Origin: a virus
Taxonomy: Duplodnaviria > Caudoviricetes
IMG/VR virus record: IMGVR_UViG_3300044840_000012
Location: 1-59,473 of that record
Reading direction: 5' to 3' (one strand)
Length of the DNA: 59,473 nucleotides
In this document: positions 1 to 59,473 of the stretch, piece after piece
How positions within the stretch are numbered: position 1 is the first letter of the stretch
How the letters are laid out: each line of letters opens with the position of its first letter
Made by a program: the position numbers and the translations under genes
The notes under the pieces: model-generated
Told to the model about the DNA's origin: nothing
The model's input: only the letters and a program-made list of their open reading frames with translations
Databases searched by the model: none

Positions 1-574
1 AGTCCGACCAACCGACGACAGCTTCTCGGTCCGGCTGACCGCCACGTACATGCCGGCGAACGTGCCGGATGGTGGGGCACTCAAGCGGACCGCCCCGTCT
101 TTCAGCCATGCCTGCTGGGTGTCGGTGAGCTGATCGCGGAGAGCGGTCATGCTCGACCTGCACCCTCATTGAAAATGTCGGCCAGGCGAAGGTAAAGAGC
201 TGTCGCGTGTTCCTCGCAGAACTGCGCCGTTTGACCGACAACGTGTTTGCGGGGATGGTCCCCGGCGTAGAGGTTGATCTGGACGGCGCCCTTCGTGGCT
301 GCGCCACAGACGGCGCACCCATGACGGCTCCGCCTCCCGCGTAGTTCCTCGAAGCTGCTCATGCCGCCTCCTCCAGCGCGTGACCAAGCGAAACGAGGCA
401 GCCCTCGCAGAGAAGCGTGCGAGCCGGGCGAAGACACCTACGGCACACCCGCTCGGCACCCACGACCACCGGAGCACAGGCCGGGGACCGTGGGTGCTCC
501 ACGGGGGAGGGAGCTGCACTGCCTTCGACCGGCTGAGGGTATGGAGCCGGGCGAAGATGGGGGAGAAGGACGAG
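1..574. repeat. Terminal overlap, copy 1 (matches 58900..59473)
   Basis: Ungapped manual alignment; 15 substitutions counted, all within the first 447 bp; last 127 bp identical. Confidence 0.95.
147..362 (-). CDS. Small zinc-binding hypothetical protein (variant copy of 59046..59261)
   Basis: ATG at 362 overlaps the upstream stop; CAVC...CEEH motif. Confidence 0.6.
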   Translation of the reverse strand: MSSFEELRGRRSRHGCAVCGAATKGAVQINLYAGDHPRKHVVGQTAQFCEEHATALYLRLADIFNEGAGRA

Positions 575-580
575 GGTCAC
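359..580 (-). CDS. Small Cys-rich hypothetical protein
   Basis: GTGA overlap with upstream gene; CRRC...CEGC; ends EEAA. Confidence 0.45.
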   Translation of the reverse strand: MTLVLLPHLRPAPYPQPVEGSAAPSPVEHPRSPACAPVVVGAERVCRRCLRPARTLLCEGCLVSLGHALEEAA

Positions 581-870
581 AATACCCACACCGTCACGAC
601 CCCTACGAGTAGGGCGGCGGTCGCCGTGAGTTCGGCGCGGAGGTCACCGGGCCGATTCCACGCCCACCAGCAAACGCCGCTCACAAGGGCAAGGACGAGG
701 CCTCGGGCGATGTGCCCCAAGGCGAAGCACAGAACGGCATCGACCGCCCAGAAGAAGGCATTCAGCAGCAAGAGCGGAGAGTGCGGGCGCTTCCACCGAC
801 GGCGAGCAACGTCCACCGTGTACCAGATGCCGAGGGCGCCGGTCTTCGGGTGGGTGAGTTCGATGCTCAC
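577..870 (-). CDS. Hypothetical membrane protein
   Basis: Three hydrophobic segments; ATGA coupling with neighbours. Confidence 0.65.
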   Translation of the reverse strand: MSIELTHPKTGALGIWYTVDVARRRWKRPHSPLLLLNAFFWAVDAVLCFALGHIARGLVLALVSGVCWWAWNRPGDLRAELTATAALLVGVVTVWVL

Positions 871-1064
871 GCCGGCACCTGCTCACGCCGAGCCACCAAG
901 CCCGTAGCCAGAATGTGGCTGCACGTCACGGTCGCCGGGCACGAGCACCATGGCCCCTCGTCCTTGACGACCACGGTGTACGGGCCGGCCTCGAAGACGA
1001 CGGTGGGGATCTTGCGGACCTTGCCCTCAGCGACGAGGGAGTGGGCCTTGGCAAGGACGCTCAT
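867..1064 (-). CDS. SWIM zinc-finger protein
   Basis: YTVVV...WCSCPATVTCSHILA fits CxCx(n)CxH; ATG at 1064 overlaps upstream stop. Confidence 0.8.
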   Translation of the reverse strand: MSVLAKAHSLVAEGKVRKIPTVVFEAGPYTVVVKDEGPWCSCPATVTCSHILATGLVARREQVPA

Positions 1065-1264
1065 GCGGCCACGTCGGTCGGTTCGACACCGAGAAGCTCG
1101 GCAACGGTGATCTCGTAGAAGTTGGCGAGAGCCCGCGCGGTGGGCGCGGTGATTTCGGCGCCCCGCTCGGCCGCCGCCACGGTCTGGCGCGTGAGGCCGG
1201 CGCCCTCGGCCACTTGACCCATCGTGAGGCCGAGCTCGAACCGGCGAAGCTGGATCCGGTTCAT
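1061..1264 (-). CDS. XRE-family HTH DNA-binding protein
   Basis: RRFELGLTMGQVAEGAGLTRQTVAAAERG...LANFYEITVAEL. Confidence 0.9.
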   Translation of the reverse strand: MNRIQLRRFELGLTMGQVAEGAGLTRQTVAAAERGAEITAPTARALANFYEITVAELLGVEPTDVAA

Positions 1265-1491
1265 GCCGCGACCCTCCGGCGGTGGTCCAGCGCGAGCGGG
1301 AAGAGGTCGTCGACCTCGATACCGAGGTCCCGAGCAAAGCGGCCTTGTGTCGAGCGGAACGGCGTGTAGCCAGCCTCAACTCGGCGAACGGTCATGCCCG
1401 AGACGCCGATGCGGATCCCGTATTGCTCTGGGCTCAACGCGAGTCGAACGCGGTGCGTGTGGATCGTGCGGGCTGCAAGCCGATTGGACAC
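1261..1491 (-). CDS. Cro-like XRE HTH protein (first lytic gene, probably leaderless)
   Basis: LSPEQYGIRIGVSGMTVRRVEAG...DLGIEVDDLF; divergent from the repressor. Confidence 0.85.
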   Translation of the reverse strand: MSNRLAARTIHTHRVRLALSPEQYGIRIGVSGMTVRRVEAGYTPFRSTQGRFARDLGIEVDDLFPLALDHRRRVAA

Positions 1492-1499
1492 AGTTCAAG

Positions 1500-1528
1500 A
1501 GAGTACAGACGACGTGAACCCGTGTCAA
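1500..1528 (-). promoter_or_regulatory. Early lytic sigma70-type promoter
   Basis: TTGACA (1528-1523), 17 bp, TACTCT (1505-1500), 8 nt before the GTG at 1491. Confidence 0.8.
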
Positions 1529-1573
1529 GGGCCGTGAACAGATTAGAAGCCGCGTGGAAAGCTTTGGGCGGCC

Positions 1574-2020
1574 GTGAGGCTCGCGGGGCGCTACAAGAGC
1601 CGGGTGGACGCCTCCGAGCTCAAGCGGCGCATCGACGCCGCCCGTACCCTGCGTGGCATGGGCCAGACCGACCTAGCGACGCTCGCGTGGGGAGACGGGC
1701 TAGGCAAGCACGACGTGGGGCGCATCGAGCGCGGCAAGATGGACCTCCAGCGCGTTCACCGAGAGGTCTTGGTCCGGCATCTACGGGTGCCCGACTGGTG
1801 GTTCACGGCGGAAGTGGAGGAGTTCGACCTGCGACTCCTCGGGCTCTACGTCCCGCCGGCCCGGGAGGGGCTACCGCCCGACGAGATTCGGGCTATCGCG
1901 GCAGAGCTGGCAACGCTTCTACTGCGGGCCGCTGAAGCCGTTGACCCATCAGCGGGAGGAGAACGGCGAGGATCGGACGAGCCGGATCATCCAGGGGTAG
2001 ACGAGGGAGGCGAGCCTTGA
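1574..2020 (+). CDS. Immunity repressor (XRE HTH)
   Basis: RRIDAARTLRGMGQTDLA...KHDVGRIERG...LRVPDWWF; divergent from the cro-like genes. Confidence 0.8.
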   Translation: MRLAGRYKSRVDASELKRRIDAARTLRGMGQTDLATLAWGDGLGKHDVGRIERGKMDLQRVHREVLVRHLRVPDWWFTAEVEEFDLRLLGLYVPPAREGLPPDEIRAIAAELATLLLRAAEAVDPSAGGERRGSDEPDHPGVDEGGEP

Positions 2021-2096
2021 TGAGGTCGAACACGTCATTGAGGAGCTGCTCCCCCGTCTTCGCCTGCCCATGGCCTTCGGCGAGTTGCGATTCCAT
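1893..2096 (-). CDS. Small helical protein overlapping the repressor 3' end in antisense
   Basis: AAGGAG RBS 9 nt before ATG 2096; upstream TAGACA-16bp-TATTGT; amphipathic helical sequence. Confidence 0.5.
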   Translation of the reverse strand: MESQLAEGHGQAKTGEQLLNDVFDLIKARLPRLPLDDPARPILAVLLPLMGQRLQRPAVEALPALPR

Positions 2097-2323
2097 GCTC
2101 TTCGTCTCCTTCTTCGCGTCCCTCGGCGCGTCCCCCAGTCCCCCACGGGTCCGCCCGGCGGCTCCTTTTGCGTTTGTAATGGTCCGCACAATAGACGATC
2201 CGTGGCGCTTGTCTAACCGCTCGATTCCGGTTGACGCACTGGAGTTCTTGAGTGGTCGGTGGGTCTTGAAGTGCCACGTGGCGCCTATTTTGACAGCGTG
2301 AAGCTAACTCGGAGAGGACGCGC

Positions 2324-2758
2324 ATGAAGTTCATCGGCGGCGTATTCAAGATCGCGCTCGGCATCATCGGGGCGATCATCATCATCGGCATCATCATCGC
2401 CATCGCCGCCGGAGGTGGGTCGTCTTCGAGCACGGCGACCACCACTGCGCCACCGGACTCCGTCGCACCCGCAGGGACCACCGATACCACGCCGGCCCAG
2501 CCGGCGGCCGCAAGCGGAGCCACCACAGATTCCTTCTCCGGCAACGGCGGAAAGCGCCTTGGGACTATCGTCGTCGCAGGCGACTCCACGATCCACTGGA
2601 CGAACGACAGCGGCCTGTTCGCCGTGCTCGACCGAGACGCGGGAATCGGCATCAGCTCGCAGGCCCCGGCCGGCACGTCCGACCTTCCGGCCGGCACCTA
2701 CCACGACGTGCAGATCTTGGCGGTCGGCAACTGGACATTCCGCGTGGTAGCAAAATGA
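2324..2758 (+). CDS. Membrane-anchored exported protein (superinfection-exclusion-like position)
   Basis: N-terminal TM helix, S/T/P linker, beta-rich C-domain; GGAGAGG RBS; next to repressor. Confidence 0.8.
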   Translation: MKFIGGVFKIALGIIGAIIIIGIIIAIAAGGGSSSSTATTTAPPDSVAPAGTTDTTPAQPAAASGATTDSFSGNGGKRLGTIVVAGDSTIHWTNDSGLFAVLDRDAGIGISSQAPAGTSDLPAGTYHDVQILAVGNWTFRVVAK

Positions 2759-2835
2759 CAAACGGTCAGGCGTGGCCGCCGTGATTCTCACGATCCTTGG
2801 CATCGTCGGTATACACGCCCGAGACCTCACGACCT

Positions 2836-2875
2836 AACGACGAAACGGGCCGCCCTCCCGAAGGAAGACGACCCG
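2836..2875 (-). terminator. Intrinsic terminator ending the late transcript
   Basis: CGGGUCGUCUUCC-UUCG-GGAGGGCGGCCCG 13-bp stem (with G-U pairs) followed by UUUCGUCGUU. Confidence 0.85.
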
Positions 2876-2899
2876 CTTGGATGCTCAGACGGAAGGCCC

Positions 2900-3142
2900 T
2901 TACCGTGTGCCGAGGTCCAGTCGCACGGTATGGCGTTCGCGGTGCCTCTCGGCGAAGACCTTGGCGGCTTGCACGACCGCTTCCTCGGAGACGGCGAACC
3001 CGAGGAGTGGGAGCCGCGCGAGGGCGGTCCTCGTCTCGCCCTTGACCAAGTAGAGCGTGCCGGACCAGAAGCCGAAGAGCTGGTCACGCCCAAGGTCGAT
3101 TTCGTAGTCCCCGGTGATAACTGCGGTACCCTGATCGGGCAT
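2900..3142 (-). CDS. Hypothetical protein with its own promoter (moron-like)
   Basis: GGAGGT RBS; extended -10 TGGTATGAT at 3216-3208. Confidence 0.65.
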   Translation of the reverse strand: MPDQGTAVITGDYEIDLGRDQLFGFWSGTLYLVKGETRTALARLPLLGFAVSEEAVVQAAKVFAERHRERHTVRLDLGTR

Positions 3143-3219
3143 TGGAGCTTGTACCTCCGTGTCATGGGCCGGGTCGTTTGCGCGATGCCGGCCCGATTAG
3201 TGCCCCGATCATACCACTG

Positions 3220-3594
3220 CTACTTCGGTGTCCCGTCCGCGTTGACGGCCTCGCCCACGATCTGGCCCTGAGCAAACTCCTCAGCGACCTGGTTGGGGTC
3301 GACCCCGGCCGCCTTGTACAGCTCGGCGGCGACCGCCTGGTCCGCTGTCCCGTACCCCTGGCCGTGAGTGGTCCATAGCTCCGCGAGCCGCGCCCACTGC
3401 TCGGGCGTTAGAGCCGGCGCGGGGACGCTCGGCGAGTCGGGTGGCCGACCGGCAGCCATCCAGAACGCGTGCGTGACCCTCGCCGCCTGATCAGCGACCG
3501 CGGTCGGGTGAGCGGCCCGCAGGGCGTTGTAGGCGAAGGTCCAGTCGTCGGTGGACAGTCGCTCGACCGCACCCAAGAACGGATCAGCCATCAC
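3220..3594 (-). CDS. Hypothetical protein
   Basis: Coupled to upstream gene; globular-looking sequence. Confidence 0.6.
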   Translation of the reverse strand: MMADPFLGAVERLSTDDWTFAYNALRAAHPTAVADQAARVTHAFWMAAGRPPDSPSVPAPALTPEQWARLAELWTTHGQGYGTADQAVAAELYKAAGVDPNQVAEEFAQGQIVGEAVNADGTPK

Positions 3595-4055
3595 GCCTCC
3601 AGCCAGCCGAAGTCACGGGCGGTCACGGTAAGCAGCCGCTCGAACTCCGGGCCGTAGCCGAACCGCTCGGCGTTCTGTTTGATCGAGCGGGCGAGGTCCC
3701 CGTCGGCGTGTCGCATCGTCGCGGCCTTCCAGTCGACCAGCATCTCGATCACGTCGAGTAGGTTCATCCCGGCGATGCCGTCCGCGAAGTGCTCCGGGTG
3801 GTGTCGATTCTCGCGGTAGTGATGCTTGAGCCCTTCGCCCATCCCCTCGAGGAACTGCTTGTACTCGGGGCTGCCGTAGGTCGAGTCGCGGAGCTTCGGC
3901 GTGTACTCGTTGAAGACGGCCAGCTCCGGCTCGCGAAGCTTCGAGCGATCGTGGTCGTCTGCTCGCCGGATGATGTCGCAGGCGACCCTGAGCAGAACGC
4001 CTCGGACGCTGGCGATGTGCTCGAACGTGTCGGGGCGACTGTCGTAAGCCATCAC
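3591..4055 (-). CDS. DUF5662-like HD-superfamily protein
   Basis: HDRSK...HHYRENRHHPEHF...DVIEMLVDWKAA. Confidence 0.8.
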   Translation of the reverse strand: MMAYDSRPDTFEHIASVRGVLLRVACDIIRRADDHDRSKLREPELAVFNEYTPKLRDSTYGSPEYKQFLEGMGEGLKHHYRENRHHPEHFADGIAGMNLLDVIEMLVDWKAATMRHADGDLARSIKQNAERFGYGPEFERLLTVTARDFGWLEA

Positions 4056-4384
4056 TTCACCTCCCGCGCGAGCTCGAGCGCTTCGGCGCTCCCACCGAAC
4101 CTAAGGGGGGCACGATCGTCCTCCTCGATCCGGCGAACCAGCGCACCCACCTGGGCGTCGATCTCCACCCGCCGAGCCTGAAGGTAATCCGCACGCTTCT
4201 TCTCCCGAAACGCCTCCGCCCGCCAGTACGACTTGCCGCGCGACTCGCCATCCTCGTTCTCGTAGTCCTCGTTGCGGGCAGCGAGCCCCCTCGCCTGAGC
4301 GGCCAGCGCCTCATGCTTCTCGGCCTCACGGATGTACTCGGCGGCGGCCTCATCGGACACGTAGGTTCCGGGGTGGTGGGACAT
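4052..4384 (-). CDS. Hypothetical helical protein
   Basis: GAGGAG RBS; coupled to downstream gene. Confidence 0.7.
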   Translation of the reverse strand: MSHHPGTYVSDEAAAEYIREAEKHEALAAQARGLAARNEDYENEDGESRGKSYWRAEAFREKKRADYLQARRVEIDAQVGALVRRIEEDDRAPLRFGGSAEALELAREVK

Positions 4385-4441
4385 GGGTTCTCCTCTCGGC
4401 TCAAGGCCGGGTTGGTGCTCTCCACCGGATGGCGGGAAGGG

Positions 4442-4600
4442 TTAGGCGTGCTCTCTCGTTGCGTCCTGCGCCTCGGTGACCACCGAACCCACCTCGATCC
4501 GAAGCTCACGCCGACCAAGACGCTCAACCTCAACGAATCGGCCGTCCACCTCGATTACGAGGCAACGCCCGGCCTTGCGGAAGGAGACGTTCCAGTCCAT
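4442..4600 (-). CDS. Small hypothetical protein (52 aa, MDWNVSFRKAG...)
   Basis: Manual translation; fills the gap after the RlpA-like gene. Confidence 0.5.
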   Translation of the reverse strand: MDWNVSFRKAGRCLVIEVDGRFVEVERLGRRELRIEVGSVVTEAQDATREHA

Positions 4601-4601
4601 G

Positions 4602-5000
4602 TCAGCGACTCACGCGAATCCGGGCGACTCCCGCGCTGATCGGGAAGCCAATCGCTCGAGCGGTAGCGATCGTCAAATCCCATTCACGCCCTGCGATGAA
4701 GGGCCCTCTGTCGATGACCGGCACCGTCAGGCACCGCCGAGCGCAAACCCGGACCCTCGTGCCGCACGGCAGCGTCTTGTGCGCCACCCCCAGCATCGTG
4801 CTGGTGAGCGTCGCCCCACCACACGCCACCGGGCCACCGGAGTCCGCGGGCCCGTAGAACGACGCCACCGCCCAGCGCATCGGGCGGCGAGCGTCGATCT
4901 TCGCTTGAACCCTCGCTCGACACGTCTGCGACGAGCACCAGTTCCTTGGGGCCTCATGCCCCGACACGAACACGAGGGCAGTGAGGAGGAGGGCCCGCAC
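4602..5000 (-). CDS. RlpA-like double-psi beta-barrel lytic transglycosylase with signal peptide
   Basis: ASFYGP...VAHKTLPCGTRVRV...VIDRGPF...REWDLT. Confidence 0.9.
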   Translation of the reverse strand: MRALLLTALVFVSGHEAPRNWCSSQTCRARVQAKIDARRPMRWAVASFYGPADSGGPVACGGATLTSTMLGVAHKTLPCGTRVRVCARRCLTVPVIDRGPFIAGREWDLTIATARAIGFPISAGVARIRVSR

Positions 5001-5378
5001 CTAGCCGCCGGTGGCGACGCCCGGGGGCGGCACGTTCGGATCGGCGGGCGGCTGCGGGCCCGGGGTGCCCGGGGTGGTGGTCGTGGGCGCCGGGGTTCCC
5101 GAAGCGGCCGTGGTGGCGTCGGAGAGCGCCTGGGCGGTGCTCGTGACGCTCGCGGTCAGCGCGTCGATCTGCGCCTGGCTGATCGTGCCGGCCGTCAGGC
5201 TGGACACCTGCGCGGCGAGCGCGGCGAGTTCGGCCGCGGCGGCCTGCTCGTCGGTTTGGAGCTGCGTGACGGCGGCGTTGAGGGCGGAGAGGTCGGCCAT
5301 GATGGTGATGCTCCTTTCGAGGATTCGATTGATCTTGCGTTCGATGCGTTCGAGGTGGTCGAGGTCGTCGTCGTCCAT
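5001..5378 (-). CDS. Coiled-coil protein of the lysis region
   Basis: Heptad-rich Ala/Leu helix with Pro/Thr tail. Confidence 0.7.
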   Translation of the reverse strand: MDDDDLDHLERIERKINRILERSITIMADLSALNAAVTQLQTDEQAAAAELAALAAQVSSLTAGTISQAQIDALTASVTSTAQALSDATTAASGTPAPTTTTPGTPGPQPPADPNVPPPGVATGG

Positions 5379-5869
5379 CAGATGTACCTGTGCACCGCCA
5401 GGATGTTCTGGCCCATCTGGTCGTAGCGGAGGAAGTTCGGGCCGTCCTCCGACCCGTGCGAGATCACCATTCCGCCGCCGACATGCATCGCGGTGTGGAA
5501 CCCGGGGAACCCGTTGCCGTAGAGCACGGCATCCCCGCGCTGCATGTTGCGAGTCCCGACGTTCTCGCCGTGCTCGAGCATCGTCCCGGTGTAGCCGGCC
5601 TGCCAGCTCGAGCCGTTCACGACGTCACCGACGCCGAAGTGATCGAGGCCATTCCACAGCCACCACGTCACCGACGAGGAGCAGTCGGAGTAGTGCGGGA
5701 ACTGGCCGCGCCACGCCTTCAGGTGACGGTCGATGCCCTCCCAGCGATTGCCCTGCTCACTGTAGTGTAAATCGTTGCCCCGGTTGTGGAGCATAAGGAC
5801 GGCCGCTTGAACCGCCATGTCTCGCGCGCGAATCCGATCGCGCGTTGAGAGTCCGGAGAGACGGGCCAT
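5378..5869 (-). CDS. Endolysin, NlpC/P60 peptidase
   Basis: DCSS...GYTGTM...GDAVLYG...HTAMHVGGGMVISHG (Cys-His-His). Confidence 0.88.
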   Translation of the reverse strand: MARLSGLSTRDRIRARDMAVQAAVLMLHNRGNDLHYSEQGNRWEGIDRHLKAWRGQFPHYSDCSSSVTWWLWNGLDHFGVGDVVNGSSWQAGYTGTMLEHGENVGTRNMQRGDAVLYGNGFPGFHTAMHVGGGMVISHGSEDGPNFLRYDQMGQNILAVHRYI

Positions 5870-5870
5870 G

Positions 5871-6311
5871 TCAGGCCACCTTTCTGTGAACGAGACCGTG
5901 GTGCCGCCGGCAGAGCCACGTCACGACCAGCGGTTGGGAGTAGTCGTGGTGATGAGCTTGTGTTTTTGGCTCATCGCAGAAGAGGCACGGTTCGCGCGTC
6001 AGGCGTCCACGTTCGGCGGCCTCTCGTGCCACCCTTCGCGCGTCCCAGCGCACCTTCTCTTTCTGGTACCGCCCGCGAGCCTGAGCGGCCAGCTTCTCCC
6101 GGTTCTTAGCGTTGCTCTTCCGTGCGCTCTCGCGTTGACGCTCCCGGAACTCCGGATCCTCGCGCCGCCGCCGCATCTCTTCGCGGTACGCCACGGGGTC
6201 GGCCTGCCGCTTGGCTCGCATCCAGCCGGTGTGGTAACACCGCTCCGAGCAGAACCGCCCGTGTCCGACCCCTGGCCCTTCGATGGTCTGCTCGCAGTTC
6301 TCGCAGACCAT
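5871..6311 (-). CDS. HNH-type endonuclease
   Basis: CLFC...AHHHDYSQPLVVTWLCRRHHGLVH; N-terminal Zn motif. Confidence 0.75.
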   Translation of the reverse strand: MVCENCEQTIEGPGVGHGRFCSERCYHTGWMRAKRQADPVAYREEMRRRREDPEFRERQRESARKSNAKNREKLAAQARGRYQKEKVRWDARRVAREAAERGRLTREPCLFCDEPKTQAHHHDYSQPLVVTWLCRRHHGLVHRKVA

Positions 6312-6895
6312 CAGACTGCCGGCGGGATCGTCGGGACGTTCAGGATGACCTTGCTCTGCGCGTCAGCGAGCTGCGCCTGAAGCGCCGCGATCTCCGCGTC
6401 CCTCGGGTCGGGGGCCGGCGCGGACGGCTGGCCCGCGTCACCAACCGGCGGCGGCACGTTCTCGTCCGCCGTGACGCCGGCGAGCATCGGGTCGAGCTCG
6501 TCCTTCTCGATCGCCCCACCCGGGAGCGCCGTCTCGAGGTCCTTCGCGACGGCCTCCATGGCATGAAGGATCGGCTGGAGCGCCGTCGGCACCTTCGCCT
6601 CCTCCGACTTCACCAGGGTCTCGAACTTCGTCAAGAGGCCCGGGTCGGCCTTCGCGACGGCCTTCGCGACCGCCTCGCCGTCGACCGCGATCTCGTGGAC
6701 GATGCCGGGCTTGGCGAGGTACGCGGCGATGGTTGAGGTCAGGCCGCCGGCGGAACCGGCGATGAGGGCAGCGATCGACGTCGTGTCGAACGTGCCGGTG
6801 ATCGCGAGGTTGACGAGGGCGACGACAACGCCGCCTGCGGTTGGAGCGACGCCCGCTGCGAGAGTCTTCGGGCTGACGCCTTGCGTGGTAGTCAT
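6311..6895 (-). CDS. Holin-like membrane protein with acidic cytoplasmic tail
   Basis: AAGGAGG RBS before ATG 6895; two N-terminal hydrophobic helices; upstream of endolysin. Confidence 0.65.
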   Translation of the reverse strand: MTTTQGVSPKTLAAGVAPTAGGVVVALVNLAITGTFDTTSIAALIAGSAGGLTSTIAAYLAKPGIVHEIAVDGEAVAKAVAKADPGLLTKFETLVKSEEAKVPTALQPILHAMEAVAKDLETALPGGAIEKDELDPMLAGVTADENVPPPVGDAGQPSAPAPDPRDAEIAALQAQLADAQSKVILNVPTIPPAV

Positions 6896-6983
6896 GCGGT
6901 CCTCCTTGTGGTCTCCCTGTTGGACAGGTGTGCGCCGGCCAGCCCGCGACAGGGAGGGCACGGGCGGCCGACGCAGATGAAGG

Positions 6984-7277
6984 TCAGTGAGTGGCGGGAA
7001 GCGGACCGGAGCAATCGAGCGGCATCGTGCGCGCCGCGTCCGCCCGGAACCGCCTGGCTGCGAGAAGATCCACCTCCGCCTGAGCGGGGTTCCAGCGCGG
7101 GCCACGCGCCAGCTCGAGACGGGCGCTCTGCTCCCTCGCAATCGCCGCGTCGATCGGGTACTGATGGATTGCGGGGACCAGCACGTTATGACGCGTACAG
7201 GACGCGTGGTCGTTGGCGTAGCCCGTCCCGAAGATGACAAGGATCAGCACGACGACCATCCAGCCCGCGGCCTTCAT
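6984..7277 (-). CDS. Membrane protein of the lysis cassette
   Basis: N-terminal TM; two Cys bracketing a helical ectodomain. Confidence 0.65.
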   Translation of the reverse strand: MKAAGWMVVVLILVIFGTGYANDHASCTRHNVLVPAIHQYPIDAAIAREQSARLELARGPRWNPAQAEVDLLAARRFRADAARTMPLDCSGPLPATH

Positions 7278-7975
7278 GCGCACACCGACGGCGTGAAGCG
7301 CTTGAGTTCGATCTGGAGCTGCGCCTTCTCGGCTTGAAGCTGCGCGGGAAACAGCGCGTAGTAGTCCGCGCCCGGGGTGCCGGGCTTGCCGACCGTCGCC
7401 AGACTCGACGCCACCGAGTCGTAAATCTGGCGGTAGACGCGGGCGACCCGCACGCAGAGACGATGCGTACTCTGCGCCGTCTGGGCCTTGAGTTGCGCCT
7501 GGAGGCTCGCGACGCTGGCGACGAGGGCACCGATGCGCGCCTGCTGAGCGGCGATGGACAGGATGAGCCGTCGGTTGTCCACGCTCAGGTGCTTCTCCGC
7601 CGCGAGCGCTCGCGCGTTGTCCCCCGCCCGGGCCAAGCTGATTCGGCCAAGCGCGAGCGCCTGCCGGTGGTTGATCGTCGCCGTCTTCCTGATCTGCGCG
7701 AGGTTCGCCGCGTTCTGCGCCTTGCGCTCGATCAGCGAAGCGGCGTCCCGGGCGCGCTGAGCCGCCTCGGAGCGAGCGAAGTCAGCGACCGCGGTGTCCG
7801 CGCTCATCGCGGCGTGAGTGGCCTGCTTCGTCGCCACGCTCGAGCGGTGAAGCGCGATGTACAGGCCGACGCCCATGAACGTCAGGGCGAGCGCGATCCA
7901 CGCCGTCGGGCGGTGACCGGCCATGCACTGGCGCATCGCCGGAAGGGGGCAGATTCGCTTCGGAAGATGCTTCAC
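7274..7975 (-). CDS. Membrane-anchored long coiled-coil protein
   Basis: TM (WIALALTFMGVGLYIAL) followed by an Ala-rich coiled coil. Confidence 0.7.
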   Translation of the reverse strand: MKHLPKRICPLPAMRQCMAGHRPTAWIALALTFMGVGLYIALHRSSVATKQATHAAMSADTAVADFARSEAAQRARDAASLIERKAQNAANLAQIRKTATINHRQALALGRISLARAGDNARALAAEKHLSVDNRRLILSIAAQQARIGALVASVASLQAQLKAQTAQSTHRLCVRVARVYRQIYDSVASSLATVGKPGTPGADYYALFPAQLQAEKAQLQIELKRFTPSVCA

Positions 7976-8054
7976 GAGACCAAGCCTCCTGCGCGTAGAA
8001 GCCCAAGCGCGATCAGCGAAACCCCACTGACCGCCCAGACGAATTGGTGCGGGT

Positions 8055-8267
8055 TCACTCGCGATCCCTCTTGCGTTTCGGCTTCTCCGGCGCGACGACC
8101 GAGACGGTGATCAGGGTGCCAGCGAGCGTAGTCAGCTCGGAGCTCGGGGACCTCCCGAGGATCGCCCAGAGAATCAGCTCGACGGCGCCGATCGTCACGC
8201 CGGCCGCCCGGGCGATGATGGGCCACGAGTACGTGAGGGCGTCCCGTATGGACCGGATGGGATGCAT
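8055..8267 (-). CDS. Small two-TM protein (holin candidate)
   Basis: Two hydrophobic helices and basic C-terminus KPKRKRDRE. Confidence 0.65.
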   Translation of the reverse strand: MHPIRSIRDALTYSWPIIARAAGVTIGAVELILWAILGRSPSSELTTLAGTLITVSVVAPEKPKRKRDRE

Positions 8268-8398
8268 TCACGGCAGCGCGGGGTCGGTCGTCTTGCATCC
8301 GGCGGGGATGCTCGGGTAGGTTCCTTCGCGCATGAGGGGCTCCTGTCTCTCGTGCCGGCCCCGGGCGGCGTCCACCGTGCCGGGGCGCTTGGTTTGGG

Positions 8399-9040
8399 TC
8401 AGCCGATCCGGACTGGAAGCAGCCTGATCACCGATGAGAACACCGACCAGGATTGGGTGCTCACGTTGAACGCGATCACGGGAGTAATCGTTGAAGCCGC
8501 GAGCTCGAGCGCCCGCAGCAACGCTCCGACCAGCGTCACCGCCATCGAACTGCCCGCGTTGGTGATTCCGAAGCCTTGCCCAAGCACGCCGCTTGGCGCC
8601 CCGGTCGTGGCGAACCCGGGGGTGATATTTGCACCCCCCACCGAGGTAATGGTGGCGCCGAGCGCTACCTCCACTTGGTAGTCGCCAGCGAACGGGACGA
8701 CCAGGGCGTTCCCCGTGTTGGGCGCCTGCCATGTCCCCGAAGTACCAGACGTGCCGCTATGGCTGCCCCCGTCGCCCGCGTACAGGGCCGGACCACCAAC
8801 GAACTCCCACTTGTGGGCTGACGGCGAGGCTGCGCGGTAGCGGAAGCGCCATACGACGCCAGCGGTCGAGTCTGCCACGTAGTCGATCAGTTGCCCATCG
8901 AAGGGGCTCCCCGGTAGCGTCGTGACGACGTGCGGGAGGAGAAGGTCCACCTGCGTCGCGAGAGCCTGCATCTCTGCGGGCCCATTGCTCACGAGGTCGG
9001 TGCCGGTCGGGAAGGGAATCCCCAGGGTGGTCGAAGGCAT
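8399..9040 (-). CDS. Tail fibre / minor tail protein
   Basis: LGIPFPTGTDLV...ALATQVD N-terminus typical of actinophage minor tail proteins; follows baseplate genes. Confidence 0.75.
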   Translation of the reverse strand: MPSTTLGIPFPTGTDLVSNGPAEMQALATQVDLLLPHVVTTLPGSPFDGQLIDYVADSTAGVVWRFRYRAASPSAHKWEFVGGPALYAGDGGSHSGTSGTSGTWQAPNTGNALVVPFAGDYQVEVALGATITSVGGANITPGFATTGAPSGVLGQGFGITNAGSSMAVTLVGALLRALELAASTITPVIAFNVSTQSWSVFSSVIRLLPVRIG

Positions 9041-9053
9041 GGTGAGAGGACTC

Positions 9054-9932
9054 CTAAACGTCGCCGGTGGTCAGGGTGGCCCACTGCACGGAGCCGGATA
9101 CTGCGGCCCAGGTCTTTGTCGCCTGGAACCATTCGGGGCTATCAGCCGCAACGATGTAGAGCAGGATCCCGGCGGGCTTCACCGCAACCACGTTCGCAAT
9201 GAGGGCGGCAGTGTTGCTCGTGGGTGTCAACTGCTCCGGGCGAACAACGACCGTCAACTGGTAGGCGGGGCTCGGGGGCGGACCCGCGTAGTTGTTCCAC
9301 GTCACCGACGGGCTCACCGACCGCCAAGTCCCGACAGCGCGATCCCACTGGGGCGCGAGGGTGTTCACGTAGGTTCCCGGGGGAGCGAACCGCTCGATAA
9401 CTTGATACTGCTTAGTGATGTCGATCTCGGGGACCGCGTAGAACGTCATCGCCTGGAGCCACAAGGCTTCGGTTGCGGCGCCGATCCCGGTGCTGCCGAG
9501 GAGGTAGTAGACGGCCGGGGACCCGAAGGAAACGATCGAGCGGGGCGGGAAGACGACGTTCGGCGCCCACGGGGTGGAGATGCTTCGCTCGACCGCCGAG
9601 CGAATTGCGGTGAGCGTGCCCCGGTTTTTGCCGTTCTCGGCGATCACTAGGGCTCGAGCAGTGATCGGGTCAGTCCCTGTGGGGATCGTGACGCCAACGA
9701 ACTGGCCGAGGTACGGAAGGTTGGCCGGGTCGGCGATCAGCGGGTCAAACAGCGCGCCATAGCCCGGTACGTAGTCGGGGTCGCCATCGAAGCCGTAACC
9801 GGCGACGAGGGTGTACACCGGGTCGACCGCGATCCCGATGGCATCGCAGAACCAGGCGAGTTGAGTGTTCTGATAGGGGCCGAGGTTGTCGAAGAGCAAC
9901 GCCCCGAAGACGCTCTGGAACTGGTAGGGCAT
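9054..9932 (-). CDS. Baseplate wedge protein (P2 gpI-like)
   Basis: LPYLGQFVGV...RGTLTAIRSAV...KPAGI; ATG at 9932. Confidence 0.8.
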   Translation of the reverse strand: MPYQFQSVFGALLFDNLGPYQNTQLAWFCDAIGIAVDPVYTLVAGYGFDGDPDYVPGYGALFDPLIADPANLPYLGQFVGVTIPTGTDPITARALVIAENGKNRGTLTAIRSAVERSISTPWAPNVVFPPRSIVSFGSPAVYYLLGSTGIGAATEALWLQAMTFYAVPEIDITKQYQVIERFAPPGTYVNTLAPQWDRAVGTWRSVSPSVTWNNYAGPPPSPAYQLTVVVRPEQLTPTSNTAALIANVVAVKPAGILLYIVAADSPEWFQATKTWAAVSGSVQWATLTTGDV

Positions 9933-9934
9933 TC

Positions 9935-11374
9935 TCAGACCGCGGAGATCAGGACGGTCGCGGCGGTGCTCAGCGGGAGCGGGGCGGGCCCGGGGAGCGC
10001 CAAGTCGACCGTGCCGGTGGGAGTGGCCGAAAGGCCGACCGCGAGGCCGCCGGAGCCGGGCGGGACGTACTGGACGCCCGGGACGTTGCGGATGGCCGCG
10101 ACGAGGTCGTTGTAGCGGACCACGTTGTATCCCTGGGTGGCGTTGAGCCACTGGTTCGCCACCGCAGAGCCGACGATCCCCGGGTTGCCCCAGGTCGCTG
10201 GGTTGAGGAGGTTGAGCACCGCCGCCTGGGCGTTCCCGAGGGTCGTCGGAACGTCATAGCCCGCGAGGACGTGAATGGCCGCGGTGACGTAGACCGGCGT
10301 GTAGGTCGGCGAGAGCACCTGGACTATAAAGTTGGCCTCGCGGAAGGATTGGAGCCACGCCTGGAGGGCGAGGCACGCGGGCCCCGAGGTCGTCGTCGTG
10401 CTCGCCCCGGCGAACGGCTGACCGTTCGAGTCGGTGACGAACACCGACTCCTCGCGCTGGTTGCCGTAGCTACCGGTGGCCGTGATCGTCTCCGTGGCAC
10501 TCCCGGTTGCCGGCGCGGTCATCACGAACGAGGACCCCGAGGGGTTGATCGACTGGACCGTCGTCCCAATGGGAATGTTCGCCCCCGACAGAACGGAGCC
10601 CGCAGTGACGCCCGAGAAGGTCGACACTGCCGTCACCGTCGCTGAGGTGTTCGCGACCGTGCCGGTGAACACCGAGACGCCCGGGTCGTAGCCGTCGATG
10701 GATGTCGAGCGGCCCACCGTTACCCCGGTAGCGTTGACCGCCGAGGGCGTGAGGACAAACCCCGCGAAGTCAGTCGAGGTGATCGGCCTGGGCGCCTGAA
10801 GCTGGAGCTCGCCCGTCAGGCCGTTCTGGAAATCGCCGTCAGTCTCGGCGTCCGCGCCACCCGTGCTCACGCCGATCGCCTTGACCCCGAGGACCCAGTC
10901 GATTTGGTCTACGGGCTCGACGGGATCCGTCGCGTTGTTGTAGGACGTCCCCGACTCCACGGCGACGAGAGGAACGATCGCAGTGCTCTGCCCCGGAGGG
11001 ATGACCACGTCCGCGAGGACGTAGAAGCCGAGGCTCGAGACCGTGACGTAGATGCCGCCCGGGATCGTGTGGCCGAGCGTGTCGGCGAGTGTCCAGGTCG
11101 TGCCGATGGCCGCCGCTGACCCTGGGGCGTAGGGGATTCCGAGGAGCTGCGTGCCGAACTGCCGGAACGCAGCTGAGGGCATGACCGCCGCCATGCCCTT
11201 AGCGTCGGCGAACATCTGCATGACGACCGACAGGAGGATGATCTCGCCGTCCCCGTCGCTCGGGACGTAGCCGGGGAAGCCGTTGTTCTGGAGGATCCCC
11301 GCGTACGCATCGACCGCGGTGTCGGTGAGCGTCGTTGGGTCGAGGACGATGTTCGCGTCGATGAAGTCGGTCAA
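9935..11374 (-). CDS. Baseplate J-like wedge protein
   Basis: GGADAETDGDF...PRPITSTDFA...IRNVPGVQYV. Confidence 0.9.
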   Translation of the reverse strand: MTDFIDANIVLDPTTLTDTAVDAYAGILQNNGFPGYVPSDGDGEIILLSVVMQMFADAKGMAAVMPSAAFRQFGTQLLGIPYAPGSAAAIGTTWTLADTLGHTIPGGIYVTVSSLGFYVLADVVIPPGQSTAIVPLVAVESGTSYNNATDPVEPVDQIDWVLGVKAIGVSTGGADAETDGDFQNGLTGELQLQAPRPITSTDFAGFVLTPSAVNATGVTVGRSTSIDGYDPGVSVFTGTVANTSATVTAVSTFSGVTAGSVLSGANIPIGTTVQSINPSGSSFVMTAPATGSATETITATGSYGNQREESVFVTDSNGQPFAGASTTTTSGPACLALQAWLQSFREANFIVQVLSPTYTPVYVTAAIHVLAGYDVPTTLGNAQAAVLNLLNPATWGNPGIVGSAVANQWLNATQGYNVVRYNDLVAAIRNVPGVQYVPPGSGGLAVGLSATPTGTVDLALPGPAPLPLSTAATVLISAV

Positions 11375-11697
11375 GACGGCCCCTCCTCGATCTGGGCGGT
11401 GGAGAGGATGTGGCGGATCGCGGCGTTCAGCACGTCGGGCTGGTCGGTCGCGGCGAGGACCGCTCGTGGCTCTTGAGCACTCGCGGCTTCAACGAGCGCC
11501 GCCGTGTCGATCGGGGTGGTCGTGAACAGCGGCGACGGGACCCCGAGATCGGGAAGCATGGGCACCTGGCCCTTGACGCATGAGGTGATCGCGACGACGC
11601 AGGCCGCGATCTCCTCGACGGAGTCCTGCTCGTGGACGGTCACCTTGCCGTTGCGTTGAAGCGTCCAAGGAAGCGCGATATGGGGAAGGTCGGGCAT
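11371..11697 (-). CDS. Baseplate gp25/GpW-like protein
   Basis: PHIALPW...EQDSVEEIAACV...GQVPMLPDLG...QEPR; AAGGAAG RBS. Confidence 0.85.
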   Translation of the reverse strand: MPDLPHIALPWTLQRNGKVTVHEQDSVEEIAACVVAITSCVKGQVPMLPDLGVPSPLFTTTPIDTAALVEAASAQEPRAVLAATDQPDVLNAAIRHILSTAQIEEGPS

Positions 11698-11711
11698 CCG
11701 GGCTTCCTTCC

Positions 11712-13724
11712 TTATGGCGTGGAGCTGTCGATGATGTCGCCGCGCAAGGCGAGGAAGGTCAGGAGGCTGGCTAGGGCCGCGCCACTTGCCCGTGAGCCGG
11801 TGATCGTCGCCCGGGCTACGGGGGTAGCTCCGTTCACGCCGATCGTGGTCCCGGCGTGCGTGAAGCTCCCCGCGACGTATGTGGCGCCTTCCACCAGCAC
11901 GTTCCCCGGGAAGTCCGTGAACTTCGTGACCCCGCCGTCGAATGTCTGGTAGTGAAAGCCAACCTGGCCGCGAGGATCGAACTGCCCGTCTCCCACCCAG
12001 AACCCGGATTGACCTATATCCACGCGACGATTCGGGTCCCCGCCACCAACGGCCTGGCCGGTGGCGAGAACGCCCGCCGCCCCGTGACCGAGGAAGCATC
12101 CGGTGAAACTCGTTGGCGTCAGGCCGGTGTAAAGGATCTGCTGCGGCACGCCGCTGATCAAAACGTAGAGCACGCCCCCTGTCGCGGGCCAGCCCACCGT
12201 GGACGCCACGTTGATCGTCGCCGGGTTCGTGTTCAGATTCACGCCGTTCGAGCCGGCGGCGATCGTCGTGGACGCCGAGCTGACGACGTAGCCGAGAATG
12301 ATGTCGTCGGTGGGCGCCGACATCTTCCACGCCTTCTGCACCACCTCCGTCGAGCCCATGATGTTCTGCACCAGCGCCGGTGGGGACCCCGCCGCCTTCA
12401 CCCACTGATTCGCGACGGTCGTGTACAGAACATCGCCTTGGACGGTGATCGTGTCGGTGCTGAACGTGCTGAACGCGCTCGACAGCGCCGCGAAGCTCGT
12501 GCGGCCCTGAAGCACGACCGACGTGTTCCCGCGCTGCTCGATCCCGACCGCCAGGTTGCTGTTGTCGGTGATCGTGGCGTTCACGAACGTCAAGCCGATC
12601 GACCATGCCGTGATCCCCCCGGCGTTCGCCTGCTCGACCACCACCACGCTGTAAGGGCCCGCCGTCGGATTGCCGGTTAGGACCCCGGCGATCTTGTTGT
12701 AGGTGCCGGCGCCCTGATACACGATCCCCAGGTTCTGGGTCGTGCCGTTCACGCCACCCATCGAGATCTCGAAGTTGTTCGGCCCCAGAAACTCGTTGTA
12801 GCTCGGGCCGTACGTCGTGGGAAACCCGCCGATCGTCGCCCCGGACTGGCGGATCTCCAAGTTGTAGCGGGCGCCACCCAGAAGCTCGGTGTGCCCAACG
12901 AACGAGTTGTCCCCGCACCCGTAGTCCAAGACGAGGCATGAGCCGTCGCTGTAGAGCGACGTCAGTCCCTCGAAGGTGCAGTTCTGGGCGCTCTCGATGA
13001 CGATGTTGTCGGTGCGGCAGTATTGGACGCGCAGATCGGGGAACGTCACCGAGGTAAGAAGACCGATGTACAAGCCGCCCCCGGCGACGTTGGCAACCTT
13101 GTTGCCGTCGATGGTGAACCCACCGAACGGCCCGCCCGACTGGGGGCCGCCCGCGCCACCGGAGCGGCTGCCGTAGCGGATCTGGCCGCCCGGCCCGAGC
13201 CGCAGCGTGACGCGCCCCGAGCCGGTTCCCCTGAAGGCAGGGGAACTAGTCGGTGTGATCGGAACCGTGACGACACCGTTGACCTGGTAGATGCCATCAG
13301 TGGCGATGACGCTGCCGGCGGCCAACGCAGCGTTGATACCGGCCGTCGCGTCGATGACCCCCGTCGGGTCGCAGTCGAAGTCAAGCAGCGTCGCCAACGC
13401 CCGTGAACCCCGCCGGGGGGCCGGGGGGCTCGGATCCGGCGAGCTGGACGCACCGTACAACGCCTTCCACCACACGACCAAGGGCGTCCCGTTGTCGTCG
13501 AACGCTAGCCATATCGGGGAGCCTTGGGCGGGCATCGTCTGGCCGTGGATAGCCGGCCAGTCGAGCGGTCCGTAGACATGCTCGGCGCTGTGGTTCGTGA
13601 CGAGCACGAATACCGGGTCATCGAACGACTTTGGAGCGGGGCGGCTTGTGCTGACGTAGCCGACGACGACGGGGGGCTGCTGAATCGGGGCCGTGTGAGC
13701 GAGGCCATGGAGGACGTCGGGCAT
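11712..13724 (-). CDS. Baseplate spike (gpV-like N-domain) fused to a pectate-lyase-like beta-helix
   Basis: N-term PAQGSPIWLAFDDNG; DFDCDPTGVIDATAGINAALAAG beta-helix entry motif; lies between hub and gp25. Confidence 0.75.
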   Translation of the reverse strand: MPDVLHGLAHTAPIQQPPVVVGYVSTSRPAPKSFDDPVFVLVTNHSAEHVYGPLDWPAIHGQTMPAQGSPIWLAFDDNGTPLVVWWKALYGASSSPDPSPPAPRRGSRALATLLDFDCDPTGVIDATAGINAALAAGSVIATDGIYQVNGVVTVPITPTSSPAFRGTGSGRVTLRLGPGGQIRYGSRSGGAGGPQSGGPFGGFTIDGNKVANVAGGGLYIGLLTSVTFPDLRVQYCRTDNIVIESAQNCTFEGLTSLYSDGSCLVLDYGCGDNSFVGHTELLGGARYNLEIRQSGATIGGFPTTYGPSYNEFLGPNNFEISMGGVNGTTQNLGIVYQGAGTYNKIAGVLTGNPTAGPYSVVVVEQANAGGITAWSIGLTFVNATITDNSNLAVGIEQRGNTSVVLQGRTSFAALSSAFSTFSTDTITVQGDVLYTTVANQWVKAAGSPPALVQNIMGSTEVVQKAWKMSAPTDDIILGYVVSSASTTIAAGSNGVNLNTNPATINVASTVGWPATGGVLYVLISGVPQQILYTGLTPTSFTGCFLGHGAAGVLATGQAVGGGDPNRRVDIGQSGFWVGDGQFDPRGQVGFHYQTFDGGVTKFTDFPGNVLVEGATYVAGSFTHAGTTIGVNGATPVARATITGSRASGAALASLLTFLALRGDIIDSSTP

Positions 13725-15952
13725 CAGCCGAGAACGTCAGGCCGGAAGTAGCCGATCATCGACGGAGGGCCCATCTGGGCCGCCGGCCCCCTCGACGGGT
13801 CCCCCGGGGAGCCCATCGACACGACATCACCGTTGCCGACGTAGACCGTGACGTGCGCCGGAACCCCTAGGTTCGTACCCGGGGACGACTGCTGGCCATA
13901 GAACACGAGATCCCCCTCCGCCGGCGTTGCCACCCGCTTGCAATGGGCGATCAGTGTCCCCGTGAACCCAATCGGACTGTAGCTCGCATGGTTCGGGTCC
14001 GGCAGGCCGGCGGCCTTGTAGCAGAGAGTCGCGAACGCCGAACAATCCATCGTCCTCGGTGGAGTCCCGAACAGCGTCCCGTTGTTGCCGCGATTCGCGG
14101 CCTCCGAGTAGACGTAGTCCTTCTTCTGCGCGAGCGCGAGGAGGGCGGCCTGGGCGACCCCCGCGCCGCTCTTCGGGCTTGTGATCGCCGCGACGGTCGC
14201 TCCTGCGGCAAGCGGACTCGCCGTCGCCGCGGTGCCCTGCGGCTCCGGCTGCGGAGCCAGCGGAGGCTGGAGCGTGAACTGCGTGAACGTGTCCGAGAGG
14301 ACGTTGCGGGTGGCGTCAGAGACGATCCACCGGCCGTTCATCGGCCCCGCGCCGTGAATCACGAACAGGTCCCCCGCGTGGGCGTAGTCCGGGTCGCAGA
14401 TCACGCTGATCTGGATCTCGCTCGGGGTCGCGGGTTTCGCTGCCCGGCTCTTGCGCTGGATCTTGCCCTTGCGGGTATGGGTCGACGTATAGATGAAGCT
14501 CGTATTGTCAAACGTCCAGTTCGGTGTCGGCGAGACCACCACGTCAAGGGCCTTCTGGCCGCTCGCCGCGTCGGTCAGCTGCCACCGCCGCCCGTTCGTC
14601 GGCTTCCCGCCGATCGACGCGAGAAGCTCGATGTAGGCCGTCGGCTTCTGCGCCGCGAGATCCGGGCCGTCCATGTAGTAGAAGGTGTCGCCGTTGGAGA
14701 ACGCGAACCACGTCACCTCCTGCGCCAGACGGGTGATGCAATCCCAGGAGTCCTCGTCGGGATTGTTCGCGGTGCCGCGGGTCAACTGCGCGATGTCGCT
14801 CACCGCGGGGGCGGTAGTTCCGGTCAGGGAGGCGAGGAGGGAGTTCGTGCCGGTCGTTGCCCCACCGCCAGCGGCGATGATCGCCTTGGCCTCCGGAAGG
14901 AAACCGGAGTAGCCGGCCTCGCCGGCGTACGCGTTCGACGGCCAGATGCTCGGCACCTCAACCCGGACCGCGATCTGGATCGGGTCAGAGACGGACCTCG
15001 AGAGGGCGATCGCCCCCCCTGATTGGAACCCCGCGCCGCCCCGCAGGAACGCCTTGGCCATCCCGGCGGTGTCGTGCGGCTGCCACGCCTTCGCGCTCCC
15101 CTGGAGCACCCCGACGTAGCCGGAGGAGTTGGGGACGAACGCCCCGGGCTCCCCGCCGATGCCCGACTCGGCGATGGCAGCAAAGATCAGGGCCTCCGTG
15201 GGGACTGGGCCGGCGTTCTCCTGCGCCGCGACCGACAGAAGCGTCGTGATCTCGGCAATCTGACTCCTGTTCGGGGTCGAGCCCTTGATCGTGATTTTCG
15301 CGCCGATCCCGACCCCGCGCGCCTTGTTCGGGTTCTTCGTCTTCGGTGCGAAGAGAGCGGCGAGAGTGCTCGACGGGTTCGTGCTCGAGGAGTTCGCCCC
15401 CGACACAGCGGCGTTGCCGAGAGCGGTGCTCGCCGTCGGATCGGCCGTGGGCTGCAGGACGTTGATCGACGGGATGACCGCCTTGATCTTCGTCACCTTG
15501 TCGTGATAGCCGACCTCGTCGATCAGCTGCTTGACGAACTGCGCGCGGGTTGTCGAGCCGGGCTTGATCGCTTTCGGCCCCCAGTGATCCCGAAGGTACG
15601 CGATGATCCGGTCCTCGAAGGTGAGAGTCAGATTCGCCTGCGCCCGGTCGCCCGTCCCCGAGACGGCGCAGAGCCGCCACCACTTATCTGAGCCCTCCGG
15701 GAAGTTGACCTCCACCGTATCTAGAAGCCCGTCGGCGTCGACGGCGAGTATCCCGCTGGTCTGGAACTCGTAGTCGGGGTCGATCATCAGCACCGTGAGG
15801 AAGCTCGCGCCGAGGATCTGGGTGCGGACGGTGACGTTGACGATCAAGGTCGCAAGGTCCTGCGCTTGAAGTGAATGGCTCGCCGATGACGTTCCGAGGA
15901 TGTGGGTGGCGATCAGGTGCGGGATCGACGTCGGCGACGGAAGGCCGCTCAT
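13724..15952 (-). CDS. Baseplate hub with lysozyme-like and NlpC/P60 domains
   Basis: EDSWDCITRLAQE hub motif; AAIAESG...GVLQ; C-terminal MDCSAF...GDLVFYG...HVTVYVGNG. Confidence 0.85.
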   Translation of the reverse strand: MSGLPSPTSIPHLIATHILGTSSASHSLQAQDLATLIVNVTVRTQILGASFLTVLMIDPDYEFQTSGILAVDADGLLDTVEVNFPEGSDKWWRLCAVSGTGDRAQANLTLTFEDRIIAYLRDHWGPKAIKPGSTTRAQFVKQLIDEVGYHDKVTKIKAVIPSINVLQPTADPTASTALGNAAVSGANSSSTNPSSTLAALFAPKTKNPNKARGVGIGAKITIKGSTPNRSQIAEITTLLSVAAQENAGPVPTEALIFAAIAESGIGGEPGAFVPNSSGYVGVLQGSAKAWQPHDTAGMAKAFLRGGAGFQSGGAIALSRSVSDPIQIAVRVEVPSIWPSNAYAGEAGYSGFLPEAKAIIAAGGGATTGTNSLLASLTGTTAPAVSDIAQLTRGTANNPDEDSWDCITRLAQEVTWFAFSNGDTFYYMDGPDLAAQKPTAYIELLASIGGKPTNGRRWQLTDAASGQKALDVVVSPTPNWTFDNTSFIYTSTHTRKGKIQRKSRAAKPATPSEIQISVICDPDYAHAGDLFVIHGAGPMNGRWIVSDATRNVLSDTFTQFTLQPPLAPQPEPQGTAATASPLAAGATVAAITSPKSGAGVAQAALLALAQKKDYVYSEAANRGNNGTLFGTPPRTMDCSAFATLCYKAAGLPDPNHASYSPIGFTGTLIAHCKRVATPAEGDLVFYGQQSSPGTNLGVPAHVTVYVGNGDVVSMGSPGDPSRGPAAQMGPPSMIGYFRPDVLG

Positions 15953-16758
15953 CGCGTCTTCGGGTTCGTCAGGTTCTTGGGCACCTTCACCGTCGCCCCC
16001 GGCTTCAGGTGCTTGAACAGGTCGGCGTCGACGGAGGGCCCCAGCTTAAGGCGCGTCTTGTTCAGCTTCACCACGGTCTGCGCCGCTGAGAGCTGCGGGT
16101 TATGCGCCTCGAAGGACATGATCTTGCGGATCGTGTTGTTCTGGGCGGTGACCTTCAGGTAGATGTAGCCCGGGTTGGCTGCCCGGGCCTTCGCCCGGAC
16201 GCTTGCGGAGTCGAAGGACGTTCCGGGCGCAGCCTCATGCTGGGTGAGGGTGATCGTCGCGAGCTGGCGGATCCGTTCGCCCAGCGTGTTGCGCTTCGGG
16301 CCCGTGTCATAGTCGATGCCCGTTACGATCCAGTTGATGTCCTGGCAGTTCGGCGGGATCAGGCTCGTCTGCCGCCCCTGCCCGTCGATGCTCGCCACGG
16401 TCACCAGGGGGCTGTCTCCTTGGGCGGGCGCGCCAACGTGGCCGTCGGAGGCGTAAAGCTTCCCCCGGCCGCCCATCCACTCAAGGATCTGAATGTCCCG
16501 CTCGACGGCTTTCCCGGTCCCGCCGGTGATCGCGTCGAACATCACCGGGACGGACATGATGATCGGGTCGTAGCCGTCGAGGACGGTCATCCCGACTCTT
16601 TGCGGCCGGCTGATGATCGCCCACTTCGCAAACCCGCCGATGATGGTGGGCGCGAGGTCGCCTTGCGCGAGGACCGAGAACGGCGGGATCGTGCTGTAGC
16701 TCGAGCCGTTCGTGAGCGTCCCGTTGAACAGGTAGTGCTGGCCGGGTGTGGCGCCCAT
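15949..16758 (-). CDS. Tail-tube initiator / LysM-like baseplate protein
   Basis: Directly after tape measure; W.IISRPQR motif; C-terminal LKPGATVKVP. Confidence 0.7.
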   Translation of the reverse strand: MGATPGQHYLFNGTLTNGSSYSTIPPFSVLAQGDLAPTIIGGFAKWAIISRPQRVGMTVLDGYDPIIMSVPVMFDAITGGTGKAVERDIQILEWMGGRGKLYASDGHVGAPAQGDSPLVTVASIDGQGRQTSLIPPNCQDINWIVTGIDYDTGPKRNTLGERIRQLATITLTQHEAAPGTSFDSASVRAKARAANPGYIYLKVTAQNNTIRKIMSFEAHNPQLSAAQTVVKLNKTRLKLGPSVDADLFKHLKPGATVKVPKNLTNPKTR

Positions 16759-18557
16759 CAGCGGCGTGCCGCGAGCTGGAGCTGATACTTGGCCTGCGCC
16801 TCCGCGATCTGGCGACTATCAAGGTGGACGTGGGTGTGGACGGTCACGGGCGTCGCACCGAAGGGCGTCGTCTGCCAAGGGGAGATGCGGAAACCGGGCT
16901 GAGAAGCCACCTGGTGGTGGTAGCTCTTCAGCGCGCCCGCGCTGAGGGGTGTCGAGCCCGTGAGGTTGACGTTGCCCGCGTGCTTCGCCTGCCCGAAGTC
17001 AACCACGCCCCCCGTCACCTTCTTGATGAATCCGCTCGCGGCGTTGTTCGCGTCGACTAGATCGTTGTAGCGGTTGATAACGAAGTTGAGCGCGTCGCCC
17101 AGGTCGGTGCGAAGTGCCCTCGCCAGACTCTGCACGCCCCGACGGAAGGTCTCCGAATGGTTGTAGGCGTAGATGATCCCGCCGGCCAGGGCCGCGATGG
17201 CAACGATGACAATCCCCACGGGATTGGCGGTCATCGCCGCGTCGAGCGCCCAGAACGAGGCCGTCCAGCCGCCGGTGGCGAACGTGGCGACAGCCATCGC
17301 CGCCGCCCCGATCGTCATCGCCGTTTTGAAGGCGACGAAAGCGGCGGTGGCGATGAGGACGCCCTCGCCGAGGTCCTTCATCGTCCGCTTGTTCTTGAGC
17401 ATCCAGCCGAGCGCCCCGGAGAGGACGGGGATCAGGTCTCCACCGATCTTGTCGGCGAAGCCCTGCGCCGCGGCTTTCACCTGGTCGATCTGGAACGACA
17501 GCGTCTTGGTGGTCTGGGTCCATGCATCGCCGAACCCGGCGGCCCCGCCGCCGACCTCCTTCGTCTTCGCCCGGAGACGCTCGTATTGATCCACGAGAAG
17601 CAGGACCCCGGCGGCCTGCTTGCGACCGAAGGCGTTCGTGAGGATCGCGGCCTGCTGAGAGGCCGTTGCCCCCGACGCCTCGAGATGCTTCTTCAGATCA
17701 GCGATCGCCTGGATCAGCCCACCCTTGCGCATGTCGTCGGCGAGCTGAAGCGACGAGATACCGATCGCGCTTAGCCACTTCGCCCCGGCGGCAGAGGGGG
17801 CGGCCATGATCCGTACCGCCGCGGCGAGCTTCGTCGCGGCGTCCGCACCGCGGATGTTGTTGTCCCCGAACACGGCGAGCGCGCCGCCCGTGTCTCTCAG
17901 GGTCAGCCCGAAGGTCTTGACGTTCGACAGGAGGCCGGTGCCCAGCGCGTCGGCGAGATCCTGCATCGTCATGTCGCCGGCGCCCACGATCTTGTTCAGG
18001 GCGCCCATCGCCTGGCCGTAGTTCTGGACGCCCTTGATCCCGGACACAATCGCCGCGTCGAGGGCGTTGGTGACGTCAACGAGGTTCGCGTTGCCAACCT
18101 TCGCGCCCTCCGCGGCGATCTTCAGCACCTTCATCTCGGTGCTCACCCTTTGAGCGGCGGGGATTGTAGCGTTCAGCGAGGACACGACGTGGTAGAGGCC
18201 CTCCGCGAGCGACTGGGGGCCCGTACCGACCGAGCCGGCCATGTTCTCGACAGCCGTTGTCATCGACCCGATCTGGGATTGGCTCGCCCCCGCCTGGGTG
18301 TGGAGCATCTCCATCTGCTTCTGGAGCGCGATCATGCCCTTGACCGCCCCGAAGCCCCCAAGGCCGGCGGCGGCAAGACCACCGAGAGCGAGCTTCTTGC
18401 CGAGGCCCGCGACAGCCGTCGCGAACTTGCCGCTGCTTGCGGCCGTCCGGTCGAGCGACGCGGTCGTTTCCTTCGCCGCGACAGACGTCTGCCTCAGTGC
18501 CCTGACCCCGCCGGCAGAATCCCCGGCGATCACGATACGGACGATGCGGTCGGGCAT
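16758..18557 (-). CDS. Tape measure protein (599 aa)
   Basis: Ala/Gly-rich helical protein; TP901-type core (LAEGLYHVVS...GADAATKL); AMTANPVGIVI...YNHSETFR. Confidence 0.92.
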   Translation of the reverse strand: MPDRIVRIVIAGDSAGGVRALRQTSVAAKETTASLDRTAASSGKFATAVAGLGKKLALGGLAAAGLGGFGAVKGMIALQKQMEMLHTQAGASQSQIGSMTTAVENMAGSVGTGPQSLAEGLYHVVSSLNATIPAAQRVSTEMKVLKIAAEGAKVGNANLVDVTNALDAAIVSGIKGVQNYGQAMGALNKIVGAGDMTMQDLADALGTGLLSNVKTFGLTLRDTGGALAVFGDNNIRGADAATKLAAAVRIMAAPSAAGAKWLSAIGISSLQLADDMRKGGLIQAIADLKKHLEASGATASQQAAILTNAFGRKQAAGVLLLVDQYERLRAKTKEVGGGAAGFGDAWTQTTKTLSFQIDQVKAAAQGFADKIGGDLIPVLSGALGWMLKNKRTMKDLGEGVLIATAAFVAFKTAMTIGAAAMAVATFATGGWTASFWALDAAMTANPVGIVIVAIAALAGGIIYAYNHSETFRRGVQSLARALRTDLGDALNFVINRYNDLVDANNAASGFIKKVTGGVVDFGQAKHAGNVNLTGSTPLSAGALKSYHHQVASQPGFRISPWQTTPFGATPVTVHTHVHLDSRQIAEAQAKYQLQLAARR

Positions 18558-19039
18558 TACAGCTCGAAGTCGAAGACGAGCGTCTTGACCGCCTCGTCGA
18601 GTACGTGGGTGATGAGCAGCTCCACCTCGACCACCTTGCTCTCCAGCGCCGGCTGGAGAAACGGGTGCGTCGGCTGGTCGACCCAGCGGTCTTTGTGGCC
18701 GAACACGGGATGACGGAACGACGACGGCGAGGAGCCTGCCCGGGAGGACTTGCGACTCCCGGTGTTGCCGAGCTCGAGGAGAGCGGCCTCGGGGACCTTG
18801 GCCCTTCCCGCGGCTACCTGCACATTGACGCCCGACGCGAGCACCCGGATCGTCTCGGCGATCTTCTCGCTGTACGCGCGGCGCTTCGCCTCGTCGGCGA
18901 CGACCTGGCCCGCTTCACGCATCTGCACGCGAAGGTGGATCGGGATGTCCGGCTGCGCCTTCCCGAGGGCCTTGACCAGGCCGCCGAAGCTGCGCGTGTC
19001 TACGGTGAGGGCCGTGCTCGCCCGAACGGACTTAGCCAT
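18557..19039 (-). CDS. HK97 gp10-like tail completion protein
   Basis: EAGQVVADEAKRRA...LLELG...QPTHPFLQPAL. Confidence 0.75.
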   Translation of the reverse strand: MAKSVRASTALTVDTRSFGGLVKALGKAQPDIPIHLRVQMREAGQVVADEAKRRAYSEKIAETIRVLASGVNVQVAAGRAKVPEAALLELGNTGSRKSSRAGSSPSSFRHPVFGHKDRWVDQPTHPFLQPALESKVVEVELLITHVLDEAVKTLVFDFEL

Positions 19040-19199
19040 TCTGGACCTCCTTCAGGAGACGGGCCGTCTCGAACGCCACGGCCTGCGCGAAGTTGATGTA
19101 CGAGGGGTCCTCGCACTCCCAGAGCGCCGTCAGGTCAAGCGCGTGAAGTGCGGCGAGGTTCGCACCGAGCTGGACTAGCTCGGTGCGGCGGAGTTTCCC
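19032..19199 (-). CDS. -1 frameshift extension of the tail assembly chaperone (GT-like)
   Basis: Slippery heptamer GGGAAAC at 19199-19193; -1 frame open to TAA at 19032 (LRRTELVQLGANLAALHALD...KEVQNG). Confidence 0.85.
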   Translation of the reverse strand, partial: GKLRRTELVQLGANLAALHALDLTALWECEDPSYINFAQAVAFETARLLKEVQNG

Positions 19200-19684
19200 A
19201 CCTGCACCGCATCTGTCTTGACGCCCACGCCCTCATACCACGACTCGAGAGCGGTGTAGAGCATGACGAGTTGGACCTCGTTGGGGATCGCGACGAACAC
19301 CGCCTGGAGGTCGGTCATCGGGATCCCGTCGGGTGAGGCTGTCGAGCCTTCCTCGACGTACTCCGCGAACTGGACGCCGAGCCCCATGTTGAGCGGGGCG
19401 CGCTGAGTCCCGTCGACGCCGTAGAGCGTCACGCACGACTTGAGAAGAGTCTCGGCCGCCACGTTCACCTGCTGCTCCGCGCCGTCGAGATGGGAGTGCC
19501 GATCCACGATTCCCCGGACGTCCGACCACTTGTCGAGAGCCCGGAAGGTGCCCCAGATGGTGCCCTCGAACCCGGGGATCTCGAAGTCCTTCGTGTGGCG
19601 ATGCTGGGCGGCTGCCCGGGCGGCCCGCACACGGTCGCGGAAGGCGTCTGGTGCGGGTACTGCGGCTACTTCGGGGGTGCTCAA
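19175..19684 (-). CDS. Tail assembly chaperone (G-like)
   Basis: Follows tube gene; ends just after a G GGA AAC slippery site. Confidence 0.8.
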   Translation of the reverse strand: MSTPEVAAVPAPDAFRDRVRAARAAAQHRHTKDFEIPGFEGTIWGTFRALDKWSDVRGIVDRHSHLDGAEQQVNVAAETLLKSCVTLYGVDGTQRAPLNMGLGVQFAEYVEEGSTASPDGIPMTDLQAVFVAIPNEVQLVMLYTALESWYEGVGVKTDAVQVGNSAAPS

Positions 19685-19699
19685 TGCGTTCCCTTCGGG

Positions 19700-20125
19700 T
19701 TAGGTGATCGGGCCGTGCGGTCCGACGGTGATGACGAGGTCGGCCTTCGTGTTCGACTCGGAGTCGTAGTTCGGGCGGGCGGCCGAGAGCAGGATTCCGG
19801 TGTAGCTGATCGTGGCGTTCGGGACGGCGTTGCCGTTCGCGTCGAGCAGCTGGTAGACGAGCGTGACCGAGAGCTTTCCGGCGCCGTTGTCGAGCTGCTT
19901 GTAGACGGCGAACATCGAGTCGGACCACGGCCGCTTGACGGTCAGCGTCGACCGCTGGCTCATCCCGCCGAGCTCCACTTGGGGGCTCATGCCGCCAGGG
20001 CGGATCTGGACGGACGTGGCGACGTTGTCGCCCCCCTCTATCACCGACCATGAGGCGTTGTCGAGAGCCACACCGGCTACGGAGACGTAGACGGCGCTCT
20101 GATCCGTTCTGTAGTAAGTGGGCAC
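19700..20125 (-). CDS. Tail tube protein
   Basis: After sheath; GGAGG RBS; EGG...RPGG...LTVKR...LDANGN...YTGIL pattern of contractile tubes. Confidence 0.8.
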   Translation of the reverse strand: MPTYYRTDQSAVYVSVAGVALDNASWSVIEGGDNVATSVQIRPGGMSPQVELGGMSQRSTLTVKRPWSDSMFAVYKQLDNGAGKLSVTLVYQLLDANGNAVPNATISYTGILLSAARPNYDSESNTKADLVITVGPHGPIT

Positions 20126-20135
20126 CGGGGGCCTC

Positions 20136-21809
20136 CTAGGCGGGGATCGTGCTGGTGATCGGAATGGACGTAAGGGAGTAAGTCCCCGACTGCATGAACG
20201 GACTAATCCGGACCAGCACGTTGGCGTTCAGCGCCCCCGCCTGCTCGGTGGTCGTCGTGTTGATCGGCGGCGTGAGAATTGCCTTGCCGGCATCGGTCGC
20301 ATCCGCTCCGTACAGCGCGTCGGCCGACCAGTGGCGGGCAATCATCGCCATCAGTTCTCCCGTGACCTTGCCGATCAGGAGATTCCGGCCGTCGATCGAC
20401 TGGAACATGTGGGAGTTGAGGATGCCCGTCCCCTCGTTGACCAGCGCCATCCGCTCGTAGCCGGCCGAGGCCTGCCAGAAGATCGGGTCCGCCGACTGGA
20501 GCACGCCGCTCGAGAACCCGCAGAGGCACAGCGCCGGAAGACCAAGCCCGGTCTTCGGGGTCTGGAATGTGTTGAACCCGACGGCGTTGAGGCTGATCGT
20601 GTCCGCGAGGCTGTAGGTGTTCGTGAACCCCGTGACGTAGCGCAGCGGGTAGTTGACGCCCGACGGGGCCTGGTTGTCGTTCCCCGTCGCCGACACGCGC
20701 GCCCGCAGGGCAGCCACGACCGCGGAAGAGCCGACGGTACGAGACGTTGCCGTCGCGAACGGGTTCGGCACGATGCACTGGGCGCCTGCGACGACGAGAT
20801 ACCCGGCGTAGGTCGAGTTGTTGATCGCCGTCATCGCGGCGATGATCGTCGCGGCCGTCGGGGTGTCCGGCAGCTCCACGGCGCCCATCCGATTGACGCC
20901 GGTCGATACGCAGTGCGCGCCGATGCCGGCCCAGATCGTCGGGCTCGTCTGGCCGGGGATCGCGACCGTGCCCGGCCCGAGGGCCGGCGGGAAGTTCGCG
21001 AGCGCGCCCACCCGGATCGTGTCGGTGATGTCGGTGATGTTGCCGCCCCCCGCCAGCGCCGTCGCCGCGGTCGTCGTCGGGACGTTGGTCGTGAAGCCCG
21101 AGCCCGCGCTTTGCGAGAACGCGACGAACGCCGACGTCGTGTCGGCGAAGAGTTGGGCGGTCGTGTTGTAGGGGCCGTGGGTCTCGAGAATGTTGCCGCT
21201 CGAGTCCTGCACCGTGACGGTGTACTTGGTCGGGGTGATCGTCACGCCCGTCGCGGTCGCCGTCGCGGCCTGGGAGAGCGTCAGGGTGCTCGACCCGGGT
21301 GTGACCGAAGCGACATAGGTCCCCGCCGGGATGCCCGTCCCGGAGACCGGGGTGCCGACGCCGATGTTCGCGAAGCTCGAGACGTTCGTGACCGTGATGC
21401 TCGAGGCGGTGTTGCCGGTGAGCGTCGCGGCGGTCGACAGGGCGACCGCAACCTTGAAGGCATTCCCGTCCACGCCGGGGCTCAGGGCGGAGACCACGAC
21501 GGTCGGGTGCGGCGTGACATCGCTCAGCGTCAGTGTCGCCGCGATGGACGTGGCGTCGTTGACGCGGGTGACGTAGCAGACGCTTCCGCCCTCGTGGAAG
21601 AACACGTCGACGGCGTCGTACAGCGTAGCGCTCGTCGGTGACCTCGCCCCGAATGCGATCGTGTAGTCGTTGATGCTGGCGCAGCGCACGTAGGTCGTGC
21701 CGGGCCCCTGGTCGGCCTCGCCGGCGAAGAACGCCCGGCCGGTCGCCCCGGGTCCACCGGTTCCCGCCTGGAGGATCTCGTTGCTCGTGAAGGTGATTCC
21801 AAGGCCCAT
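20136..21809 (-). CDS. Contractile tail sheath protein
   Basis: AFFAGEADQGP...SINDYTIAFG...YDAVDVFFHEGGSVCYVTRV; C-terminal VLVRISPF. Confidence 0.92.
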   Translation of the reverse strand: MGLGITFTSNEILQAGTGGPGATGRAFFAGEADQGPGTTYVRCASINDYTIAFGARSPTSATLYDAVDVFFHEGGSVCYVTRVNDATSIAATLTLSDVTPHPTVVVSALSPGVDGNAFKVAVALSTAATLTGNTASSITVTNVSSFANIGVGTPVSGTGIPAGTYVASVTPGSSTLTLSQAATATATGVTITPTKYTVTVQDSSGNILETHGPYNTTAQLFADTTSAFVAFSQSAGSGFTTNVPTTTAATALAGGGNITDITDTIRVGALANFPPALGPGTVAIPGQTSPTIWAGIGAHCVSTGVNRMGAVELPDTPTAATIIAAMTAINNSTYAGYLVVAGAQCIVPNPFATATSRTVGSSAVVAALRARVSATGNDNQAPSGVNYPLRYVTGFTNTYSLADTISLNAVGFNTFQTPKTGLGLPALCLCGFSSGVLQSADPIFWQASAGYERMALVNEGTGILNSHMFQSIDGRNLLIGKVTGELMAMIARHWSADALYGADATDAGKAILTPPINTTTTEQAGALNANVLVRISPFMQSGTYSLTSIPITSTIPA

Positions 21810-21819
21810 AGCGCTGCTC

Positions 21820-22485
21820 CTAGCTCGTGAGTGGTTCGCCGGTGACCGTGAGGTCAGTGGTCGCGACGGTCGGGAACTGCCCGAACGGCGCATCAGGGGT
21901 GCCGCCGTATTCCGGGCTTTCGGGCGGCGTGTCGGTCCCCGGCCCGGCGCTGGGAACAACGATCGGGGAAACTGTCGATGCGAAGGTCGTGACGCACAGC
22001 GCGATGCGGCGCTGATCGGCGGTAGGCAGACTCACCCTTGGCGCACCGGTCATCACCGTCTCGATCGCCACGCCCTGAAGGCCGCCGTGCTGGCAGACCG
22101 CGAGCATGACCGCGGCGCCGTAGAACGAGGCGATCATGCGCGCGCGGTCTTCGTCGCCGTCGATGACGACCACCCCGACCTGCACGTCGTATGTCTGGAA
22201 GATCCCCTCGGCGAACCGCTCCGGGGGGCCTTGCGGGACGACGACGACGATGACCGCCGGGGTGTTGTTCTGGTTGTAGGAGAGGAAGTCAACCCCGCCG
22301 TAGGTGCAGTCGATGTTCGGCTGGCGGGTGACCGTCGACGCGTCCAGGCCGTTCTGGCGCTCAACCTCGGCAAGGCAGACCTCAAGCCATCCGGCAGCCC
22401 CCGCGCCCGTGGCGGCCCCGAGGAGGCCGATGTAGGCCCGCTCGACGTTCCAGGTGCTGATGCACGGCCCGAAGATGCTGGTCAT
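21820..22485 (-). CDS. Neck / tail-terminator protein
   Basis: Between head-tail connector and sheath; PAVIVVVVP motif. Confidence 0.65.
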   Translation of the reverse strand: MTSIFGPCISTWNVERAYIGLLGAATGAGAAGWLEVCLAEVERQNGLDASTVTRQPNIDCTYGGVDFLSYNQNNTPAVIVVVVPQGPPERFAEGIFQTYDVQVGVVVIDGDEDRARMIASFYGAAVMLAVCQHGGLQGVAIETVMTGAPRVSLPTADQRRIALCVTTFASTVSPIVVPSAGPGTDTPPESPEYGGTPDAPFGQFPTVATTDLTVTGEPLTS

Positions 22486-23108
22486 GCGATCGACGGGCCC
22501 CGTCGGGTTGGCCCGAGCATCCGCCGAGCGCTCGGCGGAAGGGCGGACATGAGCGTCACGCCCACGTCCAGCGCGTCGGCGGGCGCGAAGCGACCCGCGC
22601 CAACGGCCTGCGTCGTCTCGTAGTTGACTCTCACCGCCTCCAGGCACGCCAACCGGACGTTTGCCGGCACCGACGCCTGCCCGGCCTGGTACACGATGTG
22701 GACGCTGTCCGGTCCCGCCGGGAACGCGACCGTCCCGCCGCCCGCGGATCGGCGGGTGATGATGCCGAGGCGCACGTTGACCTCGAAGCTGTAGATCGTG
22801 CCGAGCGACGCGTCGGCCACGTCGACCAGGGAGTACGCCGTGGACCCGACGTACTCCGTCGCCGAGAGCACATTCAGCACGGGAGAAGTCCCGTATCCCA
22901 CCGACGGGCGATGCGACAGGCTGATGATGTGGTTGCCACCCGCGTAGCTCTCGTCGTAAATCTGCGGGACGATCGGTCCGGTCAGCGACTCGATCTCGGG
23001 TCGCGCCGCCTCGAGCATCATCTCGAGCTCGGCGTCCCGGTCCGATGTCCTGATCGACAGGAACTGTTTGACCTCCGCGAGCGTGACGAGCGCCGTTGGG
23101 TACGCCAT
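22482..23108 (-). CDS. Head-tail connector (gp6/gp15-like)
   Basis: LVTLAEVKQFL...DAELEMMLEAA...VYQAG..VPANVRLACLE...LPPSARRML. Confidence 0.88.
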   Translation of the reverse strand: MAYPTALVTLAEVKQFLSIRTSDRDAELEMMLEAARPEIESLTGPIVPQIYDESYAGGNHIISLSHRPSVGYGTSPVLNVLSATEYVGSTAYSLVDVADASLGTIYSFEVNVRLGIITRRSAGGGTVAFPAGPDSVHIVYQAGQASVPANVRLACLEAVRVNYETTQAVGAGRFAPADALDVGVTLMSALPPSARRMLGPTRRGPSIA

Positions 23109-23293
23109 CAGTCGGAGCCCTCCCATAGAAGCGGCTCCGCTTCCGGCTGTGGGGAACGGACGCTGAACCCGAACGGAACGCGATGAGCGTTCTCCGGGTC
23201 ATCGCGCTTGTCGGCCGGCTCGACCACGCTGATCGTGGGCGAGCCGCCGGCCGTCAGGGTCCAACGCCACTCGTCGCCGTGCCAGTAGCCCAT
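23108..23293 (-). CDS. Small hypothetical protein
   Basis: TGATG coupling on both sides. Confidence 0.55.
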   Translation of the reverse strand: MGYWHGDEWRWTLTAGGSPTISVVEPADKRDDPENAHRVPFGFSVRSPQPEAEPLLWEGSD

Positions 23294-23673
23294 CAGGGAA
23301 GCGTCTCCCCGAGAAGCGACGACCGGACTGACTGGAAGGCGTCGATGTAGCAGCGCGCGGTGTGGCGAGCCGGGTCGTCCTCGTTGAGAGCGTCCCGCCT
23401 TGCGCGCCACAGGGTGACCGCCGCGTCGAGGTACTCGCGCACCTCCCACTGCTGCAGTGGCGTAGGCGGATCCTCATTCGCCTGCGAGAGCAAGATCGGC
23501 TGGCCGTTCGTCGGGCACGGCGCCCAATGCGTCAGCGGCCGAGACCCATCGTTGAGATCGAGCGGATACGCGAGGGGCTCAAAGGTCAGATCAACGTGAC
23601 CTTCGCCCCGACAGCGCGCACAGCCCGTCAAGCCCTTGATGTGGAGCGGCTCTCCTATGATCGCGTCGGCCAT
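23293..23673 (-). CDS. Hypothetical Cys-containing protein
   Basis: TGATG coupling; CARC...WAPCPTNGQPI. Confidence 0.65.
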   Translation of the reverse strand: MADAIIGEPLHIKGLTGCARCRGEGHVDLTFEPLAYPLDLNDGSRPLTHWAPCPTNGQPILLSQANEDPPTPLQQWEVREYLDAAVTLWRARRDALNEDDPARHTARCYIDAFQSVRSSLLGETLP

Positions 23674-23957
23674 CAGGCCGCCCCGTCTTCGCAGTCGACG
23701 CACCGGCCGACGATCTGGCCGTGCTCGCACCGCGGCAACTTCGGACGGCCACCCTTACGGGTCTCCATCGGCGGCGGATCGGCCGTCTCGCGATCGTCAC
23801 GCTCGGGCCGCTCCATCGCGGGCGGAACGGCCTGCTCGAGCAGGTGGGGGTTACCCATCCGCTCGAGCTCGACCGTCATGCACCGCGCAATCCCGGCATC
23901 ACCGCGAGCGGTAGCCCGGATCTTCGCGGCCAGGAACATCTCAGCCCTTGGGTGCAT
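23673..23957 (-). CDS. Hypothetical protein of the head region
   Basis: GGAGG RBS; C-terminal CEH...CVDC. Confidence 0.6.
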   Translation of the reverse strand: MHPRAEMFLAAKIRATARGDAGIARCMTVELERMGNPHLLEQAVPPAMERPERDDRETADPPPMETRKGGRPKLPRCEHGQIVGRCVDCEDGAA

Positions 23958-24474
23958 CGCTGCCCTCCGGGAGGAGACCGCCCGGCTTGACGTCGGGGAC
24001 GATGCTCCCGTCGTTGTCAGCACCCGCGAGAGCCGGATCCTGCTGCTTGGTCTCGAGGTGATCCTTCGCGAGCACCGGATCGCCCGGGTTGAGCGCCGGC
24101 TCCGGCGTGTCCGTGTCGCCCGTGCGACGCGCCGGGTCCTGCTCCGGGACGACGCCCGGACCAGCCGCGACGCCCTCGGGGCGCACGCCCTCCGTAGAGC
24201 CCGGCGGCACCGGCTCCCCGCTCAGCGGATGCACGTTCGGCTGACCGCCCGCCTCGACCGCCTGCGTCTGAGACTGCACCTGCTCGAACGCCGGGTCGTA
24301 GGCCTCCATCGCCGGCGGCTTGTCACCCGCGACGTTGACGCCCCGCACCGCGTTGGACGCGGTTATTACCGCGTTCTCGATACGCGCGGCGTCAGCCACG
24401 GCAACGCCTTCCATCTCTCGAGCGTCCTTCACCAGCTGCTCCAGGCGGTCCTGGATGTCGTTCTTCAGCGCCAT
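23941..24474 (-). CDS. Acidic, Pro-rich protein downstream of capsid gene
   Basis: AGGAG RBS; low-complexity sequence. Confidence 0.65.
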   Translation of the reverse strand: MALKNDIQDRLEQLVKDAREMEGVAVADAARIENAVITASNAVRGVNVAGDKPPAMEAYDPAFEQVQSQTQAVEAGGQPNVHPLSGEPVPPGSTEGVRPEGVAAGPGVVPEQDPARRTGDTDTPEPALNPGDPVLAKDHLETKQQDPALAGADNDGSIVPDVKPGGLLPEGSDAPKG

Positions 24475-24509
24475 CGTTCACTCCTGACGTTTCGCATTTA
24501 CCGAAGAGG

Positions 24510-24545
24510 AACTGGGTCCCAGTGGATAACCACCGGGACCCAGCT
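24510..24545 (-). terminator. Stem-loop after the major capsid gene
   Basis: AGCUGGGUCCCGGUGG-UUAU-CCACUGGGACCCAGUU 16-bp stem just after the stop codon. Confidence 0.75.
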
Positions 24546-24550
24546 GGGCC

Positions 24551-26179
24551 TTAGTACAGGAGACCCGCGACCGCGCCGACCGGTGCCGCGAACCCGGACC
24601 CCTCGGCGAGGGAGATCGACTGCCCGTAGCGGACGAGCATGGCGATGTAGTTGTACGCCTGGAAGCGAACTTCCAGGGTCCCCGAGAGGACCTCCTCGAG
24701 GACACGGGTCCGCATGTCGCCCTCGAACAGCCAGACGTCGTCCCACTTCGCGGCGATGCCGACGTCCTGGCCGGTGCCGCCGCCCGTCGTGTCCGTCAGC
24801 GGCACGTTGCCGTCGATGTAGACGTTCGGGCCGAACGGCACGTTGCCGGCGTAGCCCTGCGCCGGGAGCTCGGCGACCTCCGTGCTCGACATGTTCAGGC
24901 CCATCCCGCGGGGCGACTCGACCAGCGGGCGCCCCGTCGAGTCGAGACCCGTCGCGTACCAGAACCACCTGCGGGGATGCAGGAGGAAGTGGAAGTCGTT
25001 GAGGTCGAAGCGGCTGTAGGACGCCTGCGACGCCATCGCTCCCATCACCTGAACGAAGTGCTGCGGGTTCGGGGTTGTGGCGGTGTAGGTGATGATGTTC
25101 GTGCCCGCCCAGTTCGTCGCCGGGTACAGGCCGAGCACCTGGCCACCGTTGAGCGTCGCGGTGTTCGTGCCGTTGCCCCAGATCACCTGACGGTCGACGA
25201 GGCGGTTGTAGTCGGCCATGAGGTCTTCCATGACGACCTGGTCGATGATCTGCCCGGGCGACTGGTCGAGCAGCTGAATCGCGACGTCCTGCTGACCGGC
25301 GACGGTCTTGACGTTCGCCTGCACCGACGTATCGGTCAGGTCGGTCGACTGGACGGCCGCGTTGTCCGCCGTTTGGACCGCCGTGGCCGTCCCGGAGGCG
25401 AGCTTCGGGATGTTGATGCTGTCGGTGCCGGGCGGGAGGTCGAGGTTGCGAGCCAGACCCGCGGCGACGCGACCGGCGCGCAGGAGCGGGATGAACTCGT
25501 CGATCAGCCACAGCGGCGGGACGAAGTAGCCGCCCTGCCCCTGGGTCCGGTTCGGGTTGACCCGACGCTCGAACGGCGTCGCGGCCAGACCGCGACGACC
25601 GGGGCCATCGACGAACGAGCCGGTGAAGTCCTTCTCGGCCTCATCGACCTGCTTCCGCGCCCGACGCTCGCGCGCCTCCAGCCGCTTGGGCATCTCGACG
25701 TCGATCTCCTTGCCGTGGCGCTGGAGCCGCTCGCGCGCCTCGTCCGGTCCGGTGGAGCGCATCGACGCCGCGACGTTCGGCAGCTGCGAGCACGCGAGGT
25801 CCTTGAAGTACGAGAACTCCTCCGCGTTGTCGGAGCGGTACGTCATCGGCTCCCGCGTAACCGAGATGCTCGGCCGCGACGCCCGCGACGCCTCGGTCCG
25901 GCGAAGCTCCTGAAGCTCCTGCTGGTCGATACGACGCGTCAGGTCCTTGATCTCCTGCTCGCGGGCCGCGAAGTCCGCGGCGAACGTCGCCTCGGCCTCG
26001 GTGAACGCGGTGCGCTCCTCGGCGGTCGGGCGCTTGCTCTCGTCCTTGTCGGCCGCGCGCTGCTCCATCTGCGTGCGCTCGGTCTCGCGGCCCTCGATCT
26101 GGGTGCCGATCTCGTCGAGCAGGGTCTTGCGCTTGTCGAGGAGCTGCTCGAGCAGGGTCCTCTCTTCGGTGGCGTCCAT
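24551..26179 (-). CDS. Major capsid protein, HK97 fold, with N-terminal coiled-coil scaffold (542 aa)
   Basis: AAAGGAG RBS; coiled-coil N-term; GGYFVPP...INIPK...DVAIQLLDQS...LLHPRRW...DSTGRPL. Confidence 0.93.
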   Translation of the reverse strand: MDATEERTLLEQLLDKRKTLLDEIGTQIEGRETERTQMEQRAADKDESKRPTAEERTAFTEAEATFAADFAAREQEIKDLTRRIDQQELQELRRTEASRASRPSISVTREPMTYRSDNAEEFSYFKDLACSQLPNVAASMRSTGPDEARERLQRHGKEIDVEMPKRLEARERRARKQVDEAEKDFTGSFVDGPGRRGLAATPFERRVNPNRTQGQGGYFVPPLWLIDEFIPLLRAGRVAAGLARNLDLPPGTDSINIPKLASGTATAVQTADNAAVQSTDLTDTSVQANVKTVAGQQDVAIQLLDQSPGQIIDQVVMEDLMADYNRLVDRQVIWGNGTNTATLNGGQVLGLYPATNWAGTNIITYTATTPNPQHFVQVMGAMASQASYSRFDLNDFHFLLHPRRWFWYATGLDSTGRPLVESPRGMGLNMSSTEVAELPAQGYAGNVPFGPNVYIDGNVPLTDTTGGGTGQDVGIAAKWDDVWLFEGDMRTRVLEEVLSGTLEVRFQAYNYIAMLVRYGQSISLAEGSGFAAPVGAVAGLLY

Positions 26180-26338
26180 GACGGACTCCTTTTCGTTTCG
26201 GGAGAGACGCCACGCGAAAGCGCGGCGGGTTGTCGGGTCTCCCGGGCGGTGCTCGACCACAAACGACGAGCGGCAGACGATCGGCCTGCCAGCGCGTCGC
26301 TGGTGAAGTCCAACGCGGGGGGTGCTACAAGACGGGTG

Positions 26339-27481
26339 CTACCAGCCGGTCGGGATGATCGCCCCGGTCCCGGTGCAGACGCCGATCCCGGCGGGATAGC
26401 GACCGGGGAGGAACGCGGCGTAGTTGAGGAACTCGAGGCGGGCCTGAAGGGTCCCGCTGACGCCCGTGTCGACGTTGACCTTCACTCGGGGGGTCCCCTC
26501 GAGCAGGATCATGTCGGACGGCTTGCACGCGATCGCCTCGTCCTGGTTGGTGCCAGCACCGAGGTTCACCGCGATGGCGTCATCGGAGTAGGCGGGGACG
26601 CTCGCGACCGAGCCGTGAGGCCTTGTGGCGCTCTGCGCGTAACCCGGAACCGGGGTGCCCGGCGGGATCAGGGGCCGCCCGCTGCTGTCCGGCTGAGACG
26701 CCAGCCACGCCCACCGTGCCGTCCGGGTCAGGAACGCCTCCGGGGGCGCCTTCCTGGCATCCCCGACCTGAGCGACGAGCTGGCACCACGCCGTGTACAT
26801 GGCCGGGCCGGCGGGTGTTCCGGACGTGTAGGGCACCGACGCGATCCCCGGGACGTTGACGACGCCGAGAAGCTGACCGCCCGCACCCGTGCCGTTGAGC
26901 ATCTGCGTTTCGAGCTGCTCGTCGTAGGCCTGGGAGAGGTCCTTGAAGATCGCCCAGTCGAGATGAGCACCGGGGGGCGACTGCTCCAGGACCTGCATCG
27001 ACACGAGGCCGAGCCCGGCGATCGTCACCACGGGCGACGACACGGCAGCGTCAACGAGGTCAGTGTCCGAGGGCGTCCCGAGCGGGGATACCGGGGCGAC
27101 CGACCCGCCCGTCGTCAGGCGGGGGAGGTTGACCGACGAGACGCCACGCGGCAGCGGGAACGTCGGCACGAGGTCCGCGAGCACCCGGGAAGCGCGCGGC
27201 ACTCCGGCGTACTTGTCGATCAGCCAGAGGGGCGGTGAGAGGAACCCGCCCTGGCCGTCGGTCGTGTTCGGGTTGACGCGAAACTCAAGGCCCTGCTGGG
27301 CGGCCATCATGCGGGCGGCAGCGTCACGCCGCGGGATCTCGACGCCCATCTCCCGGCCGTGGCGCTCGAGCCGTTCCCGGGCCCGCTCATCTCCCCGAGC
27401 GTCGAGCGCGCGGTCACGGAAGTACGACGTCGAAGCAGCCGGGTCGTACGTGAGCGGCTCGCTGGTGATCTCGACGGTCAT
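26339..27481 (-). CDS. Second HK97-fold capsid protein lacking the coiled-coil scaffold (380 aa)
   Basis: Collinear with the downstream capsid protein: GGFLSPPLWLID...VNLPR...VSMQVLEQS...LNGTG...DSSGRPL. Confidence 0.9.
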   Translation of the reverse strand: MTVEITSEPLTYDPAASTSYFRDRALDARGDERARERLERHGREMGVEIPRRDAAARMMAAQQGLEFRVNPNTTDGQGGFLSPPLWLIDKYAGVPRASRVLADLVPTFPLPRGVSSVNLPRLTTGGSVAPVSPLGTPSDTDLVDAAVSSPVVTIAGLGLVSMQVLEQSPPGAHLDWAIFKDLSQAYDEQLETQMLNGTGAGGQLLGVVNVPGIASVPYTSGTPAGPAMYTAWCQLVAQVGDARKAPPEAFLTRTARWAWLASQPDSSGRPLIPPGTPVPGYAQSATRPHGSVASVPAYSDDAIAVNLGAGTNQDEAIACKPSDMILLEGTPRVKVNVDTGVSGTLQARLEFLNYAAFLPGRYPAGIGVCTGTGAIIPTGW

Positions 27482-28767
27482 CGTCCTCTCCCTTCGAGCA
27501 GCGCGAGGCGTTGGCGGGCCCGGCGAGTGAAGTCCGGGAGAGGCTCGACCGAGCGGACCGCCTCGACTGGCTCGTCGTCGTCCGGGTTCGGAACGCCCAT
27601 CAGGTCCGCGAGGAGCGGCTGGGCGGCATCGACCGCGTCGTCGGCTGTCGCGACATAGTCGAGGACGCGCTTGAGCACGTCCATGTTGCTCGCCGAGATC
27701 GCCTTGCCGGCGCGGACCTCCATCAGCGCCCCGACGAGATCGGCGCGCTGAACGCTGACGCTGGTCGCCTCGTTGGCGCCCATCGACACGAGGCTGACAT
27801 CTCCCCGATGTAGCGACACGCTCTTGATCGAGCGGTGCGAGTGATCATCCGTCCAGTCCTGGTCGGTGACGAGGAAGGCGAAGGAGCACTGGTCGATCAG
27901 GCCGCGCTCGACCTTCCGTGCAAGGATCCGGCTCTCCGGGTCCTCCGGGTCGAGGTCCGCCGTCCAGAGCAGGCCCTTGGAGTTCTCCTCGAGCGTGAGC
28001 GACCCGGCCTTCGTGCGAGCGAGCGGCATCCCCTCATGGCCGTAGAGGAGAACCACGTCGGGGTCCTCAGCGAGCGTCCGGCGGAAAGCGCCCCGCCTGA
28101 TGACCTCCACGAACGGGCCCACGGAATACTCACGCTCGGTCACCGACCCGTAGCCGCTCATGCGCAGCGTGCCGTCCTCGAGCGCGCGGCACTCAAGGCC
28201 GGCGACCTCAAACTCGCGATGCTCGATCGTGCCCTTGAGGGCGTCGGCCTTGCGCTTGCGGAACTCCAGCGTGCCGCTGGCGTTGCGCTCCGACGGCTCG
28301 GTCGGAATGTAGGTCGTCGCCGGGCGCACCTTGATCTGGTCGCCGACAGTGATCGGGCCGGCGGGATCGACGGAGTACGGCGCGGAGAACAGGTCGCCGC
28401 CCATGCAGAAGATCACGTCGGTCGCGGTGAAGTCCTGAACCCAGATGTAGAAGTAGGAGCCCTCGTCCTCGAACTTCTCGTCGAGAGCCGCCTGGAGGCC
28501 CGCGTAGAGGTCGGACCACGTCTCGCGCTGCTCGTCGGTCGCCCACGCCGCCGCCGTGCTCTTGAGCGAGCCATCCGCGTTCCAGTTGTCGGGCAGCCAG
28601 CCGGCGCGCTTCAGCGACCCTGCGCGCGAAGCGATCTGGGCGCGAACGCCGTCCAGGGTCTTACCGCGCGTGGCGGAGGCGATGGCCGCCCGAAGCTGGC
28701 TCACCGTCAGATCCCCGACCTGCGAGTCCGGCGTGAACTTCTCGAGCGCCAGTTCAGATGTGGGCAT
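27478..28767 (-). CDS. HK97-family prohead protease with N-terminal extension
   Basis: GYGSV...FVEVIRRGAF...LLYGH...GLIDQCSFAF...DVSLVSMGANEAT. Confidence 0.93.
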   Translation of the reverse strand: MPTSELALEKFTPDSQVGDLTVSQLRAAIASATRGKTLDGVRAQIASRAGSLKRAGWLPDNWNADGSLKSTAAAWATDEQRETWSDLYAGLQAALDEKFEDEGSYFYIWVQDFTATDVIFCMGGDLFSAPYSVDPAGPITVGDQIKVRPATTYIPTEPSERNASGTLEFRKRKADALKGTIEHREFEVAGLECRALEDGTLRMSGYGSVTEREYSVGPFVEVIRRGAFRRTLAEDPDVVLLYGHEGMPLARTKAGSLTLEENSKGLLWTADLDPEDPESRILARKVERGLIDQCSFAFLVTDQDWTDDHSHRSIKSVSLHRGDVSLVSMGANEATSVSVQRADLVGALMEVRAGKAISASNMDVLKRVLDYVATADDAVDAAQPLLADLMGVPNPDDDEPVEAVRSVEPLPDFTRRARQRLALLEGRGR

Positions 28768-28803
28768 GGTCGCTCCGTCCGATCGTGGTCATGGGGTTGA
28801 GTC

Positions 28804-30063
28804 TTAGGGCCGGGCGCCCGAGGGCGCCGGGTCTTGAGGGTTGGCGTCGTTGGCCGCGGCCTGCACTTCCTCGAGCCCCGCCTGGAGGAGCTGCGAGTTG
28901 ATCGGCGTGAAAAACTCCTTGCCGTGCCCGTCCGGGACTGGTGGCATGTCTTCCTCGCCCCGGATGTCATCGGCGCACAGCCAACCGCCGAGGATCCCGA
29001 GCGAGTACGCCTGGTAACGCTGGAGCTTGTCGCCGCGGAGCCGCTCGTTGTAGTTGAAGCGAACGTACTGGCCGGGCGGGTGAAGGTCGGTCAGGGACTC
29101 CTCGAGCCGGCGGGTGTAGCCGCCAAGGGTGTTGCGGACGAACCCGAGCTCCTGCTGCTCGATCCCCCTGCCCCACGACGTCGAGCGATCGACGATGCCG
29201 ATCATGTGCGGCGGGACCCGGAAGATCCGGCCGCTGATCTCGCTCCCCGAATACTCGCGAGACTGGAGAAACTGCGCGTCGTCGGGAGTGATCGTGATCG
29301 CGTTGAACTTCGCGCCGCCCGTCAAGACCGCGGGAAGGTTCGCCTGGACGATGCCCTGATGCATCGACTTCCACGCCACGGCCAAGGCGAGCGTCTCGTC
29401 CGGATCGAGATCCCCCTCCACCTCGATCACGCCGCCCGGGAGGGCCGAGTTGGCGAAGAACGATCCGCCGTACATCTCCGCGGCCCGAGCGAGGCCGAGG
29501 GTGTTGCGGAGATACTCGATCGGGTTGAGCCCGACGAGCGAGTCGGCGACCGACATGTAGCGGACGTGGAACACGTCGCTCGTCGGGACCGCACGACCGT
29601 AGAAGCGGTACTCGATCGACCCGCTGGGGAGCCTGCGGACCTTCGCCTGGTCAGGGTGGACCGGCTTGATCTGCGTCGGAAAAAGGTTCTCGTCGCGGCT
29701 GATGATGTGGCCGTAGAAGTTGCCTCGAATCGCGAGGCTCAGCGTGTACTGCACCAGCCAATCCATGCGGCTGATCTCGCTGTATGGCTGCTGAAGAAGG
29801 GGTGAGGGCGGCAGAGCCCGCCGGCTCGCTGGGTCCGTGGAGCTCTTCAGCTCCAGCGGCAGCGTGGCGATGGCGTCGGAGAGGACCCCGACCGATCCGT
29901 AGACTGCGGCGACCTGAAGCGCCGTCTTCTCGTTGATGATCGTGCCCGCGGCCGCGCCCCCGAGAGACCCGTTGGTGGGTGGCGTCGAGTCCCCCCACTG
30001 CATGGAGGTCACGCTACGTCGCTCAGCTAGGGAGGCGGCGGCACGGCGAATGAGCGCCGGCAC
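28804..30063 (-). CDS. Portal protein (HK97 family)
   Basis: ALQVAAVYGSVGVLSDAIATLP...RGNFY...DAQFLQSR...IFRVPPHMIG. Confidence 0.95.
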   Translation of the reverse strand: MPALIRRAAASLAERRSVTSMQWGDSTPPTNGSLGGAAAGTIINEKTALQVAAVYGSVGVLSDAIATLPLELKSSTDPASRRALPPSPLLQQPYSEISRMDWLVQYTLSLAIRGNFYGHIISRDENLFPTQIKPVHPDQAKVRRLPSGSIEYRFYGRAVPTSDVFHVRYMSVADSLVGLNPIEYLRNTLGLARAAEMYGGSFFANSALPGGVIEVEGDLDPDETLALAVAWKSMHQGIVQANLPAVLTGGAKFNAITITPDDAQFLQSREYSGSEISGRIFRVPPHMIGIVDRSTSWGRGIEQQELGFVRNTLGGYTRRLEESLTDLHPPGQYVRFNYNERLRGDKLQRYQAYSLGILGGWLCADDIRGEEDMPPVPDGHGKEFFTPINSQLLQAGLEEVQAAANDANPQDPAPSGARP

Positions 30064-30276
30064 CTAAACGCCCCGGTCGAGATGCTCGTTCGTCAGCGGC
30101 GCCGACGGGGTGCGAACACGAACGCGAGGCCGAGGGAGCCTCAGACCCTCCGTCGCTTCACCGAGAAGGATCAGCGAACAGCCGGCGGTCAAGAGGCCCG
30201 CCCCAAGTCCGGCGAGGACATACATGCCGGCCACCAGAGCAGCGAGGCCGGCCACTCCAAGGATCGTAGAAAGCAA
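30064..30276 (-). CDS. Small two-TM protein between terminase and portal
   Basis: Hydrophobic hairpin; position common in HK97-like heads. Confidence 0.7.
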   Translation of the reverse strand: MLSTILGVAGLAALVAGMYVLAGLGAGLLTAGCSLILLGEATEGLRLPRPRVRVRTPSAPLTNEHLDRGV

Positions 30277-30286
30277 TGGGTCCTCC

Positions 30287-31864
30287 TCAAGATGCGTTCG
30301 CGAGCGCGTCCGCCAAACTGATCGCGCGAGCCTTCGGCGGCTTCATCGACGACACCGCCCAGACGGCGAGCGTCGGAGCAACCAGCGGGGAGATGTCGAC
30401 ATCCGAGTCCCTGCGAGACCAAGCCGTCGCCTCGCCGATCTTCCGGGTCGCCGCGCCGGCGACGGCCGAGTTCAACTCCGGTGTTCCCAAGTGCCGTAGG
30501 ACCCCGTTCGTGGCCGCGTCGACGAAAACTCCGTACGCCTTCGTGAACTCGGATGAGCTCGTCGTCACCAGTCTTGGCGAGTGCGAATCCAGCGGCACCG
30601 GCTCGATCCCGAGATCCTTGAACTCGGCAAGCAACGATGCGGCCGGCCCGCGCTCATCCAGGATGATCGGTGCCTTGTACTTCTTCCCGAGCTCGACCGC
30701 TCGAGCGACCACCCAGCCGGTGCCGCGCTCATGCTCAACGGTCTCGACGTGAAGCTTCCCGTCCGTTCGACGGCTTGCGACACTGATCGCCGAGTAGCGC
30801 CGGTCAGGGGTTGTCTCAACCGCGAATGCGCGGAGGTTGCCGGCCTTCGACCGGGGGTCGAGGCACGCTTCCCACACCTCGGCTGAAATTTCGCGGCTCG
30901 CTGATTCGTCGGTGTTCGGCCAGTCGCCGATCCCCAGCCGCTCGACGGTAAACTCCCGCCGGCCCAGCGCCCCCCCGTACTCATTGCCGATGTGCTCCTG
31001 AGAGATCCGGCGCCCCATGCCTGGGTTGGCCTGCGCCCACATCTCCGGATCGGCGAGAAGTTCGGGCGTGACCTGGTCGATCTCGGGCAGATCCGGGTCA
31101 TATCGGAGCCCGTGCGCCGTCAGCCACCCTCCGACGTCGGCCGACCATTCGACGTACCCGATGCGCGGCACCCTGCGGAGCGCCCGGTCACGGAGGCGCG
31201 CGAAGACAACGCCATGCTCGTGGATCTCCTGGTCGACGCTGCTCCCGGCATACACGAGCTGCGGGTTGCCGACCATCGACCTCGCCGCCATCGTCGGCAC
31301 GAGCGTCCCCATCATCTGGAGAGCGATGATCATCGCCTCATCGAGGACGATCAGGTCACCGGTCAACCCCCGGCCGCCCCCAGATGTTCGAGTGACGAAC
31401 AGAATCCGCTGGCCGCCCCTGAGTTCGATCGCCTCAGAGCCCTTGCCGCGCGAGACCCGGAGGATCCGCTGCTCGAACTCCGGCACCCCCTCGATGAGCT
31501 GGAGCATCCGAAGATGATGCTCGGAAGACGTGCGCTGCTCATGCGCCGAGTGGATAATCAGCTTCTCGTCGAGCAGGAACGCGCCGACGAGCTCGCGGGC
31601 CTCGAGGATTTTGCCCTTGCCGTTCTGGCGGGGCTCTGCCACCCCGAACTCGAACGATGCCCATCGGCCGTCTGCTCGCTCGCCGAGCATGTCGGTCAGG
31701 ACGAGCTGCTGTCCCGGGTCCAGCTCCAGGCCGGCGAGCTCGCAGAGCTCGATGGCTTCCGCGACAGCCGACGAGACGTACTCAGGAACGCATCGGATCC
31801 GCGGTTCCTGCGAGCCGAGCAGCATCGGCTCGACGCGACCTGCGGCGGTTGGCGAGGTCGTCAA
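30287..31864 (-). CDS. terL: Terminase large subunit (start may be ATG 31825)
   Basis: Walker A PRQNGKG; HSAHE; GRGLTGDLIVLDEA; C-terminal DISPLVAPTLA. Confidence 0.95.
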   Translation of the reverse strand: MTTSPTAAGRVEPMLLGSQEPRIRCVPEYVSSAVAEAIELCELAGLELDPGQQLVLTDMLGERADGRWASFEFGVAEPRQNGKGKILEARELVGAFLLDEKLIIHSAHEQRTSSEHHLRMLQLIEGVPEFEQRILRVSRGKGSEAIELRGGQRILFVTRTSGGGRGLTGDLIVLDEAMIIALQMMGTLVPTMAARSMVGNPQLVYAGSSVDQEIHEHGVVFARLRDRALRRVPRIGYVEWSADVGGWLTAHGLRYDPDLPEIDQVTPELLADPEMWAQANPGMGRRISQEHIGNEYGGALGRREFTVERLGIGDWPNTDESASREISAEVWEACLDPRSKAGNLRAFAVETTPDRRYSAISVASRRTDGKLHVETVEHERGTGWVVARAVELGKKYKAPIILDERGPAASLLAEFKDLGIEPVPLDSHSPRLVTTSSSEFTKAYGVFVDAATNGVLRHLGTPELNSAVAGAATRKIGEATAWSRRDSDVDISPLVAPTLAVWAVSSMKPPKARAISLADALANAS

Positions 31865-32255
31865 CGGTGTCGCCCTTCTTCAGCGGCGGCGCGAGCTCCC
31901 TCAGCCGGTCCATTACGTCCTGGAGTTTCCCGGCGCACATGCTCTTGCTCGTCGCCGAGTTATAGGGGTTGTCCAACTCCCGGGCCATCGACAACGCAAC
32001 GGCGGCGAGGGTGGAGTCAGCCAAGGCCGGGTCTTGCTTGCGGATCTCCGCGAGGTCCTGCTCGGTCGCCTTCAGAGTCCGGAGCGGCGTGATATCGGCG
32101 AGAGGGCCGAACAGCGCGATCGCGCGGCCGACGGTCATCGAGACGACGCAGTTCGCGCTGAACGGGCCGTACACGCTCTCAAGTTCGGCGCTCGACTCGG
32201 GTGGCTTGTTGGGCTTGCGGGTTCTCGGCTTAGCCGGGGTCTTGCGGGGAGACAT
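31782..32255 (-). CDS. terS: Terminase small subunit
   Basis: ALSMARELD...KLQDVMDRL...DTVDDLANRRRSR, typical actinophage TerS; upstream of TerL. Confidence 0.8.
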   Translation of the reverse strand: MSPRKTPAKPRTRKPNKPPESSAELESVYGPFSANCVVSMTVGRAIALFGPLADITPLRTLKATEQDLAEIRKQDPALADSTLAAVALSMARELDNPYNSATSKSMCAGKLQDVMDRLRELAPPLKKGDTVDDLANRRRSRRADAARLAGTADPMRS

Positions 32256-32556
32256 CAGTTGGTACCTCCGTCTCGTACCCGATCAACTGAACCCCTTGCC
32301 GGTAGATCTGCCGGGCACGCTCGGCACCGACCCCACCCAAGCGCTGCCCGACTTCGCGGAAGGTCAGCCCGTCTTCTCGCAACCGGACCGCATCGCGGCA
32401 CCGCTCGAAGGTGGGACGCTGATCCTTGTTCCGCGCGCCGTTCGCGCACCGCCGGCACCGTAAGAGAGTCGGATACGAACCCGCCGAGGTGACGACGCGT
32501 TCACGCCCGCAGTCGGGGCAGGTCACGAGCGACTCGGCGGTCATCGCCACAGCCAC
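32230..32556 (-). CDS. Zn-ribbon plus sigma-region-4-like HTH protein
   Basis: CPDC...CRRC and GLTFREVGQRLGGVGAERARQI. Confidence 0.75.
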   Translation of the reverse strand: MAVAMTAESLVTCPDCGRERVVTSAGSYPTLLRCRRCANGARNKDQRPTFERCRDAVRLREDGLTFREVGQRLGGVGAERARQIYRQGVQLIGYETEVPTDVSPQDPG

Positions 32557-32699
32557 CGCCAGAAACCCGCGCGTCCAAGCGCTCGGCCGACCGCGATGTT
32601 CTTGCCACGACGCACGATTCGCTTCGGATCACCCGAAGTCAACGCCCGCGCCGTCGCACTCCACCGGGCAGCCCTGCGGAGATCACTCGTCAGGGACAC
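32541..32699 (-). CDS. Small basic hypothetical protein
   Basis: MSLTSDLRRAAR...GDPKRIVRRGKN; tiles with neighbours. Confidence 0.55.
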   Translation of the reverse strand: MSLTSDLRRAARWSATARALTSGDPKRIVRRGKNIAVGRALGRAGFWRWLWR

Positions 32700-32890
32700 G
32701 ACTTGCCCTTTGGTCGTGGCTCGGCCAGTAGTCGGGCGATCTCCACTTCGCGGGTGGCCCAGCGCCCGGGGTCTGGCTTGCCGCCGTTCGCTCGCCACTC
32801 GCGTAGCTGCTCGCGCTGGATCCGGGCAAGCTCGACGCACCCGAGCTCGTGCGTGTACGACGTCGTTCCGCATTCCGGGCAGACGCTCAT
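32690..32890 (-). CDS. Small hypothetical Zn-binding protein
   Basis: CPEC...HELGC; ATGA coupling. Confidence 0.55.
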   Translation of the reverse strand: MSVCPECGTTSYTHELGCVELARIQREQLREWRANGGKPDPGRWATREVEIARLLAEPRPKGKSCP

Positions 32891-33144
32891 TTGCCCTTCT
32901 TCGGTCGTGGCTGGACGGGGCCCTTGCCGAGACGCCCGGTGACCACCTTCGGGCTCCCGTTGCCAACGATCAGTCGCGCCGACTGACCGATCCGGGCCCG
33001 CAGATCGGCATGGCTCTCGACCTCGGGCGCCAGGGCTTGCTCAATCGCTCGCCTGACGAACGCCGACCGCGGAACGTCTCCTCGGGCCTCGTCCAGCCGG
33101 GCGACGAACTCCTCATCCCACCTGAAGCTGACCGGCTTCGCCAT
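32887..33144 (-). CDS. Ribbon-helix-helix (CopG-like) DNA-binding protein
   Basis: KPVSFRWDEEFVARLDEARGDVPRSAFVRRAIEQAL; TGcTACAAT 7 nt before ATG. Confidence 0.8.
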   Translation of the reverse strand: MAKPVSFRWDEEFVARLDEARGDVPRSAFVRRAIEQALAPEVESHADLRARIGQSARLIVGNGSPKVVTGRLGKGPVQPRPKKGK

Positions 33145-33168
33145 GTAGTGCATTGTAGCACCCATGCG

Positions 33169-33531
33169 CTACCACTTCTGAGACTGACGGCGAACCCGTC
33201 GCCTACGACCAGACGTAGCCCGGTTGCACCTCCGGCACTCAATCCCCCGGTAGACGCTCCGGTCCCGGTCGTCGTGACCAAGATCCCACGGCTCGTCCGG
33301 ACCAATCGCCCGACCACACCGCCAACACCGAGCCAACCCGGCCGCCACAACCTTCGCGAGCTGCTTGCGCAGCTTCTGGTGCGCGCCGCCGTACCCGCGC
33401 TGCTTTGAGGTCGCCTGCGGCGAAAGCCGCCCCCGATGATGAAGTGCGCGCCTACGCGCTCCGCATAGAGCGCAATACCAATGACGCGGGCTGGGGGTCA
33501 GAGCATCGCAGTCTCGACACTTCTTTGGCAC
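33169..33531 (-). CDS. HNH endonuclease (terminase-associated type)
   Basis: RGYGGAHQKLR...CWRC...WDLGHDD...ECRRCN. Confidence 0.88.
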   Translation of the reverse strand: MPKKCRDCDALTPSPRHWYCALCGARRRALHHRGRLSPQATSKQRGYGGAHQKLRKQLAKVVAAGLARCWRCGRAIGPDEPWDLGHDDRDRSVYRGIECRRCNRATSGRRRRVRRQSQKW

Positions 33532-33539
33532 CCTCACGC

Positions 33540-33750
33540 CCCTTGCCGCCCGATAGCGCCCGCGGGGCCTCTTTCTCGGGCATTCTACCCAACCTTTCGG
33601 CCTTCCGGAACGAATGGGGGGAAAGCAAAACCTGCCGGTCACGTAGGCGGTTCGATCAGACTTTTCGACCGGCGCCATGCCCTCGCCCTTGCACCCAGGG
33701 CGTCGTGAGCGACCGTGTGCCGTGCGCGGCGGGGTGGTGCGAGGCCGGCG
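33540..33750. other. Putative cos/packaging region
   Basis: Non-coding gap upstream of HNH-terS-terL; GGTCGAAAAGTCTG motif (minus strand) reminiscent of cos-proximal sequences; strand-composition switch. Confidence 0.45.
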
Positions 33751-33751
33751 C

Positions 33752-33985
33752 TCAGAGGTCGTTGCTGAAGCGGCTCACGACGGCGGGTGCTGGCTCGAGT
33801 CTGGTGAAGCGGCGGGCTGCTCGCTCTGCCAGTCGTAGCGTGAGGTGGCGGGAATGGCCGCGCTCCATGAGGGCGATGCCGTGCTTGTAGTGGACGGTGT
33901 AGCCAATGCGATTCTTGGTGACCGCGGCGGTCTTGACCATCGGGATCAAGGGGATTGCGTCTGGGCGGGCGGTCTTGGGGGTCAT
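33752..33985 (-). CDS. Hypothetical protein
   Basis: Short ORF after the appendage cassette. Confidence 0.5.
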   Translation of the reverse strand: MTPKTARPDAIPLIPMVKTAAVTKNRIGYTVHYKHGIALMERGHSRHLTLRLAERAARRFTRLEPAPAVVSRFSNDL

Positions 33986-34002
33986 CGCCACACGGCTGGG
34001 TT

Positions 34003-34386
34003 TCACGGGATCGCGGGCAGGATCACGAACTCGATGGGTCCCGTGCCGCACTCAAGGGCAGGGCAGTCCCACTCCACGATCCAGGTGCCCGAGGCGCCTT
34101 GTAGGTCGTAGTGGAGGAGGCCTGTCCCGTCGTGGGTGATCGAGCCGGGGTAGGTTTGGGTGGTGCGTGCCCCGGTTGGGTCGTCGAGCTTCAGGGTCAG
34201 GGCTGGTGGGTCGGTGGGGGTACCTCCAACGGTGACCGCTACAGCCAATGGGATGTCGTTCCCCGGCTCGAATGCGAGGATGCCGTCGTTCTGTCTTGGG
34301 TAGAGGCTGACGATCTGGCCCACGATGCCGCTGGGGGCTGTTCCCGTGGGCTGGGCGTACTGGCTGAGCATCGTGCCTAGGAGCAT
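34003..34386 (-). CDS. Ig-like (BppU-like) virion adaptor protein
   Basis: GTPTDP...LTLKLDDPTG...HDGTGLLHYD...GTWIVEW; GGAGGA RBS. Confidence 0.65.
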   Translation of the reverse strand: MLLGTMLSQYAQPTGTAPSGIVGQIVSLYPRQNDGILAFEPGNDIPLAVAVTVGGTPTDPPALTLKLDDPTGARTTQTYPGSITHDGTGLLHYDLQGASGTWIVEWDCPALECGTGPIEFVILPAIP

Positions 34387-34398
34387 TCAGTCCTCCGG

Positions 34399-35850
34399 TT
34401 ACGCGATCTCGAGCAGGCAGACCGACCGGGCAGCCAGAGGCGGCAGGATCACCCTGCCGGCGCTTGTGCCCGCGCACGGCACGGTCTCCAGTCCCGCGTG
34501 CGAGAGGCCGGCGTCGAACTGGTTGGAGTGCGCCTGGTCGATCACCCAGAGCGTCGATGCTCGACCGTCGGCGACCGCGAGAGCGACCGTGGTTGGGTAG
34601 GTTTGCGCCCGGCTGTAGTGATGATTGGCGATCAGAACCCGGATCGTGCCCGTCAGGTCGCTCGTGGTTGAGCACGCCAGGGCATGCATCCCAGGATCGG
34701 CGTCCAGGGTGGTGGGGAGGACGTTGCCGGCGAGAAGCTTCGCCCAGAGGCGGTACGCGTTGCCTGGCGCCCAGAACCCCGTGGATGCCACGAGACCCGA
34801 GTTCGGCTGATCGGTGGGGAGCTCCAGCTTCGAGGAGAAGTAGATGCCGCGGGCGCACCCGAGGGCCTGCATCTCCATCAGCATGATCGCGGTCAACGCC
34901 GCGCCCGCATCGTTGATCTGAAGCACCTCGGTTGAGCCGGCCGCCCCGAATGGCTTGGCGGACCCGAAGCCCAGGATGTTCGAGATCGCGGTTGGCGCCC
35001 ACTCCCCCACGATCAACTCCAGTGCCGTCAGCCATCCCGCAGCGGTGATCGACCCCTGAAGCAGCGCGTACGCCCGACGGATGCTCCAGCCGGTCCCCTC
35101 ATACGCGTGAAACGAGATGAAGTCCAGAGCGACCGCGTTGGCTTTGCAGTACGTCAAGAACGGCGTCAGCCAGGTTGTCTGGGTGCCCTGGTCGAGGGCC
35201 GCCAGCTCCGGGCCGCCGATCTTTACCCCCAACCCCAGCGCCTTGACTGCTGAGGATACTGCCGCGAACAGCGCGAAATACTGGGCTGGGGTGCCCGCCC
35301 AAAACCCGCCGTCCGGCTCGTTCCACAACCCCCAGTACGGGATCGTGGCGCCCTTCTCCACCACGCAGTGGTAAACGAGGTCGGCGCACATCGTGGCGAA
35401 GCTCGCACTGTTGCTCGGCACCTCCGCACCAGGGCCGACGTACCAGCCGGTGCCGAACGGGGCGACCGTCGAAGGGGGCAGGCCGCCACCGAGAAGCTGC
35501 GGGCAGTAGTCGAGGCTGACGTAAAGCTGGGCGCCCTCGGTGGCCGCCGCGTCGATCTCCGCGTCGATCGTCGCCCACTTGTAGGAGTAGGAGCCGGAGT
35601 GACCGAGCGTCGGATGCGTCCCGTCGACCGCGCCCGCCTTGATCGGCGTGTAGTTGATCGCGCCGTCGATGCGATGCACGTTCGGGGTGCCCGCCGCGAC
35701 CACGCCAGCCGGAATGTCGCCCTGATCAGCGAACCCGAACAGCCCACCGAGGAGACGCTGATTGATGGTCTTCCCGGTCGGGGTTCCGCCGACGGTGATC
35801 GTGCTCGAGCGGATCCCGCCTGCTCGCCGGAGTGCGACAGCGCCGGTCAT
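34399..35850 (-). CDS. Glycoside hydrolase, GH39-like (clan GH-A)
   Basis: YWGLWNEPD (acid/base Glu), KIGGP, LDFISFHAY, LIVGEW (nucleophile Glu); C-terminal beta-sandwich. Confidence 0.88.
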   Translation of the reverse strand: MTGAVALRRAGGIRSSTITVGGTPTGKTINQRLLGGLFGFADQGDIPAGVVAAGTPNVHRIDGAINYTPIKAGAVDGTHPTLGHSGSYSYKWATIDAEIDAAATEGAQLYVSLDYCPQLLGGGLPPSTVAPFGTGWYVGPGAEVPSNSASFATMCADLVYHCVVEKGATIPYWGLWNEPDGGFWAGTPAQYFALFAAVSSAVKALGLGVKIGGPELAALDQGTQTTWLTPFLTYCKANAVALDFISFHAYEGTGWSIRRAYALLQGSITAAGWLTALELIVGEWAPTAISNILGFGSAKPFGAAGSTEVLQINDAGAALTAIMLMEMQALGCARGIYFSSKLELPTDQPNSGLVASTGFWAPGNAYRLWAKLLAGNVLPTTLDADPGMHALACSTTSDLTGTIRVLIANHHYSRAQTYPTTVALAVADGRASTLWVIDQAHSNQFDAGLSHAGLETVPCAGTSAGRVILPPLAARSVCLLEIA

Positions 35851-36593
35851 GGGCCGGGCACCACACCCGGGGTGCGGGCCAGCCGGTACATCACGAGATC
35901 GGAGACCGTGAGGTTCGGGGAACCGACGCTGACCGCGACACCCTGCCCGCTCTGCCAACTATCGCCCCACGACACGGGGGGAGTGCAGCCCGTAAGGGTG
36001 CCGGTGCTCGACCCGTCGACGTACAGCGTCAACACCGAGGACGCCATCGACACCGCGAGATTGACGAACGTCCCAGCCGACGCGGAGTGAGCAAAGTTCG
36101 TGATCTGATTGACCTCCCCGCTCGACGCCTGCTGGTGGCGGTAGGTCAGCCTCACGCCGAGAGGACCCACCTGCACCTGCAGGTACTGGCGGGAGTCGCA
36201 AAGGATCTGAAACGCCGTCTGCCACCCTGACAGCGACCCCCACGCCACATCGGACGCCACGTTCAGGCCGAGGGTGCCCTGGTCGGGGGCCCACAGGCCG
36301 CTCCCCGGCTTGCACAGGTAGCCGTAGTTCACGTCGCCCTGGCACTTCAGGCCATCCCGGTACTTTCCGGGGACCCGGAGCACCTTCGAGCCGCCCAGGA
36401 AATACGGGAGGTCCGCGGTCGTGCCGCCAATCTCGTTCGCGCCGATCAGCCTGCCCAGCGAGAGCGTCGTCAGGCGCTCCTCCACATCCAGATCCAGGAG
36501 GTACGTCGTGTCCTGCTCCAGGACCGGCTTGGCGGTCGGCGCCCACGCCAGAAGCGGCAGGGTGCTCGACCGCAACGCTACGGCGCCGCTCAC
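35847..36593 (-). CDS. LamG/ConA-like lectin-domain protein
   Basis: DQGTLGL...FVNLAVS...LTLYVDG...VSDLVMY. Confidence 0.75.
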   Translation of the reverse strand: MSGAVALRSSTLPLLAWAPTAKPVLEQDTTYLLDLDVEERLTTLSLGRLIGANEIGGTTADLPYFLGGSKVLRVPGKYRDGLKCQGDVNYGYLCKPGSGLWAPDQGTLGLNVASDVAWGSLSGWQTAFQILCDSRQYLQVQVGPLGVRLTYRHQQASSGEVNQITNFAHSASAGTFVNLAVSMASSVLTLYVDGSSTGTLTGCTPPVSWGDSWQSGQGVAVSVGSPNLTVSDLVMYRLARTPGVVPGP

Positions 36594-38521
36594 GGCGTGG
36601 CGTACTTCGTCCGCAGATACCCCTCGACGCTCGTGCGGTTCCCCGTCGACAGCGCCGTGTCGTACACCAGGACCTCAGCGATGTCGCCAATGAAGTCCGG
36701 GGGGCCCGCGCCATCGGACGACACGTTGTGATCGGTACCCGGCGAATGGGTATGCGCCCCACCGTAGGGCGTGCCCACCCCGTCGGTGAACACGGTGTAG
36801 TCGGTGCCCGACCGGACCGTGATGATGTGCGCCGCCCCGTCCGCCGGCGCGCCGGCCGCCGGGTAGCCGCTGATTCGGGCGGAGCGAAACGGACCCATAT
36901 ACGCGGGGCCCGCGCCACCATACCGCCAGTAGATCGCGGGGCCACCATCGCCATGCGACGAGTACAAGCAGAACCCGGCGTCCTCGGTTGAGGCGTAGAC
37001 CACGAACAGCGTCGCCGCCGTCGGGATCAGGGCGGACAGGTCACCGAGGCTCATCAGGTGCGTCGACGGGAACCGCAGGACCGGCTTGCCGTTGAAGATG
37101 CCCGTCTTGAACACCGGCTGGCTCGGGGCGCTCGCCTGCGTCGCGTTATGGGCGCCACCCGAGGAGTCCGTCCACGTAGCGACAGCCGCCCCGTCCGCCG
37201 GTGGGCCCGCGAGAGCGTCAGCCTTCAGCCACACCTTCAACCCAGAGATGCTCGCCGGGCTGAACGCGGCGGTCGTCACCGTGATCCCGTTCGACGTCGC
37301 CGACGCGGACCCGGAGGCGTTCGTGGCCGTCTCGGCCACCGTAATGACGTGCGTAACGTCCTCCACCTCCGTCACGTAGGTGGTCGCCGTCTCCCCAGGA
37401 ATGGTCGTGCCGTCGCTCTTCCACACGTAGGAGAGCGTCGGCGACGGCGACCCCGAGTAGGTGCCGGGCGTGACCGTCAACGTCGACCCCGATGGCGTGG
37501 ACCCCGCGACAGCCGGGGCGGTCAAGTTGACCGGCGCGGCCGGCGCGACCGGCGCAGCGACCACGTTGAGCACCACCGCCGTGAACGTGCTCACGCTCGA
37601 CCAGACAACCAGCACGATCATCCGCTGCCCCGCCGTCCAACCCGAGTCCGTCACCGGGGTCGTCGTCGTGCCATCCGAGATCCCCAACGTGAACGGGCCA
37701 CCCGATGCCGGCTGATCAGCGAGAAGAACGAGCTGCGCCCCCGTCGCCGCGACCGTTGAGGCGCTGATCACGGCATTGCCGGCGAGCACGAACTGCTTGA
37801 TCTGGTCCTTGCTCAAGTCCAGAGGCGTTGCGCCGGAGACTGAGCCACCGACCGCGAGAGTCCTGCTGACCACCGAGGCACCGATGAGCGTGTCCGCGTA
37901 GCCCTTGGTGGCCGCCTGACCGCTGGTGGTCGGCGTCGGCACGACCGGCGATGAGGAGAACGTCTTGACGCCCGCCACCGTCTCGGTGCCCGTGTTGTGA
38001 ACCACGGCCGAGTCGGTGGCCTTGGTGGCGATCGCCGTGGCGTTCGCGCCCTCCGCTGCCCGCGCCGTCGTCGCCTCGCTCGCGATTGACGTGCTCAGCG
38101 CCGTGTCCGCGCTCGCCCTGGTTGTCGCCTCAGCGGTGACCGCCGTTCCGCGCGCCGTGGCCTCAGCCGTGATCGCCGTCGTGTTCGCGTCGATCTGGGC
38201 TTGGATCGCCTGCAACTCCGCCGACGTGAACGCCCTCGAGATCCGATCCCCCACGACGATCGTCCGGGCCGTCGACCCGAGAGAGCCACGCGAGCCCGTC
38301 ACGAACGTAAGAACATCCCCGCTCACCGACCCGACCCGGACCAGCTCGCGGGTCACGCGCGTCGGCCAGATCGTCTCGGCATGAACAGCCACCCAGAACG
38401 GGGCGGCGGGGAACGAGGCCCCGTCACCCGTCGTCACCGTCACCGTCAGACCGCTCAAGGCGGGCGACGGGGCAGCGACGATCAGGCTCGTTGCGTTGTC
38501 AGACGAGGCATCCCACGACAT
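36590..38521 (-). CDS. Multidomain virion fibre: anchor domain, coiled coil, fibre repeat, Ig domain, LamG domain
   Basis: AEATARGTAVTAEATTR coil; VVHNTGTETVAGVKTFSS; PVNLTAPAVAG...YVWK Ig; LKVWLKAD...GDIAEVLVYD...VEGYLRTKY LamG. Confidence 0.85.
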   Translation of the reverse strand: MSWDASSDNATSLIVAAPSPALSGLTVTVTTGDGASFPAAPFWVAVHAETIWPTRVTRELVRVGSVSGDVLTFVTGSRGSLGSTARTIVVGDRISRAFTSAELQAIQAQIDANTTAITAEATARGTAVTAEATTRASADTALSTSIASEATTARAAEGANATAIATKATDSAVVHNTGTETVAGVKTFSSSPVVPTPTTSGQAATKGYADTLIGASVVSRTLAVGGSVSGATPLDLSKDQIKQFVLAGNAVISASTVAATGAQLVLLADQPASGGPFTLGISDGTTTTPVTDSGWTAGQRMIVLVVWSSVSTFTAVVLNVVAAPVAPAAPVNLTAPAVAGSTPSGSTLTVTPGTYSGSPSPTLSYVWKSDGTTIPGETATTYVTEVEDVTHVITVAETATNASGSASATSNGITVTTAAFSPASISGLKVWLKADALAGPPADGAAVATWTDSSGGAHNATQASAPSQPVFKTGIFNGKPVLRFPSTHLMSLGDLSALIPTAATLFVVYASTEDAGFCLYSSHGDGGPAIYWRYGGAGPAYMGPFRSARISGYPAAGAPADGAAHIITVRSGTDYTVFTDGVGTPYGGAHTHSPGTDHNVSSDGAGPPDFIGDIAEVLVYDTALSTGNRTSVEGYLRTKYATP

Positions 38522-38534
38522 GAGGCGCCCCCTC

Positions 38535-38690
38535 TCAGAGGTCGAAACGGCTCAGGATTAGGGCAAGCCGGCGAGCGAAACCAGGGTCATCCGTGGTCGC
38601 CAAACGGATCGTCTCCGCTAACTCCGGGCTCAGGACGATCAAGCCACGGGCCTGCGCGAGAGCGAAACCCTGGGCGATGGCCTTGTCCAT
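38535..38690 (-). CDS. Small hypothetical protein
   Basis: MDKAIAQGFALA...; tiles the region. Confidence 0.45.
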   Translation of the reverse strand: MDKAIAQGFALAQARGLIVLSPELAETIRLATTDDPGFARRLALILSRFDL

Positions 38691-38709
38691 GAGGACTCGG
38701 CCGACAGAC

Positions 38710-38910
38710 TCAGGCTTCGTCGTCGGGGCGCCACTCGCCCACGACGGCGCGGAAGTCGCGGAGCGCGTCGGCGAGCACTTCACGCGACGCGTTCTCGTCC
38801 ATGATGCAGAGTGAGCGGTCGACCTCACGGGCGAGCGCCATCCCGGCTCGTAGGCGGGCCTTGACCGGCGCGAGGCCGTCCAGCTTGATCCTGACGATTG
38901 AAGCGGCCAT
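38710..38910 (-). CDS. Small hypothetical protein
   Basis: TGATG coupling with 38910..39068. Confidence 0.55.
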   Translation of the reverse strand: MAASIVRIKLDGLAPVKARLRAGMALAREVDRSLCIMDENASREVLADALRDFRAVVGEWRPDDEA

Positions 38911-39068
38911 CAGGCGGCGAGGTCGTCGCGAGAGCGACGGATGGGACGCTTGCTCTGCCATGGCTGCCGACCCTTGCGGATTCCGCGGTCCACTCGACGG
39001 GCTAGGGTCGACTTGGGATCGCGGGTGACGACGCGCAGACGCGCCGTCTGAGGCTTGTCCGTGTCCAT
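38910..39068 (-). CDS. Small basic protein (52 aa, ends DDLAA)
   Basis: Manual translation MDTDKPQTARLRVV...; coupled to downstream gene. Confidence 0.5.
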   Translation of the reverse strand: MDTDKPQTARLRVVTRDPKSTLARRVDRGIRKGRQPWQSKRPIRRSRDDLAA

Positions 39069-39182
39069 GAAGAGGGGAACTCCCGGGCGGGTACGTCAAA
39101 GGGCTACGGAGGTCATCATTGCCTTGCCGGCTCCCGCTTGCCGACAATCAGGGCGACCTGCGCGCAGGGTATCAGACGACGG

Positions 39183-39800
39183 CTACGCGGCCTTGATCTG
39201 CTTGCTGCGAAGGATCGCGTCGAACTCCTCGGCGGTGATCGTGCCCTGCATGACGGCGAGTTGCGCCTGACGGGCGATGCGCTTCGCGTCCTGACGCCGG
39301 CGGTCGTCGGCGTGGAGCTCGTCGTAACGTTGGCGAGCCTCGGCGGTGATCCGCTCCTGGTCGGCACGAAAGACCGGCTCGTCCTCCCCGCGCGTTGCGT
39401 GAAAATGGCTCGTCGTGTAGTCGCTGAGGATGCTCCCGGGCTGCGCGGCAAGGAAGACCGGCTCGTCCTCGAGGATCTTGAATCGCAAGACCCAGACGAG
39501 CCGTCCGCGATCCACGGAGCCGTACCGCTCCGCCCACGCCTCCCAGAACTCGTCCCGCGTCTTGAACCCCTCGGCTCGAGCGTCCTCGAAAGAGATCGAC
39601 CCGAGCGGCTCGTCGTGGATCGAGACCACGATGACCTTGAGTACCGGCTCGTCCCCGAGCGCCCGCTCCCTTGCGGGCTTCTTCCAAACGGGATAGCTGC
39701 GCTGCGCCTTGTAGCGACAGTTGCCGGAGCCGACGGGCAGTCGCATCTGGGTTTTCTTGCGGGCGAGGATCTGGTGAACCTGAGCGGGAGTGAAAATCAT
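39183..39800 (-). CDS. ASCH-domain protein
   Basis: MIFT...ILARKKTQMR...ISFEDARAEGF...VWVLRF. Confidence 0.88.
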   Translation of the reverse strand: MIFTPAQVHQILARKKTQMRLPVGSGNCRYKAQRSYPVWKKPARERALGDEPVLKVIVVSIHDEPLGSISFEDARAEGFKTRDEFWEAWAERYGSVDRGRLVWVLRFKILEDEPVFLAAQPGSILSDYTTSHFHATRGEDEPVFRADQERITAEARQRYDELHADDRRRQDAKRIARQAQLAVMQGTITAEEFDAILRSKQIKAA

Positions 39801-40171
39801 GCGGGCCTCCCGCGTAGCACGTCATCAACGATGTCCGCCGTCAGCTCAGGCCGGTACGTCCCGGGCGGCCGGGCGAGCTGCCTCTCGGTGATCTCGGCGG
39901 CTGTCGCGAGGATCGCCGCCTGGTAGCCCCAGCCGAACCACTCCCCGGCGTCGGCCGCGGCGATCCACCACCGATGCAGGTAGCGCTCGGTCGAGGGGTC
40001 GCCGACGATCGCCCGGCGAAGGGTCAGCGGGCGAGGGTTGCCCGTCTGGAGCGTGCAGAGTCGCTTGAGCGGGTTCGCCGCCCACCCGATCTTGACCAGC
40101 CCGTCCTCCTCCGGCTCTTGGATGAAGTAGACGAACGGGCCGCCGTGAAGCTCAGCCAGACGGGCGATCGT
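39797..40171 (-). CDS. GIY-YIG (T5orf172/MUG113-like) nuclease with non-canonical start
   Basis: Manual translation FVYFIQE...VKIGW...KRLCTLQTGNP...ERYLH...GEWF; GAGGAGGAG before ACG/ATC; no in-frame ATG/GTG/TTG upstream of the motifs. Confidence 0.75.
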   Translation of the reverse strand, partial: TIARLAELHGGPFVYFIQEPEEDGLVKIGWAANPLKRLCTLQTGNPRPLTLRRAIVGDPSTERYLHRWWIAAADAGEWFGWGYQAAILATAAEITERQLARPPGTYRPELTADIVDDVLRGRPA

Positions 40172-40349
40172 GCTCCTCCTCGTCGAGCAGACGCAGGAAC
40201 CTGAGCAACGCGGCGTCGACCTCGCCCCACAGCCTGATCACGTCGCTACGCGTCCCCTCCGGAAGCTGGTGGGTGAGTTCGATCAACAGGGTGCGTGCCT
40301 GCCTGCCGGTAGCCGCGGCGCGGGTGTAACTTTGACCCGAACCCGTCAC
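40152..40349 (-). CDS. Hypothetical protein
   Basis: GTGA coupling. Confidence 0.55.
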   Translation of the reverse strand: MTGSGQSYTRAAATGRQARTLLIELTHQLPEGTRSDVIRLWGEVDAALLRFLRLLDEEEHDRPSG

Positions 40350-40678
40350 GATCCCTTCGCCCCCTTCGCTGCCGGCTTCGCACGAGAAGACGCCACGGGC
40401 TTGACCGGGCGGGCCTTCACCTTCGCCAGAAGGGTCAAGCGATCCTCAATGGCTTTGAGGCGGTCTTCGAGGCCCGCTGAGTTGGTGCGACGCTCGAGGC
40501 CTTCGACGGTGTCCTCGAGATCTGCGAGGCCGTTCTCGATGCGACCGACGACGACCACTTGGCTGCCGATCGCCCCCTCGCACTTCGCCAGCCGGTCGTG
40601 AACGTGGTTGAGCGTGTCGTCGATTCCGAGCTTGTCGCGGAGCACGTCGTACAGGGGTCCGGGCTTCGATAGATCCAT
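40346..40678 (-). CDS. Coiled-coil hypothetical protein
   Basis: Heptad repeats; GGAGG RBS. Confidence 0.7.
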   Translation of the reverse strand: MDLSKPGPLYDVLRDKLGIDDTLNHVHDRLAKCEGAIGSQVVVVGRIENGLADLEDTVEGLERRTNSAGLEDRLKAIEDRLTLLAKVKARPVKPVASSRAKPAAKGAKGS

Positions 40679-40681
40679 GAG

Positions 40682-40900
40682 TCAAACCCTCCGCGTGGGG
40701 TGGCCGTCGTTGAGGTCTTGACAGACCACGCAGTTATCGAGCGCACGAGCCGAACGCCACGAGCCGCGCGGAGTACGCTTGACGAACCCGCAGCGAGCCT
40801 TTGCGCCGAGTTGCGCACCCGTCGGGTACAGGTGGAGAAGGGTGACGCCGTCCCCCTCGGCGTGGATCGGTGTCGATTGCCTAGACGTTCTCGTGTTCAT
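40682..40900 (-). CDS. Small Zn-binding protein
   Basis: H...ARCG...CVVC. Confidence 0.6.
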   Translation of the reverse strand: MNTRTSRQSTPIHAEGDGVTLLHLYPTGAQLGAKARCGFVKRTPRGSWRSARALDNCVVCQDLNDGHPTRRV

Positions 40901-41030
40901 TGCTTCCTCTCGTCGGGTTGGTCAAGGTCCATCCGTAGCTGCGGATCAGGAGGCACAAGCGCGCGCTTGGGTCGCGGCACGAAAAGCGGGCCATACTTGC
41001 GAGCGAACGCCCGGAGATCCTGGGAGGACG

Positions 41031-41264
41031 TCACGCTGCCTCATCCCCACGGAGGCGTTGCGGGAACGACCGGCCCGGGTCGCTTCCCCTCCGGCCAATG
41101 TGCGGCGCATCGGGCTTCCCGTAGAACAGCTTGTCCTCTGGGGGTCTCGCTGCTGCCTGCATGTCGCCATCGGTATGAACCGAGTGATGCGGCGAGTACG
41201 GGCAGAGAGAGCAGCCGTGGCGGTCGGGGTGCGGGGTGTACGCGTGCGGCGGGGTCTCGGTCAT
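41031..41264 (-). CDS. Hypothetical protein
   Basis: HAY...CSLC...H motif; coupled. Confidence 0.55.
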   Translation of the reverse strand: MTETPPHAYTPHPDRHGCSLCPYSPHHSVHTDGDMQAAARPPEDKLFYGKPDAPHIGRRGSDPGRSFPQRLRGDEAA

Positions 41265-41641
41265 CAGTCCTCCGGCTTGGGGGACGAGAGGAACCGCCGG
41301 GCACGATCCAGGCGTTCGAGAGTCAGCGGAGCCGTTGAGTATGCGCCGAGCGAACTACCAAGTTCTCCGATGATCTCCTCGGCCTCCTGTAACCGGACGG
41401 ACAGAGCGTCAGCCTCTCGGAGTTGGCCCAGAAGGCCATTCACCAGGGCCTCACTCGCGCTCGCCCGGTTCTCGGCCCTTGCTGCGCGCTCTGCGAGGCC
41501 GGCAAGGTACGCGGCTTCCAGCGCTCTCGCGGCGTCCGCCCGGTACATGTCTTGTATTACGCTGCCGACTTTCTCCCAGGGCGAGGTGCAAAGGGAACGG
41601 GCGACAGCGTCGATAATCTCGGGGGCGATTTCAGAGTGCAT
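41264..41641 (-). CDS. Coiled-coil hypothetical protein
   Basis: ATG overlaps upstream stop; YRADAARALEAA. Confidence 0.6.
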   Translation of the reverse strand: MHSEIAPEIIDAVARSLCTSPWEKVGSVIQDMYRADAARALEAAYLAGLAERAARAENRASASEALVNGLLGQLREADALSVRLQEAEEIIGELGSSLGAYSTAPLTLERLDRARRFLSSPKPED

Positions 41642-41819
41642 CGGCACCCCTCCTCGCGTAGTCCATGAAGAACGCCCAGGACTGGCGAAACTCGGGCGCC
41701 GCTTCGATGTAGGCGTCGTGGACGGCACAGACGATGCCGACGGGGGCGAGCAATGCCATCCGCGCCCAGAGCGGCAGACGCCCGAGGGCTCGGTCGATCT
41801 TGTGGGCCAAGTCGATCAT
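41631..41819 (-). CDS. 62-aa protein, paralog 1 of a duplicated gene
   Basis: About 88% nt identity to 51187..51375 (22/189 mismatches, manual count). Confidence 0.75.
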   Translation of the reverse strand: MIDLAHKIDRALGRLPLWARMALLAPVGIVCAVHDAYIEAAPEFRQSWAFFMDYARRGADAL

Positions 41820-42088
41820 GGGCCTGCCGGGTTGTCGGCGAGCGCCTGCCGGCCAGCCTCGGTCAGGCTCACGGGAACGCAAGCGGTGTCCGAGGCCATC
41901 CCCATCCCCGGGGGCGCTTCAATCAGTCCACGATCACGGAGGATGTCGCAGGTGTCGCTCCGTGAGCCAAAGAACCGGCCCCATTGGCCTCGGGTGCCGG
42001 GGCAGTAGAACACGCCGCCCACTTGGACCACCCGGAGCGCCTCAATCTGCGTGGCACTCAGTTTCCTCCACTTCGGTTGCTCTTTCAT
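41816..42088 (-). CDS. Hypothetical protein (winged-helix-like)
   Basis: KLSATQIEAL...LRDRGLIE...LTEAGRQAL. Confidence 0.65.
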   Translation of the reverse strand: MKEQPKWRKLSATQIEALRVVQVGGVFYCPGTRGQWGRFFGSRSDTCDILRDRGLIEAPPGMGMASDTACVPVSLTEAGRQALADNPAGP

Positions 42089-43287
42089 GAACTCCCTCCC
42101 GTCGGGTGGGCGAGAGTCCTCTCGGCGAAGCATCGAAGGCAGAGGACCGCCAGCTTCTCGGGGCGGAGGTCGTGCGGCCAGCCGAGGGCGCGCACGAGGG
42201 AGTGCTGCTGGTCGCAGTCCTTGCAGCACAGCTCGGGATTCGGCCGAATCGGCTCGGTATAGGCGTAGAACCTCTCGCCTGTCACCGTGTTTACGTGCCA
42301 CTTGCCGCTCTTTGGTCCTTCGACCGCCTCGGCAAGCGCCGCCGCCTTCAGGGAACCGGCGCCAGCGCAGACAGAGCAGACCGCGCGGATCCGTAGCTCA
42401 CCCCCACACGCCCGGCACCGCTCCCAGTCGAGCGGGACGCCCTGCTCGTCGCATTCGATCGGATCGTAGATGCGCAGAATCACGTTGCGCAGAATCAGGC
42501 TGTCGACCCGGGTAGGATCGTCTTGCATGGGAGCTCCAATCTCTCGTGCCATGCCCCCGGCCGCGTCAACGGTGCGGGGGCGCTTTTCGTGGTTACATTG
42601 TACCTGTTCCCGGCCGTCGTTGAGCCCCTCGTCGTAGGCACGGGCGACTGCCCTCTGCACCTTTTGGCGCAACTCGTCCAGCTCAGCTTCCGCTTCCTGT
42701 GCTCGGGTGAGAGCAGCGTCACGCTCCTCAGCCAGATCATCGAAGTGGCGTTTGCCGATCCCTGCGTGACGCTCAAGCTCCTCTACGCGCTCCTCGGATG
42801 CGACGAGGTCGGTGAGAGCAGCGTCACGCGCGGCCTCGAGCTCGGTCAGCGCTCCGCCGACGCGGCCGATCCACCACTCGATCCGACCCACCCCGCTCGG
42901 GGTCTTGCCCGGTCCGAGGATCGTGGCCATCTCACGGATGAACGAATCCCGGTCAGCCTCAGCCTTCTTCGCTCGCTCCTCCATACCGTCACGCTCAGCC
43001 TCCGCGGCGATCGCGCGGCGCTTCCATCCCTCCACGACACCCGGCCACTCCGAAGCCTCACGGGCGCCCAGCTCGCGAGCTAAGCACTCGACTTTGGCTT
43101 CTGCGGCCTTCGCTCGCTCCTCCATAGAAGAGAGCTGAGCTGGGAGACCGGATGCTTCGAGGGCGGCCGGGATATCGTCGTCCCGGCGGAAGATGTAGCC
43201 ACGCCGGCCGAGCTCCGCTGAGGCGCCGTGGACCGCAGTCCTCATCGTCTCCGGGTCGAGTTCCCGTGGGTCCTCGGGGGCACTCAT
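42085..43287 (-). CDS. Large coiled-coil protein with C-terminal Cys motifs
   Basis: Repeated MEERAKxAEA / RDAALT; CRAC, CSVC, CKDC, CLRC. Confidence 0.7.
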   Translation of the reverse strand: MSAPEDPRELDPETMRTAVHGASAELGRRGYIFRRDDDIPAALEASGLPAQLSSMEERAKAAEAKVECLARELGAREASEWPGVVEGWKRRAIAAEAERDGMEERAKKAEADRDSFIREMATILGPGKTPSGVGRIEWWIGRVGGALTELEAARDAALTDLVASEERVEELERHAGIGKRHFDDLAEERDAALTRAQEAEAELDELRQKVQRAVARAYDEGLNDGREQVQCNHEKRPRTVDAAGGMAREIGAPMQDDPTRVDSLILRNVILRIYDPIECDEQGVPLDWERCRACGGELRIRAVCSVCAGAGSLKAAALAEAVEGPKSGKWHVNTVTGERFYAYTEPIRPNPELCCKDCDQQHSLVRALGWPHDLRPEKLAVLCLRCFAERTLAHPTGGSS

Positions 43288-43616
43288 GGCCGGACCTCAC
43301 CGTCGATAACCGGCTGCCACCAGACCGTCAGCCCATACGCCGCCGCCAGGCGCGTGAAGCACGCCGGGCAGAGCACCCCGAACGTATTGGCTTGGACGGC
43401 CGTCCAGAGGTCGTCCGGTGCGTGCCACCACGAGAACGGATCGGGTCCGACGCGCCGGCCGCAGTCGTGGCACATTTCCAGCTCGTAGCGGGCGACGTGA
43501 CGCCAGAACAGCCAGCGGAAACGGGCGATCACCGACAGGCGGGCGCTGAGCGTATAGCGCAGGCGGGCGAGTTCGTGCGCGATACCGCTGTGCTCCTGGG
43601 GGGTAGAAGGAGTCAT
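43284..43616 (-). CDS. Zn-binding hypothetical protein
   Basis: CHDC...WHAPDDLW...GVLCPACF. Confidence 0.7.
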   Translation of the reverse strand: MTPSTPQEHSGIAHELARLRYTLSARLSVIARFRWLFWRHVARYELEMCHDCGRRVGPDPFSWWHAPDDLWTAVQANTFGVLCPACFTRLAAAYGLTVWWQPVIDGEVRP

Positions 43617-43625
43617 CAGCGCGAC

Positions 43626-43976
43626 CTACCCATAGCTCGTCGGCTCCCCGCCCGAGCGATCAAGGCATTCGTACACCAGCATCCGCAGATTCGCGAAGCC
43701 ACCACCCGACTCACTGCCAGGTGAGTCCACCATCGAGAAGACCGAGCGCAATCGGGCATCGTCGCCGGCTTCATACGCAGCCTTCGCCCTGCGCAACATC
43801 TCCAGATGTCCCGCGCCCTGAATCAGCAGGACTCCCACCATCTGCTCGACCGTCTTAGCGTTTTGCTGCGGGGTCTGGTCGGAAAAGTCCAGTCCAGCCA
43901 TGTCGCCTCTTTTCGTCGTTGTCGCTTGAGCCCGCTGCTGCTGGGCTACGTCACCGGCTCTCTCTTGAGGAGTCAT
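43626..43976 (-). CDS. Hypothetical protein
   Basis: ATGA coupling. Confidence 0.55.
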   Translation of the reverse strand: MTPQERAGDVAQQQRAQATTTKRGDMAGLDFSDQTPQQNAKTVEQMVGVLLIQGAGHLEMLRRAKAAYEAGDDARLRSVFSMVDSPGSESGGGFANLRMLVYECLDRSGGEPTSYG

Positions 43977-44350
43977 CGGTGAGCCTCATGTCGGTTGGGG
44001 GTAGTCGTCTGGACGTACATGCCGACGAGATCGGTGAAACCGCCGCGCTCGTCGGTCTTGGACTCGGCCTCGTCATTGAGCTCCAGCCACCCGCACCCAA
44101 GATCCTTGGACGCGAGCGCCTGGACCACGGCCAGCACGTCCGCCAGCTCGCCGACGCAGGGATCACGCAGGTACTCGACGGCCTCCTCAACGAGTTTGAG
44201 CCGCAGCGCCGCGATACCCTCCGCACGGTCTGGGATCGGCGCGTAGCTCACCGTCGAGTCGCCCACGAACTCACCGATACAATCCCTGACCAGCTTGACC
44301 AGACGCGGCCGGCCCCGGTCGTCACCGGCTCTAACGGGATCGGGGGTCAT
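43973..44350 (-). CDS. MazG-like nucleoside triphosphate pyrophosphohydrolase
   Basis: KLVRD...KLVEEAVEY...ELADVLAVV...KTDERGGF. Confidence 0.85.
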   Translation of the reverse strand: MTPDPVRAGDDRGRPRLVKLVRDCIGEFVGDSTVSYAPIPDRAEGIAALRLKLVEEAVEYLRDPCVGELADVLAVVQALASKDLGCGWLELNDEAESKTDERGGFTDLVGMYVQTTTPNRHEAHR

Positions 44351-44664
44351 GAGGCGGGGATCTCCCAGAACTCGACAGCGCCCGGCTCCCCCGGCTCAGC
44401 GGGATGCCACAAGCCCTCATCCGGCCCCGGGTTCTCGGGCTTCAGCCAGACTCGAGTCGCCGGCCCAACGTCCGGCCGCCACGGGTTCTTGTCGTCCTCG
44501 TCGAAGCAGTAAGGGGCAAGCAGATCGCGGGCCTCGTCCTCGCCGACCGAGGTCTCGACCCAACCGCGGCCCTCGCACAGCTCGTCCTCAGGCTGGTCGA
44601 GCAGAATCATCGCCGGCTCCTTCTCGTCTTCGCTCGTTGGGGGGGATACCTCTCCTTGGGTCAT
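44347..44664 (-). CDS. Acidic hypothetical protein
   Basis: ATGA coupling on both sides. Confidence 0.65.
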   Translation of the reverse strand: MTQGEVSPPTSEDEKEPAMILLDQPEDELCEGRGWVETSVGEDEARDLLAPYCFDEDDKNPWRPDVGPATRVWLKPENPGPDEGLWHPAEPGEPGAVEFWEIPAS

Positions 44665-45626
44665 GCGGCAGAGCCGATCCGAAGCTGGTCGCCCGCAGGG
44701 TCGAGCACAGCGGCCGCCACGTTCTTCACGGCCTGGCGGTAGTAGGACGGCTTCAGCTCGACGCCGATCGCACGGCGGCCGCCACGGACGGCGCTGTAGA
44801 CCTCTGAGCCGACGCCCATGAACGGGGTAAGAACGGTCTCGCCCGGGTTCGACCAGAGCACGAGCACCCGGTCGATCACGTCGAGTTGCAGCGGATGGAT
44901 GTGCTTCTCGTCCTCGTCGTCGCGCGCCTGCCGGAACGGCAGCACGCGGTCGATCCGCACGTCATCCCAGAACGCTGAGGCGTACTGGCGCCAGATCCAA
45001 TGGGAGTAGCGGTTCTCGGTCTGCTTGCCCTCCCAGCCGCGGTAGCGGTGAAGCTCGTCCGGGACGCGCCGCTCGCCGGCGTACTCGAGCAGCCCCGTCG
45101 GGTGAGCGATCGGGACAGGGTTCTCGCCGCGGCGGCGGAAGACGAGGAGGTAGTCGGCCGACGCGACGCCGCACCGAGAGGAGTCCTCCACGACCGTGCG
45201 ATGCGCCAGGTCCTTCTTCATCGTGCGGTTGCGAACGCCGAGGGGCTCCTTCCAGACGTGGTAGCGCGCCATGTAGTCGAAGCCATGGCGGGCGTGCAGG
45301 CGGATGATGTCGCCCGGGAAGTCCCGGAGAGCGTCGCCGCCGGAGTTGCCGGTCGGCACGTCCATGCAATGCACAGCACTGATCCGGCCGGGCGTCGTCA
45401 GCCGGGCGATCTCCCCGACGATGAAGCCGTAGTGCTCGAAGAACTCGTCGTAGCTCGAGCAGTTCGACAGGTCCCGCTCGCTCGAGGAATAGTGGAAGAG
45501 GCCGGCGAACGGCGGCGAGTAGACCGACAAGTGAATCGAGCCGGCCGGCAGCGTCGGCATGACCTCCATGCAGTCGCCGTTGTAGATCGCGTAGTCGTCG
45601 GTGATCTGCTGGGCTAGGACATCCAC
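44661..45626 (-). CDS. Amino (N4-C/N6-A) DNA methyltransferase, beta class
   Basis: YNGDC, catalytic SPPF, SAM-binding VLTPFMGVGSE, IGVELKPSYY; GTG at 45626. Confidence 0.92.
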   Translation of the reverse strand: MDVLAQQITDDYAIYNGDCMEVMPTLPAGSIHLSVYSPPFAGLFHYSSSERDLSNCSSYDEFFEHYGFIVGEIARLTTPGRISAVHCMDVPTGNSGGDALRDFPGDIIRLHARHGFDYMARYHVWKEPLGVRNRTMKKDLAHRTVVEDSSRCGVASADYLLVFRRRGENPVPIAHPTGLLEYAGERRVPDELHRYRGWEGKQTENRYSHWIWRQYASAFWDDVRIDRVLPFRQARDDEDEKHIHPLQLDVIDRVLVLWSNPGETVLTPFMGVGSEVYSAVRGGRRAIGVELKPSYYRQAVKNVAAAVLDPAGDQLRIGSAA

Positions 45627-46963
45627 GCGGGCACCCTCACGGTCTGGTCGTAGGTCTCGGAACGGTCGACGGCCTGGGCGGCCGCCATGTGCGCGACCAG
45701 CGCCGAATGCATCCGGTCGGACTGCCCCGCCTTGCGTTGCAGGCTGGCAAGCGCCTTGCGGCCACCCTCCCCGGTGATGAGGTCCACGATCACCGGGCGG
45801 GTCTGGCCGAACCGCCAGCATCGGCGGACCGGCTGGTAGAACTGCTCGTAGCTGTGCGACGGGAAGATCGTCATGTGGGCGCAGTGCTGCCAGTTCATGC
45901 CCCACCCGCCGATCAGCGGCTTGGTCACCAGGACGCGGATCTCTCCGCGACTGAACGCCAATAGGGCCTCCTCCTTCTTCTCGGGGCTGTCGCTGCCGGT
46001 CACCTGCACTGCCCCGTCGATCAGGTGCGTGAGCAGGTCGCCCTCCGCGTTCAGCTGGCACCACGCGACCGCCGACGGCGAGCGCTCGAGCAGCGCGGCC
46101 GCGGCCTCGCATCGCTCAGTCAGCGTCCGGCGAAGCTCCTCACGCTCCTCCCGCAAGCCGTTGGCGGGCACATCGAAGAGCCGATCGCCGGGCGCCTGAC
46201 GGGCAGCCACGACATGCTGGCGGTACTCAAGGGGGGGAAGCTCGAAGCCGTCGTCGCTGAAGCCGAGGTCCGACGGCTTGCGCATCGCTCGCGCCCACGA
46301 CGCCACCCACCGCCAGAACGCGTCCTGCGCATGCCCCTTGAAGCGCCACTCCGCCGACCAAGCCCTGACGGTGCGCTGATCCTTGACGAAGAACCGGCCG
46401 AGCATGTCCTGATAGCCGAGATAGCCGAGGGCCTCGCTCGAGGTCCCGAGCTCGATGTAGTCGTTCGGTGCCGCCGTCGCAGTGCAGAGCAGCCGGTAGG
46501 GCAGCTTCCGCAGAAAGTCAGTGACGAGCGCCCGGCGCTCCGAGTCGAATGCCTTGATCGCCGAGGACTCGTCGGCGACGACGCCCGCCACGTCGGCCGG
46601 GTCGAAGTGGTGCAGCCGGTCGTAGTTGGTGATCGTGACGCCGGCGGTAATCCGGCCGTCGCGGGACACCGCGGCGTCGATGCCGAACTTCTCGGCCTCG
46701 CCGAGCGTCTGCCACGTCACCGCCAGGGGAGCAACGATCAGCACCGGTCGCCCCGTCTTGCGCCGCACGTTCTCCGCCCAGACCAGCTGCTGCGGCGTCT
46801 TCCCCAGCCCGCAGTCCTCGAACAGAGCGGCGCGGCCCTTCCGTGTCGCCCACTCGACCATGCCGCGCTGGAACGGGAAGAGGAAGCCCGGCAGCCAGAG
46901 CGGCTCGAAGCCGTGGTCGCCGTCGACTTGGGCCTTCCGCTCGAGGAACGCGGCGTAGCTCAT
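45614..46963 (-). CDS. SNF2-like superfamily 2 helicase
   Basis: DCGLGKT, VADESS, TATAAPN, GMNWQ, RRCWRFGQ. Confidence 0.92.
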   Translation of the reverse strand: MSYAAFLERKAQVDGDHGFEPLWLPGFLFPFQRGMVEWATRKGRAALFEDCGLGKTPQQLVWAENVRRKTGRPVLIVAPLAVTWQTLGEAEKFGIDAAVSRDGRITAGVTITNYDRLHHFDPADVAGVVADESSAIKAFDSERRALVTDFLRKLPYRLLCTATAAPNDYIELGTSSEALGYLGYQDMLGRFFVKDQRTVRAWSAEWRFKGHAQDAFWRWVASWARAMRKPSDLGFSDDGFELPPLEYRQHVVAARQAPGDRLFDVPANGLREEREELRRTLTERCEAAAALLERSPSAVAWCQLNAEGDLLTHLIDGAVQVTGSDSPEKKEEALLAFSRGEIRVLVTKPLIGGWGMNWQHCAHMTIFPSHSYEQFYQPVRRCWRFGQTRPVIVDLITGEGGRKALASLQRKAGQSDRMHSALVAHMAAAQAVDRSETYDQTVRVPAWMS

Positions 46964-47009
46964 CTCGCCGCCTGTACGTCGGCGAAGTCAGAGGCTACGA
47001 ACGACGGTG

Positions 47010-47055
47010 ATCCGACGAGGGGAACCTTTCGTGGGTTCGATTCCCACCGTCTCCA
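47010..47055 (+). other. attP core: 3' portion of a tRNA-like gene (tRNA-Tyr-type or tmRNA)
   Basis: T-arm GTGGG-TTCGATT-CCCAC, acceptor strand CGTCTCC-A; upstream AGG-GGAA-CCT-TTC resembles a type II variable arm; no 5' half; about 470 bp downstream of the integrase. Confidence 0.8.
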
Positions 47056-47069
47056 TAAAACGCCCGGAT

Positions 47070-47522
47070 TCATTGGTCGGATTCGCCTTCTTCGGTAGGA
47101 ACATCGAACCGCACCGATTTAGTGCGCTTTGCCGTGCGCCACGCGGCGGAGCGCGCCCGCTTCTGCTCGCGCTCGCAGTCAACGCCGCATAGCCTGGTTC
47201 GTGGCGGCACGATCGGCCGCCCGCACTCTCGGCAGCAACCGCGGCAAGCGTCGAGCGCGAGAGCTTCTAGGTGGACCGCGCGCTGGATCTCTTCAGCGAG
47301 TCCCGGGGTATCGGGTCGGAACCACTCGCCCCGGAGATTCCCCTCAGTGAACCGCCGATGCAGAGCACGTTCGAGCGCCGGTGTTCCGGGGTGGGCTGCC
47401 AGAAGAACAAGGTCGACCGGGCTGCCGATCTGAAGCTCGTCGCGGCGGGCCTCGGGCTCTTGGGTGATGCCGATCTTGATCGGGCCACGCTCGCCAGCCT
47501 GGATGAAATAGACGTAGAGCAT
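47070..47522 (-). CDS. GIY-YIG (T5orf172/MUG113-like) nuclease
   Basis: YVYFIQAG..GPIKIG...LQIGSP...ERALHRRF...GEWF. Confidence 0.85.
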   Translation of the reverse strand: MLYVYFIQAGERGPIKIGITQEPEARRDELQIGSPVDLVLLAAHPGTPALERALHRRFTEGNLRGEWFRPDTPGLAEEIQRAVHLEALALDACRGCCRECGRPIVPPRTRLCGVDCEREQKRARSAAWRTAKRTKSVRFDVPTEEGESDQ

Positions 47523-48556
47523 CAGTCGTCCCCTCCCTGAGCAGCGATCCAGTCGGCGTACGACTCCATCGCGCCCTCAAGATCGCTGTCCGCCCAGTGG
47601 CCGTAGATCCCGAGCGTCGTGCTCAGATCGGCATGGCCGAGAGCGTGCGAGGCGGCGTCAATGCCGGCGACGCGGCGAAGCTCGAGCGCGAACGTGTGGC
47701 GCGCCTGATGCATGTTGAGGCCGCTCGTGACGCCCGGCCCGACGAGGCCGGCGGCCTGCGCCTGGCGATACCACCAGCGATGAACGGACTGCGGCGACGG
47801 CTGGGTCTTCGGGTACGCGTGGTGCGACCAGACGATCTGGCCCTCGCTGCCCTTGCCGTCCGCGAGCTTCTTGATCGGGTAGAGGAGGTAGTCGTCGGCC
47901 TCCGGCAGCCGGCCGAGATGGGGAAGGTCGGTGATGAGGAGGAGCCGGAGCTCGGCGAGGATCGGGCCGCGGAGCGGCATCGTCCGTTCCTTCTGGCCCT
48001 TGCCGAACACGCGGAGGCTGCCGCGTTGAGCGTCGAAGTCGCGGACCTGGATCGTCGCGAGCTCGGCGCGCCGCAGTCCAAGGACGAGGAGGCAGAACAG
48101 GCCGAGTCGGTCGCGCGGGTGCTTCGCGACGGTCAGGAGCCGCGGCCGGGCGTCCAACGGGAGCACACGGGCGACACGCCGCTCAGCTCGGGGCCGGCGG
48201 ATCCTCGAGGCGGGACTGATGGCGATGTGGCCCTGTTCCTCGCACCAGCCCCAGAACGAGCGGATGACGCTCGTGACCTTCTGGCGGGTGCGAGCGGTCT
48301 GGAGACTCCAGAGGTCTATGACGTCGCGGAGGTCTTCGACGGATACCTCGATGAGCTGCTTGTCGGCGAGGGTGAGGCTCATCCGGGCGAGGATCGCCTC
48401 GTAGTCGCGGACGGTCGCCGGCGTGGCGCCGTACTCGTTGCGCAGCCACCGGATGTACCGGGCGACCATCGTCCCGAGCGGGGTGGCCCGGTAGGACTGG
48501 TCTTTCATCAGGTCCCGGATCATCGGGGCGAGCTGGGCCGCGGTCAAGGCGCTCAT
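47522..48556 (-). CDS. int: Tyrosine recombinase / integrase
   Basis: LGLRRAEL (R), GKGQKER (K), HQARH (HxxR), LGH, IYGH (Y). Confidence 0.95.
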   Translation of the reverse strand: MSALTAAQLAPMIRDLMKDQSYRATPLGTMVARYIRWLRNEYGATPATVRDYEAILARMSLTLADKQLIEVSVEDLRDVIDLWSLQTARTRQKVTSVIRSFWGWCEEQGHIAISPASRIRRPRAERRVARVLPLDARPRLLTVAKHPRDRLGLFCLLVLGLRRAELATIQVRDFDAQRGSLRVFGKGQKERTMPLRGPILAELRLLLITDLPHLGRLPEADDYLLYPIKKLADGKGSEGQIVWSHHAYPKTQPSPQSVHRWWYRQAQAAGLVGPGVTSGLNMHQARHTFALELRRVAGIDAASHALGHADLSTTLGIYGHWADSDLEGAMESYADWIAAQGGDD

Positions 48557-48900
48557 GCCCAGTCCTCGAACTCTCGCCCGGCGAGCAGGACGAACTCGAC
48601 GAGCTCGGGCACGGGCCTGAACCATTCGCCGCGGATGCGGGCGTAGGCGTACTCGTCGTGGATCTGCTTCTCCTCGAGCGGCAGGATTCGCCACGCCGCG
48701 AGACCGCGGAGCTCGGCCGCGTTGCCGACCTGGAGCGTCGCCAGCCGGTCGGAGGGCTTTCTCGTGACCCCGAGCTTGATCGGGCCGTCTTCGCCGGCCT
48801 GGATCGCGTACATCCAGAGGAAGCTGTGGCGGCGAAGAGCCTCGCGCATGATCCGCGCGGCCTCCGCGAGAGTCAAGGCGTTGACCGGTTGGGCGCTCAT
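48553..48900 (-). CDS. GIY-YIG (T5orf172/MUG113-like) nuclease
   Basis: MYAIQAGEDGPIKLG...RLATLQVGN...EKQIH...RGEWF. Confidence 0.85.
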   Translation of the reverse strand: MSAQPVNALTLAEAARIMREALRRHSFLWMYAIQAGEDGPIKLGVTRKPSDRLATLQVGNAAELRGLAAWRILPLEEKQIHDEYAYARIRGEWFRPVPELVEFVLLAGREFEDWA

Positions 48901-49082
48901 GGCGAGCCACGCGACGAATCGTTGTGGCGCCCGGGCGTGGACGGCTTGAGGACCGGGTTGGCTTGGTTCGCGTGGCGGACGGTGACCGGCCGGCCGGGGA
49001 ACCGGGCGCGCATCAGCTTGATGACGGCAGCCTCGGCTAGCTTGATCTCGAGCGAGTTGAGCGGCTTCCAGTGAGCGCTCAT
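48897..49082 (-). CDS. Small hypothetical protein
   Basis: ATGA coupling on both sides. Confidence 0.5.
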   Translation of the reverse strand: MSAHWKPLNSLEIKLAEAAVIKLMRARFPGRPVTVRHANQANPVLKPSTPGRHNDSSRGSP

Positions 49083-50266
49083 GCTGTACTCGTCTTGTCG
49101 AGGGAGGACTCGTAAGCCATCACGCGGCGTCCGATCCACTCGGCGACAGGGACCGTGACCGCGTTGCCGCAGGCTGCGTAGCGGGGGCCGTCGGGCTTGG
49201 GATCGTCCACCCGTCGGGGAAGCCCTGAAGACGCTCGCATTCCGTCGGGGTAAGGCGGCGGACAGAGGACGCCGACCGAACCGTCTCGATCAAGGGTTGG
49301 GGCGTCGCCGTGGCGGTGGACTCCACGTCCGTTGGAGCCGCCGTGGCCGCTGACGCGGAGCGTGAGCGGGGTTCCCCGGCCGGTTCCGTCTTCACTGGCG
49401 TCGAAGCCCTCAGCTCTGAGGGTGTGGGCGATGAGATTCTCGTCGTCCTCCTGCCGTCGCCCGGGTGCGCTGACGCCAGGTCCGCTAGAGCCTCGGCTAA
49501 GGCTTGCGGCAACTCTCTGCCCCGCTTCTCGGCCCGCCGCAGGATCCCGGCCGCTGCTCTCGGGCTCAAGAAGAACCTGTCGGGCACCGTCTCCAGAAGC
49601 ACGTCGGGCAACGATGAAGACACGGCGCCGACGTTGGGGGACTCCGAAGTAACGGCTGTCCAGCACTCGCCAGGCGAGGTCGTGAAACCCGACGTCGCCC
49701 AGCGTCCGCAGAACGACTGCGAAATCTCGGCCACCGGCGGAACTGAGCAGGCCGGGGACATTCTCAAAGAGGAGCCATCCTCCAGGTCGAACAAGCTCGT
49801 CGGCAATGCGGGCGAACTCGAAGAACAGGACGGATCGGTCGTCGGCGAGTCCTCGTCGCTGGCCAGCGACGCTGAGTCCCTGACAGGGCGTGCCTCCACA
49901 GAGGAGATCAACACCGCAGGCGGCTTGATCGCCTCCACCGTTGGAGACTTGTCGCCGGTCGGGAGGCTCCGGCTCCGCGAGTCCGCGTGCCAGTTGAACG
50001 CGAGAACCGGAGTCCGCGCCTGCGAGTGGAACTCGTGACCATTCAACGTCGGGCAGACCGGCGTCTCCGTCCAGATGTCCGCCTCGTCCAAGGCCCCCCG
50101 ATGAGACTTCTCGAATGTCCGGGTAGCAGGGCACGCCGGGCCAGTGCTGGGCAAGGATCCCCCGGCAGAAGGCGTCGCGCTCGCACTGCCAGACGACTCG
50201 CATCCCGGCTCGCTCAAGGCCAAGGTCGATGCCGCCGATCCCCGTGCAGACCGAGCCGACATTCAC
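49079..50266 (-). CDS. C5 cytosine DNA methyltransferase, alpha chain (motifs I-VIII and X)
   Basis: CTGIGG, GGTPCQ, ENVPG, PQRRRRVF, RYAACGNAV; motif IX absent from this frame. Confidence 0.9.
   Translation of the reverse strand: MNVGSVCTGIGGIDLGLERAGMRVVWQCERDAFCRGILAQHWPGVPCYPDIREVSSGGLGRGGHLDGDAGLPDVEWSRVPLAGADSGSRVQLARGLAEPEPPDRRQVSNGGGDQAACGVDLLCGGTPCQGLSVAGQRRGLADDRSVLFFEFARIADELVRPGGWLLFENVPGLLSSAGGRDFAVVLRTLGDVGFHDLAWRVLDSRYFGVPQRRRRVFIVARRASGDGARQVLLEPESSGRDPAAGREAGQRVAASLSRGSSGPGVSAPGRRQEDDENLIAHTLRAEGFDASEDGTGRGTPLTLRVSGHGGSNGRGVHRHGDAPTLDRDGSVGVLCPPPYPDGMRASSGLPRRVDDPKPDGPRYAACGNAVTVPVAEWIGRRVMAYESSLDKTSTA
49120..50262 (-). CDS. Overlapping alternative-frame ORF: putative methyltransferase beta chain carrying motif IX
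   Basis: 380 open codons; VRRLTPTECERLQGFPDGWT (motif IX); FLSPRAAAGILRRAEKRG; ATG directly after upstream TGA. Confidence 0.75.
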   Translation of the reverse strand: MSARSARGSAASTLALSEPGCESSGSASATPSAGGSLPSTGPACPATRTFEKSHRGALDEADIWTETPVCPTLNGHEFHSQARTPVLAFNWHADSRSRSLPTGDKSPTVEAIKPPAVLISSVEARPVRDSASLASDEDSPTTDPSCSSSSPALPTSLFDLEDGSSLRMSPACSVPPVAEISQSFCGRWATSGFTTSPGECWTAVTSESPNVGAVSSSLPDVLLETVPDRFFLSPRAAAGILRRAEKRGRELPQALAEALADLASAHPGDGRRTTRISSPTPSELRASTPVKTEPAGEPRSRSASAATAAPTDVESTATATPQPLIETVRSASSVRRLTPTECERLQGFPDGWTIPSPTAPATQPAATRSRSLSPSGSDAA

Positions 50267-50760
50267 GCCGCCATCCTCGGGAACGCCACGCGAGAAGCGT
50301 CAGCCTTGACGTAGAGCGGATGCCACGGAGCCCCAGCCTTGGTCAACTTGAGGCAGGAAACCGGCGTAGGTGCGACGAGGGAGAGCACCCGGGCGACGCG
50401 GGGAGCCGAGGCCTGCTTGTCCGCTCCCCACGCGGCGACCACCTCATCGCTGTCCTCCGCCAGCCTGCGAATCCACTCGTCGTTCTCCGGGCCGACCGGA
50501 TCAGCCGCGCCACGAAGTTCCCTCGGATCGGTCGCCCGGTACGCGTAGAGGTTGACCACGTGGAGGCGAGCGAAGCCCCAGGCTCGCGCGAAGCCAACGC
50601 ATCGTCGGATCGTCGGATCGTCAACCGAGGCGTCAGCCGTTGACGGGTTGAGCATCACGAAGAGGACGGCGCCGCACCCGCCGAGCCAGTCGCCGCGCGT
50701 CAGGGCGTAGCGGTAGGTCCCGTCCTCCGAGATGACCGCACCGTCGGCTAGCGTCGTCAC
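50263..50760 (-). CDS. DUF1643-family protein
   Basis: YRYAL...FVMLNPSTAD...DDPTIRRC...VNLYAYRATDP...AAWG...PWHPLY. Confidence 0.9.
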   Translation of the reverse strand: MTTLADGAVISEDGTYRYALTRGDWLGGCGAVLFVMLNPSTADASVDDPTIRRCVGFARAWGFARLHVVNLYAYRATDPRELRGAADPVGPENDEWIRRLAEDSDEVVAAWGADKQASAPRVARVLSLVAPTPVSCLKLTKAGAPWHPLYVKADASRVAFPRMAA

Positions 50761-51197
50761 GCCGCCATCCTCGGGGTGAGCGAAGCCGACCAAACCCACA
50801 CATTCGCCCCCGTTGGTGAGCCGTACCGGACCGACGCATGAAGCTCGGTGACGTACCGGTCATCGGTCAGCAGACGGCCGTCCACCATCCCGTCGAGGCT
50901 TGCTCTGACGAGCTTGTCGATGTCTCCGGTGCAGGGAAACCCGTGCGTCGATTTGGCGGGCTCGGCGACGACGAACTCGACCCGGACGGCGTACGGCGGG
51001 CTTGCGCGGTGCCGTGCCGCTGCCCGCGCGCACTCCCAGGCGACGGTGCTCGTCCAGTCCTTCTCGAACTTCGAGGCGGGGCGGGAGTAGGGGCGGCCGT
51101 CCTTGCGGACCCCTCGGGTGCGGGAGCCCTTCGGGGCGGGGCGGCCCGAGATCCAGATCGGCTCGCTGTTCGGGCTCTCGCGGATGTCAGAGCGCAT
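50757..51197 (-). CDS. rusA: RusA-family Holliday junction resolvase
   Basis: GRPAPKGS...DIDKLVRASLDG...DDRYV. Confidence 0.9.
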   Translation of the reverse strand: MRSDIRESPNSEPIWISGRPAPKGSRTRGVRKDGRPYSRPASKFEKDWTSTVAWECARAAARHRASPPYAVRVEFVVAEPAKSTHGFPCTGDIDKLVRASLDGMVDGRLLTDDRYVTELHASVRYGSPTGANVWVWSASLTPRMAA

Positions 51198-51375
51198 CGA
51201 CGCCTCGCTTCGCGTAGTCCATGAAGAACGCCCAAGAGCGGCGGAACTCGGGCGCCGCTTCGCTGTAGGCGTCATGGGTCGCACAGACGACGCCAACGGG
51301 GGCGATCAATGCCATCCGTGCCCAGAGCGGCAGACGCCAGAGCGCTCGGTCGATCTTGCGGGCCAAGTCGATCAT
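51187..51375 (-). CDS. 62-aa protein, paralog 2 of a duplicated gene
   Basis: Near-identical to 41631..41819. Confidence 0.75.
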   Translation of the reverse strand: MIDLARKIDRALWRLPLWARMALIAPVGVVCATHDAYSEAAPEFRRSWAFFMDYAKRGVDAL

Positions 51376-51415
51376 CGGGTGCCGTTCTTGACTCGGCGGC
51401 AACGCCAGAAGTGGG

Positions 51416-51865
51416 TCACGCTGCCACTTCCCAACGAAAGCGGTCCTGCCGCTCGTCACGATCAACGCGCGGGCGAGAGGGGGTGTGCCAACTGCGCGCC
51501 TTGACCTCGCCAACGATTCGCCAGCCAGCCGCGATGAGGCTCGTGCCAGCCTCGTCCTGCCGGGTGTAGGTGATGACCTTCCGGTAGCCCATCGCTCGGC
51601 ACGCCCGCCAGCACGTCGCGTAAAGCATCGAGCAGGCGTTCGGCTCGCCGTCGGTACAGACCCGGAGGACTTCGAGGGTCCAGCCGTCTTGCAGGGCCTT
51701 AGAGATCGGCCGACCGGTGATCGCCACGCCGACGATCCGCTCGCCTACAGCTGCACCGACGCTGAACTTGTGGCCGACGGTTGGGACGCTGTGCCGATGA
51801 TGGCGCTCGACGTAGGCGTTCGCCTCGGTCAGAGTCAACGGCACGATGGCCAGTCGTTGGGTCAC
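51416..51865 (-). CDS. XF1762-family (Mom-like GNAT fold) protein
   Basis: HHRH...GVAITGRP...LEVLRVCTDG.PNACSMLY...MGYRKVITY...GTSLIAAGW. Confidence 0.85.
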   Translation of the reverse strand: MTQRLAIVPLTLTEANAYVERHHRHSVPTVGHKFSVGAAVGERIVGVAITGRPISKALQDGWTLEVLRVCTDGEPNACSMLYATCWRACRAMGYRKVITYTRQDEAGTSLIAAGWRIVGEVKARSWHTPSRPRVDRDERQDRFRWEVAA

Positions 51866-52203
51866 GCTGCCTCCGGCCTCTCGACACTCAACCCAACTCG
51901 TGGTGCGCGCGAAATCCCCGCCCTGAATCCGGGGGCTGGGCCTCGCCGGCGCGGCGCCACCTCAAGGCCACGCTCCCGCGCTCGCTGCACCCGTGAACAG
52001 ACCGCCTGCGGGTCCATATTCAGGCGCTCGCCGATCTCCCGAGCCGTCAAGTTCTGCGCCCTCAGCGCCAACACCGCGAGCGTCTTCGCGTGGTCCGGCG
52101 TGCGGCCCTTGCCCTTCTGGCGGACAGCGGGGGCTGGGCCGGGGCAGCACTCGTCACCGAGCGGGATCGTCAAGTAGTCGCGCTGACAGACCGGGCAGGC
52201 CAT
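51862..52203 (-). CDS. HTH DNA-binding protein
   Basis: LTAREIGERLNMDPQAVCSRVQRAR. Confidence 0.75.
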   Translation of the reverse strand: MACPVCQRDYLTIPLGDECCPGPAPAVRQKGKGRTPDHAKTLAVLALRAQNLTAREIGERLNMDPQAVCSRVQRARERGLEVAPRRRGPAPGFRAGISRAPRVGLSVERPEAA

Positions 52204-52949
52204 CACGAAACCCCCTCGAGATACCCGAGCCGAGCCGCGACCTCTGGGTACTCCTCGGCCGGCCAAACCTCGTCCGGCCGCAGCCCGGCATGCAACAGCA
52301 CCCGCTCGGCCGCATCGAAATCAGCGACCGCCGACTCCCCCGACCGCCACGCGAAGACCCGGCGCTGGGGAATCCCGATCAACTTGCAGACGTGCTCCTC
52401 GGATCCTCGGGCGGCAACCAGGCGGTCGATCAACGCAACGAGCGGGGCCGTCGGAACCCTCGCCTGCTGATCGTTCGCCATCAACGCGGTCGACTTGAGC
52501 TTCCTCCACGCCGGCGGGAGGCCAAGCCTCTCCTTGCGGAGGTGATACGCCATCCGCCCGTACTCAGCGAAGTACGCCGGCTCGGCCTCCCGCTTCTTCT
52601 TCCGCCACTTCGAGGCGATCTCGTACCGCCTCGCCCTCAGCCCCGGATCCGTCCGGTAGCACCGCTTGCAGTCGGGCTTGAACGTCGCCGGCTTGTCCGG
52701 TCTCGACGGAGTGTTCAAGTAGAACTCGGACTTCGAGGCGTCCTCGGTGACCAACTTCGCTTCGCCGCAGGTGCGGCAGCGCTTCAACGTCACCGGCTTT
52801 CCATCCCTGACTCCGACGAACGTCGGGCGTCGGCCGCAGGCCACGGCGAGCTCCCTGCGTCGGTCGTCGGCCTGCCGAATGCGCTCGGCCTCGCTCGGGG
52901 TGAACCCGAAGATCCGCTCCTCCACGGCTCCTCCTTGGTCGATGCTCAT
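52203..52949 (-). CDS. Zn-finger plus HTH protein
   Basis: KRCRTCGEAK...EFY...CKRC; C-terminal CKLIGIPQRRVFAW. Confidence 0.7.
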   Translation of the reverse strand: MSIDQGGAVEERIFGFTPSEAERIRQADDRRRELAVACGRRPTFVGVRDGKPVTLKRCRTCGEAKLVTEDASKSEFYLNTPSRPDKPATFKPDCKRCYRTDPGLRARRYEIASKWRKKKREAEPAYFAEYGRMAYHLRKERLGLPPAWRKLKSTALMANDQQARVPTAPLVALIDRLVAARGSEEHVCKLIGIPQRRVFAWRSGESAVADFDAAERVLLHAGLRPDEVWPAEEYPEVAARLGYLEGVS

Positions 52950-53884
52950 GCCGCTGCCCCTCGCTCTTCGGCGTCCAGTCGTGTCGCCCGCTGGGCGAGC
53001 CTGGTCTCCTGCTCCGGCGTCAAGGTCGTCGGTGACGAGCGGAGCTGCTTTCTGCCGATCGGCTTGCTCTTCGGGGTGACGCCGCGCTCAAGATCCCGGA
53101 ACTTCTCGATGTGCTGGGCGTCCCGGAGAAGCAGCTCGATGTCGTTGTAGACCTCGCCGCGTTCGTTCTCGCCTCGGTTGTGCGGCGAGTGCCGCCAGCC
53201 CCTCACGGCATCAACGAGGTCCGCCTCGGGCCAGGTGCGGAGCCGAGCGCCGATGATCTTCCGGCGCTTCGCGTCGAGCATCGCCTTCGTCTTGCCGGTC
53301 GAGGTCTGCCACGCAGCGAAAACGCGATCGAGCGCGCAAGCGGGCGCGTCACTCGCTTCTGGTGGTTCCAACCCTCTCTGTTCTTCCCTTAGGAACGGAA
53401 CGGAACGCGCACCTGCGCGTGAGGGTGGGAGGTCTACCGGAGAAGTACTCGGAGAACTACCGGAGGTACTCCCGGACTCACTCCCGGAGGACTCCGAGCG
53501 AAACGCCGTGATGGCTTCCTTGATCGGCAGGGAGGCGTACCGGTCGTCGGGGTGAGGTGGCAGCTCCGATTCCGTCGGCTTGTTGATGACCTGATGGCGC
53601 CAGAAGTTCGGCAGCCAAAGGTAGGTGAAGGGCCCGGAGTCGTACGCTCGAGCGAACCCGGCGGCGGCGATCTGCTCAAGGAACCTCTCGACGGCCGGGA
53701 GCTTCACGTCGCCGGTCGGGAAGACGTGGCCGAGGATCGACGGTGGCGTGTAGCGCTGCCGGCCGCGGTCGTCGGCGAGAGTGATGAGGCCGAGCGCGAT
53801 GTAGCGTCCGGTGATCGGGAGGCCGACCACCTTCTCGTCCTGGAAGAACTCTGGCTTCACGGTCCGGATCCTCGGGCGGCTCAC
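52946..53884 (-). CDS. Replication initiator (replisome organiser type)
   Basis: RIRTVKPEFF...GLITLADDRGR...NFWRHQ.INKP; Ser-rich linker encoded by repeats. Confidence 0.85.
   Translation of the reverse strand: MSRPRIRTVKPEFFQDEKVVGLPITGRYIALGLITLADDRGRQRYTPPSILGHVFPTGDVKLPAVERFLEQIAAAGFARAYDSGPFTYLWLPNFWRHQVINKPTESELPPHPDDRYASLPIKEAITAFRSESSGSESGSTSGSSPSTSPVDLPPSRAGARSVPFLREEQRGLEPPEASDAPACALDRVFAAWQTSTGKTKAMLDAKRRKIIGARLRTWPEADLVDAVRGWRHSPHNRGENERGEVYNDIELLLRDAQHIEKFRDLERGVTPKSKPIGRKQLRSSPTTLTPEQETRLAQRATRLDAEERGAAA
53434..53497. repeat. Iteron-like repeats inside the initiator gene (putative ori)
   Basis: CTACCGGAG at 53434 and 53457; ACTCCCGGA at 53468 and 53480. Confidence 0.6.
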
Positions 53885-54738
53885 GCCGCGTCCTCGGTCG
53901 TCCATCGACGGCCCGTGACCTTGACCCGCTCGTCGTAGGCCTCAAATGCGACGCGTTCCGGCGTCAGCCGCTCGAGTCTCTCGTCAAGGGCCTCCGCGCG
54001 CGCGGGATCGATCACTCGGTGGTTGACCAGCTCGTCGAGTCGGTGGAGCGCATCTACGGCGTCGTCTGGGTAGTTGCGCTCAACCCAGGCGCCGCCCGCA
54101 AGGGCGACGGCCGAGACGAACTCCTCATCCGTGAGAATCGCGTGGTGGATTGTCACGGTCCTGTCGTGCCAACCGCGGTGGCAGCTAAAGCAGAGCGGGA
54201 CCCCGTTTCGGGCGCAGTCTTCCCGCCCCGCCTTCGTCTTGGACCTTGGCACCACGTGGTGCAGGTGGTTGGCAGCCTCGCCGCAATTGCGGCAGCAATC
54301 CTCGCCCTTCTTCTTCACCGACCACCCGGCATCGCGCCGGCCGCGCTTCTTCGCCCGTGCGTTGCCAGCGCACGTTTGAGAGCACCACTGTTGATTCTCC
54401 CGGCCTTTTACGAAGAGTTTTCCGCACCCGGGACACGGAACCTCAATCTTCTCCCCGTAGCGAGCGATGTCTCGACACTTCCAACTACAGAATCGCGCCG
54501 CCGGCCCTCCTTTCTGTCGTTTGAAGCTAGCCCCACAATGTGCACAGACGCGCTCAACCCAAGAGTGGTCGAAGAGACAAGCCTTAGTGCAAAAGCGCTG
54601 GGCTGGACTGATCGGAATGAACGTCTCAGCGCAACCGGCGCAGGCCTTCGGGCCATAGGCCCTTGCCCCGGTGTCGGCGAGACCGAACATGCGCGCCTGC
54701 GCTGACGAAATGCTTCGCCTAATAGGGGACCGCTTCAC
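53881..54738 (-). CDS. HNH endonuclease with three N-terminal Zn-finger repeats
   Basis: Three CxxC...(F/W)C(S/T)xxC repeats; CRNC...HLHHVVPRS...NGVPLCFSCH. Confidence 0.88.
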   Translation of the reverse strand: MKRSPIRRSISSAQARMFGLADTGARAYGPKACAGCAETFIPISPAQRFCTKACLFDHSWVERVCAHCGASFKRQKGGPAARFCSWKCRDIARYGEKIEVPCPGCGKLFVKGRENQQWCSQTCAGNARAKKRGRRDAGWSVKKKGEDCCRNCGEAANHLHHVVPRSKTKAGREDCARNGVPLCFSCHRGWHDRTVTIHHAILTDEEFVSAVALAGGAWVERNYPDDAVDALHRLDELVNHRVIDPARAEALDERLERLTPERVAFEAYDERVKVTGRRWTTEDAA

Positions 54739-55049
54739 GTGGCGCCGCGACGGTTCTTGACGGGCCGGGGCGCGGCGCCCCGGACTGGTTCGCCGTTAGC
54801 AAGGACCCGTGGATCGGCGAGCGTGAGGTTGCCGCCACCGCTCGCGGGGTCCTCCAACCGCGGCTCCGACGCGATTCCCCGACCCGTCAAGTCTTCAGCG
54901 AACACCGGCCGCCCAAACATCCCCTTGACCCCGGAGCACTGGAACTGGTCCACCAGGCACGGCTCAGCGATCTCGCAGAGGGTGCAGTGGCGTAACCCGT
55001 CGACCGGGGGGCCGTAGGAGTGCTGGCCGGCGTTGCGGACGAGCTTCAC
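54735..55049 (-). CDS. Hypothetical protein
   Basis: AAGGAG RBS; GTGA coupling. Confidence 0.55.
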   Translation of the reverse strand: MKLVRNAGQHSYGPPVDGLRHCTLCEIAEPCLVDQFQCSGVKGMFGRPVFAEDLTGRGIASEPRLEDPASGGGNLTLADPRVLANGEPVRGAAPRPVKNRRGAT

Positions 55050-55333
55050 GCGCGCTCCTTTAGGGTCGCCGCGTACTCAGATTGCAACATGCACGCGCGG
55101 GAGCAACAGCCCTTGAGGACGTTGCTCCAGTAGCCCAACTTCCCGCAGCCGCCACACTTCGGAGCCTCGTCGTACTTCCACGTCAGAGGACCACCGCACG
55201 CGCACTCAGCGCAGAGTTCGTCGGGGCTTCCCTTCCCTGGGTCCCACCGGAAGGAGTCGTGGCAGGTCTCACAGACGACCAGATCGGAGGGGTGATTGGC
55301 GTCCCACCGCTCCACGAGGATCGGGTAGCTCAT
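55046..55333 (-). CDS. Cys-rich hypothetical protein
   Basis: Several CxxC pairs; ATGA coupling. Confidence 0.65.
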   Translation of the reverse strand: MSYPILVERWDANHPSDLVVCETCHDSFRWDPGKGSPDELCAECACGGPLTWKYDEAPKCGGCGKLGYWSNVLKGCCSRACMLQSEYAATLKERA

Positions 55334-55647
55334 GCGCGCCCCTGCGACTTCAAGATGGCCATGCCGATCGTCGCCCTCGTTTCGAGGGTGCGCATCACGG
55401 CCTTCATCGACTCGTAGAGCGCCTCCTCCTCCTTGCCCATCAAGCCCGTCTCGACGGTCGCGCGAGCCTTCTGGGCCGTCACCGATCCCTCGTCGCTGGC
55501 CTTCAAGAACGCCACGGCGTGCGCGTACTCACGGTCACGAAGAACCCGGTACCAGGCGAGAGCCGCAGCCTCATAGACGTTCTGGCGTAGGGCGAGGTCG
55601 GCATCGATCGCGTTCAGTCGCGCTTGCACTTCGGCGGGAGAGTTCAC
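55330..55647 (-). CDS. Helical protein (recombination-mediator-like)
   Basis: All-helical; AFLKA..GSVTAQKA motif; downstream of SSAP candidate. Confidence 0.6.
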   Translation of the reverse strand: MNSPAEVQARLNAIDADLALRQNVYEAAALAWYRVLRDREYAHAVAFLKASDEGSVTAQKARATVETGLMGKEEEALYESMKAVMRTLETRATIGMAILKSQGRA

Positions 55648-56258
55648 GCCCGCTTCACCCGAGCCTCAACCTTCACCTTACGCTGACCCTGCGGAACCGC
55701 ACGCTTCGCCAGCTCCACAAGCTGAGCGGCCTCGCCGCCCATCCGCTCGAGCCGCTTCACGCCGGCCGCCGTGACCTTCTCCGACGTTGAGACCTTCACG
55801 TCGTAGACCGGGATCTTCAGGAGAGCGGTGACCTTCTCCAACTGCGCAACGAGCGGACCTAGGTCAGTTTCCACGTCCACTGAGAACGTGCCGGTCAAGC
55901 TCCTGACGATCGCCGCTCGAGCGGCCTCGGGGGCGACGACCTTCCGGCCCACGAGATCCACGAGGCCGGCGAGGAGGATGTGCCGGTCGTAGTCGGTCGT
56001 CCCCGCAGTCGGACTGGGGGCGGTCAGCTTGTAGCCGTAGCGGGCATCCTCGAGATGCTCAGTCCACCGTCCAAAGGAATCGAGTCGTCGGAGCAGCTCG
56101 CGCTGGACGTTCTCCTCCTCGTCGCGTAACGCCTGACGGATGAGCTGAAGGTCGGCGAGGTACTCGGCGAGAGTCTCGGTGCTCGCGCCGTGGACGAGGA
56201 TCGCCTCGCCCGTGAGGCGGTTGAGCGCGGTCGTCGACTTCTCGAGCGCGGTTCCCAT
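55644..56258 (-). CDS. Hypothetical protein of the recombination module
   Basis: TGATG coupling with SSAP candidate. Confidence 0.7.
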   Translation of the reverse strand: MGTALEKSTTALNRLTGEAILVHGASTETLAEYLADLQLIRQALRDEEENVQRELLRRLDSFGRWTEHLEDARYGYKLTAPSPTAGTTDYDRHILLAGLVDLVGRKVVAPEAARAAIVRSLTGTFSVDVETDLGPLVAQLEKVTALLKIPVYDVKVSTSEKVTAAGVKRLERMGGEAAQLVELAKRAVPQGQRKVKVEARVKRA

Positions 56259-57223
56259 CAGAACCCGATCCCGTGAGAGACGAGCGGGCAAGAGTCGGCG
56301 CGCCGCTCCGGGTCGGTCTGCAACCCCTGGGGGCAGATGCACAGCTCGCCCGCGCGCTTGTCGCTCAAAGGCACCGTCCCGGGCAGGTGCGCTCCCTTGT
56401 CATCGAGGACGTCGCCCTGAAGATGTAGGTCCGGGCCGGCCGCTCGAGCAGCCCGGGCGTCAGCGGCGAGCATCAGGGCGTCCGCGACGATCTGCGGCAT
56501 GTAGCCCGCGGCCTGGGCGATCACCTTGGCTACGGTTGACGCTGCGGCCTTGAGGTCAGCGGGGGCGGGCTCGAGCGGGTCCGCGTCGAGCGCGATGAGC
56601 TTGATGAGCGCCGTGACCGTGGCTGCTTTCTGCGCGTCAGCGACGACCGGCCCATACGCTGGACCGGCTTCGACCGGGGCCGCGCCGATCTCCTCTGCGC
56701 TGACCTCACCCATCCCCACGAGATCGCTGATCGCCCGGTTCTTCGCCCGGGTCGTCGCCGTCGCGCGAAGGTCGTTCTCGAGCTTCTGGCGACCCTTCGC
56801 GTCCTTGAAGCGAGGTTCGTCCGCTGAGCAGTAGCCGTCGCCGTCGCCGTACTGGCCGTTCGGTGCGACCGCCCGATAGACCGCCGAGGCCCTGACCACG
56901 AGCCCGTCGTCGTCGCGCTCGACGCTCTCACTGATCCGCTCGAGCGAGAGGTTGAACGCCCGGGCGATCTTCCGCCACCCCGACTTCTTGACGAAACGGT
57001 CACGGCTCCCCACGCGCCCTTGGTAGTCGCTCTCATCGAGCAGCTTCGGCAAGAGCGATTGGTAGGCCGCCATGCCCTGCACGACTTGATCGACGTCCAT
57101 CGGCATCAGGACTTGAGTCGTGGCGGGCGGGCGGAGCGCGAGCTCGGCCCGACGCTCAACGGGTGGGGGCTCGGGCGGTGACTCGACCACCGTCGCGTCG
57201 ACCACTTCCTCCACGGTGCTCAT
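56258..57223 (-). CDS. Putative single-strand annealing protein (Rad52/ERF-like)
   Basis: FVKKSGWRKIA...GDGYCS..E...ATATTRAKNRAISDL...VSAEE; disordered C-terminus. Confidence 0.65.
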   Translation of the reverse strand: MSTVEEVVDATVVESPPEPPPVERRAELALRPPATTQVLMPMDVDQVVQGMAAYQSLLPKLLDESDYQGRVGSRDRFVKKSGWRKIARAFNLSLERISESVERDDDGLVVRASAVYRAVAPNGQYGDGDGYCSADEPRFKDAKGRQKLENDLRATATTRAKNRAISDLVGMGEVSAEEIGAAPVEAGPAYGPVVADAQKAATVTALIKLIALDADPLEPAPADLKAAASTVAKVIAQAAGYMPQIVADALMLAADARAARAAGPDLHLQGDVLDDKGAHLPGTVPLSDKRAGELCICPQGLQTDPERRADSCPLVSHGIGF

Positions 57224-57411
57224 GCCGCCAGCCTCTCCGTGATCTGCTCAAGCGCACGGGCTCGCGGGTCCACGCCATCACCGAGGCAGTCAGGGCACGT
57301 CCCGGGGTACGCGGTCTGCGGGTCACCGAGGGGCGAGTCGTTGCACATGACCTCGCCGTCCCCGAAGCACCTTGGGCAGGCGTCGCCGTGGTCTATTCTC
57401 TGCTCAGCCAT
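57220..57411 (-). CDS. Small DnaJ-type Zn-finger protein
   Basis: CPRCFGDG...CPDCLGDG. Confidence 0.7.
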   Translation of the reverse strand: MAEQRIDHGDACPRCFGDGEVMCNDSPLGDPQTAYPGTCPDCLGDGVDPRARALEQITERLAA

Positions 57412-57640
57412 GAGGTTGCTCCTTGTGGCTCATGGGCGCCGGTCCTGTCGGGGACGCGGCGCCCTTTTCGTGCCGGCGAACGGTCGGCGGACGGTTGAAG
57501 ATCTGCTGGCCCTCCGTCAGCGCCAGCGACTCGTGCGGAACGGGCTTGCGCGTAAGGTGCGGGAGGCAGCCCTTGTGGTGCTCACGGGTTTTCGCCCACG
57601 TCTTGAACCGGGCGTTGCAGCCGCGGCAGACGTAACTCAT
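57404..57640 (-). CDS. Small C2H2-like Zn-finger protein
   Basis: YVCRGCNARFKTW...EHHKGC. Confidence 0.6.
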   Translation of the reverse strand: MSYVCRGCNARFKTWAKTREHHKGCLPHLTRKPVPHESLALTEGQQIFNRPPTVRRHEKGAASPTGPAPMSHKEQPHG

Positions 57641-57704
57641 CGCGGGTGCCTCCGGCCACTCGCCCACGCGGCGATCAGGGCCATCCAGAGGGCAAGGAAG
57701 ACGC

Positions 57705-57899
57705 TCACGCCCTCATCGCCTTCCGAGCCTGCTTGGCAGCCTTTGCCACCTTGAGCTCAAACTCGGGGTCCTTGGCGTAGACCCTCTTATCGAACGCGCG
57801 CTGCTTAGCCCGTGCCTCTACGGCCCGCAGTCGCGTTTCAGCATCGCCCTTACGCCAGTAGGACCGTCGGACAAGTTCGGCCGCTAGCGCTGGCTTCAC
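57705..57899 (-). CDS. Small basic protein
   Basis: GTGA coupling; GGAGG RBS. Confidence 0.55.
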   Translation of the reverse strand: MKPALAAELVRRSYWRKGDAETRLRAVEARAKQRAFDKRVYAKDPEFELKVAKAAKQARKAMRA

Positions 57900-58075
57900 G
57901 AGTCCTCCCTGAGCGCGGCAACGATGTCCGCCCACAACGCGGCGTCCTGCTCCTCGCGTTCTTCCTCAGCGGACCGGGCGGAATCGACCCACAAGCCAAC
58001 CGCGACGAGGAGGAGGGCTGCGGGGATCGTGGCGATCCAGAAGAGGCCGAACGCGACCCAGAAGTGTTGGCTCAC
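57896..58075 (-). CDS. Small membrane protein
   Basis: Manual translation MSQHFWVAFGLFWIATIPAALLLVAVGLWVDS...; GTGA coupling. Confidence 0.6.
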   Translation of the reverse strand: MSQHFWVAFGLFWIATIPAALLLVAVGLWVDSARSAEEEREEQDAALWADIVAALREDS

Positions 58076-58189
58076 CGCGTGGGATCTCCCAGACGGCCAC
58101 CCTTGCGAAGGCCCTCGTTGTAGATGTCCACGACCGCCTGCGCCGCACCGTCCGCCACCGTCGTCGCCTTGCCGATCTGACGCAACGTC

Positions 58190-58825
58190 TTATCGGATGG
58201 GCCACGCGGGCGTGGCGTCGTCGGCCGGACGGAACTCCACCCGATCCCCTTCGTAGAGTGGGTAGCCGAGGGAGTCGTGGGCGAGGGGTAGGATGATCTC
58301 GCCGAGGGTCCACGCTGGGCTATTACTCGTCCCGAGCCGAGCGTCGCCGCGCGCTTCGATGACACGCCATCCGCGAGGGTTCGGATTGAGCGCGTAGACC
58401 GCCCGGCTGATCTCCCCCCGCAGCCTCGTCCCGACCGGCAGCGCCCCGTACCGAGTCTCCACAAGGGGAGCCCGCTCGTTCTGTCCCGCGACCAAGCCAT
58501 CGTCCTCGTCGTGCATCTGCGTGTCCTCGCGGGCTTGGACGACGCGGAGGGCTTGGGCGAGGGTGTCCACCGCTTCGGCGACAGCGCGAGTGGCTGAGAG
58601 GACCGGGCTGCCCTCGATGTTGCGCTCGGCCTTGGCAAGTTCGTGCTCGGCCAGGGCCGCGCGTGCGATGCAGCGGCGGGTCTCCTCGCGGTCCTTGTCG
58701 AGCTGCTCGGAGAGCTTCGCCTTCTCCTCGCGTTCCAGGTGGAGGAGGTTTCGGTATCCCTCGGCTTGCTTCTGGGCGGTGTCCAGATCTCGCTCGAGTT
58801 GGCCGACGCGAATAACGAGGCTCAT
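58190..58825 (-). CDS. Coiled-coil hypothetical protein
   Basis: ATGA overlap; long N-terminal coiled coil. Confidence 0.65.
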   Translation of the reverse strand: MSLVIRVGQLERDLDTAQKQAEGYRNLLHLEREEKAKLSEQLDKDREETRRCIARAALAEHELAKAERNIEGSPVLSATRAVAEAVDTLAQALRVVQAREDTQMHDEDDGLVAGQNERAPLVETRYGALPVGTRLRGEISRAVYALNPNPRGWRVIEARGDARLGTSNSPAWTLGEIILPLAHDSLGYPLYEGDRVEFRPADDATPAWPIR

Positions 58826-59049
58826 GCCGCACCGCCCGTCCACTCATCGCGTGGACCCCTCGGAGCGACATCCTCCAGCGCCTCAATCGCCTGCCTCGGA
58901 GTCCGACCAACCGACGACAACTTCTCGGTCCTGGTGACCGCCACGTACATGCCGGCGAACGTGCCGGATGGTGAGGCACTCAAGCGGACCGCCCCGTCTT
59001 TCAGCCATGCCCGCTGGGTGTCGGTGAGCTGATCGCGGAGAGCGGTCAT
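58822..59049 (-). CDS. Small hypothetical protein
   Basis: ATGA coupling on both sides; partial variant copy at 1..150. Confidence 0.6.
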   Translation of the reverse strand: MTALRDQLTDTQRAWLKDGAVRLSASPSGTFAGMYVAVTRTEKLSSVGRTPRQAIEALEDVAPRGPRDEWTGGAA

Positions 59050-59473
59050 GCTCGACCTGCACCCTCATTGAAAATGCCAACCAGGCGAAGGTAAAGAGCT
59101 GTCGCGTGTTCCTCGCAGAGCTGCGCCGTTTGACCGACAACGTGTTTGCGGGGATGGTCCCCGGCGTAGAGGTTGATCTGGACGGCGCCCTTCGTGGGTG
59201 CGCCACAGACGGCGCAACCACGACGGCTCCGCCTCCCGCGTAGTTCCTCGAAGCTGCTCATGCCGCCTCCCCCAGCGCGTGACCAAGCGAAACCAGGCAG
59301 CCCTCGCAGAGAAGCGTGCGAGCCGGGCGAAGACACCTACGGCACGCCCGCTCGGCACCCACGACCACCGGAGCACAGGCCGGGGACCGTGGGTGCTCCA
59401 CGGGGGAGGGAGCTGCACTGCCTTCGACCGGCTGAGGGTATGGAGCCGGGCGAAGATGGGGGAGAAGGACGAG
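58900..59473. repeat. Terminal overlap, copy 2
   Basis: Matches 1..574 with 15 substitutions. Confidence 0.95.

Follow-up and report, generated by a model that had tools for sequence, protein, structure and literature searches.

The head module of an uncultivated tailed phage carries two paralogous HK97-fold capsid genes in tandem, a short copy (MCP1) coupled to the prohead protease and a long copy (MCP2) with its own leader, and this arrangement is conserved in divergent relatives. Nearly all HK97-fold phages use a single conformation-switching protein for both hexamers and pentamers, with T4 as the long-standing textbook exception. The pair described here is most likely a further variant of this rare but already known arrangement, in which a shell of two specialised proteins takes the place of the usual one-protein shell. 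By analogy with such systems, the chances are about even that the hexons consist of MCP2, which bears the scaffold, and that MCP1 is a penton protein present in few copies at the vertices.

The stretch of DNA analysed, called the window below, is the whole of IMG/VR virus record IMGVR_UViG_3300044840_000012 (59473 bp; CheckV completeness 100%). Its head module runs in the order TerL, portal, S78 protease, MCP1, MCP2, adaptor. An earlier sequence-only reading had placed the two capsid genes between the protease and the neck genes, and the neighbours are as it described them: the portal at 28804–30063 (Pfam), the prohead maturation protease of 429 aa at 27478–28767 on the minus strand (PF04586, E 4e-29; phrog_80, E 1.7e-39) and a head-tail adaptor at 22482–23126 (PHROG). 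MCP1 (380 aa, ATG start) occupies 26339–27481 and MCP2 (542 aa) 24551–26179, both on the minus strand. Read from its first GTG, the MCP2 open reading frame spans 24551–26260 (569 aa); the 542-aa form begins at ATG 26179, and both the AAGGAG found 7 nt ahead of this start and the N-termini in four orthologs support it. On the 3' side of MCP2, a Pro/Gly/Asp-rich ORF of 177 aa (23941–24474, minus strand) occupies the position of a ~205-aa gene in relatives and has no family match in Pfam or PHROG. Since no separate scaffolding gene was found in the window between portal and MCP2, the only scaffold-like element there would be that of MCP2.

The paralogy of the two proteins is clear. They align by BLASTP at 34% identity over 438 columns (E 4e-58), with residue 2 of MCP1 opposite residue 104 of MCP2, and the alignment contains all the motif pairs from which the sequence-only reading had deduced a tandem of capsid paralogs. 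Both proteins exceed the PF05065 Phage_capsid cut-off of 24.2 bits by similar margins (MCP1 39.7 bits, MCP2 39.9 bits), and HK97 gp5 is recognised at the sequence level by the family profile (E 1.5e-12). The AlphaFold2 model of MCP1 (pLDDT 79.8, pTM 0.70) adopts an HK97 fold and is matched by Foldseek to the D3 capsid (E 4e-17) and to HK97 1ohg (E 2.6e-14), a result that sustains the earlier assignment of this fold to the short copy. The MCP2 model (pLDDT 75.7) does likewise, matching HK97 Head II with E 9e-14. For both models the best PDB matches are phage capsids including HK97 (E 4e-17 to 1e-12; TM by target 0.66–0.80), and each protein, as modeled, is an HK97-fold capsid protein with N-arm, E-loop, spine helix, and P and A domains. 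E-loops and spine helices are alike in the two models, and the MCP1 core is only ~24 aa shorter than that of MCP2, the difference lying in A-domain loops.

The copies differ at the N-terminus. Residues 1–103 of MCP2 (25871–26179, minus strand) form a distal, delta-domain-like helical hairpin in the model (helices 9–43 and 53–101, pLDDT about 95). They are followed by a proximal pro-region at residues 104–206 (25562–25870, minus strand), with a second helical region at 124–186 and a disordered stretch at 187–213 in which invariant R206 closes the pro-region. This proximal part is common to both proteins: the retained pro-region of MCP1 (residues 1–68; 27278–27481, minus strand) is homologous to MCP2 104–206, carries 4 of the 11 family-invariant residues and is modeled as helices 20–28 and 32–62, with a low-confidence linker at 64–74 that holds invariant R68 at its end. 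The description of MCP1 as scaffold-less in the sequence-only reading therefore stands for the distal ~100-aa hairpin and fails for the ~68-aa pro-region with its invariant residues. The hairpin is absent from all 11 MCP1-clade sequences, in which the EPLTY motif is preceded by 5–45 aa or, in one relative (L099), by a globular domain.

Comparison with HK97 gp5 suggests a candidate maturation site. In a weak single-sequence alignment (E 0.2), gp5 residues 98–103 fall opposite MCP2 200–205, so that R68 and R206 line up with the K103/S104 cleavage site of HK97; cleavage of MCP1 after R68 and of MCP2 after R206 may be proposed from sequence. In the same weak alignment (E 0.2), the chainmail lysine K169 pairs with V276 of MCP2, and neither MCP1 nor MCP2 has a lysine in the aligned E-loop stretch; Lys-Asn isopeptide chainmail is specific to HK97 and is not a property of the whole PF05065 family. 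The MCP1 model has no clear penton signature of the kind represented by the bent spine helix of the Jabs penton protein. Complex prediction with the MCP2 core (207–542) and MCP1 core (69–380), run without controls on an alignment of 44 rows for each core, scored 0.01 and gave no answer.

The coupling of MCP1 to the protease, likewise remarked on in the earlier reading, takes the form of an ATGA overlap of protease stop and MCP1 start, the MCP1 ATG lying in another frame than the protease; the MCP1 ribosome-binding site is reasonable (GGGAGAGGA). A 4-nt overlap of the MCP1 start with an upstream stop is present in seven loci, and in an eighth (L093) the two genes abut. The gene upstream of the overlap is the protease in six of the seven and a 162-aa ORF in L005, which has no PHROG or Pfam match; the idea that this ORF is scaffold-like was set aside, since it resembles neither the MCP2 hairpin nor the protease (E 1.1 or more). 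Protease and capsid are separate ORFs also in L004, L084, L087, L099 and L108. A programmed frameshift between protease and MCP1 was considered and appears unlikely: no slippery heptamer is seen by eye at the junction, and relatives differ in how long a frame stays open ahead of MCP1 (121 codons in the window vs about 32–33 in L006 and L084).

The protease itself has its S78 domain at residues 191–342, between a long N-terminal region and a ~85-aa C-terminal tail. Within the N-terminal region, a small domain at residues ~100–179 (28231–28470, minus strand) has no Pfam family and recurs on the N-terminus of MCP1 in L099 (BLASTP, 30% over 87 aa, E 8e-10); the protease N-terminal domain is found on MCP1 also in P0022, P0025 and P0034. 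A protein atlas returned only sub-threshold leads for protease residues 1–185 (feature scores ≤0.79, TM ≤0.47). The best PHROG for both MCP1 and MCP2, phrog_2263, has 551 positions and covers the protease at 42–179 and MCP1 at 222–545. Because protease and MCP1 match separate parts of it, this family evidently includes protease-capsid fusions, with S78 and Phage_capsid in one ORF; here there are two ORFs with a stop codon between them. A search for longer relatives retrieved one distant fused protein of this build (719 aa, PF04586 plus PF05065, 31% identity).

Possible signals of separate expression surround MCP2. As the earlier reading had noted, the gene has a long leader (159 nt, non-coding; 26180–26338, minus strand), the strong ribosome-binding site mentioned above and a hairpin of its own. 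A conserved leader of 124–350 nt precedes every MCP2, with 28 invariant columns in a seven-sequence alignment. Conservation is claimed for it without a defined structure, because RNAalifold gave no net covariation bonus (24 pairs, 10 with compensatory changes, covariation term +0.51). A conserved box, CTCCCGAA(A/G)(G/C)(G/A)A, lies just 5' of the MCP2 ribosome-binding site (26193–26204, minus strand); this pattern has seven matches among 113 loci, all just upstream of MCP2, and two in the window against 0.16 expected. An Rfam scan of 23500–29000 gave no match. The 16-bp GC-rich hairpin at 24510–24545 (minus strand), 5 nt past the MCP2 stop, is unusually stable (-40.7 kcal/mol, z -5.98; none of 200 shuffles equally stable) and looks like a terminator or mRNA stabiliser; a simple terminator scan did not call it on the MCP2 strand. 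A comparable hairpin lies 3' of MCP2 in L004 and is absent in L006, L084 and L087. GC3 is higher in MCP2 than in MCP1 in only about 6 of 10 loci, which weakens any argument about expression from this quantity.

The protease-MCP1-MCP2 tandem is present in ten distinct phage or metagenome loci: the window, L004, L006, L084, L087, L089, L090, L091, L099 and L108, with identical loci merged (L006 with L007 and L092; L087 with L088; L099 with L104). MCP1 adjoins MCP2 in 10 of the 11 loci with readable downstream DNA, a result at odds with the frequent loss in relatives that would have spoken against the earlier reading. The sequence of L093 ends just past the MCP2 leader box. In L005 an MCP1-type gene occurs in an 8.8-kb contig with no MCP2, a hint that proteins of the MCP1 type may be able to make up a shell on their own. 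A metagenome protein collection contains about 90 MCP1-type proteins of at least 41% identity, known from their protein sequences. Some forms have an N-terminal coil (P0073, P0056, P0074, P0044), and a search of viral contigs for the P0074 type found nothing.

In a 38-row tree, MCP1 (11 rows) and MCP2 (6 rows) form separate clades, each with SH-aLRT 100. Given that the phages' own proteins are only 41–60% identical, the MCP1/MCP2 split would predate these phages. The tree does not fix the branching order among these two clades and the single-copy groups; a sister relation of MCP1 and MCP2 is not rejected by the AU test (lnL difference 4.5, p 0.13), and the sequences are compatible with tandem duplication as the origin of the pair. 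Both copies are under purifying selection. For MCP1, dN/dS (NG86) is 0.29 in L090-L093 (79% identity) and 0.28 in L084-L091, not the neutral evolution that would have counted against the earlier reading, and is below 1 in 55 of 55 pairs (0.28–0.76); MCP2 gives 0.32–0.86 over 28 pairs. With GC3 about 0.9 and dS close to its saturation level, these values are rough. Of 15 genome pairs, 12 show stronger conservation of MCP2 than of MCP1, one shows no difference and two show weaker conservation of MCP2; MCP1 branches are somewhat longer than MCP2 branches.

Close kin with one capsid gene place the pair in context. Cultured relatives, all mycobacteriophages, have one capsid place per record (61 of 61, tblastn). 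The sister group in the portal tree (L008–L012, L111, L113) makes do with a single MCP, and in some lineages the second copy is therefore dispensable; as single-MCP L009 and L012 fall inside the same starred portal clade as two-MCP phages, one capsid protein suffices in close kin.

We infer a penton role for MCP1 from the analogy with T4 and Jabs and from gene organization, and with it an order of assembly and a relative abundance of the two proteins for a head built from two specialised HK97-fold proteins. MCP2 would be the major shell (hexon) protein, bringing a delta scaffold of the family type in its ~100-aa hairpin and ~100-aa proximal pro-region, and it could be made abundantly because it has its own conserved leader and a strong ribosome-binding site; it would nucleate the procapsid and set its size. 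MCP1 would enter the shell in few copies. Its synthesis would be tied to that of the protease by the overlapping stop and start, and without the hairpin it could not scaffold a shell alone; 55 copies of it would make up the pentons at the eleven fivefold vertices that the portal leaves free. Trimming of the pro-regions of both MCP1 and MCP2 by the S78 protease would follow, with invariant R68 and R206 as candidate sites. Several observations count against the hexon/penton split, namely the complete and similar folds, the lone MCP1-type gene in L005, the single-MCP kin and the reasonable ribosome-binding site of MCP1. The suggestions that MCP1 changes capsid size or docks an appendage module, which accompanied the penton proposal in the sequence-only reading, find no support here.

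It is unlikely, though with an appreciable chance of being right, that both paralogs are shell proteins without any such hexon/penton split, whether they mix in hetero-hexamers, MCP1 occupies a special subset of capsomers such as those around the portal, or their ratio tunes capsid size or geometry. Each protein is a whole HK97 fold, the two are similar in size and their interface-forming elements are conserved, both copies are conserved, the conserved leader between the genes could set a ratio, and the MCP1-type protein may stand alone in L005. However, both dual-MCP precedents found in the literature, T4 and Jabs, use a strict hexon/penton split, and translational coupling to an enzyme made in few copies is more to be expected of a minor component than of a partner at 1:1.

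Decidedly improbable is a third possibility, that MCP1 chiefly serves the protease as its partner or vehicle. Split from a protease-capsid fusion, it would bring or position the protease in the procapsid and contribute little to the mature shell. The span of phrog_2263 across protease and MCP1, the conserved stop/start coupling, the protease N-terminal domain on MCP1 in L099, P0022, P0025 and P0034 and the distant 719-aa fusion all suit such an origin. Yet the search for longer relatives found the fused form once only, at 31% identity, purifying selection has preserved the shell-forming fold of MCP1 in full, and the junction has neither a slippery heptamer by eye nor an upstream open frame of constant length. 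It is scarcely credible that MCP1 is a superfluous or decaying duplicate, or else a capsid gene recently acquired from a foreign source and without a role: single-MCP relatives in the same portal clade and the somewhat longer MCP1 branches might be taken to favor it, but the ORF is intact in 11 of 11 MCP1-clade loci, dN/dS is 0.28–0.29 for the closest MCP1 pairs, position and coupling are conserved across phages only 41–60% identical, and metagenomes contain about 90 proteins of the MCP1 type with an identity of 41% or higher.

The hexon/penton division admits a more ambitious extension, which we regard as improbable taken as a whole. An uncultivated, probably actinobacterial lineage would have independently evolved a two-protein HK97 capsid in which vertex protein, protease and the mobile ~80-aa domain make one coupled assembly unit, the protease being delivered to, or acting from, the fivefold vertices via MCP1 while the MCP2 RNA leader sets the hexon:penton ratio. 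If true, a protease anchored at vertices rather than bound to scaffold would be a new organization of capsid maturation.

The main interest of the pair is that sequence-related capsid copies are conserved in at least ten divergent phage genomes, and that the family in which they arose is an ordinary HK97/Omega-like one, with a single copy in its cultured members. Ancestors with one copy, phages with two and possible reversions (L008–L012, L005) make up a natural series. It could be used to ask which residues commit the HK97 fold to a fivefold or a sixfold position, and how much of the delta domain is required at each. For annotators, 'major capsid protein' twice running need not be an error.

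Among known systems, the cultured single-copy relatives are of the Omega and Bipper types. The mycobacteriophage proteins gp15 of Omega (477 aa) and gp13 of Cracklewink (459 aa) are, like HK97 gp5, single-copy delta-domain MCPs; identity to both copies here is 31–36% (tblastn). Omega, Cracklewink and HK97 share the portal-protease-MCP order, and MCP2 resembles their MCPs in joining a scaffold-like N-terminal region to a core; Omega and Cracklewink have no additional short copy coupled to the protease. T4 offers paralogous HK97-fold proteins with divided labor, in which the vertex protein has the shorter propeptide (65 and 10 aa); mutants of T4 gene 24 have unstable shells that lack their vertices. 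T4 differs in its prolate T=13 head, separate scaffolding core and genome of ~170 kb, compared with 59 kb, no separate scaffold gene and a different MCP subfamily (PF05065, HK97-like) here. Hexons are formed by gp23 and pentons by gp24 (PMC13185644; also the Jabs report), and neither protein is among the sequence or fold matches listed for MCP1 and MCP2.

Literature searches found no dual-MCP tailed phage besides T4 and Jabs, and no match to the phrase 'major capsid pentamer protein'. In the 2026 cryo-EM preprint on mycobacteriophage Jabs, the hexons of a T=9 capsid are formed by a 594-aa MCPh (ORF72), of which residues 1–266 are unseen in density, the long protein being N-terminally processed, and the pentons by a 257-aa MCPp (ORF73); its authors call the dual-MCP strategy unprecedented among icosahedral phages (10.64898/2026.07.24.740622). 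The likeness lies in these features: two adjacent HK97-fold capsid genes in a head module of actinobacteriophage type, a long copy with a large N-terminal region (removed in Jabs) and a short copy without it. There are also differences. The Jabs copies are 18% identical, whereas those described here are 34% identical; a pro-region is absent from Jabs MCPp, whose axial domain is reduced, whereas MCP1 has a 68-aa pro-region and a near-full core; and the Jabs order is long (ORF72) then short (ORF73), whereas here transcription reaches the short, protease-coupled copy before the long one. The MCPs of Jabs, a siphophage, are like those of Che8, whereas the cultured kin here are Omega-like and Bipper-like phages. 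The origin of the present pair is likely independent of those in T4 and Jabs.

The head module of the window encodes two capsid proteins of the HK97/PF05065 family in tandem, in a 59,473-bp genome that looks complete (CheckV 100%), has a GC content of 65-70% along its whole length, carries nearly all of its genes on the minus strand and yielded no tRNA gene in a scan of the whole window. On that strand, the large terminase (30287-31864; phrog_9, E 3.6e-59), the portal (28804-30063; PF04860, E 1.3e-70) and a 429-aa prohead protease (27478-28767; PF04586 on residues 191-342, E 4e-29) are followed by the short paralog MCP1 (380 aa; 26339-27481), a 159-nt non-coding gap (26180-26338) and the long paralog MCP2 (542 aa; 24551-26179). 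Directly after MCP2 come a strong hairpin and a 177-aa Pro/Gly-rich ORF without family matches (23941-24474), and further downstream a head-tail adaptor (22482-23126). Tail genes include those for a tube protein, a tape-measure protein and a Baseplate_J-like protein; these, together with a 607-aa ORF at the sheath position just upstream of the tube-like gene (20136-21959, minus strand; no PHROG or Pfam match), make a contractile tail probable. In five two-MCP relatives, a gene of ~205 aa lies right after MCP2 (L087 7933-8547, L084 7651-8268, L099 8834-9460, L004 6466-7098, L006 8470-9150); its L087 copy has no family match, and it had no hit in the single-MCP loci collected. Neither this gene nor a linked one of ~115 aa occurs in the window (tblastn E above 4), where the 177-aa ORF takes the position.

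A sequence-only reading had taken the two ORFs for paralogs, and they indeed align at 34% identity (E 4e-58) over all of MCP1, with MCP1 residue 2 opposite MCP2 residue 104; both score above the Pfam Phage_capsid cut-off and have phrog_2263 as top PHROG. Folded with a 44-row family alignment, both are predicted HK97 folds (MCP1 pLDDT 79.8, pTM 0.70; MCP2 pLDDT 75.7), as had been anticipated for the short copy: the top Foldseek matches in the PDB are all capsid proteins (D3, phiXacJX1, HK97, actinobacteriophages and GTA; E down to 4e-17), and a sequence search with the family profile recovers HK97 gp5 (E 1.5e-12). In the MCP2 model, helices 9-43 and 53-101 pair into a hairpin predicted with very high confidence; a flexible linker (102-107), a helical segment spanning 124-186 and disordered residues 187-213 lead on to the core (214-542). 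In the MCP1 model, helices 20-28 and 32-62 are joined to the core by disordered residues 64-74. The description of MCP1 as scaffold-less thus stands for the hairpin, which is missing, but not for the remaining N-terminal piece, which retains four of the 11 columns invariant among 44 sequences (Y12, D23, R37 and R68 in MCP1 numbering). In a weak alignment, HK97 gp5 98-103 (AKTFNK) lies opposite MCP2 200-205; with HK97 maturation cleavage at K103/S104, the equivalent position would lie near R205-R206/V207 of MCP2 and at R68/V69 of MCP1. Both proteins might be processed there; alternatively, MCP2 would be cut only after its hairpin and MCP1 would be "born mature."

The protease-MCP1-MCP2 tandem is old and has been conserved within a clade. 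Among cultured phages, the two proteins share one set of 61 matching mycobacteriophage records (Omega-like and Bipper-like), at 31-36% identity and with one place per record; Omega and Cracklewink have a portal, a protease and a single delta-bearing MCP. Two MCP regions occur in the 81 related IMG/VR loci L004-L084 only in L004, L006/L007 (identical sequences) and L084, always in the order protease-MCP1-MCP2, and scanning with an alignment of MCP1 orthologs and with relatives from databases brought in L087/L088, L089, L090, L091, L099/L104 and L108. The synteny is therefore found in ten distinct loci including the window, out of 11 with readable DNA downstream of the MCP1-type gene (the L093 sequence stops right after the MCP2 leader box, and L094 within MCP1). 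The sole exception, L005, has an MCP1-type gene and no MCP2 on its 8.8-kb contig, which might come from a satellite-like element or a rearranged phage, or be misassembled; its unusually compact order (2107-7698) is HNH endonuclease, 162-aa unknown ORF, MCP1-type gene, 254-aa protease and, directly, a tape-measure-like gene.

In a 38-row capsid tree, MCP1 and MCP2 each form one clade (SH-aLRT 100 each), as they do in a first, 57-row tree (99 and 100). The 38 rows are all 11 MCP1-type sequences, the six MCP2 long enough for use, and 21 single-copy relatives (19 chosen from the roughly 48 in the earlier tree, with L096 and L097 added), omitting duplicates, truncated ORFs and L041/L045, which have a stop within the extraction. 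Deeper relations are not resolved in this tree, and a sister relationship of the two paralogs is not rejected by an AU test (p 0.13). A 42-row portal tree places the eight usable two-MCP phages in one starred clade (99) with the single-MCP pair L009/L012, which consequently either lost MCP1 or points to a slightly younger duplication. L005 and the L008-L012 group suggest that one paralog, of either type, may suffice, which counts against the division of roles proposed below.

A metagenome protein collection contains 155 relatives with E no higher than 1e-40, ~90 of them at least 41% identical and mostly 368-410 aa, unnamed or labeled "HK97 family phage major capsid protein." Some MCP1-type genes lie on contigs far exceeding phage genome length (L088, 304011 bp; P0044, P0073 and P0056, 171-638 kb), which suggests that some family members are prophages. 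MAG names among the more distant matches include Actinomycetota, Acidimicrobiales, Mycobacteriales and Solirubrobacteraceae. Five database proteins (P0073, P0056, P0074, P0044 and P0079) are 43-48% identical to MCP1, with a charged helical N-terminal extension of ~60-110 aa, and may represent single-copy relatives that bear a delta domain and branch close to the base of the MCP1 clade.

Expression signals differ between the two genes. The ATGA overlap coupling MCP1 to the protease is real, and a 4-nt overlap with the upstream stop recurs in the window, L004, L005, L084, L087, L099 and L108; in L093, MCP1 abuts that stop. Every MCP2 gene has a non-coding stretch of 124-350 nt ahead of it (window 26180-26338, minus strand; L004 4602-4751; L084 5868-5991; L087 6162-6288; L089 1269-1430; L090 4187-4349; L091 4072-4205). 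This leader, conserved far beyond expectation from proteins only about 50% identical, shows 28 invariant columns and, adjoining the start, the box CTCCCGAA(A/G)GGA, which occurs seven times in 113 loci, each time directly ahead of MCP2; its invariant part, CTCCCGAA, is next to the ribosome-binding site. A GGGAG...CTCCC stem around a variable-length loop is possible, with both arms invariant and the pairing thus beyond a covariation test; RNAalifold returns a different, weakly supported fold, and Rfam has no match for the leader, which may contain a processing site, act in translation or include a promoter. Of the MCP2 signals read earlier from sequence, the strong ribosome-binding site is borne out by AAGGAG 7 nt ahead of ATG 26179, a start shared by four orthologs, and the downstream stem-loop by a 16-bp hairpin (-40.7 kcal/mol, z -5.98) that the window shares with L004 and that is absent from L006, L084 and L087. 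In L090, a tRNA-Ser (anticodon gct; 4012-4097) is inserted in the MCP1-MCP2 spacer. Gene organisation points to different doses of the two proteins. Against the division of roles proposed next, GC3 differences between the genes are inconsistent, and MCP1 has its own ribosome-binding site.

We give an even chance to an arrangement in which MCP2 would be the hexon-forming major shell protein and MCP1 a less abundant shell subunit that most likely forms the pentons. The role of MCP2 is suggested by its holding the sole scaffold-like element in the module and by its independent, conserved expression signals, and that of MCP1 by the lost hairpin, the coupling to a low-copy protease and the conserved full shell fold. 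Against it, the predicted structures revealed no penton-specific signature. MCP1 might instead enter mixed or special capsomers, which we regard as unlikely; that it acts as a protease carrier is more doubtful still.

Judged by homology, an ~80-aa domain has been shuffled between these two neighbouring, translationally coupled genes: window protease residues ~100-179 (28231-28470, minus strand) match the N-terminal ~110 aa of MCP1 in L099 (5371-5730), itself a two-MCP locus, at E 8e-10. The domain belongs to no known family, and P0022, P0025 and P0034 have, by eye, a similar N-terminal domain. Only one true protease-capsid fusion was found, in a distant relative.

In 12 of 15 genome pairs, MCP2 is more strongly conserved than MCP1. 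That MCP1 is a useless duplicate is scarcely credible: neutral evolution is excluded for close MCP1 pairs by Nei-Gojobori dN/dS (0.29 for the closest, L090-L093, 79% identical with dS 0.55; 0.28 for L084-L091), the full ranges (0.28-0.76 over all 55 MCP1 pairs; 0.32-0.86 over 28 MCP2 pairs) being rough and probably too high with synonymous sites near saturation and GC3 about 0.9.

No description of this capsid pair was found in the literature searched. Its layout resembles the dual-MCP organisation of mycobacteriophage Jabs and of T4, and it may belong to that functional class, which is defined by location in the virion; common descent with either seems unlikely. In Jabs, residues 1-266 of the 594-aa hexon protein are lost and nearly all of the 257-aa penton protein is visible (10.64898/2026.07.24.740622), a long trimmed partner and a short one that long MCP2 and short MCP1 would match. 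The T4 organisation likewise fits the proposed division (PMC13185644). Dual-MCP capsids are known but rare, and this pair would be a new form of them.

What the first reader, a model, noticed from the sequence alone, without database searches (positions are those of the whole stretch)
49079..50266. C5 methyltransferase locus coded in two frames over ~1.1 kb (split alpha/beta enzyme)
Seen: frame A (395 aa) holds motifs I-VIII and X, but where motif IX belongs it reads PPPYPDGMRASSGLPRR. The shifted frame B (49120..50262, 380 aa, no stops) reads VRRLTPTECERLQGFPDGWT there. Frame B also contains FLSPRAAAGILRRAEKRG and, under a ~60-aa low-information insertion of frame A between motifs III and IV (~49920-50105), a segment resembling phage MTase target-recognition repeats (CPTLNG...AFNWH...SPTVEA..PPAV). 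Both starts sit within GTGAATG after the upstream gene. Knowledge: M.EcoHK31I is a heterodimer whose beta chain carries motif IX and is encoded in an alternative frame inside the alpha gene. Inference: an extended version in which almost the whole gene is dual-coding and beta may carry extra specificity.
Basis: partly seen in the sequence, partly recalled or inferred. Interest (0 to 1): 0.8.

Follow-up and report, generated by a model that had tools for sequence, protein, structure and literature searches.

The report
Two-frame phage cytosine methyltransferase gene
One stretch of phage DNA appears to encode two proteins in two reading frames that together make one DNA cytosine methyltransferase, and the second, hidden frame turns out to be conserved inside related methyltransferase genes of many other phages.

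Summary
Frame A (49079-50266, minus strand, 395 aa) is a C5 cytosine methyltransferase that carries motifs I-VIII and X. Frame B (49120-50262, the +1 frame, 380 aa, no stops) carries motif IX.

An open +1 frame is not rare at 67% GC: 27% of synonymous shuffles reach the same length. The support comes from comparison instead.
- Motif IX lies in the +1 frame in 12 of 27 related genes and in frame A in 14.
- A second block, FLSPRAAAGILRRAEKRG, lies in the +1 frame in all 23 genes that have it.
- Over that block the wobble position is that of frame B.
- GC by codon position switches between A-type and B-type along the gene.
- In 7 of 7 annotated phage methyltransferase genes checked, the B-like match lies in the +1 frame. 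These include 42%-GC Streptococcus and Brochothrix phages, where 0 of 1000 shuffles give so long an open frame.
- A profile of the B core finds 8164 predicted protein clusters.
- The complex model places B on A (0.82, best control 0.00).

Best reading: an M.EcoHK31I-like alpha/beta enzyme whose beta ORF spans almost the whole alpha gene. Its core is a widespread overlapping gene for which I found no paper. No expression or activity data exist.

The parts
49079..50266 (-). [quoted passage not shown]
   Evidence: AF2 model is confident at residues 1-55, 116-235 and 360-395 and below pLDDT 50 at 60-100, 103-115 and 236-357.
49120..50262 (-). Frame B ORF (beta, 380 aa, ATG start), +1 relative to A, no stops
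   Evidence: 833 database proteins resemble it. The +1 frame is open from the gene start to at least nt 682 in 24 of 27 loci.
50260..50266 (-). GTGAATG: the A start GTG overlaps the upstream stop TGA, and the B start ATG follows it directly
   Evidence: NTGAATG is present in 13 of 23 loci. Codon 2 is AAT in 13 of 13 of these, against 42 of 191 Asn codons elsewhere. The upstream genes differ between loci but end at that TGA.
50274..50278 (-). GAGGA, a Shine-Dalgarno-like site 7 nt before the GTG and 11 nt before the ATG
   Evidence: Read directly. Similar GGAGG/GAGG sites lie upstream in relatives. Its function is inferred.
50228..50254 (-). A motif I (SVCTGIGGI)
   Evidence: G9, G11, G12 invariant; Pfam profile 3-54.
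49909..50091 (-). B residues 58-118, a target-recognition-like module (CPTLNG..AFNWH..SPTVEA..PPAV), lying under a low-information insert of A (A 55-118)
   Evidence: GC by codon position is 0.86/0.62/0.56 in A phase, the signature of frame B. Identity to L001 is 21/32 in B against 15/32 in A. Weak likeness to frame-A modules of L019 and L013.
49871..49897 (-). A motif IV (GGTPCQGLS), with the catalytic Cys128
   Evidence: G124, G125, P127, C128, Q129 invariant.
49748..49765 (-). A motif VI (ENVPGL)
   Evidence: E168, N169, V170 invariant.
49616..49636 (-). A motif VIII (QRRRRVF)
   Evidence: R212, R213, R215 invariant.
49447..49908 (-). B core (B 119-272), overlapping A motifs IV-VIII and the stretch after them; matches PHROG 16143
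   Evidence: The profile finds 8164 representatives. B 186-221 contacts A 171-233 in the complex model.
49459..49611 (-). B 218-268: LPDVLLE..FFLSPRAAAGILRRAEKRGRELPQALAEALADLA, two helices
   Evidence: pLDDT above 90 with helices 234-247 and 253-264. B-frame wobble signature. In the +1 frame in 23 of 23 loci that have it.
49204..49263 (-). B 334-353: motif IX (VRRLTPTECERLQGFPDGWT)
   Evidence: Contacts A 10-15, 33-41, 204-211 and 359-377 in the complex model.
49145..49168 (-). A motif X (GNAVTVPV)
   Evidence: G367 invariant. A-type wobble and GC3 of 0.84.

Best explanation
The locus holds two overlapping genes of a temperate phage of a high-GC (67%) host. Both are read from one ribosome-binding region at starts 4 nt apart (GTG for A, ATG for B), directly at the stop of the upstream gene.

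Alpha (frame A) is the catalytic large domain of a C5 cytosine methyltransferase. It has motifs I-VIII and X, plus its own target-recognition modules.

Beta (frame B) is largely disordered except for three working parts: (i) an N-terminal recognition-like module, (ii) a conserved core ending in a basic two-helix hairpin, and (iii) motif IX.

Beta binds alpha. Its core packs on the motif VII-VIII strands, and its motif IX helix fills the slot between motifs I, VIII and X that a single-chain enzyme fills itself. The result is an alpha/beta enzyme like M.EcoHK31I. Along the DNA the two frames alternate: where one encodes a folded part, the other reads a linker.

Shown here: the ORFs, the motifs, conservation of both frames, and frame-specific constraint. 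Inferred: translation of B from the ATG at 50262, heterodimer formation, the need for beta, and any role in specificity.
For: (1) Motif IX is in the +1 frame (Pfam 8.7e-6; TIGR00675 1.1e-5).

(2) The same layout occurs in WIN plus L001-4, L006, L019, L032 and L033, with a variant in L020-22. That is 12 of 27 classified genes. 14 have motif IX in frame A and 1 has it in a separate downstream ORF.

(3) In the 12-of-27 type, B runs unbroken from the core to motif IX. In the frame-A type, the +1 frame closes just after the core and then carries 4-14 stops.

(4) Codon-position diversity: A wobble at A codons 1-225 and 361-395; B wobble at 241-255, with values 0.52/0.33/0.23 in A phase. Across 13 sequences from several phyla the YFLS..GILRRAEKRGK block gives 0.40/0.33/0.59 in B phase.

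(5) The GC3 signature alternates between the frames (the phage's other genes have GC3 0.86-0.91).

(6) Real domains sit in frame with the B core elsewhere: HNH (P0085, P0119) and motifs IX+X (P0239, P0300).

(7) Start context: 13 of 13 AAT at codon 2, and 0 stops in +1 codons 2-57 in 23 of 23 loci.

(8) Complex model: score 0.82, best of 3 controls 0.00. That mark was reached by 58 of 80 solved complexes and 2 of 110 mismatched pairs. The runs agree in at least 48% of contacts, and the partner pLDDT is at least 57. Because single-chain C5 methyltransferases are solved, the motif-IX part of this pass may come from likeness to them.

(9) Confidence in the two single-chain models is complementary. 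A is below pLDDT 50 over 236-357. B is confident at 222-268 and around 75 over 331-350.

(10) In M.EcoHK31I, beta lies wholly in another frame of alpha, carries motif IX, and needs its N-terminal part to associate with alpha (passages of PMC2836561; PMC3404938).
Against: - There are no expression, proteomic or activity data. 
- In this window alone the open +1 frame is unremarkable (p=0.27).
- B folded alone is mostly disordered, with mean pLDDT 55.
- B's first ~57 codons show only A-type constraint, so the true start of beta could be internal.
- Between the distant low-GC pair L044/L052, codon identity at conserved residues is no higher inside the overlap than outside, 0.47 against 0.44.
- The shuffle z-scores may be inflated, because frame C scores also rose.
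- The tree does not resolve how often motif IX changed frame.
- Homology of B to the M.EcoHK31I/M.EaeI beta chains was not shown; there is only an Atlas lead at 0.87.
Confidence: 0.72

Rival explanations
1. The B core is a real overlapping gene, but its job is not to complete the enzyme. It could be a regulator of methyltransferase expression or an anti-defence or DNA-binding factor. Motif IX would then have been fused to it secondarily, or be dispensable here.
For: In 14 of 27 genes alpha is complete (motif IX in frame A) and yet the B core is still kept, so the core has a role apart from carrying motif IX. Its best-folded part is a basic helical hairpin. It has no Pfam, NCBIfam or PDB relative.
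Against: The core is found in frame with methyltransferase parts in several lineages: recognition-like modules, motif IX, and motifs IX+X. The model packs invariant core residues (G192) on invariant alpha residues (W199).
Confidence: 0.13
2. Only frame A matters. The +1 frame is open by chance in a high-GC gene, and motif IX was knocked out of frame by indels, leaving a decaying or inactive methyltransferase.
For: 27% of synonymous shuffles keep the +1 frame open as long. Long same-strand overlapping ORFs are common in this window.
Against: The same two-frame layout is kept in 8 further loci at 52-60% identity, with motif X back in frame A and under A-type constraint. The +1 ORF is kept in 42%-GC phages, where 0 of 1000 shuffles match it. 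Frame-B wobble is seen.
Confidence: 0.08
3. One polypeptide is made by programmed ribosomal frameshifts, +1 before motif IX and -1 after it, and possibly more.
For: The 'meaningful' segments alternate between frames in the order of a normal single-chain enzyme. Relatives carry the block ENQRAEV..GKPGQGYP..motif IX in frame A (L009) or in frame B (L006, L033).
Against: At least two, and up to six, shifts would be needed. I saw no canonical slippery heptamer in the window between motif IX and PDGPRY. The linkers there differ in length and sequence among relatives. Frameshifting does not explain why the +1 frame is open from the gene's first codons in 24 of 27 loci, nor the conserved ATG.
Confidence: 0.05
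4. Sequencing or assembly indels created an apparent frame change.
For: The record is a metagenome-derived virus contig.
Against: A 9591-nt Logan contig of run X1 (depth 15.8) covers 48900-50500 with 0 differences and 0 gaps, although it may come from the same sample. Independent contigs and MAGs show the same layout.
Confidence: 0.02

Closest known systems
M.EcoHK31I (and its isoschizomer enzyme M.EaeI), a heterodimeric C5 methyltransferase
   Same: Beta is encoded in another reading frame inside the alpha gene. Alpha has motifs I-VIII, X and the recognition domain. Beta has motif IX. Beta's N-terminal part is needed for association with alpha (passages of PMC2836561; PMC3404938).
   Different: Here beta spans 1143 of the 1188 nt of alpha and shares its start region. 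It carries an extra recognition-like module and a core that is conserved across phyla. Sequence homology to the EcoHK31I/EaeI chains was not tested, because I had no sequence of them. An Atlas cluster named 'EaeI methyltransferase beta subunit family' was only a 0.87 lead and did not recur. The original 1995 paper was not held.
M.AquI, a two-subunit C5 methyltransferase
   Same: A natural split into two polypeptides that must associate (PMC3404938 passage). Database proteins P0239 and P0300 (B core + motifs IX + X) look like this type.
   Different: In M.AquI the small subunit carries motifs IX and X. In the window motif X stays in alpha. The extent of gene overlap in M.AquI was not checked here.
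PHROG 16143 (139-aa phage proteins labelled 'DNA methyltransferase')
   Same: It is the B core. The +1 ORF of Streptococcus phage IPP53 matches at 2.5e-56, that of mycobacteriophage Omega at 5.2e-11, and the window's B at 1.9e-5. Some NCBI records annotate it as a 140-aa 'methyl transferase'.
   Different: The family label does not say that these proteins are the +1 frame of a methyltransferase gene. The window's B is 380 aa, with added modules at both ends.

Membership tests
C5 cytosine DNA methyltransferase (Pfam PF00145 / TIGR00675) | Profile match above the curated cut-off | tested here: met
   A scores 141.7 bits against a cut-off of 22 and 140.3 against 100.65 for TIGR00675. B alone scores 25.8 bits against 22, on motif IX only.
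C5 cytosine DNA methyltransferase (Pfam PF00145 / TIGR00675) | Catalytic motifs: GxG (I), PCQ (IV), ENV (VI), QxRxR (VIII), GN (X) | tested here: met
   All are present in frame A and invariant in the 23-row alignment. The motif names are recalled nomenclature.
C5 cytosine DNA methyltransferase (Pfam PF00145 / TIGR00675) | All ten motifs in one chain | tested here: not met
   Motif IX (profile 255-302) is only in the +1 frame.
M.EcoHK31I-type alpha/beta methyltransferase | The beta ORF lies within the alpha gene in another frame | tested here: met
   49120-50262 lies inside 49079-50266, in the +1 frame.
M.EcoHK31I-type alpha/beta methyltransferase | Alpha has motifs I-VIII and X; beta has motif IX | tested here: met
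M.EcoHK31I-type alpha/beta methyltransferase | Both chains are made, associate, and are needed for activity | not testable with these tools
   Only a model is available: score 0.82 against best control 0.00.
M.EcoHK31I-type alpha/beta methyltransferase | Sequence homology to the EcoHK31I/EaeI chains | not tested
   No sequence of them was on hand. The Atlas lead at 0.87 was not reproduced.
M.AquI-type split | The small subunit carries motifs IX and X | tested here: not met
   Motif X is in frame A.
B-core family (PHROG 16143) | Profile match, and location in the +1 frame of a C5 methyltransferase gene over motifs IV-VIII | tested here: met
   B 127-235 matches phrog_16143 at 1.9e-5. The location is the same in 7 of 7 annotated phage genes and in L048.

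The most novel reading that the evidence does not exclude
The +1-frame 'B core' is an old overlapping gene, apparently unrecognised, embedded in a large clade of phage-type C5 methyltransferase genes. It occurs in phages of Actinomycetota, Bacillota, Alphaproteobacteria and Vibrio. On this reading these enzymes are generally two-protein machines rather than monomers. In high-GC phages the overlap has grown to the whole gene, and functional modules (recognition modules, motif IX, even an HNH nuclease domain) move between the two frames. The window would be one of the most extreme cases: two interleaved proteins from 1.1 kb.
Probability: 0.55. Interest if true: 0.9.

Novelty: new variant of a known kind. 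Interest (0 to 1): 0.78.

Why it matters
A passage of PMC3404938 names only two exceptions to monomeric C5 methyltransferases, M.AquI and M.EcoHK31I. If the +1 ORF is translated, several things follow.

- The two-chain form is common in phages. The B-core profile finds 8164 clusters at 50% identity.
- Many phage 'DNA methylase' annotations miss half of the enzyme.
- Predictions of activity or specificity from the annotated chain alone would be wrong wherever motif IX sits in the hidden frame.
- The locus would be an unusually long same-strand overlap with alternating constraint. That makes it useful for studying how overlapping genes arise and how protein modules move between frames.
- Cultured relatives exist in which it can be tested directly: mycobacteriophage Omega, pneumococcal prophages and Caulobacter phage DMCA.

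Tried and rejected
1. Shuffle test on the window alone. It was not significant (267 of 1000), so the open frame by itself is not evidence.

2. Cross-species +1-frame alignment scores against synonymous shuffles gave z of 2.0-14.4. I use them only as weak support, because frame C scores were also raised and WIN/L022 gave z=2.0.

3. Codon identity inside versus outside the overlap. Pneumococcal phages gave 0.98 against 0.70, which may reflect mosaic recombination. The distant pair L044/L052 gave 0.47 against 0.44, which is no signal.

4. Tree of the catalytic core (27 rows, 160 columns). 16 of 24 inner branches were open, so the number of frame changes of motif IX cannot be told.

5. B-core homology to known structures or families.

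6. The EaeI-beta lead (score 0.87). It was not reproduced with the Streptococcus B core, and no such name appeared among 120 listed short hits.

7. The recognition-like module of B 58-118. It matches only close relatives well (L001 at 4e-9, L004 at 1e-3). Likeness to frame-A modules of L019 is at E 0.27.

8. Literature. Searches found no paper describing a general +1 ORF in C5 methyltransferase genes. The library lacks most subscription journals, PMC306636 was not held, and the supplements of PMC2836561 were not seen.

9. Sequencing runs. No RNA holder was listed. Run X2 holds only a diverged relative.

11. Rows dropped before the counts. L012 and L013 had an uncertain start or a broken frame. 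L024-L031 and L034-L043 were partial or distant matches. These were left out. One search included L012, L013 and L034.
Full report
WHAT IS THERE. The window is a complete linear virus record of 59,473 bases at 67% GC. Its neighbours mark a temperate phage: a tyrosine integrase, RusA, two MUG113/T5orf172 genes, and a DUF1643 gene directly upstream.

On the minus strand, frame A (49079-50266, GTG start, 395 aa) and frame B (49120-50262, ATG start, 380 aa, the +1 frame of A) are both open. The third frame has about 10 stops.

Frame A matches PF00145 at 4.8e-41 and TIGR00675 at 1.1e-40. Frame B residues 318-361 match positions 255-302 of PF00145 at 8.7e-6, above the curated cut-off. A six-frame search of the record shows the same split of the profile between the two frames. 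GTG, TGA (the upstream stop) and ATG are nested in GTGAATG at 50260-50266, and a GAGGA lies 7 nt upstream.

IS IT MORE THAN CHANCE? Not by openness alone. 267 of 1000 synonymous-codon shuffles of gene A keep a +1 frame as long, and long overlapping ORFs abound in this window. The case therefore rests on comparison.

RELATIVES. The search for related loci gave 31 viral and 12 genomic loci. I analysed 22-26 of them, dropping L012, L013, L024-31 and L034-43 as broken, partial or distant.
- The +1 frame is open from the gene start to at least nt 682 in 24 of 27 genes.
- Motif IX is in the +1 frame in the window and in L001-4, L006, L019, L032 and L033. A variant, LNPTWVEWLMGFP, is in the +1 frame in L020-22. 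That makes 12 of 27.
- Motif IX is in frame A in 14 of 27. In mycobacteriophage Omega it sits in a separate downstream ORF.
- The block FLSPRAAAGILRR is in the +1 frame in all 23 genes that have it and never in frame A.
- Where motif IX is in frame A, the +1 ORF ends just after that block, and 4-14 stops follow.
- Where motif IX is in frame B, the +1 ORF runs on unbroken to it.
- L032 and L033 are MAG contigs of Solirubrobacterales, so the layout recurs in independent assemblies.
- A Logan contig of run X1 matches the window over 48900-50500 with no difference and no gap, though it may be the source sample.

WHICH FRAME IS UNDER SELECTION WHERE. Three measures agree.
- Codon-position diversity in a 20-row codon alignment shows A-type wobble over A codons 1-225 and 361-395. 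Over A codons 241-255 (B: ILRRAEKRGRELPQA) it shows B-type wobble, 0.52/0.33/0.23 in A phase. Third-position diversity is lowered over codons 181-210.
- In 13 sequences from phages of several phyla, the YFLS..GILRRAEKRGK block gives 0.40/0.33/0.59 in B phase.
- GC by codon position alternates. Other genes of this phage have GC3 of 0.86-0.91. In the methyltransferase gene, A 1-54 and A 358-395 are A-type (GC3 0.83 and 0.84). A 55-118 and A 226-270 have their richest position in B's third place (0.86 and 0.82). The rest is mixed.

In the insert, B identity to L001 is 21/32 against 15/32 in frame A.

The two AF2 models are complementary. A is confident at 1-55, 116-235 and 360-395 and below pLDDT 50 at 60-115 and 236-357. 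B is confident only at 222-268, where it forms two helices, and moderately at 331-350.

THE B CORE IS WIDESPREAD. tblastn of B against 50,697 phage records hit 50 records. In 7 of 7 that I opened, the match lies in the +1 frame of the annotated methyltransferase CDS, inside an open frame of 135-221 codons. These were Streptococcus IPP53, mycobacteriophage Omega, Roseobacter CRP-821, Caulobacter DMCA, Brochothrix BtpYZU01, a Vibrio phage, and Sinorhizobium NV1.1.1.
- In the 42%-GC genes (L044, L052) and the 54%-GC Vibrio gene, 0 of 1000 shuffles give such an ORF.
- In the higher-GC genes the test is weak, with p from 0.045 to 0.66.
- An Oscillospiraceae genome shows the same arrangement.

The ORF is PHROG 16143: IPP53 matches at 2.5e-56 and Omega at 5.2e-11. 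Some NCBI records annotate it as a 140-aa 'methyl transferase'.

BLASTP of the window's B against the IPP53 ORF gives 35% identity over 121 residues, E 2e-13 for the single comparison. A profile of the core (17 rows) finds 8164 representatives at E<=1e-3, 4458 at <=1e-10 and 594 at <=1e-30 among 1.84 billion.

It is not a property of all C5 methyltransferase genes. PF00145 rings in 9 of 14 control genomes, phrog_16143 in none.

In other lineages the core is in frame with an HNH domain (P0085, P0119), with recognition-type modules (L016, L006, P0003, P0321), or with motifs IX+X (P0239, P0300). This is hard to explain unless the frame is translated.

STARTS. 13 of 23 loci have NTGAATG. In all 13, codon 2 of A is AAT, which creates B's ATG, whereas AAT makes up 42 of 191 Asn codons elsewhere. 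Others have paired starts a few bases apart. The +1 frame has no stop in codons 2-57 in 23 of 23 loci, where the per-locus chance of that was 0.20-0.92. The upstream genes are unrelated between loci, yet they end at that TGA. I infer coupled initiation of both chains from one site. An internal start for beta is not excluded.

COMPLEX MODEL. A (23-row alignment) with B 176-360 (67-row alignment) scored 0.82, against 0.00 for the best of 3 controls. That mark was reached by 58 of 80 solved complexes and by 2 of 110 mismatched pairs. The runs agree in at least 48% of contacts, and the partner's pLDDT is at least 57.
- B 338-356 (motif IX) touches A 10-15, 33-41, 204-211 and 359-377.
- B 186-221 touches A 171-233. 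This includes invariant B G192 against A 198-199, where W199 is invariant.

The model supports binding but does not show it. Since single-chain enzymes are solved, the motif-IX part may pass by likeness to them.

COMPARISON WITH WHAT IS KNOWN. According to passages of PMC2836561 and PMC3404938:
- M.EcoHK31I has beta encoded entirely in another frame of alpha.
- Its beta holds motif IX, and its alpha holds motifs I-VIII, X and the recognition domain.
- N-terminal deletions of beta weaken association with alpha.
- M.AquI splits differently, with IX and X in the small chain.
- These two are named as the exceptions among characterised C5 methyltransferases, most of which are monomers.

The window meets the architectural features of the EcoHK31I type. 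Homology to its chains was not tested. It differs in the extent of the overlap (1143 of 1188 nt), in the shared start region, in the extra module, and in a core that is conserved across phyla. I found no paper on such a general +1 ORF, within a library that lacks most subscription journals.

VERDICT. The most likely mechanism is an alpha/beta C5 methyltransferase made from two interleaved reading frames (confidence 0.72). The rivals are an unrelated function for the core (0.13), chance plus decay (0.08), multiple frameshifting (0.05), and sequencing error (0.02). It is a new variant of a known kind. The broader reading, an overlapping gene in thousands of phage methyltransferase genes that I did not find described, is the more interesting claim and is directly testable.

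Noticed in passing
L020:3001-3897, L021:3001-3993, L022:3001-4008: A second type of two-frame gene. In these three loci the +1 frame carries WPTP-type repeated modules and the motif-IX variant LNPTWVEWLMGFP. Frame A reads EPDVGRVADGVP.RVD over the same DNA and then motif X. The whole small domain appears to sit in the hidden frame.
   Followed up: partly
P0085, P0119, P0039, P0120, P0073 (database proteins, no DNA seen): HNH endonuclease domains (PF01844, PF14279) lie in frame with the B core. In P0085 and P0119 they are inserted where alpha has its loop between motifs III and IV.
   Followed up: partly
L045:1173-2477 (Mycobacterium phage Omega gp127/gp128): The methyltransferase is annotated as two successive genes: gp127 with motifs I-VIII and gp128 with recognition modules, motif IX and motif X. 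A 159-codon +1 ORF (1342-1821) lies inside gp127, so there may be three products.
   Followed up: partly
window 50263-50799 (-): The DUF1643 gene ends at the TGA inside GTGAATG. In relatives the upstream gene is a different one but ends at the same place.
   Followed up: yes
window 47070-47522, 48553-48900 and 47522-48910 (-): Two MUG113/T5orf172-domain genes flank a tyrosine integrase. The 462-codon integrase ORF has Pfam matches only from residue 150, and its 5' part overlaps the 48553-48900 ORF, so the real integrase start is probably internal.
   Followed up: no
window 11371-13724, 24498-26260, 34052-35958 (-): Other long same-strand overlapping ORF pairs are present. They are probably high-GC chance frames but were not examined.
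   Followed up: no
window 49143-49912, run X2: A second study's run holds a 1303-nt contig of a diverged relative of this gene. It has blocks of 151 and 207 other letters where the window has 94 and 0. This fits variable linkers between conserved parts.
   Followed up: no
P0276, P0233, P0286 (Streptococcus pneumoniae records): These are chimeric proteins in which frame-A and frame-B stretches of the prophage methyltransferase gene are joined in one ORF. They probably arose by deletions or frameshifts in degenerate prophages.
   Followed up: no
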